The notes below the pieces were generated by a model. The model was given only the letters and a program-made list of their open reading frames with translations, was not told the DNA's origin and did no database searches. Shown one piece after another: positions 1 through 33,203 of a stretch of DNA of 33,203 nt. Position 1 is the first letter of the stretch; every line of letters starts with the position of its first letter. The position numbers and the translations under genes are program-made. The DNA is taken from positions 1 to 33,203 of the forward strand of contig MU271674.1 in assembly GCA_021432655.1 (NCBI GenBank), read 5' to 3'. Source of the stretch: Atractiella rhizophila. Its lineage: Eukaryota.

Positions 1-95
1 CCTAACCCTAACCCTAACCCTAACCCTAACCCTAACCCTAACCCTAACCCTAACCCTAACCCTAACCCTAACCCTAACCCTAACCCTAACCCTAA
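1..95. repeat. Telomere repeat tract (CCCTAA)n, left chromosome end
   Basis: Perfect CCTAA followed by 15 copies of CCCTAA from base 1, with the C-rich strand 5'. This is the TTAGGG-type telomere. Confidence 0.98.
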
Positions 96-1227
96 GCAGC
101 TCGGGCCAAAACCTGCGGGATGGCGGATTTGGGCGTCCAAAATTCAAACATTCGTCCCTGTTCCATCTCATGAATTTATGTACCAGTGCCATATTCCTGA
201 GGTAGTTGTTATTCAGAGTGTAAGAGGAAAAGCAGTGAGCGAAACGAGTGCTATAATCTCGTAAGGCACCGAGTGCGACTTCACTGAATGCAAAGCAAAT
301 TTGTCGAAAGATGCAAAAATGTGTGATAAACTCTTGATTCAGATCGTCGACGTCAGAGACTCGAGGTGAGAAGAGGTAAAATATCTGGAGCAGCAGTTCG
401 ATTGGCAGCCTGCTAATTGGAGATATTTGGCTAAGTCGTATCACAAATGGCATCGTTTCCAAACTTTCCGCGCTGGAAATGGGTGTTTCAATCAAGTCCA
501 AACTATCACAAGGCATGGATGTGGCCATGGATCCAATCATGAAGTTCCAAAAACCACCTGTGCATGTTGCTTCAGCTCGAAACGTTTAGTTCAGTACATA
601 ATTGTCGAATTCTCACGATTTGAGTCAAAGCCCCAGTTACGCAGTGGACGCGTTGACAATACTTTAAGTAATTGACCCTTGGCCCACTTCGCAGCATCCC
701 GATATCGCTCCCCCATCCGAGTTGGCGTTATGGTGTGTTGTTTGGAGTTCGACGTTAGGGGATATGCTTTTACGCCCCCACGCACCCTGCCGTTTTCGTG
801 AAAAGGCATGCTTATTCCGGGTGAGTTATCAATAGCGAGTGAACGAGCAAGATGCATGACTTTGACTGAAGTTCAGAGGAATATTGAATCTTTTATAGCA
901 GGCAATGTCCGTCCGTACCTTGAGAACGAGGGCGGTTAATTCCTGGAGAACTACGTACCTACCGCCTTCGCCTTCTATTCTTCTAAGAGCGTTGGGTTTC
1001 TTGGCGTGAGTCATAAGGCGCTCTTTTGAGCCCTTACACAGCAGACTCGTCGCCCAAGGGGTCGGAGTTGATCGGCGATAAAACTGGTCTATCAGTTTTG
1101 ACCTGCAAATTTTCTTTAAAATTGAAGCGCAAAACCATTTTCGCTTGCGGCCTCCGGCCGCTTGCGCAAACCCCCGGGGGCGACCAGTTTGCCGGGAATC
1201 TTTTTTGTCTCAACCTGCATCCCGCTG

Positions 1228-1590
1228 GACGCTGTTACGGCCTGAGATGGTTTGTTTGCATTTGATGGGGTCGTGTGATGTCCACCAATCGATGCCCAAT
1301 CCTTTCATATTGACGGAAATGTGTCAGACATTCAGTTCCGGCATGTCTAGTTGTTCTGATGGTTTCATTGCATTTCGTTATCGAGCTCTTTGCTCATGTT
1401 TTCGAGGTCCCAGCCTTCTCGCGCCGACGCTGTTACGAGCTGTGATGGTTCTGTTTGCACTTGATAAAATGGGGTTCTACGATGCCCACCCATCGATATT
1501 TAATCCTGAAATATTGACCGATGCGAGGCAGACATTGACAGACTGAGCTTCCTCCAGTTGTTCAGATCTGTCATTCAATTTCATTCTCGC
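1228..1590. repeat. Diverged ~200-bp tandem duplication upstream of the first gene
   Basis: The run GACGCTGTTACG...GATGGTT(C)TGTTTGCA.TTGAT...ATATTGAC.GA...CAGACATT...AGTTGTTC.GAT occurs starting at ~1228 and again at ~1426. Confidence 0.75.
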
Positions 1591-1627
1591 AGCGCCATTT
1601 CGCCAGCGCGCGCGCCTCAAGAATCTC

Positions 1628-1634
1628 TATAAAA
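1628..1634 (+). promoter_or_regulatory. Putative TATA box
   Basis: TATAAAA lies ~90 nt upstream of the ATG at 1722 (context GCCATGG), followed by a pyrimidine-rich stretch. Confidence 0.5.
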
Positions 1635-1721
1635 CCCTGAGGTGCAAATGAACCCTCTAAACATCTTCATCTCCTTTGAATCCGGGGTTAAACACCATCA
1701 CTTCCCTGCAAGCCCATAGCC

Positions 1722-3319
1722 ATGGCGAAAAGGCCAATACATCCGGAATCAGATTGTACTATCTATCAAAGGCTGATGTACGATACTTATCTTCATTGGC
1801 CAATATTTAATCCCTTGTATGTCGAGGACGTTGGAGATGGTCGAACTGCCCCAACCGTGGATCGCTCAGCTCGGCCATCTTCCTCTCTTGAAGCAGGCGT
1901 TCGCTCTCCTTCTACACCGACCTCTTCCCCGCCAACCATTACGCCTACCCCTGGTCCATCGCATGAAATCGAAATGCAAATGGATAGTCTCGACGGCCCT
2001 TTAGCCTCGACGCTCGAGGATACTGCCGTCGCCTCTCCCGGTGCTGGATCGTTGCCAGGGAGGAGGAGGGGCTATGGAGGTGAATGGCGAATAGGAGACA
2101 TGGGGTACTGTACCCAACTTGGCACCTTCAGGTTCTCAAGGAATATCGAGAGCCTCACCGGAGCTAAAGGCGAACCGCTTGACTCGCCATTGACGGACGT
2201 TGTTTGCAACGCTGAGTCTCCTATTGTTAGAGGGGACTTCAGTAATACGCACTTTGAAGTCAGCGTGGATCCTCCGGTTTGAGTCTTCTCTTCGGCTATT
2301 CAGTCAGTTCCTTTGTCTCGAATTGACATCTGAGTGTAGTCCCCTCCCTGGAATGCCTTCCTTTGGAGTTCATTACCATAGCCAATCTCACGAAGCCGCC
2401 TTTCTCGCTATCACATCAGACGCATGTCGATTCGCCGTCACTCACGAAGGCGTTGCTGCGAACTATTTCCGGCGGTACTGTAAGACAATGTTGGAAGACG
2501 ATATGCAAGCTGGGTATTGTCCGACCGCCAAAAAGGAACTTTGTATGATCACTGGTCTTGTCAAATCTTTCGGTTGGCTCCGAGCAGTGTGTAGGTCTTC
2601 CGGGTCTAGTTTTGGGGTGAATCTCGGCGCGCAATCAGCTGGATTCGAAGCGGGGCGAGATTATGGCGCTTTGAGAGGTGCTCATGTGCACCATGGCCCA
2701 ACGAGGCATAAACCTAGTATGTCTCTAGCGCTAATCTGCCGACTCTAACATGCCATTCAGGGAGCAGCATTCTCGGAAGCGACGTGGGCGATCAAACATT
2801 GTTCATGACGCGAATTATGTGCAAGTATCCAGGGTTTCCAAAGCTTGGGATCAAAGCGGGAGGGTCAAGGCCACCTTCTCCATCGACAGATCATCAGGAT
2901 GACAGCGTCCATCCAATCTTTAGCATGGACCCAATATTTTCTGATGGATCGACTGAGGATCAGGTCTGTCGCTCGCTCAAATGATTTCCTTTAGTGCTGA
3001 TGATTTCCACCAGACATCCGATCCATTGAGTGTTCTCCTTGATGCCATGGTGACTGTGGGTGTTTCAGGCACGAGAGAAAAGTTGAGGATACTGATACTC
3101 TGATACTCTCGCAGCTGCAGCCCAGTGCGGACCTTGCATCTGACACTGACTTGTGTAACTTATGGCAAAAGGTGCTCTGGTCTTCTCCATTTGTGCCATG
3201 TAAATCATGCTTACGAAGGAGGTGGTAGCTCTCGCATCCCAAATCTAGAGAATGGACCACTCAGAAGGCGGTAGAGCTGTTGCAAGCCTGTGCAGGCTGC
3301 ATGGTAGAAGAAGATGTCG
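1722..3319 (+). CDS. Gasdermin-like (RCD-1/HET-Q1-related) pore-forming domain, multi-exon; 5' part of a probable fusion gene
   Basis: Introns by eye: 2277-2339, 2717-2760, 2964-3013, ~3056-3114, 3172-3228 and 3320-3363. Motifs in order: YQRLM..WPIFNP, GEWRIGDMGY...GTFRFSRNI, EAAFLAI, ELCMITGLVKSFGW, VHHGP, DQTLFMTRI, DPLSVLLDAM, PSADLASDTD. This resembles from memory a basidiomycete gasdermin-like family. One 1-nt frame problem at ~2340. Confidence 0.55.
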
Positions 3320-3363
3320 GTATGTTATCATCCCTCCAGAAATGACAACTCAAGTCTGGATAG

Positions 3364-6300
3364 GGGTGGTGGCACTACAGGTTTGGGAAGATTCCCTTAA
3401 TGTTCTCAATCCTACTGCTCAGCCGAATGATGTGCGAACTGAGACCAACGAGGAACACAACATTCCCGTCATTGTTTCACAATTGGACGCTGCAAAGAAG
3501 ATGCAAGATCCCAACCCGAAACTATCACCCCTAGAAGGTGTTCTTTCGCGCATCCCCTTCCGCCACAACAGGCTCTCCTTCGCCTTCGATAGTCTCACAA
3601 TGCACGTAGGATTGAAAGTGCATCCCGACCGCAGGAATGACTCCTCCACTCCTCTTCAACAACTCTGCAGGGCGGTTCCATCGTCTGCTCGGAATGAACA
3701 TGCGTCTGTCGAAAAGGGCGATGCTATGCCAATCTGCAGAGACCTTAAGCTGGGAATATGGACGGATCGGGGCTTCACGAGTGTTCCGACCGCACAACGC
3801 AACGAAGGGGTCACAAATATGGCGGTACTCGACGCTGATCCATTGCAAGGGCTATTTACTGCAGATAAGGATCCAACAAAGTGGCGGAAAGAGCAGGTGG
3901 ATGATTTCATGGAAGTGTTACGTCGGAGGATAATCCAGCTGTCAGCGCTTGACGCTGGGGGTGAGGAATTTCTCTCCCCTGTCCCTCCTACATCCGCAGA
4001 TCTTCCCTCATCTGTTCACCTGTCATCGATGTCATCCCCGACACTTCCCCAAGACCTGGATCATCTATCCATCTCATTTCCATCCTCACTGGCCCTCGCT
4101 CAACCCTGCCCAACTTCACGTGTGCTGTCACTTCTCTACAGCGCCTCGTCTCAGTTCAGACCCACGCACACAACACGTTCTACAAAATTGGTCACACCCT
4201 GTGATTCACTACGCGACACAAAATTCACATTGCCCACCCGCCGAGCCCTGGAGAGTTCGTCTGCTTCGGTGGAGAGTTGCGGAAGAAGTTCCAATGGGAG
4301 TATCGAGAACGACGCCTCTTCCCTATTCTCGTTCGAGAGCGTGGATATGGAGTGTAAGGATGTGGAAGACGACTACAGCTCCGGTTGCGTAGCATCTGCG
4401 GAGATCGAAATCACGCCAACTCTCTCGCCTACCAAGCTCAACCCTCTGAAATCACCTTCCCTGTTATCTCTCACCTCTTCCTTGGATTCATCGCCGTTGT
4501 ACCATTCTTCCTCTCGCGAGCACTTAACCGTTAACCGCAAAGCCGCTATCCCGATTCCTTCTCCAGCCCTCATTTCCGTCCTCTCAGCTGATGATGTACT
4601 TGCTCCTCAATTCCCCGTCACGGCTCCCACAACCATTGCCCCTTCTACCTTACCCGTCAATCGATTCATGGATCCTATCATGCAGAAACCGAACCAGTTT
4701 AACTGCCGGAATTTCAAGCTTCAGACGTCGCAGTATGCACGGTTGTCGGACATTGTCATCTTCAATAAAGAAGGAGTGCCCAACAGAGAAAACTCAAAAG
4801 ATGGGACGATCGAGGTTGGAGAGGGCAGCATCCGAGCTTTGAGGCTTGCAGAAAGGTTTTTGGATGCCATTGAGGATGAAAGGCAGCGCGTGTATGGCAA
4901 TGGTGATGGTGGTGTGAGATATGGTGTCTACATCATTAGTGGTTCGTGTTCTTGCGATAATTCATTTGGGATCTTGCACTGACGACTGGATGCGATAGAT
5001 CCCGTTGAAGTTTTTGAGCGCGACTTTCCCGAGATGATCTGCATCGGAAGCAATGGAACCATCCAAAACAAGATCGACTTTTACGATCGTGAGAGAGAAG
5101 AAATGAGGAATTTAACGAGCAGAAGCGAAATTGCCAAAAATGTCTGGGTAGGTATCTCATTCGAATTTGTGCTCTTCCTTGTTCACCAATAGTTGCAGCT
5201 GGGAAATACAATGGGAGATGTGCCTATTCACGCGATCAGAAACTTGAATTCTGATTCAACTGCTTCGCTCAGCCAGTATTCTTTCTCGTCTCGCGAAAGC
5301 AACGATGGGACTCCCCAACCTCCTAGCGCGGGCCGTCCGGATGTCAATCCTGATCACTTCTCCATCTGCATCAAGTGTACTGAAACCCCGCCATGCCTGA
5401 TGAAGCATTCCTTCACGATATTTCAGCTTCTCTTGGTGCCATCGAGGACGAGCAAAGCAGCGCAGGTTTGCCTGTTGCTGTCGAAGTGGAAGGTGCGAAT
5501 GGCGATAAAGAAGTCGTCAGCAAGATCTTCAACGTCCACGATATGGTCCAGTTGGAGTGCCTCGGCACTTCACTCGTCTTGGAGAAGGACATCAGGCTGT
5601 TCGTTCGCTTCATGGAGGACATTATCCGACTAGCGGTTTGGATCAAGGATCAGGCCTACAATCAGTCGAGACGGATTCTCATTCACTGTACGGACGGATA
5701 CACTGAGTCGTCCATGCTCGCCCTCACCTACGTCATGCTCGATAGACAGTGTTCTCTACCCGATGCCTACCTTTGGATCCAGAATAACTGCAACAGATCC
5801 TTCTTCGTGTATAAGGACGACATTGATGTGCTCAAGGCTCTGGAGAAGAGGGTCGGGGCATTTGTTCGGCGGGAGAATGAGAAAAGGAAGAGGAGGGAGA
5901 AGCGAAGGAGAGAGACATTGATTGCCCAAGCGATGAAAACTGCTCTACACGGTGGGATGGATGAGCTTCACGAACCCTTCCCTCCGTCTTCTTCTGAGTA
6001 TTCGCGCTTGTCTCGATCTTCGAGCAGGAGCAGCGGTGGTCGGCCTTCCCTATCGGATGACCGGTCGTCTGCCATGCTTTCGAGCATCAGAACGCATCCT
6101 TGGTTCTACGATTCGCATTTTGAAGGTCACTTTCCCAGCCGTATCCTCCCCAATCTTTACCTCGGGAACCTTCAGCATGCCTCCAACCCTCTCATGCTTC
6201 AACAGCTCGGTATCACCCATGTAGTTTCCGTCGGAGAATCTCTTCTCACTCCTCCCCGTCAAGAAGGATTAGGATCTTCCTTTGGTTCCTGGGGTGGCGA

Positions 6301-6866
6301 CTTTGGAATAGGACGACCTGGAATGCCCAGAAGGGAGAATTCGCTGTTCTGGGAACATAAAGAAGGACGGATGCAAGTTTGGACATCAAGGGCGTCTCCG
6401 GTACGAGAGCTTTCCTTTCTTGGAGAGAGCATTGCTTACATCGAGAATAGACGACGGGAATGACAGCATTGTTCCTCATCTCGAGAAAGCGGTCGAGTTC
6501 ATCGACAATGCAGTTCGGTCTGGGGGAAAGGTCCTCGTTCATTGCCAAGTCGGAGTTTCTCGCAGCGCGACAGTCGTAATCGCGTACGTGATGAAGAAGT
6601 GCCAACTCGATCTCGCAAGCGCATACCTCCTCGTTCGCAGCCGTCGCCTCAATATCGTCATCCAACCAAATTGCAAGATTATGTGGGAACTCTGGGTCTG
6701 GGAGGGTCAACTCGAAGAGGCGCGAGAGGCCAGGTCTCGTGCCCTGTCCCCATCCTCGAAAGCAGTGGAAAACCAGAAGGCGTTTCAAAGGACGAAGAAG
6801 ATCAGAATCTCGTGGAGTTTTCTGGCCAGGGAAATTGGAGCCCTCAACGAACGTTATAAATGTTGA
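3364..6866 (+). CDS. PPS1: Pps1-type dual-specificity protein phosphatase (two DSP-like domains), with two apparent frameshifts
   Basis: Motifs: FMDP..RNFKLQTSQYARLSDIVIF, DFYDREREEM...SEIAKNVWLG, ILIHCTDGYTESS, FPSRILPNLYLGNL..GITHVVSVGE and the catalytic VLVHCQVGVSRSAT. Introns 4942-4998, 5148-5198 and 6401-6450; stop at 6866. One base is missing at ~5386-5392 and at ~6378-6380. Confidence 0.85.
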
Positions 6867-7579
6867 GCGTCAATCAACAGTCGTAGCATTATACTTATCT
6901 TATCCTTTTGCCTTTCCTCCGTTCCACTCTCTTATTTTTCCTCTCCCATCCACCGCAGTCCTCTCATCCACTACTCCGTCGCATCATTAACCTACTAACC
7001 TATCATCTACCGTCAAATATCTTTAAACGTCGTCTCCGCTTCGTCGCCGTCAATTCACCGTTAGCTTTTTCTATTACCTTATGTTGGTCATCGGAATAGA
7101 ATCGTTGTGATTCCATATTTCAAGTCTTTGGTCTCCTTTTCCAGTACTCAATTGTCGAAATATCCGTGCTGTTTTCGTGACTCAATTCTCTTTCGCCTTT
7201 CCAAGCTAACTCTCTCCTCTCGACTCTGGTAGTGTAACAGGGGTCGTGATCATATTATTTTATACCGTTTCGTCTGGCAACATTAATTCAGAAACAAACA
7301 TGCGCTCAATATCTTTCTTCTTATCTTCTTGGTCTCTCTTTAATGGTTGTGTTGTTCGGGTCTTCGCGACCAGTTGATGACGGGATGGACGGTCCGTTGG
7401 TCATGTTGGGTTCTCAATCAAAGTGTATTAGGCAGGTCAGATTCAGTGTCTTTCTCTTCCTCATGTCGAAATAATTTGTTTTCTCGGTCCACTTCCCCTT
7501 CCTTTCAAGATGCAAAGGGTTGTTCTTCAACTGTAACCATTACCAAATCTCAAGCATCGTTATACTTACTCAATCAGCT

Positions 7580-9776
7580 CTAGTTTCTGTAAATGCATAT
7601 ACGGTTGCCCTCAATCTCCCGTCCCGTTCACGAAGTTCTTAGCTCGCCGCCCTGTAGGAAGTTGTCAGCTTCAAGTCCAAGAGATTCTTTCATTCCTTGA
7701 TAACTTGAAACTGAAGTGTCCATCGCGATAATTTTAGGCCTAACAGCTTCCGTCATAGAGCCTATTTCTAGGCATCGAATACCCAGTCAGCGCCGTTCTT
7801 ACACATTCTAGAAGGGATAGACTTACTTCATGTAAGCATCTGGGTGATTCTGAAACTGTTAGATAAAGAACATATTAGTTGACTTGTACGCACATAAAGG
7901 AAAGGAATGGATGAAGAACATATTCACTGGTTGGATAATCTTTAGGATCGCAACCAATCTTCGGTTTTCCTCTCTGGTATACCCATGCACTTTCTATACA
8001 TCTGCCTTGACGGTTTCTGCATCCAACGTTTATCCTCATTTGGCTTGTCCCAGCTTGGCATCAACTCTGTCCTCATCGTCAGTTTGCCTAAAAGCACTGG
8101 GGCGGCATACTATCTAGGATGATGGTGATGTCTCTCCAGTTCTCCATAGCCCTGTTGTATTGTCGACGGAACGTGAGAGCCAGCGGTTCGAACACTTTTC
8201 TTGCGAACGCGGCCTGAGCTGCTTTCTTGCAGTACCTGTCGAGATTGCATTCCTTGTCTTCCGCTGTCGAGTGGGTCAGCCTGTTGTCTCAAAGATGTGA
8301 GGACTCACCTTTGTGATGGCGATCCTTCCGGCTTGACAAGTGCTCCATGCCTGATCTGCTGTTTTCGGTTGGCAGTTGTTCAGCATGACTTTGGCCTGTG
8401 ATCTTTCTCAGTCACTTGAATGTGATTTTCACTCAGCCCTCACCTTTGCCATGGTGGGGTCAAGCCTATCGATGTGCACAAAGCTTCCAGCGGGGTTCCC
8501 ATAAATCGCTTGATCCACTTTGGTGGTTCCTGTGTAGTGATGGAGGTTTGCCCAGGGTACCATTCCAAATTCGTGTGCCAACCGTAGCATTTCGACACGG
8601 ACTGGTTTGCTTTTTTTGTAGAAGATGGATTTGACCACTTCCTTGCCGAATTTGGCCTGGCGAAGGGCAGGAGGCAGGTCCTCAAGTTGATACCCTCGAC
8701 GATCGATGGCCACCGCCGTGTTTTGTTTGTACTTGTCGATGAAGGCGGCTCCATTTGCAAGTGAATCGATTGTTGCCTGGGATAACGCGTGTGTCTTCGC
8801 TTGTTCTGCCGATGGCTCATATCCAAAATTCATACCACAAGAAGAGTGGGGCCAAGGTGGGAAAACTGGCGTAGACGGACACTTCCATCTTCCAACGTGA
8901 TCCTCCTGCAGCACTCTTAGCTCTATCATCCTGAAGGTGTTACTTACCCTAGATGTGGAGACATGAAGTTGAATGGGAGCTTGATTGTCCCTCCCTTGCT
9001 TGTCTCTGGTGTCATGACACTGCACCATGGTCAGCAAGCCCAATGAGGATGAATATCGCTGACCATAACGCTTCTTCCCAGTCCATATTGACCAGTTTCT
9101 TCCCTACCCTCTTCTTCCCTTCAGTCTTTCTCTTCTTTGCGGCTGGCGTTTTCTTCTCCTTCGCTCTCTTCTCCCCTTCGCTGTCTGACAATGTCTCCTC
9201 TGAAACATCAACATCCGTAATCCCACGTTTCTGTCTCGGGTGCCGATCTTCCTTGCTCATTTCCCCCCCACCAGCCCCTCCACTTCCCCTCTTCCTTGAC
9301 ATTCCTTCGTACCCTCCTTGTCCCACCTTAGCGGATGTCCCACCATGTCTCTTCCCTCCATGGTCAACAGAAGTACTATTTCTCTTTGCACTCTTTTGCG
9401 GTTTGTTTCTCCCACTCGTTCCAGTGACTACCTTTGAACTTGGAGCATTGGACGGCACCGTGCCAGTTGCTTTCGAAATCGTGGGTAAATCGTGACAGGA
9501 GCTCTGCGAGGGGAGTGAGTGAAGACGATCGTATTCTGGGGGCCTAGCTTGTCGCGTTGCAGATTTCAGCGTACCCAGACTGATATGACGAAGACCGACT
9601 GGTCTCTGCAACTTTGTTGGTCCTGCTGATGCAGGAGAGATCGGGTGGGCCTTGAACCTTGGCTGCTTGTTCAGAGCAAGCCTTGCTAGCTTTGCCTCCC
9701 TCGCCCGCTTTGCCTGTAGACGTGGGTGTGCAATGATGGTTCGCCAGCCTTCATTGTCAGGGCCAGTGCTGATCAC
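7580..9776 (-). CDS. Hypothetical multi-exon protein (basic, low-complexity N-terminus); may be disrupted, boundaries uncertain
   Basis: ORFs 9012-9776 and 8429-9043 overlap in different frames. There is a series of minus-strand donors (GTAAGT ~8947, GTGAGG ~8443, GTGAGT ~8308, GTGCGT ~7893, GTAAGT ~7826) with branch/acceptor signals (e.g. CTGAC...CTACAG ~7652). No family recognised. Confidence 0.45.
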
Positions 9777-10585
9777 ATGGCCACCTGCTCTGAATGCCCC
9801 TGGCTTGGAGATGGGCTTTGTATGGGGCCAGACTGAGCTTGTCCTATACCTGAGTCAGCATGATGATCACTGAGGCATTATAGGGCTAGGAGTTCTACTT
9901 TTAACTGATCCACTGGATGGGCACAAACTTGATGATAGGTCTCACCACATCTACCTTGGGGCAGGAGTTGATCTTGTGAGCCAATTGGGGACTGAAAGCC
10001 AATCCGGGTCCGAATGAAACAGAGTGAGAAGGAAACGCAGCTGTAACTAAAGCCATTTCGATTGTTTTTTAGATTTGATATGTTAATGGGGGGTGTTTAA
10101 CGCTTTGGTGTTTGATGTGTTCTGGAAAAACGCTTTGGGTGACAATCTGTCTGGGGACCAAGTGCAGGCAACAGGGTCTTATATAACTTTTGGGGATCAA
10201 GGTTGCAATGCAAGTCACATGGGATGATCGGTTCTAAGAGCGATCAATCTATTTGACACAATGTGCCCTGTTACCACAGCTTTGGGCACGTAGGACAGCA
10301 ACAAACAGATGCAAAGCTTAGGAGCCAGATGTATGGTAAGCCGGATGTGTGGCCAGCATGAGGGTGCAGTGAGCCGGATGTGTGGTAAGCACGTAGGAAT
10401 GGGCTTTTGCACCAGACATCAGAAAGGGAAGTAACAGCTTGGTGTTGGAATGGGATTTAGGGTTGTTGAGAAGAATACTACAGATTGATAACATATGGAG
10501 CATGTAGAGAGGCATCAGAAACATTGAAGAATAAGGGTTTAAATGGCAAAGAAAGGGTTGTTGCAACCAAAACCTCTCCGAGCAG

Positions 10586-11420
10586 CGGGGGTCACTGCAG
10601 GGCAATTTTGTTGAAAACGTCCCCAGTCGATAGGTTATCGACACAGGTGTAGAGGGGGTGTGGAAGGTGTAATTTCGCTCAAAACGTCCACAGTCGATAG
10701 GTTATCGACACAGGTGTAGAGGGGGTCACTGCAAGGCAATTTTGTTGAAAATGACCCCAGTCGATAGGTTATCGACACAGGTGTAGAGGGGGTCACTGCA
10801 GGGCAATTTGCTTGAAAACGTCCCCAGTCGATAGGTTATCGACACAGGTGTAGAGGGGGTGTGGAAAGTGCAATTTCGCTCAAAAGGTCCCCAGTCGATA
10901 GGTTATCGACACAGGTGTAGAGGGGGTGTGGAAGGTGTAATTTCGCTCAAAACGTCCACAGTCGATAGGTTATCGACACAGGTGTAGAGGGGGTCACTGC
11001 AAGGCAATTTTGTTGAAAATGACCCCAGTCGATAGGTTATCGACACAGGTGTAGAGGGGGTCACTGCAGGGCAATTTGCTTGAAAAGGTCCCCAGTCGAT
11101 AGGTTATCGACACAGGTGTAGAGGGGGTGTGGAAAGTGCAATGTCGCTCAAAACGTCCCCAGTCGATAGGTTATCGACACAGGTGTAGAGGGGGTGTGGA
11201 AAGTGCAATTTCGCTCAAAAGGTCCCCAGTCGATAGGTTATCGACACAGGTGTAGAGGGGGTCACTGCAGGGCAATTTGCTTGAAAAGGTCCCCAGTCGA
11301 TAGGTTACCGACACAGGTGTAGAGGGGGTGTGGAAAGTGAAATTTCACTCAAAACGTCCCCAGTTGATAGGTTATCGACACAGGTGTAGAGGGGGTGTGG
11401 AAAGTGCAATTTCGCTCCAA
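10586..11420. repeat. 67-bp tandem array (12 cores) with GTCGATA-ggt-TATCGAC palindrome
   Basis: The core GTCGATAGGTTATCGACACAGGTGTAGAGGGGGT starts at 10626, 10693, 10760 ... 11363, at exact 67-bp spacing. The remaining ~27 bp switches between two subtypes. Confidence 0.97.
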
Positions 11421-12039
11421 ACATTCTAATCTCTTGCTCATCACCAAAGGTGGCTAATGAGGATGTGGCGACAAAGTTCATATATACATGCAATTTCCAT
11501 ATGAATGATATATCACTTCCACAGAGGTCCTCTAGCTCCATATGCTTCACTTGAAAATGTTCCTGAAAACCACCGTCATCATTGCATGTTTTACAATCTC
11601 GCTCACACTTATGTTACAATCACTAGAAGATGTAAAAATTACAAAGGGTTTAGAATAGCGTAACATGCGCCTGTCTTCCTGAGAGTTTAGCAATGATCTT
11701 TTTCATTGGCACTAAAACCATTATTGATCATCTGCTTATCGTCATATGTGACCGTAATGATTCAAAACAAGCCCTTTAATAGGTCTCATTTGTTAAATCA
11801 TTCTTAACACTTTTTCATTTTAATGGTATTACTATTTTAAACAGCTCCATCATCTTGATCATTGGTCATACATTCAAGTTTGTGTATACCCCAAATTGAT
11901 TCTACACAATTCAGCCCCTCGCTTGCTCAAGTATACATCCAATGCATGCACTACTTTTAGCAGGGTATAAATCTATCCATGTCTATAGCCAATCTTAAGC
12001 GGCTGCCTGGACGAGTTTCATGAAACTTTGGTTCTCATG

Positions 12040-12205
12040 CCCCTCTATACGTAGTGTCGATAACCTATCGACATGGGCCACTTTCAACAAAATTGTACTC
12101 ATGAGACCCCTCTATACCTGGTGTCAATAACCTATCGACATGGGCCACTTTCAACAAAATTGCACCCTCAGACCCCTCTCTACCTGATGTCGATAACCTA
12201 TCGAT
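12040..12205 (-). repeat. Three inverted copies of the 67-bp unit
   Basis: CCCCTCT.TAC....TGTC.ATAACCTATCGA occurs three times at 67-bp spacing and is the reverse complement of the 10.6-11.4 kb unit. Confidence 0.92.
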
Positions 12206-12377
12206 CTGGTGCAGTTTTGCGACAATTGCACTTATCGTTAATAACGTACAGAGAAAAGATTTCTAAACTACTATAAATTAATTTCCAACTTTGAATGTAC
12301 TTTGTTCAATTGGACATATATGCCAAATATGAAACAAAGCTCTCCAATGAAGCAAGGATTTCAATATATAAGTGTTT

Positions 12378-13320
12378 TAAGAGACAACAGTTTTGCAATG
12401 ATACTGTTTTTATTGGGGCAGGGTCGCACCTTGGGTGCCTAGGAGGCAAGGATATAGCCAGGATCCTGTTCCTGGCAGAGGCAGTGTTGGAATCTGAGCG
12501 GCATGGAGGGGCAAGGATATAGCCAGGATCCTGTTTGTGAGACAGGCAGGGTTGTACCCTAGGCAGCGAGGAGGCAAGGATGTAGGCGGGATCCTGTTCG
12601 CGACAGCATCAGGGTCGTACCCTGGGTGACTAAGAGGCAAGGATGTAGCCAGGATCTTGTTCCTGACAGAGGTAGGGTTGTACCCTAGGCAGCCAGGAGG
12701 CAAGGATTCAGCCTGGATCTCATTCCTGAAAGAGTATCAATATATGTGTTGTAAGATGTCAAAGAGCGGACACAGCCTCTGCCTGCGAGTGTTTATACGT
12801 TCATGAAATTTTGACTGGATTGCTATTCCATATCTATGGCAGGGTTCTACCCTGGTCGACTAAGAGACAACAGTTATGTAGTGAAGCTGTTTATATTGGG
12901 GCAGGGACGCACCATGAGTGACTAGGAGGCAAGGATATAGCCAGGATCTTGCTCCTGATACAGGCAGGGTTGTACCCTGGGCCGCGAGGAGGCAAGGATT
13001 CAGCCAGGATTCTGTTCCCGACTATAGGCAGGGTTGTACCCTAGGCGGCGAGGAGGCAAAGATGTACACAGCATCTCAATGCTCCTGACAGCATCAGGTT
13101 CATACCCTGGCTGCTTAAGAGGCAAGGATGTAGGCAAGATCATGTCCTGACATAGGCAGAGTTGTACCCTGAGGCCACGAGGAGGCAAGGATTCAGCCAG
13201 CACTCGCGAAGTTCCTGACATAGGCAGGGTTGTACCCTAGGTGCCCAGCAGGCAAGGATTCAGACTGGATCTCATTCCTGAAAGAGCCAGGGTTGAACCC
13301 TAAAGTACCCTTAGTAGCAA
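12378..13320. repeat. ~63-bp tandem array (GGCAAGGAT..AGCCAGGATCCTG..CAGGGTTGTACCCT) in two blocks
   Basis: GGCAAGGAT is at 12445, 12510, 12573, 12636 and 12699, then again from 12928 to ~13251. The leader TAAGAGACAACAGTT is duplicated at 12378 and 12861. Confidence 0.93.
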
Positions 13321-13329
13321 TCATTCTGG

Positions 13330-14690
13330 GCTCGCGAGAGCTTGGACTTAACTTTTCGTGAGACCCAACCATTCGCGGCAGCTTGCCCCAATGTTCTCCT
13401 CGCGAGAGCTCGCGAACGTTTTTGAGTCGCGATTGATCGCGATCGTGTTCGCGCAGCGACAGCTGGCGAGAATCAGCTTTGTTTCGCGAGAGTTGCAATC
13501 TTGTTCGTTCGTGAGCAACCCTTCGCAGCAGGACTGTTGCAAACTCGTCGCGAGTTTGCTCTCTCGCGAGTTTACAGTCTCGCGTTTGCAGTCTCTCGCG
13601 TTTGCCATCTCTCGCGTTTGCAATCTCTCGCGTTTGCAGTCTCTCGAGTTTGCATTCTCGCGAGACAGCAAACTCGCGAGGCAGCACCCGAGCAAGAAAA
13701 CCAACACCAACTCACCCACCCGACAGCACTCGCGAGGCAGCATTCAAGCCACTTTGCAACGAACCAACACCAACACAAACCAGCCGACAGCACTCGCGAG
13801 GTGGCACCCGAGACACTTTGCAACAAACCAACAACACAACCAGCCGACAGCACTCGCAAGGCTACGAAACCAACCCTCATCTCGCGAGGTGGCACCTGAG
13901 CCAGTTTGCAAGAAAACCAACACTTACTCACCCACCCGACAGCACTCGCGAGGCAGCGCCCGAGCCACTTTGCAACGAAACAAGACTAACACAAACCTGC
14001 CGACAGCACTCGCGAGGCTACGAAACCAACTCTCATCTCGCGAGGTGGCACCCGAGACACTTTGCAACGAAAGCAAACACCGACACAAACTCACCCGACA
14101 GCACTCGCGAGGCAGCACCCAAGCCACTTTGCAACGAACCAACACCAAAACAAACCTGCCGACAGCACTCGCGAGGCTACGAAACCAACTTTCATCTCGC
14201 GAGGTGGCACCCGAAACACTTTAAAACAAACCAACAACACAACCAGCCGACAGCAGTCGCAAGGCTATGAAACCAACCCTCATCTCGCGAGGTGGCACCT
14301 GAGCCAGTTTGCAAGAAAACCAACACTTACTCACCCACCCGACAGCACTCGCGAGGGCAGCGCCCGAGCCACTTTGCAACGAACCAAGACTAACCACAAA
14401 CCTGCCGACAGCACACGCAAGGCTACATGCGAACCACTCCTCGGCACCCGAGCCACATCGCAACAAAACCAACACCAACACAGTCATCTTGCGAGGTGGC
14501 GCCCGAGCCGCTTTGCAACAAATCAACACCACAACTCGCCGGACAACAGTCGCGAGGCGGCACCCAAGCCACTTTGCAAAGAAACCAACACCAACACATC
14601 CCATCCGACAACACTCGCGAAACGACATGCAAACCGACACCCAACCCACACAACATCCCACAGCACTCACGAGGCGACACGCGAACCAGT
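13330..14690. repeat. CTCGCGAG-family array: ~16-bp micro-units, then ~60-65-bp units
   Basis: TCTCGCG(AG)TTTGCA micro-repeats at ~13540-13680, then repeated CCGACAGCACTCGCGAGG(C/T)(A/G)GCACCCGAG.CACTTTGCAAC. A higher-order period of ~402 bp is visible (13825 vs 14227). Confidence 0.93.
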
Positions 14691-14859
14691 GTCTGAAAAG
14701 GAATGTGTCTGTCTCTGAAGCAAAAAACAACAAAATAAAAGAGATAGGTATGTGAAAACTTGAATTGTAATTGCACCTCCGACAACAATACACAACGTGT
14801 TTTCCAGTTAGGTCGCATTGTAACGCATGTAATGTTGTTATTACACTGTATAAGATGTA

Positions 14860-16812
14860 ATAATGATGAGTGAACATAAAAAAAAGCGGAGCAAAAAGAT
14901 GCATCTTCATATATCAAAAACACAATTCGCTATTACTTCACCATTATCCATCACATTTGGGGCGTCAGTAGGGCCAACGCAAGGGCTGAGGGCCAGCTAC
15001 AACGACGTATAATTCTTAATACGAATGGGTGAATATTAAAAAAAGCGGAGTTCAAAATACGCACCTTGTAAATATCCAAAATCGCAATTCCTCATTGCTT
15101 CGCAATTATCCATCGTATTTTAGACGTGAGTAGCGCGAATTGGTGGCCTGAGATGTAGCTTTAACGACGTATAATTCTTAATGAGACTGAGGTAACATTA
15201 AAAAAAGCGGAGTTCAAAATACGCACCTTGTAAATATCCAAAATCGCAATTCCTCATTGCTTCGCAATTATCCATCGTATTTTAGACGTGAGTAGCGCGA
15301 ATTGGTGGCCTGAGATGTAGCTTTAACGACGTATAATTCTTAATGAGAATGAGGTAACATTAAAAAAAGCGGAGTTCAAAATACGCACCTCAGATATATC
15401 AAAAATCGCAATTCCTCATTGCTTCGCCATTATCCATCGTATTGTGGACGTGAGTAGCGCGAATCGGTGGCCTGAGATGTAGCTTTAACGACGTATAATG
15501 TGTATTGAGAATGAGCTAACATTGAAAAAAGCGGAGGACAAAATACGCACCTCTCATACCTCAAAAATTGCAATTGCTCATTACTTCGCCATTATCCATG
15601 GTATTTTAGGCGTAAGTGGCGCGAATGGGAGGCCCTATATGTAGCTACAACGACATATAATGTGTATTCAGAATGAGTGAATATTAAAAAAAGCGGAGGA
15701 TAAATACTCACCTGATATATCAAAAATTGCAATTCCCCTTTTCTTCGCCATTATCCATCGCATTTCGGGCGTGAGTCGCGGGAATGGGAGCGCCGAATGC
15801 CAGCTACAACGACGTATAATTCTTAATAAGAATGAGTGAATATTAAAAAAAGCGGAGTTCAAAATACGGACCTCATATATGTGAAAAGTTGCAATTGCTC
15901 ATTACTTCGCCATTATCCCTCGTATTTTAGACTTGAGTGGCGCAAATGAGAAGCCCGACATGTAGCTACAACGACGTATAATTCTTAATGAGAATGAACC
16001 AATATTAAAAAAATCGGAGGACGAAATACCCTCCTCACACACTTCAAAATCGCAATTCCTCATTCCTTCGTCATTATCCATCGTATTTTCGACGTAAGTA
16101 GCGCTAATTGGAGGCCTGAGACGTAGGTTTAACGACATATGATGCCTATTGAGAATGAGTGAATATTGGAAAAAGCGGAGTACAAAATACGCACCTCTCA
16201 TACCTCAAAAATTGCAATTGCTCATTACTTCGCCATTATCCATGGTATTTTGGACGTGAGTGGCCTGAATGGGAGGCCTGAGATGTAGCTTCAATGACGT
16301 ATAATTCTTAATAAGAATGAGTGAATATTAAAAAAAGCGGAGGACAAAATATTCATCTGATATATATCAAAAATTGCAAATCCTCATTGCTTCGCCATTA
16401 TCCATCGTGTTTTACACGTAAATAGTGCAAATGGGAGGCCCAGGATGTACCTTCGATGACGAATAATGTGGATTGAGAATGAGGGAATATAAAAAAAAGT
16501 AGAGGTCAAAATACACACCTCATATATATGGAAAAATGCAATTCCATATTGCTTCGCCATTATCCATGATATTCTCGACCTAAGTAGCGCGAATGGGAGG
16601 CCTGAGATGTAGCTTTAACGACCTATAATGTGTATTGAGGATGAGCTAACATTGAAAAAAGCGGAGGACAAATACGCACCTCTCCTATGTCAAAAATTGC
16701 AATTCCTCATTACTTCGCCTCATGCAATTTTAGATGTAAGTAGCACGAATAGGAGGATAGAGATGTAATTTCAACGACGTTAATGTGTATTGAGAATGAG
16801 TGAATATTAAAA
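14860..16812. repeat. ~162-bp AT-rich satellite, ~12 copies
   Basis: The AAAAAAGCGGAG anchor (G position) is at 14886, 15045, 15207, 15369, 15531, 15693, 15852 ... 16661. GCAATT.CTCATT.CTTCGC.ATTATCCAT is conserved in the units. Confidence 0.96.
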
Positions 16813-16817
16813 AGTGT

Positions 16818-17920
16818 ATCGCGAGTTAGGTGCTGCCTTGCGAGTTAGGTGCTGCCTCGCGAGTTTGCTGCTGTCTCGCGACTTTGCATTCTCGCTGCTT
16901 TGCTGTCTCGCGAGTTTGCATTCTCGCGAGTCTGCTCTCTCATGTTTGCATTCTCGCTAGTTTGCTGTCTCGCGAGTGTGCTCTCTCGCGTTTACAGTCT
17001 CGCGAGTTTGCATTCTCGCGAGTTTGTTGCAGTCTCGCAAGTTTGCATTCTCGCGAGTTTGTTGCAGTCTCGCGTTTGCAGTCTCGCGAGTTTGCATTCT
17101 CGCTAGTTTGCTCTCTCGCGTTGGCAGTCTCGCGAGTTTGCATGCTCGCGAGTGGGCATGCTCGCGAGTTGGCCATCTTGCGAGTTTGCTCTCTCACGTT
17201 TGCAGTCTCGCGAGACAGCATTCTCGCTAGTTGGCCGTCTCCCGGGTTTGCTGTCTTGCGAGCTGGGCGTCTCGCGAGTGCTCTTCGCTAGTTTGCTGTC
17301 TCGCGAGTTTGTTGCTCTCTCGCGCGTTAGCAACCTAGCGTTTCACCTCGCTAGTTTGCTGTCTCGCGAGTTGGCCATCTCGCGAGTTGGCAGTCTCGCG
17401 AGTTAGCTGTCTCGCGAGTTTGTTGCCGTCTCGCGAGTTTGCAACCTAGCGTTTGGGTTCACCTCGCTAGGTTGCTCTCTCGTGAGTTGGCTGTCACCCA
17501 TATCCCATCCGACAGCACTCGCGAGTTGACATGCGAACCACTCTGCGAAGTGGCACCCGAGCCACTTTGCAACGAAAAAAGCATACAAATAACTCAGCCC
17601 AACAGCACTTCTGAGACGACACACAAACCACTTCAATGAACCAACACCCGCTCAACTCATCCGGCACCACTCGGGAGGTGGCCCCAAATTACTTTGCAAT
17701 GAACCAACAGCACTCACGAGGCAACATGCGAACGACTTTGCAATGAAACCAAAACCCATACAACTCCATCCGACAGCACTCGCGAAGCAAGATGCAAACC
17801 TCTTTGCAACGAAACCAACACACATACAACTTCCTCCAACAGCACTTGCAGGTGGCATTGACATGTGAACCACGTAGCATAGCTGCATCTGAACCACTTT
17901 GCAACGATACCAACACCCAC
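16818..17920. repeat. Second CTCGCGAG-family block (micro-units, then degenerate long units)
   Basis: Dense TCTCGCGAGTTTGC 16-mers at 16818-17490, then CGACAGCACTCGCGAG..CACTTTGCAAC units. Confidence 0.92.
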
Positions 17921-18129
17921 TTCAACATAACTCCACTAGACATCGCTTGCACGGTGAGAACCACTTCACAACGAAATCAGCATCCGGTGCACTTCAATGA
18001 GTGCGAATGCCATCTGACCTAACCTCTTCACCTTACCCAACTCACCTGGCCTCCTTCTCCTCGTTCCATTCACCTGCTTCGAGGTCACAAGGTGCAGGCA
18101 CAAAGTCCTTTCAGCTCCCTACCCAGTCA

Positions 18130-18829
18130 TTGCTATGGGAGAAAGAAGTGGACGCATAGGTCGCCTTGATCGATCCCAATAGCAAAATCTTGAGCATAGG
18201 ATAACCTCTGAGGCCTAAGTCCCGCCACAAGTACCATCTAAGGGTGCGGATGTGCAGAGTATCCTGAGCCTTTAGTTATTCATGCAAACTGCCTGTGCTG
18301 CCTCTGAACAGCGCCTGCCCACTTCTGACACCCAAACCCCTCTTGAGCACTTGACCTTCCTTTTACCATGGGAGAAAGAAGTGGACACTTAGGTCGCCTT
18401 GATCGATCCCACAGCAAATTTCAGGAACAAGTACACTTTCAGGTTTTGGGTCTCCTAAGCGCACACTTCGCTTTCTGCCAGTAAGATATATACTAAGTGC
18501 CACAAGATGCTCCGAAGACCAAGAACCCACCTTCAAAACCCGAATCCATTTTGAGCGCCTGACCTTTAGCAAGCCTTGGGAGAAAGAAGTGGACGCATAG
18601 GTCGCCTTGATCAATCCCACAGCAAACCTCAGGAACAAGTGCACAGTCCAGCTTCGGGTCTCTCCAGCAAGCACCTTGCCTTCTGCGAGCAAATGTGCAA
18701 GGTGCTCCAGCTGCCCCAAAGAGTAAGTGCCCACCTCAATGACCCGAACCCCTTTTCAGCGCCAGCCTTTGGTTTGCCATGGGAGAAAGAAGTGGACGCA
18801 TAGGTCGCCTTGATCGATCCCACAGCAAA
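18130..18829. repeat. Four near-identical 50-bp hairpin cores separated by diverged 150-180 bp intervals
   Basis: TGGGAGAAAGAAGTGGACGCATAGGTCGCCTTGATCGATCCCACAGCAAA starts at 18136, 18369, 18577 and 18780. Confidence 0.93.
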
Positions 18830-19069
18830 CGGCAGGACCGAGTGCTGTTTGAGGATTCAGATCCTCCAAGTGAGCACTTCACCTTCGGCCAGCAAGAGCA
18901 ACGAAAACACAGCAGGGGACAATTTCGGACAAACACTTACCGGTGCATTTCTTGGGGGATCCAGAGAGGAGTCAGCCTTATAAGGACTTTCTGAGAGCCC
19001 CTTCGGGGAAGTAGAACCTCAGGGGCTTGGGATCACTTTGGGGGACTCTGGTTCAGGTTCACTCTTGCG

Positions 19070-20385
19070 AAGCCTAGCTCGCTTCAGCAAAGGTAGGTTC
19101 GTTGCCATGAAGTCAAGTTCACTCCAACAAAGACAGGCTCACTGGGACTGAGTCAGTTCGCTCTCGCGACCTCCTGTCACTTCAGTGAAGCCAGGGCTAC
19201 TCAAGCCACGCGAGAATACCTCCTGTTCGCTTCAGCAAAGACAGACTCGCTGGGGCAAAGTCAGTTGGCTCCAACAAGGCCTGGCTTGCCTGGGCAAAGA
19301 GCAGTTCGCTGGAGTGAAGCAAGGCAGACTTGCTCAGGCGAAGTACGTTCGCTCCATCAAGGCCAGGCTCACTCCTGCGAAGGCAGACTCACTCGGGCGA
19401 ACTGCAGTTCGCTGGAGCAAAGTCAGACTTGCTTGGGCGAAGTCAGTTCGCTTCAGCAAAGTCTGGCTCACTCCGGCGAAGCACAGTTCGCTCTAGCGAA
19501 GTCTGGCTCGCTCCAGCGAAGGGCAGTTCGCTCTAGCGAAGCCAGGCTCACTGGGACGAAATCAGTTCGCTCCTGCGAAGCCCAGCTCGCTCGGGCCAAG
19601 TGCAGTTCGCTCTAGCGAAGGCAGGCTCGCTAGGACGAAGTCAGTTCGCTCCAGCAAGGCCAGGCTCGCTCCTTCGAAGGCAGACTCACTCGGGTGAAGT
19701 GCAGTTCGCTCTAGCGAAGCCAGGCTCGCTGAGACGAAATCAGTTCGCTCCTGCGAAGTCAAGCTCGCTCGGGCGAAGTGCAGTTCCCTCTAGCGAAGGC
19801 AGGCTCGCTAGGACGAAGTCAGTATGCTCCTGCAAAGCCTGGCTCGCTCTAGCGAAGTGCAGTTCGCTGGAGCAAAGTCAGACTTGCTTCGGCGAAGCCA
19901 GTTCGCTTCAGCGAAGTCTGGCTCGCTCCAGCGAAGTGCAGTTCGCTCTAGCGAAGCCAGGGTCGCTGGGACGAAATCAGTTCGCTCCTGCGAAGCCCAG
20001 CTCGCTCGGGCCAAGTGCAGTTCGCTCCAGCGAAGGCAGGCTCGCTAGGACGAAGTCAGTATGCTCCTGCAAAGCCTGGCTCGCTCCAGTGAAGTGCAGT
20101 TCGCTCTAGCAAAGCCAGGCTCGCTGGGACGAAATCAGTTCGCTCCTGCAAAGTCAAGCTTGCTTGGGCGAAGTGCAGTTCCCTCTAGAGACGCCAGACT
20201 TGCTGGGACAAAGTCAGTTCGCTCCAGCAAGGCCAGGCTCGCTCCTTCGAAGGCAGACTCACTCGGGTGAAGTGCAGTTCACCGGAGCAAAGTCAGACTT
20301 GCTTGGGCGAAGCCAGTTCGCTTCAGTGAAGTCTGGCTCGCTCCGGCGAAGTGCAGTTTGCTCCTGCCAAGCCCGGCTCGCTCTG
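19070..20385. repeat. Array of 18-21-bp modules built on the TTCGCT-nn-AGCGAA palindrome
   Basis: Dozens of CAGTTCGCTC(T/C)AGCGAAG and CAGGCTCGCT..GACGAA modules, more degenerate at the edges. Confidence 0.94.
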
Positions 20386-20429
20386 GTAACCTCCTGTTCA
20401 CTGCAGCAAAACTGGGAGTGCAGATGCAA

Positions 20430-20580
20430 AGCCAGTCTCGCGAGTTTGTTGCTGTCTCGTGAGTTTGCAACCTAGCGTTTGCATTCACCTCGGTAGTTTG
20501 CTGCCTCCCGAGTTGGCTGTCTCGCAAGTTTGCTCTCTCGCGAGTTTGTTGTCCCGTGAGTTTGCTCTCTCGCACATCTG
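20430..20580. repeat. Third short CTCGCGAG micro-unit block
   Basis: TCTCGCGAGTTTGTTG..GAGTTTGCAACCTAGCGTTTG matches 17410-17460. Confidence 0.85.
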
Positions 20581-20809
20581 CTCCCTCACAACTACAGGGG
20601 CACTTCGCATGTTGCAACCCATCGCTGAACCAAACTTGACCTTTCGCGACTGGAAGGCACTTAGCACGTTGCAGCCAGCCAGCGACCCGAAGTGCCCACG
20701 TCGCGACTGGTAGCGAACTGGGCCCCCTCGCTATGAACCTCGCATGTTTGAGCAGGTTCGCTTCGGGGCTGATCCCACCTCGCGAGACAATTTAGCCGTC
20801 GCGTCAGAG

Positions 20810-21895
20810 CTAACGGGACTCAACGGTGCGTTCCGTCCCGTCAGGTTAGTTCCGTCAGTGACAGCCTCGCAACTAGGCTGACGGGACTCACCCTGGCCCT
20901 GACCCTAACTCCGTTCCCCAGCCAAATTTGACTGACGGAACAGTTCCGTCGCGAAGGAATAGTAGTAGGGAATGAGGGGGCTGAGAGAGCCCGAGTGATA
21001 GTGAAGGCAATGTTGGGGAGCTAATAGAGCTGTTGATGGATACTTTGGAGGAAGGAAAGGTGGTGCTTCTTAGGGATCAGAAAGTGTATGGGCCGGTCAA
21101 TTTCCCAACATCGGACGGAAAGAGGCAAAGTATCCCATCGAGTGCATGGACCGTAAGTGTACAGTGACAAGGAGGATATTCTTGATGGGGCCACAGGAGC
21201 ATAAACGTACCCTCCTTTTTCTTATTACTCAGCTTTTATGCTATAAAATAACTTCCCCTACAAGTGTGAGACCCAGAGTTTTGATTGGTCTCACACCTTG
21301 CAGGTATGTATTTCATTCTCATATAGAACATACAATAACAGAGTTTTGATTGGTCTCGCACCTTGCAGTCCCGCTCGCCCCACCGCTTGTAATCTTTATC
21401 ACCCTGGGTAGCCAGGAGGCAAGGATTCAGCCTGGATCTCATTCCTGAAAGAGGCAGGGTTGAACCCTAAAGTACTGTTAGTAGCCAACTTTGACTGACG
21501 GAACAGTTCCGTCATGAAGGAACAGTAGTAGGAATACTACTTAGTAGTAGTTCCGTCAGGAAGGAATAGTAGTAGAACTTGGCATTCCCAAAGTAGGTTC
21601 TTGTGAGGCATTTCCAGCTCCAGAATTCACATCTGCTGCGATGAGGAGAACTTCATCCTGAGACACATATGGAGTGGTTGAGAATAAGCATAGAACCTGA
21701 TCCGCAACTTGCGCTCAAGCAAATTCCACTTTTCGTGTGTGGCTTCGAACGAACGTTAATTGACCCAGATCTCGTTGGTCGTTTTCAATCCTTACGATCT
21801 TTACGGAGAAGGACTCCCTAAAGCTAAAGTACCGTTAGTAGCCAAATTGGACTAACAGACCAATTCCATCGTGAAGGAGTAATAATAGTAGGGGA
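20810..21895. mobile_element. Cluster of putative DNA-transposon terminus motifs (CACTA/CMC-like or Helitron-like)
   Basis: GCCAA.TTTGACTGACGGAACAGTTCCGTC..GAAGGAA.AGTAGTAG occurs at ~20921 and ~21484, partially at ~21548 and degenerately at ~21841. GACGG(G/A)A and TTCCGTC motifs occur in both orientations at 20810-20950. No transposase is present. Confidence 0.4.
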
Positions 21896-22114
21896 AATGA
21901 TGGTAGGGCTCATGTTTTCAGGGCATTTTGCTTTGTTTTGTAACTGTCTAAATGATCCATATGGCTACTTGAATCAAAAATGCAATCTTGAAGCAAGAAT
22001 GGAATTCTGGCATGCAGTATTTCCAAGATTGCAACGAAAACGGGTTAAAACATGTCATTGATCGTTACGAACACCACAGTCTCCTTTCCTGATCATAGTT
22101 CATCACATTCGTGA

Positions 22115-23834
22115 TCATTGGGAAAGGTTAAAAATCGTCCAACAAAGTACCGTGGCTACAACGAGATGCCAATGGTCCCCTGCTAAGGTGAGGACGGTTG
22201 ATCCACTACTTCCTGAGGCTGGCTGAGAGGGTATCGAAGTCGGGGTGGACGAGGCGGAAAGATCGTAGGTCCTGTACCAGCACCAGCGGTTAGCGCTGCG
22301 CGATTGGATGGTCTGGGGACGCGCCAGAAACCGTTGACTTTTAACCAATCTGCCGACGATTGCCTACGTTCAAGTGTGCTCTCATTAACAAATCCGAGAA
22401 ATTGAATCGAGATCGTGAGCGAAGAATCGGCACTCGAAGGGTTTTCGAACGTCAGTCCTTCTTCGCAGATGTCGTCTTCTGCCGGCGTTCTCGCACTGGA
22501 CTTCCCAACATATCTCCACCTTTCGTACGTCAACTCCCTTCCCACGCCTGTACTACTGATATCGATCTCCGTTGATGTTGATGCCCGCAGACTTATACGT
22601 GCGCCGTGGCCAGCTGAGTACATTTCATTCGGCAACCTTGACGTTATAAATGGAAGGGGATGAACTAACGTGAGATTTTGAACTGGAAGGTGGCAAAGAC
22701 GGCAAAGGTCTCCGCTTGAGACCATTTAGAGATATCGCTTGCATTGCAGGAGGAAGGGGCTTCGTTCCAATCACCCTCGCCGTTAGAAAATCCCTCCCCT
22801 GAGCCCCAATTCGAGTTTAAAGAGACCCATATAAGTGTGGAGGTAGCAACGCTTGGAGGAGATGGGGTAGCCGTAGGAACTTCAAACAACAGTCAGTCTC
22901 TCTAATTGGGCTTTACGTGGGAGACGTACTGCTGCCAGTGGAGGAAGGGACCGTTGTGGCAGAAACACTCGATACAGTTGCTGTACGAGGCACGCTCGTT
23001 TCGTAGGTACCTAACTCAGCATGCCTTCATCTTTGCCTTCGTCATGACATGCGTCACAAAGTACGCACGCGAAAAAGTCCTTGTCTCTTCTGAATAAGTC
23101 GGCACGGATCCATATGTTCTACACTTCTTGTTGCCGTTTGTATCAACGTAGCAGGTCGAACCGGGTGCTGTCGCACTTGTCAGATAGAATATCGGAAGAG
23201 AAAGATGAAAGAAACGGACGACAACAACCGTCGAGGGATGAGCAAGGAGAGTAGCCTGAAGGGCAGCAACCCGGCGTCCCACTCGCGTAAGTGTAACAAT
23301 TCCAGCTGCCGCACAAGAGTTACACTTCTTAAGCTTGCCCCTTTTGATCATGGACGTACCCAGGGTCACAGTAAGTACCACCTGTGAATGACATAAGTGC
23401 AAGAAATGCTTGAAAAGAAGCGGAGAGGCACCTTTGCAACATTGATACCCATCAGGAGAACATCCGTTTCCATCACAGCAGCCGTACCCAGAAGGACAGC
23501 AGACTGTGTACACATTCACATCAGCTAAGTGCTGAGATCAAATTCAACGAAAAGACACACTCTTGTTTCCACAGCACTTGTTGCCGACTCCCAATCGACA
23601 ACAATAGTTGTAGTAAACGCACTTGCCGTAACCGCTCTTTGTGCAGACGTAGGTCTGTCGCTTCCCCAACAAGCCAGCGAAAGATTCCTCAAAATCGGAA
23701 TACTCATAGGAGAACGGTTCAGCTCGATACTTCACTTGAGCGGGAATGCCGATCTCTCCTAGTTCGACATCGTCCTGCGCTTCCCATTCCTGCGCGAGAG
23801 CGAGACTGAGGTAGAACCAACGAAGGAGCTTCAT
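22115..23834 (-). CDS. Secreted Cys-rich, Ser/Thr-rich, probably GPI-anchored cell-surface protein (multi-exon)
   Basis: Signal-like MKLLRWFYLSLALA, acidic pro-region ending in KR, then spliced CC repeats (YCCRLG..KCC..ICCPSGYGCCDGNGCSPDGYQCCKGGTYCDPGWNC..GCCPSGYSPC..GCCPPGSTC). A Ser/Thr linker follows, and a C-terminal SGSSG plus hydrophobic tail in ORF 22115-22348. Reaching that tail needs one extra T near 22258. Confidence 0.75.
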
Positions 23835-24457
23835 CTTTCAGGCTGCTGTTGGGTTCTCTTCAACGCATCTTCGCTATCCTTATGAGAAGGTGGAGCCTTC
23901 TCCAACCCACAGCAATCAGGACTTCCTTAACCCACTGGATTGATGGCGTGATGTGGTTAGCTGCTGGGGAGCCTCTCGATGAAAGACATCGACAGGTTCA
24001 ACAGGTTCAACGGGACGCCAGCATCCGGGGTTAAGAGTCACCTTAACACTGTCCACCAGTTGACCCCTTCTGCTCTCCTAACCCTTTGCTGACGGGACGG
24101 GACTCTTCTCTCTCGTTCAACCTGCCACTTGCTAACCACTTTCTCACCCACTCTCCCACCTGCTCTCAAAAATAGGAGAGCTTTGCAGCTTTGTATCCCG
24201 GATAAACAATTGGGGACACGGGAAAGTGTTAACCTGCACGTTCTTTCATAACTGCTAGCGTCCCAAAGTCTGTCCCGGTGACTCAACCAAGAAATGGGAC
24301 AAACGCACAACGCCACTCACGCAATCCATTCCTGCATTCCTGAATCCTGGAAACACTGGATCATGGAAACACTTCTTTCTTCAAAACCATGCCATCCCCA
24401 TCCGAGTGCACTTCTCGACTTCTTTGCACTTTTTGCAAGGAGAAGGGTTAGCTGAAG

Positions 24458-27400
24458 ATGAACGCCGTTCCACTCCTGCAATCTCGCTCTGAGCCCTGGC
24501 TAAGCCCTTCTACGCCAGGAATCACTGCTGGTGACAAGGAGGAAAGTGGGAAAGACGAGAGTGGGAAAGACGAGAGTGGGAAAGACGAGTATCCAACATA
24601 CGAAGAGGGTGATCCAAAGGTCTCAGAAACATATTCCGTCATGACCTTGGTGGAAGCCTTCCTCCCCTCCCTCCTTGGCATCGCTTATGTCATTTTTTGC
24701 GTCTACGTCTCTGACGCCTCGTCCCCACCCGTCATCTCCCATTCCACCGCACACGCCACCGAACTACGAGGAGCGACCACGGCAATCGCCAATATCTGGA
24801 TCTTTATCTCCCTTCTCTTTGTGGGGAACCTCATTGACCGAATACGCTCTGAGGAATGGCATCGACGTCTGATGAGTGCGACGGAGGTGGGAACGCCGTT
24901 TGCACACCTCAATCACGTCTCGTCAAATTTGGGTGGAACACTCAGACATGCCGTTGATTTGTTTTCATTCTTCACCGGATCCTCGAGACCTTTCAAAAGC
25001 GTCTTCATTAGCGCCCTCCTAGCCATCGCGCTCAACGAAACGGCCCCTTCCATCCTTCAAGTAGTTCCCGGTTTGTTTTCCACTCTTACTTTTCGACTGC
25101 CATCCATCCAACATTAATTGATGCCTAGGTTGGTACCCCATTGGACGGCACAATATCTCGATACCTTCCCTACCGCCACTCTCCCTTCACGCCAACCTCT
25201 CTACAGTCTTCTCCCGGACCTCGACAACTAGTTCAGAGCTCGCAACGGTCTACGTTTTTGCCAAACTCAACAACGAGCCGATCTTCATCTACCGTAACTT
25301 CCCAAACGCCGTCGTCCCTCTTCCTAATATTTTATCCGATCATGGAGAGGTTTACGAGACGGATGTCGGTTTCTTTGCGTATGATTGCGAATGGATGGCT
25401 CCTGTCCTTGGGAATCCGATTGGGAGTACTACGGCCGAGGTGATCAGTAATAGAATGACTTATGCGGGAGGTGGGTATATGGGGTTTGGCAGTGCACCGT
25501 TCTGGCCTGACAGTATGTCTGATTCCATTTCTTCTATGAATGAGGATGAGGTATTCATGAAATGCGGTATGAAAAGCGCTCGACCTCCTCGACACGATAT
25601 ACAAGCTCTCCCCCGACAACACCACCTTGGTCCCCTCATACGACGGTGTGCTAATGATCACCGTCCAATCTGCCCCACTAGAAGCGATCCAACAAAGCAG
25701 GGGACTGTGGATGGACACCTCTTCCATCCCCACCTCCCCGATCCCCTCCACCTGGTCCGCCTTCCAGACCGATGCCGCAAACCTGTACGGGAACCCGATA
25801 GCGACGGACGTATCGATGCTCCTCTGCATCCCTCAAGTCATTGTAGAAAGCCATAGGATTACAGTGAGGGGGGGCACATACCTGAGCTATCATATTGAGC
25901 CGCTCGACTATCGAGTGGGGAACATCGACGAGACTCAACTACGGATCGCCATGTCTGATTCGCTACTGGATTTCGCCACTTCAACCTATTTCTACCTCAT
26001 CCCTATGGGCTTGAGCGGCGGATCAGCGGAGGAGACAATTGGCATTTACACTCCGATCAACCAGACCGTCCTCGGACCGACATATACGAGATTTGTCCAA
26101 AGCGCGCTGTCTGCGTATTTGGATGGCGGACCGTTTGGCACGATGGATGTGGATAGTCAGGGGTCGAGACTCGGATTGGTGTTGAAGGCACAGAGGGAGT
26201 TTCTCTGGCTCGTCGCTGGTTTCTACGCCCTCCTTGCGCTGGTGGGAGCGGCGGTGGTGTGGTTTACCAGTGGGAGGCGGGAGCAGAGGATCGGGAGGTT
26301 CCTGGGGATTGGGAGAGTGCTGAGTCTCGTCCAGTGGGGTGGGAGGGATTTTCCCTCCGGACTAGAGAGGACGTTGAACGGAAGGAGGGTTGCGGTGGTT
26401 GCTGCTGAGGTCGCGGGGGGAGAGGGGAAGATGGAGAGCGAGGAGGAGAGGGCACTTCTTGCGTTCCGCACCGCGCGGGTTTGTGTGAAGGATTTCCCAT
26501 CTGTTGATGGAGTGGCACCGGCGCTCAGTGTGCAGATCGGCCCTCCAGTGGTCAAGGGGTGGTTGGAGAGGAAGATCAAGGCGTTGAGGAATGTGGTGAT
26601 GTTCATCACACCGGTCGTTGGCGGAGCCTTTGTGGCGTTCGGCGTGTATGCCTATAAACATGACGTCGTGGTTCCTATTAAGATCGAGGAGGAGAGACTC
26701 GTCCTGATTGGCACGCTCTTTACTATCGCGGTTGGCTTTTGGAGAACGTTAGCGTTGGGAGGGACGAGGAGTGCGATTCGAGAGGTGCGGTCTGAGGTTA
26801 GTCCCTTCAAACCCCTGTCCTCTCTTCCCTCAGAAAGATGATGTGATGTGATAGGAATGGACGCGGCTTTCGGATCTGGCCCAGAAAAATGGACAGCTGG
26901 AGGATGAGAAGGTAAAAGAAGCCTTGGAGGACGTCTCAACCAACCAAACATCGATCATCCACTGGCTCCGCTACGCTCTCTTCTACACACCGCGCTCGCT
27001 TATCTCAGGCTACTATCGCCTCACTTTCCTCACTTTCATCCTGATGTCCGCCTGCTCCATCCTCTCCCAAGGAGCCATCCAACTCCGCCTACGTGAACTC
27101 CCCCTCTCGCCTGCCCAACCCTCAAATGTCAATTCGTACGATGCAAACTTCATTACGGTGTATAAGAACCTCACTGAGGAGCCGTGGGCTTCCCAAGCTG
27201 CGCTCATCACGAACTCGACGAGGTTAGATGTAATCGAGGGGTTCAGCCATACCGCGGACAATTATGCGTATCTTGAGCATGTGTTGGAGGTGACTATCGG
27301 ATTTAAGATGCCTTCCCAGGGGAAGGAAGGGTACTTCCTCATGCAGCCACAGGACACGATATACGAGCGGAATGCGAGCGTACGTTTCTACACGGATCTC

Positions 27401-28339
27401 GGGAGGTGGAGGATGGAATGTGCGTGGACCAAACCGACGATTCAAGAATGGGACGAGGAGGTGAACTCAAGCTCGTACATTTCGCTCAGGCTCGAGGATA
27501 AGGACGTGTATGGCCTCATCAACCCTCCGTGGGGCTATACGTGGTTTCATCCACTCCAGCGTCCCCAGCGGATCTCAAACACGTCAGGTATCTTCTCCGG
27601 TCTCTCTGCGTTCACGCTTTTCGGTGCCTCCTCAAACTCGCCTTTCAACACCACATCCTCGGTCCTTCTCGATTCCGTCCCGAATGCAGATCTCTCTCCA
27701 GAATGGCAGAAGTGGATCGCAACCACGATGGTGCCCTCTTATAGCCCCTCTTTCGTGGAGAAGTACGTAACCATACCAGACAAAATCACCACGTTGGTGT
27801 GCGAGCCGAACTTGAAAATTCTGTATAACTCCACAGTGACGATCTACAATGGTTCAGTCTCCTTCAATTTCGACTCATCCTCAGAGGACGAGGCAAAGAA
27901 GATCGGAAATCTGGACTATGGCCAGCTCGCCTACCTCCTCTACTACTCCTCGACCGGCATCTCCGTCTCCCAACTAGGTGACTTCTCCCCCCTCCTCCCA
28001 ATCGGCAGGCTCATAGGCGAAGCCGCTCTCTCCTCCTCTAATATCACCATTCCGAGAGATGGAGAAGATATAGCGCGGACAATGAATTCCCTCCTCGCCT
28101 CTAAACTAAAGTACTTCGCACGGTTTTCGTGGAATAATGCTACCACCTTTTCGTCGCCAGTAGGAGAGAGAGCAGTGGTTGATGTGTCCTTCCCTCAGTT
28201 TCTTGCGAGCGCCATATTGTTTGCGTTGTTATCGCTTGCGATTGCGGTGAAGATGTGTAGGACGAAGTTGAGGAAGTGGACTGTAGTAGGATTGCTTGTT
28301 GCTGGAGGGAGGGAGCTGGATGGGTGGAGAGAGAAGTAA
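24458..28339 (+). CDS. Hypothetical multi-pass membrane protein made of two tandem homologous modules
   Basis: ORFs join via introns 25071-25128 and 26797-26854 (frames checked) plus one unresolved junction near 25550-25625. Several hydrophobic helices and many N-X-S/T sites are present, and paired motifs recur in both halves. Confidence 0.8.
24540..24589 (+). repeat. 15-bp coding minisatellite (ESGKD x3)
   Basis: GA(A/G)AGTGGGAAAGAC is repeated three times in frame. Confidence 0.85.
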
Positions 28340-28899
28340 CATTTTTGGCTGTTGAATACTTTTATGTTTTTGTGTGTCGTTTAGGTCCATTTCATCGTTC
28401 CTGGTGTTGTCGACTCGTTATTGATATTTCAGTAACTTTCATCGTTCAAGTCAGCTGGTTGCTCGTCTCTCTCTTTTTCTACTTGTGTTCAATGTTGGCA
28501 TTTTACAAGCGGAACTTGTGGTAGGGATGGTGGTGCAATCAATTATAAAGCTATATGGCCATGAAGTTTTATGAAGCTCTTCAACTGATAAATAAATACA
28601 TGATGGGACTGGGACCTCCTACCACCGCCCGCCTTTCCTTTCCCCACCCTCCTTTAATTTGATGTTCACTTTCCTCCTCCATCGCCAATGACTTGTCACT
28701 TCCTCACAATTACCTGCAGTAGATTAACTAATCCTCCCACGGTGGGATAGTTAGCAATGGCAGGAGCCAGCCCTCCAGTTACTGCAGACCCTCTGATTTC
28801 ATACCTGACAGCCAAAGATGGTGGCGAATTTGGTCTCTGGGTGCTGAAGGGAGTCTCGTCTGACCCTTGTCCCCTCTGTAGTAGTGCCTTTAGACATGA

Positions 28900-30870
28900 A
28901 CGAGAGAAAGTAGAGGATCTTCGATAGATCGTCAGGAACTCGAGAGGGAGGGCCGAATGGTTAGTCGGATCTCGAGCACCAGTGAAGAGAGCAAATGAAA
29001 CAAGTCTGAAAAGCTACCAAGTGGCAATAGTTGAGCGTATCTTGTCTGTTCTAGAAATCGGATTGGCGTTGGAGTAACGGTACCTTGCTCCCTAACCGAA
29101 CTCGATTCTGGAGCGGCTAGACAAGATGGTGAATGAAGATCCAGGCCCTTTCGTGAGCGCAAGACTAAAGGATTTAGGAGAGAGTAACCGAAAACTGTGC
29201 TTGTACCTCCATTGCCACTTAGACAATGATCTGTCGGGGTTGTACAAGTAAGAGGAGATGTTGACAATATGTGGGATGATGGAGTTCTGAAGTGCATTCT
29301 TTTGAACATTTCTACTTCTTTCTACCTCTGAAACACCCTTTGTTCTAAACATTGGGAGGATCACAGAGAATATGGCTCAAGTATGAGACTTTCCAGAGAT
29401 ACTATGGCAGCCGCACCGACCGGAAGGAAGGCGTACTTCCTCAACGAATTTAAGGAAGTAGTGGCAACAGACATGCCGTCAAATGCTGGTTGGTTGGCAC
29501 AGAGTCAGAGGAAAAGGTACAATTTGAGAAAGATTAGGGATGACTCACTTGAACGAGACAAAGGAATGCCAGACAGTCATTTGCGTATACACTCTACTAA
29601 CAATGTCCAAGTCACTGCCTCTCACAGACACTGCAAAGGTCATAAAACAACTGATAGTGTCGAAAGTCACAACAAGTCTCCGACCACAACCGTTAGAAGC
29701 AGCCAAAAGGCTAGACGCGAGACTAACATCCTCATTTCTGATAGATAGACTCTGTTTTGGTTTCCGTTCCATTGCAGAGGCTAATGCCTCCATAGCAATT
29801 CAAGGCATACAAAAGGACCTAAACCATCACAAATCACTCTTTTTCACAATGGCTTGCATCACACTATTAGCTGAATGGATGTGTCAAATAAACGGCTGTG
29901 TGCCACCTCTCAGTACTAGTAAGTCGTTAAAAGTTATCCGCTAAGTGCGACAATATTTTCTAGTAGTGCAATCGCATCTTGAGCTTGCACTAAATGAGAC
30001 AAGAGGCATTGGCAACGCAGACATGTGGGTTACGGGCAGGTTCTGGCACAGGTGGCTTCGTAGGAACATCTGCGAATGTTCGCAAACCCCACTGGCGCTC
30101 AAACACGTCAGGGCACACATAGGAAATGATGACAATGGACAATGCGTCAAGATTGAACGCCGCAGCCCCATCAAGGCGCGAAGGACACGCATGGGACAGA
30201 ATGCATAAACTTCCCATCCCCAGGCTTTTATGCAGACAATTTCGCGCTCATGGAAGGAGACAACGTCCTAGAGGGTAACATCAGGAATGTCGTACACAAA
30301 GCCATAATTCAAAGATGGATAGACGGAATCGACAAGGCGATAAAATGGAGGACAGTCCCAAAGGTTAAGGGATATGATCACAGGCCACCTCCGTTTTTCC
30401 TGCATGCGATGGCACCTTCTGCTCACTCGCTACTTGCGCAAATGCCAGGGTCCCTTGATACGAAATCTAGACGGATAGGACGATTGAAAGATCACACAAA
30501 CCCGATGTGCCCTTTTCATAAACACAATCCACATGAGCATATATTCGTCACCTGTGAGGAGCACAGACAGTCAAGAAAGGAGGCGGCCACGAAGATGATC
30601 CTGAAAATCCCTGACATTATGTAAACCTAAATGTTCGACTCACGATCATAACACAAAACTTGTTCTCGCATCACACAGGCTGGGAAATCGCATACTACTA
30701 AGTACAGATACCGCTCATCGATGCAGGACCTCAGCCACAGATAGATGGCGAGCGAGGGGCCAGGAAGCTCAGCCATCTTTGCCATACGGGCTCAGTACAC
30801 TAGACGGACCGCATATAGGCGAGAGAAATACTGCAACAAACTCGCGAAGCAACACCAGATTTAAATGAAA
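28900..30870 (+). mobile_element. Decayed non-LTR retrotransposon (LINE) 3' portion: RNase H and C-terminal zinc-finger remnants
   Basis: Fragmented + strand frames contain LKHVRAHIGND (RNase H HVxAHxG motif, ~30095) and downstream SLDTKSR...PMCPF...HEHIFVTC (LINE CCHC-type finger remnant, ~30500-30555). Many stops; no RT catalytic motif seen; boundaries approximate. Confidence 0.6.
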
Positions 30871-31189
30871 ACTAATCCACGGTTACGCGGTAACCCAGAG
30901 TTCCGACGAGGTACCTCCTTTGGAGGCGAGGTTGCGAAACCCGCTGATTTATTTTGAACAAATCAAATGGGAGTCAACTGAAGGTATACCCATTGCAACT
31001 TGCGTACTCCGGCGGAAAGCTACGAAGTGTTCCTCCATCGAATCAACTGATCATTCCGCCGTCCACGTCGCATTGCGAGCCCCTCAGAAATAAGTCGATC
31101 GACCCTGACTTGCAGAAACGGCTGGCGGATATCAAGAAGGTTAATACCAAGGTCTACGAATCCTCTCAATCGAACAATGGAGGCGGCTG

Positions 31190-31325
31190 TGCCTTCTCTT
31201 ACCTTTACAAGCTTGCGGGCACTTCGACCGGAGGATGGATTGCTTTGATGCTTGGGAGGCTGTCCCGGAGTGTATGTACGCTTTCAATGAGATCGTAAAG
31301 GAGGTCTTCTCCCAGAAGCCTCTAG
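31190..31325 (+). pseudogene. Patatin-like phospholipase fragment
   Basis: LAGTSTGGWIALMLGRL (GxSxG elbow typical of fungal patatin domains) is followed out of frame by ECMYAFNEIVKEVFS. No convincing DGGG start or DG catalytic motif. Confidence 0.65.
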
Positions 31326-32178
31326 GTACGTAGGGCTACCCACAGACTGGTTGAAATTAGTTTGCAATTACGAAATATGTACGACTGGCAATCCTTATCA
31401 GAAGCTCCAGTTAAACAACAATTTCGTCATCCCTACTCGAATCAAAAGCAGAGGTTGCCACAAGCAAAACGATGACATGGGTTAAAAGGCACGCATTCAC
31501 ATATGAAGCAAAGAAGCAGGGCCGCAGGACCATCTTTCTATCATTCCCTCCAACCACCACAGGTAGGGGTCAGGTCAAAGCCGAGTAGCGAATCGAGAGA
31601 AAGGAGAGAAAAACATAAAGTACTAAATATGGAACGTGAAGCTCAGATTCCAGTAGAAATAAAGTGAAGTGATACAACACCTTTCGCATTCAGGATGAAG
31701 AGAAGTCATTATGTGTATCCAATCACTCATAAACGGAAATTCAAGGTTTGATTGAGCAAGGAAAAAGAGCAAGCGGAGAAGAGTAAAGCAAACACAACAA
31801 CATATCTCTATAGTCTGGAGGTTAAAAAAGGGAGATGGGAGTAGAACGAACAGGCGAGCAGAACCCGCTGACTGGAACAGTGGGTTGAATAGTTCTGTCG
31901 GGAATAGATGATCGGATAAGGTAGTGTTCCATATGCCAGCAATAACAGGTTATGATGGCGCTCTCGATTCCCGCCTCGAATCGGTCCGTTTCGTTCAATG
32001 ATAGCATATCGTGGTGCGGCGTGATCTGTATGTGTAGGTGTAGGTGACGGTCGTTTTGACTTCTATATGCGACGGCGAAGGGTAACAGTCTTGAACTACT
32101 GGAATCTTGTCTATAACTTCTTCTTCTATCGTCCCCAATCTCTCTTGCATCTCAACCTAACCACGAAACTCAGCGAGC

Positions 32179-33203
<1,025 letters not shown>

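What the first reader, a model, noticed from the sequence alone, without database searches (positions are those of the whole stretch)
1722..6866. Candidate gasdermin-like::Pps1 phosphatase fusion gene next to the telomere
Seen: after the last gasdermin-like exon (...MVEEDV, 3229-3319), a 44-nt phase-1 GTATGT..TAG intron (3320-3363) joins in frame to ORF 3252-4982. That ORF runs without a stop through a long Ser/Pro-rich linker into Pps1 motifs, and I do not see the LFP(W/F)LHG-type N-terminal motif I recall for Pps1. Known: fungal gasdermins (Neurospora RCD-1, Podospora HET-Q1) execute cell death, and HET-Q1 is activated by cleavage by the neighbouring protease HET-Q2. Inference: no protease gene is evident here, so the phosphatase could be an integrated sensor/decoy or phospho-switch on a pore-former, or the locus could be a recent subtelomeric chimera.
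Basis: partly seen in the sequence, partly recalled or inferred. Interest (0 to 1): 0.85.

Follow-up and report, generated by a model that had tools for sequence, protein, structure and literature searches.

The report
Subtelomeric chimeric gene with decaying phosphatase half
A gene from a small, lineage-restricted fungal family sits 1.6 kb from a chromosome end and is spliced in frame onto a partial, recently duplicated copy of the PPS1 phosphatase gene, but two one-base deletions put the phosphatase domains out of frame, so it looks like a young chimera in decay and not a working pore-former/phosphatase fusion.

Summary
The 44-nt intron (3320-3363) is real. An RNA contig joins 3318/3319 to 3363/3364 and runs on, without a difference, to 4344. 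The upstream gene (1722-3319, six exons) belongs to a family found only in Atractiella rhizophila. It has no Pfam, PADLOC or PDB match. Gasdermin likeness rests on one weak protein-language-model lead, and both structure predictions failed (pLDDT 37-38).

The phosphatase half is not a whole PPS1. The N-terminal LFP[WF]LHG module is absent. Reads show a second, about 40-fold better expressed PPS1 copy, about 96-97% alike, whose likeness to the window starts at 4234.

Compared with that copy and with PPS1 homologues, the window lacks one base in a C-run (5386-5389) and one in a T-run (6378-6380), both inside conserved motifs. The spliced reading frame therefore stops at TAG 5631-5633, before both DSP domains.

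Verdict: this is a transcribed subtelomeric chimera, family gene plus 5'-truncated PPS1 duplicate, with the phosphatase part frameshifted. The sensor or phospho-switch idea does not fit as the sequence stands. No protease gene is in the window.

The parts
1..95 (.). Telomere repeat (CCTAAC)x15.8; the chromosome end
1722..2276 (+). Family-A gene, exon 1 (ATG 1722). Holds the conserved blocks IYQRLMYD..LHWPI and GGEWRIGDMGYC..GTFRFSRN
   Evidence: Alignment to Atractiella paralogues. Low RNA cover in X3 over 1687-2060. The following intron 2277-2334 is inferred from phase and homology only and has no RNA cover.
2335..2716 (+). Family-A exon 2, the best conserved core (61% identical to P0121)
   Evidence: Intron 2717-2760 is seen as an RNA joint in X3.
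2761..2963 (+). Family-A exon 3 (VGDQTLFMTRIMCK, GGSRPPSPS)
   Evidence: Intron 2964-3013 is seen as a joint in X3 and X6.
3014..3055 (+). Family-A exon 4 (DPLSVLLDAMVT)
   Evidence: Intron 3056-3114 is seen as a joint in X3 and X6.
3115..3171 (+). Family-A exon 5
   Evidence: Intron 3172-3228 is seen as a joint in X3 and X6.
3229..3319 (+). Family-A exon 6 (EWTTQKAVELLQACAGCMVEEDV). If the next intron is retained, the frame ends at TGA 3343-3345
3320..3363 (+). 44-nt phase-1 intron (GTATGT..TAG), spliced in RNA
   Evidence: X3 joint 3318->3363, depth 5.08, 1 contig, 20 letters on the short side
3364..4233 (+). Unique coding 'tail' of 289-290 codons. Probably the native C-terminal tail of this family-A paralogue. 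Its start, VGVVALQVW, fits the family's VGLTL.F block only in the spliced form
   Evidence: It is the only long open frame here. It shows no likeness to the family-A tails (best E 1.2) and gives no hit at E<=1 to the 120 PPS1 homologues. DNA and RNA contigs cover it with 0 differences.
4234..4941 (+). Start of the PPS1-derived segment, in the same exon and the same frame. 4234 is the left edge of likeness to the second PPS1 copy
   Evidence: Loose ends at 4234 in X1, X2 and X3. Window-type contigs cross it to 4344. PPS1 homology starts at about 4500.
4999..5147 (+). PPS1-derived exon; introns 4942-4998 and 5148-5198
   Evidence: RNA joints of the second copy in X3
5199..5633 (+). PPS1-derived exon as the window reads it. 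The frame is lost in the C-run 5386-5389, and 82 out-of-frame codons follow to TAG 5631-5633
   Evidence: The second copy has one more C behind 5385: X1 301.8 of 424.1 depth, X2 244.4 of 244.4, X3 195.3 of 195.3.
5648..5785 (+). First DSP-like domain (HCTDGYTES at 5684-5710), in frame 2, not reached by the fused frame
   Evidence: Pfam DSPc, E 1.1e-09
6378..6380 (+). T-run where a second base is missing. The motif MQV|LDIKGVS is split between frames 2 and 1
   Evidence: The second copy has one more T behind 6377: X1 305.6 of 1005, X2 268.4 of 268.4, X3 260.4 of 260.4.
6451..6866 (+). Last PPS1-derived exon with the catalytic DSP domain (HCQVGVSRS at 6540-6566) and stop TGA 6864-6866. The exon is intact but out of frame with everything upstream. 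The intron before it is 6401-6450
   Evidence: Pfam DSPc, E 7.3e-25; joint in X3

Best explanation
The locus is a young subtelomeric chimera. A gene of a small family restricted to the Atractiella lineage (exons 1722-3319 plus its own variable C-terminal tail, 3364-4233) lost its original 3' end. This happened when a duplicated piece of the PPS1 dual-specificity phosphatase gene was joined to it in frame at 4234. That piece starts in the Ser-rich linker behind the N-terminal LFPWLHG module and runs past the stop at 6866.

The chimera is transcribed at a low level and its introns are removed, including 3320-3363, so the family protein is read on into PPS1-derived sequence.

The PPS1-derived part has since lost one base in a C-run (5386-5389) and one in a T-run (6378-6380). 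Translation therefore ends at TAG 5631-5633. The product (1163 codons) would hold the family core, its tail, about 350 residues of the non-catalytic middle of PPS1 and 82 out-of-frame residues. It would hold no phosphatase domain.

The organism's PPS1 function is presumably supplied by the second copy, whose RNA contigs are about 40-fold deeper.

Shown: the splice; the DNA and RNA contigs across 4234; the second copy; both frame breaks; the absence of the N-terminal module.
Inferred: the direction and order of events; that the tail is native to the family gene; that the product is made at all.
For: 1. Splice and continuity. X3 (which behaves as RNA, with 8 GT..AG joints) has the joint 3318->3363. 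One contig runs 3363-4344 with 0 differences. X6, a soil metatranscriptome, shows 3 of the 5 upstream joints. X1 and X2 (DNA, no joints) each have one contig covering 1500-4344 with 0 differences.
2. Second copy. From 4234 on, further contigs match at about 96-97% (for example 18 differences in 468 and 36 in 994). They have loose ends at 4234 carrying the same 30 letters in X1, X2 and X3. Their RNA depth is 195-260, against 5.08 for the window-specific contig.
3. Frame breaks. The second copy has +C behind 5385 and +T behind 6377. In X1 a contig of depth about 122 (424.1 minus 301.8) lacks the C and carries the window's letters at 5315-5389, close to the window-specific depth of 132. Homologues read ICVEAHEAGEMP...LDAIED and NSLW.EE..G.I.VLD.K.V.DDGIDS without a break. 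The window needs a frame change inside each of these.
4. The fused CDS stops at 5631-5633.
5. The N-terminal PPS1 profile scores 0.2 bits on the ORF. In full-length PPS1 homologues (among the 40 queried) residues of about 196-290 align to window positions of about 4500-4700.
6. Family A: 6 real hits among 1.84 billion representatives, all Atractiella rhizophila proteins of 102-743 aa. None carries a phosphatase.
7. Searches for longer proteins sharing exon 2 or ORF 3249-4979 found none.
Against: 1. Both missing bases lie in homopolymer runs, the typical place for long-read assembly errors. In X2 only the contig with the extra base was laid at both places. The window-type reading therefore rests on X1's depth arithmetic and not on a contig I could read.
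2. Of the 40 listed differences between the copies (126 in all; 86 not shown), 37 are exonic. 25 of these are synonymous and 12 are not, in the homologous frame, including 3 synonymous to 1 non-synonymous behind the first frame break. That is the pattern of purifying selection on both copies. It means either that the breaks are very recent, or that the divergence predates the duplication, or that the breaks are not real.
3. No window-type RNA contig was seen beyond 4344, so RNA does not show how far the chimeric transcript runs. Contigs drop rare variants, so this is no evidence of absence.
4. An assembled contig shows continuous RNA cover, not a single molecule.
5. I could not read the second copy's sequence upstream of 4234. 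That it carries the N-terminal module is therefore assumed.
Confidence: 0.62

Rival explanations
1. It is a working fusion protein. The two frame breaks are assembly or strain artefacts. The gene then encodes about 1540 residues: family-A domain, tail, and PPS1 without its N-terminal module but with both DSP domains.
For: The in-frame splice and the in-frame junction at 4234. All three homologous frames are free of stops, and the catalytic HCQVGVSRS is intact. Synonymous differences exceed non-synonymous ones, 25 to 12, also behind the first break. Both breaks lie in homopolymer runs.
Against: X1 holds a contig at single-copy depth (about 122) without the extra C and with the window's own letters around it. 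None of the 6 family members found has a phosphatase. No longer relatives of exon 2 or of the ORF were found (weak evidence by the tool's own account). Window-specific RNA is about 40-fold less deep than that of the other copy.
Confidence: 0.17
2. These are two separate tandem genes. The family gene ends at TGA 3343-3345 through intron retention, or at a poly(A) site in the tail. The PPS1-like part is transcribed from its own start, for example ATG 3342 or ATG 3820.
For: The unspliced frame ends 24 nt into the intron, and an in-frame ATG (3342-3344) overlaps that stop. An ATG at 3820 would give an N-terminal length like that of Microbotryomycete PPS1.
Against: The spliced form is the one assembled from RNA, and its contig runs on for 980 nt at the same low depth as the upstream exons. 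There is no room for a promoter or UTRs. The family block VG-h-x-L-x-h is matched only after splicing. The tail has no PPS1 likeness.
Confidence: 0.12
3. The join is an assembly artefact, made where a repeat shared with PPS1 begins.
For: All k-mer contigs stop at 4344, where the two copies become identical.
Against: Contigs of two DNA runs (one sample) and one RNA run cross 4234 by 110 nt with 0 differences. The frame is kept. Window-type letters recur downstream at single-copy depth in X1: 110.9 at 4442-4524, 140.4 at 4800-4829, 122.3 at 5315-5389.
Confidence: 0.04

Closest known systems
PPS1 (fungal dual-specificity protein phosphatase; the name is carried by Rhodotorula and Sporobolomyces hits)
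   Same: It has two DSP-type domains in the same order, with the catalytic HCxxGxxRS in the second. It is 36-40% identical over the core to most Microbotryomycete PPS1 proteins of 870-1000 aa.
   Different: It lacks the N-terminal module with LFP[WF]LHG. It begins inside another gene's reading frame. Two frame breaks separate the domains from the start codon. A second, better expressed copy exists.
Fungal gasdermins HET-Q1 / RCD-1
   Same: A weak lead only. The nearest named clusters in the Atlas feature search are bacterial gasdermin (0.85, 140 of 256 features shared) and pejvakin/gasdermin (0.81, 121 shared). The layout is a conserved core, then a Pro/Ser linker, then a helical segment. That layout comes from a low-confidence model and from my own reading.
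   Different: No Pfam, PADLOC or PDB profile match. The core is longer, at about 330 aa plus tails of 130-300 aa. No protease neighbour was found, whereas 80% of 1,884 het-Q1 homologues have one within 10 kb (PMC8851545, section 10 read). That paper describes het-Q1 homologues as ubiquitous in Ascomycota; this is a basidiomycete family.
Chimeric genes and pseudogenes made by subtelomeric segmental duplication (general knowledge, recalled; no paper consulted)
   Same: It lies 1.6 kb from the telomere. It is a partial copy of a housekeeping-type gene joined to a gene of a lineage-specific family. The two copies are about 3-4% apart. Expression is low, and there are early disabling changes.
   Different: The joint is in frame and is transcribed and spliced. 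The copy shows a purifying-selection pattern.
Integrated decoy domains of plant NLR immune receptors
   Same: A domain of a cellular signalling enzyme is attached to a candidate cell-death protein.
   Different: The enzyme domains are not in frame here. No receptor or protease partner is seen. No other family member has such a domain.

Membership tests
PPS1-type dual-specificity phosphatase | Two DSP-type domains, the C-terminal one with the catalytic HCxxGxxRS | tested here: met
   Pfam DSPc E 1.1e-09 (5648-5785) and E 7.3e-25 (6450-6704); HCQVGVSRS at 6540-6566. This is met at the DNA level only.
PPS1-type dual-specificity phosphatase | N-terminal module with LFP[WF]LHG (present in 74 of the 120 listed homologues) | tested here: not met
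   The profile of that module scores 0.2 bits on ORF 3249-4979 and has no better hit elsewhere in the finding.
PPS1-type dual-specificity phosphatase | One continuous reading frame from start codon to catalytic domain | tested here: not met
   Frame changes at about 5385 and about 6378 inside conserved motifs. The fused CDS stops at 5631-5633. The other copy has the extra bases.
Gasdermin (Pfam Gasdermin, bacterial and fungal gasdermins) | Significant match to a gasdermin sequence profile | tested here: not met
   No gasdermin family at E<=1 to 10 in Pfam for the window's exons or for 6 family members. None in PADLOC. 0 PDB chains at E<=10 with the family profile. The copy of Pfam held lacks PF26164.
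Gasdermin (Pfam Gasdermin, bacterial and fungal gasdermins) | Gasdermin pore-forming fold | tested here: inconclusive
   AlphaFold2 on P0123 and P0122 with 12-13 alignment rows gave mean pLDDT 37.3 and 38.5. No fold search was run on such models. Atlas features put gasdermin clusters nearest among named clusters, at 0.85 and 0.81, which is below the tool's 0.9 line.
Gasdermin (Pfam Gasdermin, bacterial and fungal gasdermins) | Neighbouring S8 or CHAT protease gene (80% of fungal het-Q1 homologues; PMC8851545, section 10) | tested here: not met
   0 of 85 ORFs of 85 aa or more outside 1700-6900 have any Pfam hit at E<=0.001. 17 long ORFs gave no family beyond one weak GYF_2 match below its cut-off (E 0.0056, 16.9 against 25.8 bits) at E<=0.01. 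Short exons could be missed.
Gasdermin (Pfam Gasdermin, bacterial and fungal gasdermins) | Membrane pore formation or toxicity after removal of the C-terminal part | not testable with these tools
   Needs expression experiments.
Atractiella 'family A' (unnamed hypothetical proteins KAH89...) | Shared conserved blocks: MYD..LHWPI, GGEWRIGDFGYC, QSQ..A.LAT.S..RFAVTH, ELCMITG.VK.F.WL.AV, VGDQTLF, DPL.VLLEAM, IASD.DL, EWT.QKAV.LLQ.C | tested here: met
   phmmer E 8.9e-43 to 3.3e-09 for exon 2. tblastn of the paralogues hits exons 1-6 in order. Alignment A1.

The most novel reading that the evidence does not exclude
The two frame breaks are errors, or are private to the sequenced culture. The natural allele would then encode a roughly 1540-residue protein. 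In it, a basidiomycete gasdermin-like pore-forming domain is held in check by, or made answerable to, a captured PPS1 phosphatase module. That would be a cell-death executor with an integrated signalling-enzyme domain in place of a partner protease. The excess of synonymous changes in the captured part (25 to 12) would then reflect selection on the fusion itself.
Probability: 0.1. Interest if true: 0.8.

Novelty: new member of a known kind. Interest (0 to 1): 0.4.

Why it matters
As it stands this is a clean, datable example of how chromosome ends make new gene structures. A partial copy of a conserved phosphatase gene was captured in frame by a lineage-restricted gene, is transcribed and spliced, and is already breaking down.

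It also flags a small orphan family in Atractiella-like fungi. The Atlas places that family next to large unnamed Basidiomycota clusters, with gasdermins as the nearest named relatives. If that link held, it would extend gasdermin-type cell-death proteins to a basidiomycete group where none of the profile searches used here (Pfam, PADLOC, PDB) detects them.

For annotation, the lesson is practical. A gene model drawn from 1722 to 6866 would need two unsupported frame corrections.

Tried and rejected
1. PPS1 N-terminus hidden in 3364-4233. A BLASTP hit without composition correction (E 0.016) lined LNPTAQ, HVGLKVHP and LGIWTDRG up with LHPTAQ, HGLQVDP and LFPWSHG. The profile test gave 0.2 bits, and the reads put the edge of likeness at 4234. 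I take the hit as chance.
2. Fold test of the gasdermin idea. Two AlphaFold2 jobs gave pLDDT 37-38, so no fold search was run.
3. Word-index searches for longer relatives of exon 2 and of ORF 3249-4979 found none. The first also missed P0121, which is in the collection, so these blanks are weak.
4. Atlas search with exon 1 alone gave nothing above 0.79.
5. Metagenome scan with the family alignment: 294 pattern matches, none confirmed.
6. Metagenome scan for the 30 letters that flank the second copy at 4234: 0 matches. I therefore could not read the other copy's 5' part.
7. No whole genome is held for this window, so a direct search for the other PPS1 locus was impossible.
8. The genome search for PF26164 failed because the family is not in the library. 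I did not pursue it.
9. Earlier findings of the scan: nothing.
10. Literature: 0 papers hold 'gasdermin', 'fungal', 'phosphatase domain' and 'fusion' together. 27 papers hold 'gasdermin' and 'Basidiomycota' (listing of 15 seen). I read passages of two of them, and those passages do not describe such a family.
11. No window-type RNA contig was seen beyond 4344, and X3 has no cover over 2061-2434. These are holes in contig data, not findings.
12. Copy number from depth. The variant contigs are 2-3 times the window-specific depth in X1 but 3-5 times in X2. I draw no copy number from this.

Full report
SETTING
The window opens with 15.8 copies of CCTAAC (1-95), so it is a chromosome end. The finding lies 1.6 kb inside. 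The rest of the window is poor in recognisable genes. 0 of 85 stop-to-stop ORFs of 85 aa or more outside 1700-6900 have a Pfam hit at E<=0.001. Minisatellite arrays fill much of 10.6-20.6 kb. No whole genome is held for the window.

THE UPSTREAM GENE
From ATG 1722 I can draw six exons: 1722-2276, 2335-2716, 2761-2963, 3014-3055, 3115-3171 and 3229-3319. All introns are GT..AG and 44-59 nt long.
- Four of the five internal introns, and the intron after exon 6, appear as GT..AG joints in run X3. That run's contigs skip introns, so it behaves as RNA. Three of the joints also appear in a soil metatranscriptome, X6.
- The first intron (2277-2334) has no RNA cover. It rests on phase and on homology.

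Pfam finds nothing in these exons. A full HMMER scan of 1.84 billion representatives with exon 2 gave 7 hits. Six are real (E 8.9e-43 to 3.3e-09) and one is a bacterial repeat protein that I discard. All six, plus one further cluster member, are hypothetical proteins of Atractiella rhizophila, 102-743 aa long. The window shares every conserved block of this family, up to EWTTQKAVELLQAC..C..E. It is a paralogue-level relative, at most 61% identical.

The PPS1 part's best relatives are Microbotryomycete proteins at only 36-40% identity. Together this places the organism among Pucciniomycotina, probably near Atractiella.

IS IT GASDERMIN-LIKE?
No alignment-based test says so.
- Pfam at E up to 10 on six members, PADLOC, and a family profile against all PDB sequences at E up to 10 gave no gasdermin.
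- Two AlphaFold2 runs on family members, with the only alignment I could build (12-13 rows), gave mean pLDDT 37.3 and 38.5. I therefore ran no fold search.
- The one positive sign is the Atlas feature search with the core of P0121. All 30 best clusters are unnamed Basidiomycota clusters (0.96-0.97). The nearest clusters that carry a Pfam family are bacterial gasdermin (0.85, on 11% of members) and pejvakin/gasdermin (0.81). By the tool's own calibration this is a lead, not evidence.
- No protease gene is near. By contrast, 80% of 1,884 fungal het-Q1 homologues have a protease neighbour within 10 kb (PMC8851545, section 10 read).
I put the gasdermin-fold reading at roughly even odds and do not file the gene under that family.

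THE SPLICE
X3 has the joint 3318->3363 (cut +1, GT..AG, depth 5.08, 20 letters on the short side). The same contig runs 3363-4344 without a difference.
- Unspliced, the frame would end at TGA 3343-3345.
- Spliced, it enters ORF 3249-4982 in frame.
- The family block that follows C..E.. in the paralogues (VGLTLTF, VGLTLRF) is matched by VGVVALQVW only in the spliced form. The intron and the start of the next exon are therefore native to the family gene.
- The next 289 codons (3366-4233) resemble neither the paralogues' tails nor any of the 120 PPS1 homologues. The paralogues' tails also differ among themselves, so this stretch is most simply the gene's own variable tail.

THE PHOSPHATASE HALF
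Pfam finds two DSP domains. tblastn with 40 homologues shows likeness from about 4500-4700 to 6863. In full-length homologues (for example P0001) this corresponds to residues from about 196 to the end.

The N-terminal module is missing. 74 of the 120 listed homologues carry [LVIF]FP[WFY][LSI]HG. A profile of that region scores 0.2 bits on the ORF, no better than unrelated ORFs of the window.

The reads explain why. In both DNA runs (X1 and X2, one sample) and in X3, further contigs match the window only from 4234 onward. They match at about 96-97%, and the same 30 foreign letters lie before 4234 in each run. In X3 they are 195-260 deep, against 5.08 for the window-specific RNA contig. So the genome holds at least one other, much better expressed PPS1 copy. 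The window's copy is a partial duplicate whose left edge, 4234, lies in the Ser-rich linker.

Window-type DNA and RNA contigs cross 4234 by 110 nt with no difference, and the frame is kept. The joint is therefore real, in frame and transcribed.

THE FRAME BREAKS
The other copy has one more C behind 5385 and one more T behind 6377. Homology shows the same thing without any use of the reads.
- Homologues read NP.AFAICVEAHEAGEMP......YLDAIED without a break. The window reads NPDHFSICIKCTETP in frame 0 and AMPDEAFLHDISASLGAIEDE in frame 2.
- Homologues read NSLW.EE..G.ISVLD.K.V.DDGIDS. The window reads ENSLFWEHKEGRMQV in frame 2, LDIKGVS in frame 1 and, after intron 6401-6450, DGNDSIVPHLEKAVEFID in frame 0.
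- No intron can sit inside these motifs.
With the RNA-supported introns the fused frame therefore ends at TAG 5631-5633, after 1163 codons. Both DSP domains, the intact HCQVGVSRS among them, lie out of reach.

ARE THE BREAKS REAL?
For: in X1, at 5315-5389, a contig of about 122 depth (424.1 in all, minus 301.8 for the variant) carries the window's letters and lacks the extra C. That is close to the 132 of the window-specific contig.
Against:
- Both breaks lie in homopolymer runs.
- In X2 only the variant contig was laid at both places.
- Of the 37 exonic differences among the 40 listed (126 in all), 25 are synonymous and 12 are not. If the window copy had drifted freely since the duplication, I would expect roughly 38% synonymous by a simple two-lineage estimate of my own. 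68% is observed.
So most of the divergence arose under purifying selection. Either the breaks are recent, or the duplicated piece came from an already diverged functional allele or copy, or the breaks are artefacts. I give about 3 in 4 that they are real.

READING
The best-supported account is a young subtelomeric chimera: a family gene plus a 5'-truncated PPS1 duplicate, transcribed at a low level, spliced, and with the phosphatase part already disabled (0.62).
Rivals:
- A working full fusion, with the breaks as artefacts (0.17).
- Two separate genes (0.12).
- A misassembly (0.04).
I put that at about 0.1.

LIMITS
- All read evidence comes from one call on assembled contigs of four coded runs. 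Contigs show presence, not absence, and not single molecules.
- I could not read the second copy's 5' part.
- I consulted no supplementary files.
- From PMC8851545 I read section 10 and searched passages. From PMC9815663 and PMC10197012 I read passages only.
- The statements about subtelomeric chimeras and about plant integrated decoys are recalled, not taken from any call.

Noticed in passing
window 1-585, minus strand: An open frame runs off the telomeric end (195 aa, 3' open) and contains ...LPIELLLQIFYLFSP..., which recalls an F-box-like motif (recalled). Pfam gave no hit at E<=0.001.
   Followed up: partly
window ~1215-1545: Two diverged direct copies of about 170-190 nt (GCTGTTACG..GATGGTT..TTTGCA..TTGAT.. 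..ATTGAC..CAGACATT) lie just upstream of the gene's start. I saw them by eye. Tandem Repeats Finder did not report them at score 80.
   Followed up: no
window 10602-11422, 12441-13301, 13548-14620, 14866-16813, 16819-17491, 18362-18845, 19321-20256: A dense run of minisatellite arrays with periods of 16 to 268 nt. One array has 12 copies of a 162-nt AT-rich unit. Several arrays are built on a TCGCGAG core. This is typical subtelomeric repeat DNA.
   Followed up: partly
window 24452-28336, plus strand: Long open frames (221, 244, 422 and 494 aa) have no Pfam hit at all. They may be one or two orphan genes. I did not search them further.
   Followed up: no
window 3342-3345: ATGA: an in-frame ATG of the long ORF overlaps the TGA that would end the upstream gene if intron 3320-3363 were retained.
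   Followed up: partly
window 6412-6414 and 6687: Two runs of one sample show different insertions in the intron of the other PPS1 copy: CC behind 6412 in X1 and T behind 6414 in X2. X1 also has a contig of depth 137 with an extra A behind 6687. There may be more than two PPS1-like copies in the genome.
   Followed up: no
window 2822-3772 and 4491-7100: A soil metatranscriptome (X6) holds spliced contigs of the family gene with 0 differences, and contigs of PPS1 with some differences. The organism, or a near-identical strain, is therefore active in that soil sample. I draw no habitat claim beyond this one laid run.
   Followed up: partly

Follow-up and report, generated by a model that had tools for sequence, protein, structure and literature searches.

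On balance, we favour a reading in which positions 1722–3319 of the window (the whole stretch analysed, 33,203 nucleotides of Atractiella rhizophila contig MU271674.1) encode the module of a family of probable gasdermin-type pore-formers that is expanded and specific to its lineage, and of which the window copy captured new tails and then decayed. The modular family, with the unnamed Basidiomycota protein clusters linked to it, is the main interest and would be new if the fold holds. The window copy alone is a minor case, apparently a decaying subtelomeric chimera. Atractiella rhizophila is a basidiomycete that lies outside the mushroom-forming class.

The contig starts with a telomere repeat array, (CCCTAA)n, at 1–95, and the ATG of the module gene lies downstream at 1722 on the forward strand. 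Exon 1 (1722–2278; contigs over 1687–1946 and 2075–2293) carries the ATG, a conserved N-terminal helix motif, an insert and the R-I-G-D-x-G-Y and G-T-F strands. It is followed by intron 1 at its family position (2279–2339). Exon 2 (2340–2716) holds the gasdermin-like core of the module, with a long helix, the C-M-I-T-G-L-V-K strand and alternating strands, and exon 3 (2761–2963) the last strand motif and an acidic Pro/Ser linker. Exons 4–6 (3014–3055, 3115–3171 and 3229–3319) encode the conserved C-terminal subdomain of the module. X6 transcript contigs splice out intron 2 (2717–2760; GT-AG, 44 nt), intron 3 (2964–3013; 50 nt), the introns between exons 4–6 (3056–3114 and 3172–3228) and intron 6 (3320–3363; phase 1), the last of these seen in run X6 only, with 20 letters on the short side of the joint. 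X2 contigs splice three of the first four, including intron 3. The module gene is therefore transcribed and spliced, and the gene at 1722–3319 is real. Its exon order is common to the paralogs.

The motif series quoted in the initial annotation is present, with all seven motifs in order at 2091–3150. The same annotation placed six short introns within 1722–3319, of which transcript contigs support four; with intron 1 counted there are five, and the sixth begins directly after 3319. Intron 1 itself lacks a GT donor and is unspliced in the X1 contig. An end of the domain and gene at 3319 does not hold, as the frame continues into 3364–4941, and P0007, a deposited model of 836 aa that starts at the ATG at 2805, is identical to the window exons from that point onward. 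The Ser/Pro/Thr-rich insert of exon 1 (1818–2072, 85 aa, 40% S/P/T) is as had been described. Across the family its length varies from absent to more than 100 residues, the flanking motifs being 18–26 codons apart in six loci and 63–170 elsewhere; its proposed role as a phosphorylation target found no support, and the insert is missing from those six loci.

Two dispersed repeats, each with many 70–97% genomic copies, lie upstream of the gene at 104–440 and 1039–1198. Further along the window there is a long multi-exon membrane-protein gene on the forward strand (24452–28339) with several hydrophobic stretches and a Pfam match in none of four ORFs, and a reverse-strand frame (32179–32652) that by eye resembles a protein kinase C-terminus, with no Pfam hit at 0.01.

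A search of the genome with exon 2 gave 20 hits among 21 candidates scored, which represent about 18 distinct copies after merging a twice-assembled locus and the two halves of one interrupted gene. The protein relatives found by sequence are all labelled Atractiella rhizophila; exon 2 shares 62% identity with one of them, P0001 (E 5e-44). Pairwise dN/dS for exon 2 is 0.04–0.36 in eight of nine pairs, the ninth being saturated, and judged by these ratios exon 2 is under purifying selection. A telomere array lies at most 2.3 kb away from 4 of the 20 hits, compared with about 0.03 expected from an estimated 31–40 arrays (derived from 338 overlapping matches). In two of the four the array lies within the gene. 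The window is one of the four by selection; the remaining 3 of 19 are still far above chance. Some copies are broken. L011 has two TAG stops, and telomere arrays lie in coding sequence at G000:C109:1-48 and G000:C403:2-91 (L005, L049), one truncating exon 1 of a family member and the other terminating a patatin frame, which looks like chromosome breakage and healing. In another gene an AT-rich insertion splits exon 2 (G000:C1167 end and C1219 start; L019, L013). These observations support the subtelomeric, fast-evolving character first suggested for the window gene, and a birth-and-death turnover of the family that often takes place at chromosome ends.

The module probably has a gasdermin fold, as predicted from comparisons with ESM Atlas clusters. 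By Atlas features, residues 20–350 of P0001 are closest to unnamed Basidiomycota clusters (0.96–0.97), and among named clusters Bact_GSDM (0.85, with 11% of members) and Gasdermin (0.81) come nearest; for residues 1–262 of the paralog P0006 the top clusters are Bact_GSDM (0.87 and 0.86). The gasdermin values lie under the tool's naming bars and are to be read against a baseline in which one third of shuffled proteins score 0.8. By Atlas structure, P0006 1–262 matches unnamed Basidiomycota clusters at TM 0.72–0.73. Four of the nine structure rows are gasdermin clusters, two of them Bact_GSDM and the others gasdermin D and pejvakin; their TM of 0.42–0.46 likewise falls below the naming bars and comes from a paralog model with pTM 0.49. 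The first row (TM 0.64) is a Basidiomycota cluster with 57 members, WD40 proteins of 801 aa, hinting at module fusions beyond Atractiella rhizophila. Our own structure models (pLDDT 38.7 and 43.3) were poor in the module domain, so fold searches with them test nothing. As possible amphipathic hairpins for membrane insertion, two pairs of alternating strands occur at P0001 90–111 and 186–203; the total of 15 such windows does not exceed shuffles (9.5, p 0.18). The subdomain that had been proposed behind the acidic linker is a conserved alpha/beta unit, modelled with confidence at P0006 241–335 (pLDDT 67–93).

The main alternative is that the module is an unrelated beta-rich Basidiomycota domain acting as an N-terminal effector or adaptor, which we regard as rather unlikely. 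It would account for the blank sequence searches: Pfam HMMs gave no gasdermin match in 7 pieces or 10 proteins (in a Pfam version without PF26164), a PF04598 profile found 0 matches in the genome, PADLOC and NCBIfam HMMs found none among 11 sequences each, and a PDB sequence search found none. It also sits well with gasdermin rows below TM 0.5 and with a TamB row at 0.40 among the structure matches. Against it, gasdermin families lead the named clusters for two different paralogs as well as filling those four structure rows, and the helix/strand order of the predicted models agrees with the N-terminal layout of gasdermins. For RCD-1 itself, the link to gasdermins came from a profile-profile search (PMC7414189). 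The gasdermin likeness first proposed for this gene stands as a lead, the nearest named family in the Atlas comparisons, under their bars, and has no counterpart in the sequence searches.

What follows the gasdermin-like module differs from copy to copy. Fifteen of 19 loci share the phase-1 last intron that closes the module, intron 6 in the window copy; a short hydrophobic strand comes next, and then divergence. Downstream stretches were fetched for six family copies, and hold a TPR array in two (TPR_12, E 2e-64 and 3e-56), a P-loop NTPase followed by TPR in one, patatin in one (E 4.5e-14), a Q/P-rich frame without a Pfam match in one and an immediate stop in one. The NTPase matches AAA_16, NACHT and nSTAND1 at E 1e-5 to 4e-3, below Pfam cut-offs, and its TPR part matches TPR_12 at 8e-15. 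Two deposited proteins have RNase III-like tails (E 5e-6 and 3e-4, below cut-off). For the tails of P0001, P0002, P0004, P0006 and P0013 Pfam gave no useful match; the P0013 tail, from the split gene on C1167/C1219, is to our eye reminiscent of a permuted papain-like motif. Even the close sister copies L011 and L012 have different tails. At G000:C260 (L011, L048) the order is module, P-loop NTPase, TPR, with the two TAG stops in frame and a frame break; a fungal NLR has effector, STAND NTPase and repeats in one intact frame, and this paralog does not. On G000:C531 (L047:155-2891) the TPR array behind the module is very long and its units are nearly identical, which we liken to fungal NLRs with high internal conservation.

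The window copy has a mosaic tail of its own. The 5′ part of exon 7 (3364–4233, forward strand) is an open frame in single-copy DNA, of which 3843–4130 resembles the post-F-box region of three other loci in the genome (E 9e-7 to 7e-4); F-box matches are present in both of the two that were domain-scanned. It is joined in frame to a 94–96% duplicate (4234–7997, forward strand) of G000:C126:55543-59381, which makes up the 3′ two-thirds of a PPS1-like gene for a dual-specificity phosphatase with two domains. DSPc matches lie near 5648–5785 and 6456–6704 (E 1e-9 and 7e-25; above the Pfam cut-off), and the phosphatase domain region was found in the genome in just the window and C126 copies. The frame is open across 4233/4234 as assembled. 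Relative to C126 there is a 1-nt deletion at 5389/5390, which shifts the frame ahead of the first DSPc match, and a second at 6377/6378, so that relative to the module frame the DSPc domains lie behind 1-nt deletions, in an assembly with known indel errors. C126 too is shifted by 1 nt, at 58064. Either deletion may be an assembly error; such changes are weak evidence, because the two versions of the locus that was assembled twice show, over 2,752 bases, 5 short indels but 0 substitutions. That locus lies on G000:C251 near 60600 and on C459; C251 joins telomere-like letters, an N run and the locus. The exon structure of the source gene near the breakpoint (G000:C126:55238-55560) is ambiguous. 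A nested repeat-rich region with many 80–93% copies elsewhere (7997–20000) starts exactly where the duplicate ends.

The window and C126 copies differ by 56 synonymous and 30 non-synonymous changes. The resulting pN/pS of 0.16 is far lower than the 0.55 expected with one neutral copy (p 1e-8) and does not fit a copy that evolved neutrally all along, so both phosphatase copies would have been constrained for most of their history. This constraint would also be explained if the fusion were an assembly misjoin, with 4234–7997 being the other haplotype of the C126 gene, joined on in error. The phosphatase N-terminus, missing from the window, is found on C126 and also on C1162, a 99% copy of the 5′ end of the gene that stops 316 bp short of the start of the window copy, as a misjoin might leave it, and the reads aligned to the window leave 4233/4234 uncovered. 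We consider a misjoin unlikely nonetheless: divergence from C126 is 1.0% for C1162 but 5.6% over the opening 1,156 bases of the window copy, the join is in frame, and relatives have captured other tails.

The preferred reading, capture followed by decay, rests for its second step on intron 1. Nineteen family loci were checked, of which 14 have both anchor motifs (L002 and L003 being the same locus). Of the 13 non-window loci with both anchors, 12 have a phase-2 GT...YAG intron at one shared position; in L020, the sole exception, no intron was found there. In the window the donor at 2279 is TT, with the acceptor at 2339 intact, and intron 1 is defective. The X1 contig, which spans 2075–2293 with 0 differences and no splice, confirms that the donor T is present in another sample too, and may stem from one or few molecules or from DNA. 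Retention of the intron leads to an in-frame TGA (2280–2282) and a product of 186 aa. Use of the closest GT together with the normal acceptor (2277–2339, a GT-YAG pair) is out of frame and gives 198 aa. With the donor lost, most transcripts should therefore yield a stub of 186–198 aa. A functional copy would be expected to have, where its relatives have it, a canonical intron 1 that keeps the frame, and the window copy does not. In-frame alternatives on paper include 2259–2307 and 2277–2334; such a rescue splice may occur, since the contigs leave 2294–2577 uncovered. The window copy is probably decaying or silenced.

It is quite improbable that the window copy is alive, with a cryptic or TT donor rescuing intron 1, the 1-nt deletions being assembly errors and the pore domain of a full fusion having the phosphatase as its decoy or regulator: splicing across exons 2–7, the open frame through 4233/4234, the low pN/pS and the documented indel errors (with C126 also shifted) speak for it, but the donor change is a substitution shared by X1, the X1 contig is unspliced beyond all candidate donors up to 2279, the rescue options have no branch consensus, use a GAG acceptor or swap conserved residues, and the phosphatase N-terminus is absent. 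The lost donor, the 3′ fusion and the varied tails of the family had all been overlooked in the initial annotation.

We propose that the module, about 440 aa with its insert, is the N-terminal part of a gasdermin-type protein. By analogy, the beta-rich domain of intact members would be kept closed by the small C-terminal subdomain and the tail. Sensing by the tail (TPR array or STAND-like NTPase), or cleavage of the acidic linker, would free the domain, which would then oligomerise, form a pore and kill the cell. The family would gain new tails during birth-and-death turnover. The window copy would have picked up a fragment from the F-box family together with the larger part of a phosphatase gene, and subsequently lost the donor of intron 1; its stub would lack the presumed membrane hairpins and therefore form no pore. 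That a self-toxic gene next to a telomere should be lost is in keeping with birth-and-death turnover. A wider proposal, to which we give somewhat less than an even chance, is that Basidiomycetes own a large unnamed gasdermin branch and that in Atractiella rhizophila the pore domain is a portable effector joined through one fixed intron to TPR, STAND-TPR, patatin, RNase III-like or phosphatase tails, such that sensor and executioner are one protein and the phosphatase fusion of the window worked until recently.

The closest known systems would be the fungal gasdermins RCD-1 of Neurospora crassa and HET-Q1 from Podospora anserina. Likeness lies in the probable fold, in domain size (insert-free Atractiella paralogs are near 250–260 aa) and in a multi-copy family with birth-and-death turnover (PMC10197012). 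Known fungal gasdermins are 244–278 aa with a short inhibitory tail, whereas the present family has a 70–95-aa subdomain and long fused tails. They also mostly sit beside an S8 or CHAT protease gene, and none was found adjacent to the window copy (0 among 44 other window ORFs, in an exon-level scan of the window locus only, which can miss genes); a protease gene within 10 kb is typical of about 80% of known fungal gasdermins and is not universal (PMC8851545). In the gasdermin census of the same study, Dataset S3 lists 0 gasdermins in all 27 Basidiomycota rows (PMC8851545). We found no mention of basidiomycete gasdermins or of the present family in the literature searched; subscription journals and further supplements may hold some. 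Bacterial gasdermins (Bact_GSDM, PF26164) are the nearest named Atlas clusters by features (0.85–0.87) and appear among the structure rows (TM 0.44–0.45), and one bGSDM-LysM fusion has been described (PMC13475620). They differ in having no sequence-level match, and the present family consists of spliced eukaryotic genes with varied tails behind one intron.

The window tail resembles a two-domain dual-specificity phosphatase in its two DSPc matches, and differs in lacking the N-terminal part, in its place behind the module and in the two 1-nt deletions as assembled. A broader likeness is to fungal NLRs, whose N-terminal effectors (HeLo, MLKL-like, patatin) are swappable, since paralogs combine the module with a P-loop NTPase and TPR (one), with a TPR array (two) or with patatin (one). 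The NTPase-bearing paralog differs from them in being broken and below Pfam cut-offs. Patatin-NB-ARC-TPR is a listed fungal NLR architecture (PMC9815663, S1 Text), and gasdermin was not found among fungal NLR effector domains in the parts of that study and its supplements that were searched. Half of basidiomycete NLR N-termini lacked annotation (PMC9815663, Fig. B of S1 Text). Somatic-incompatibility genes of basidiomycetes are poorly understood (PMC8229728). A gasdermin-type module fused to NLR-like sensors would, if true, provide both a missing executioner and a new architecture.
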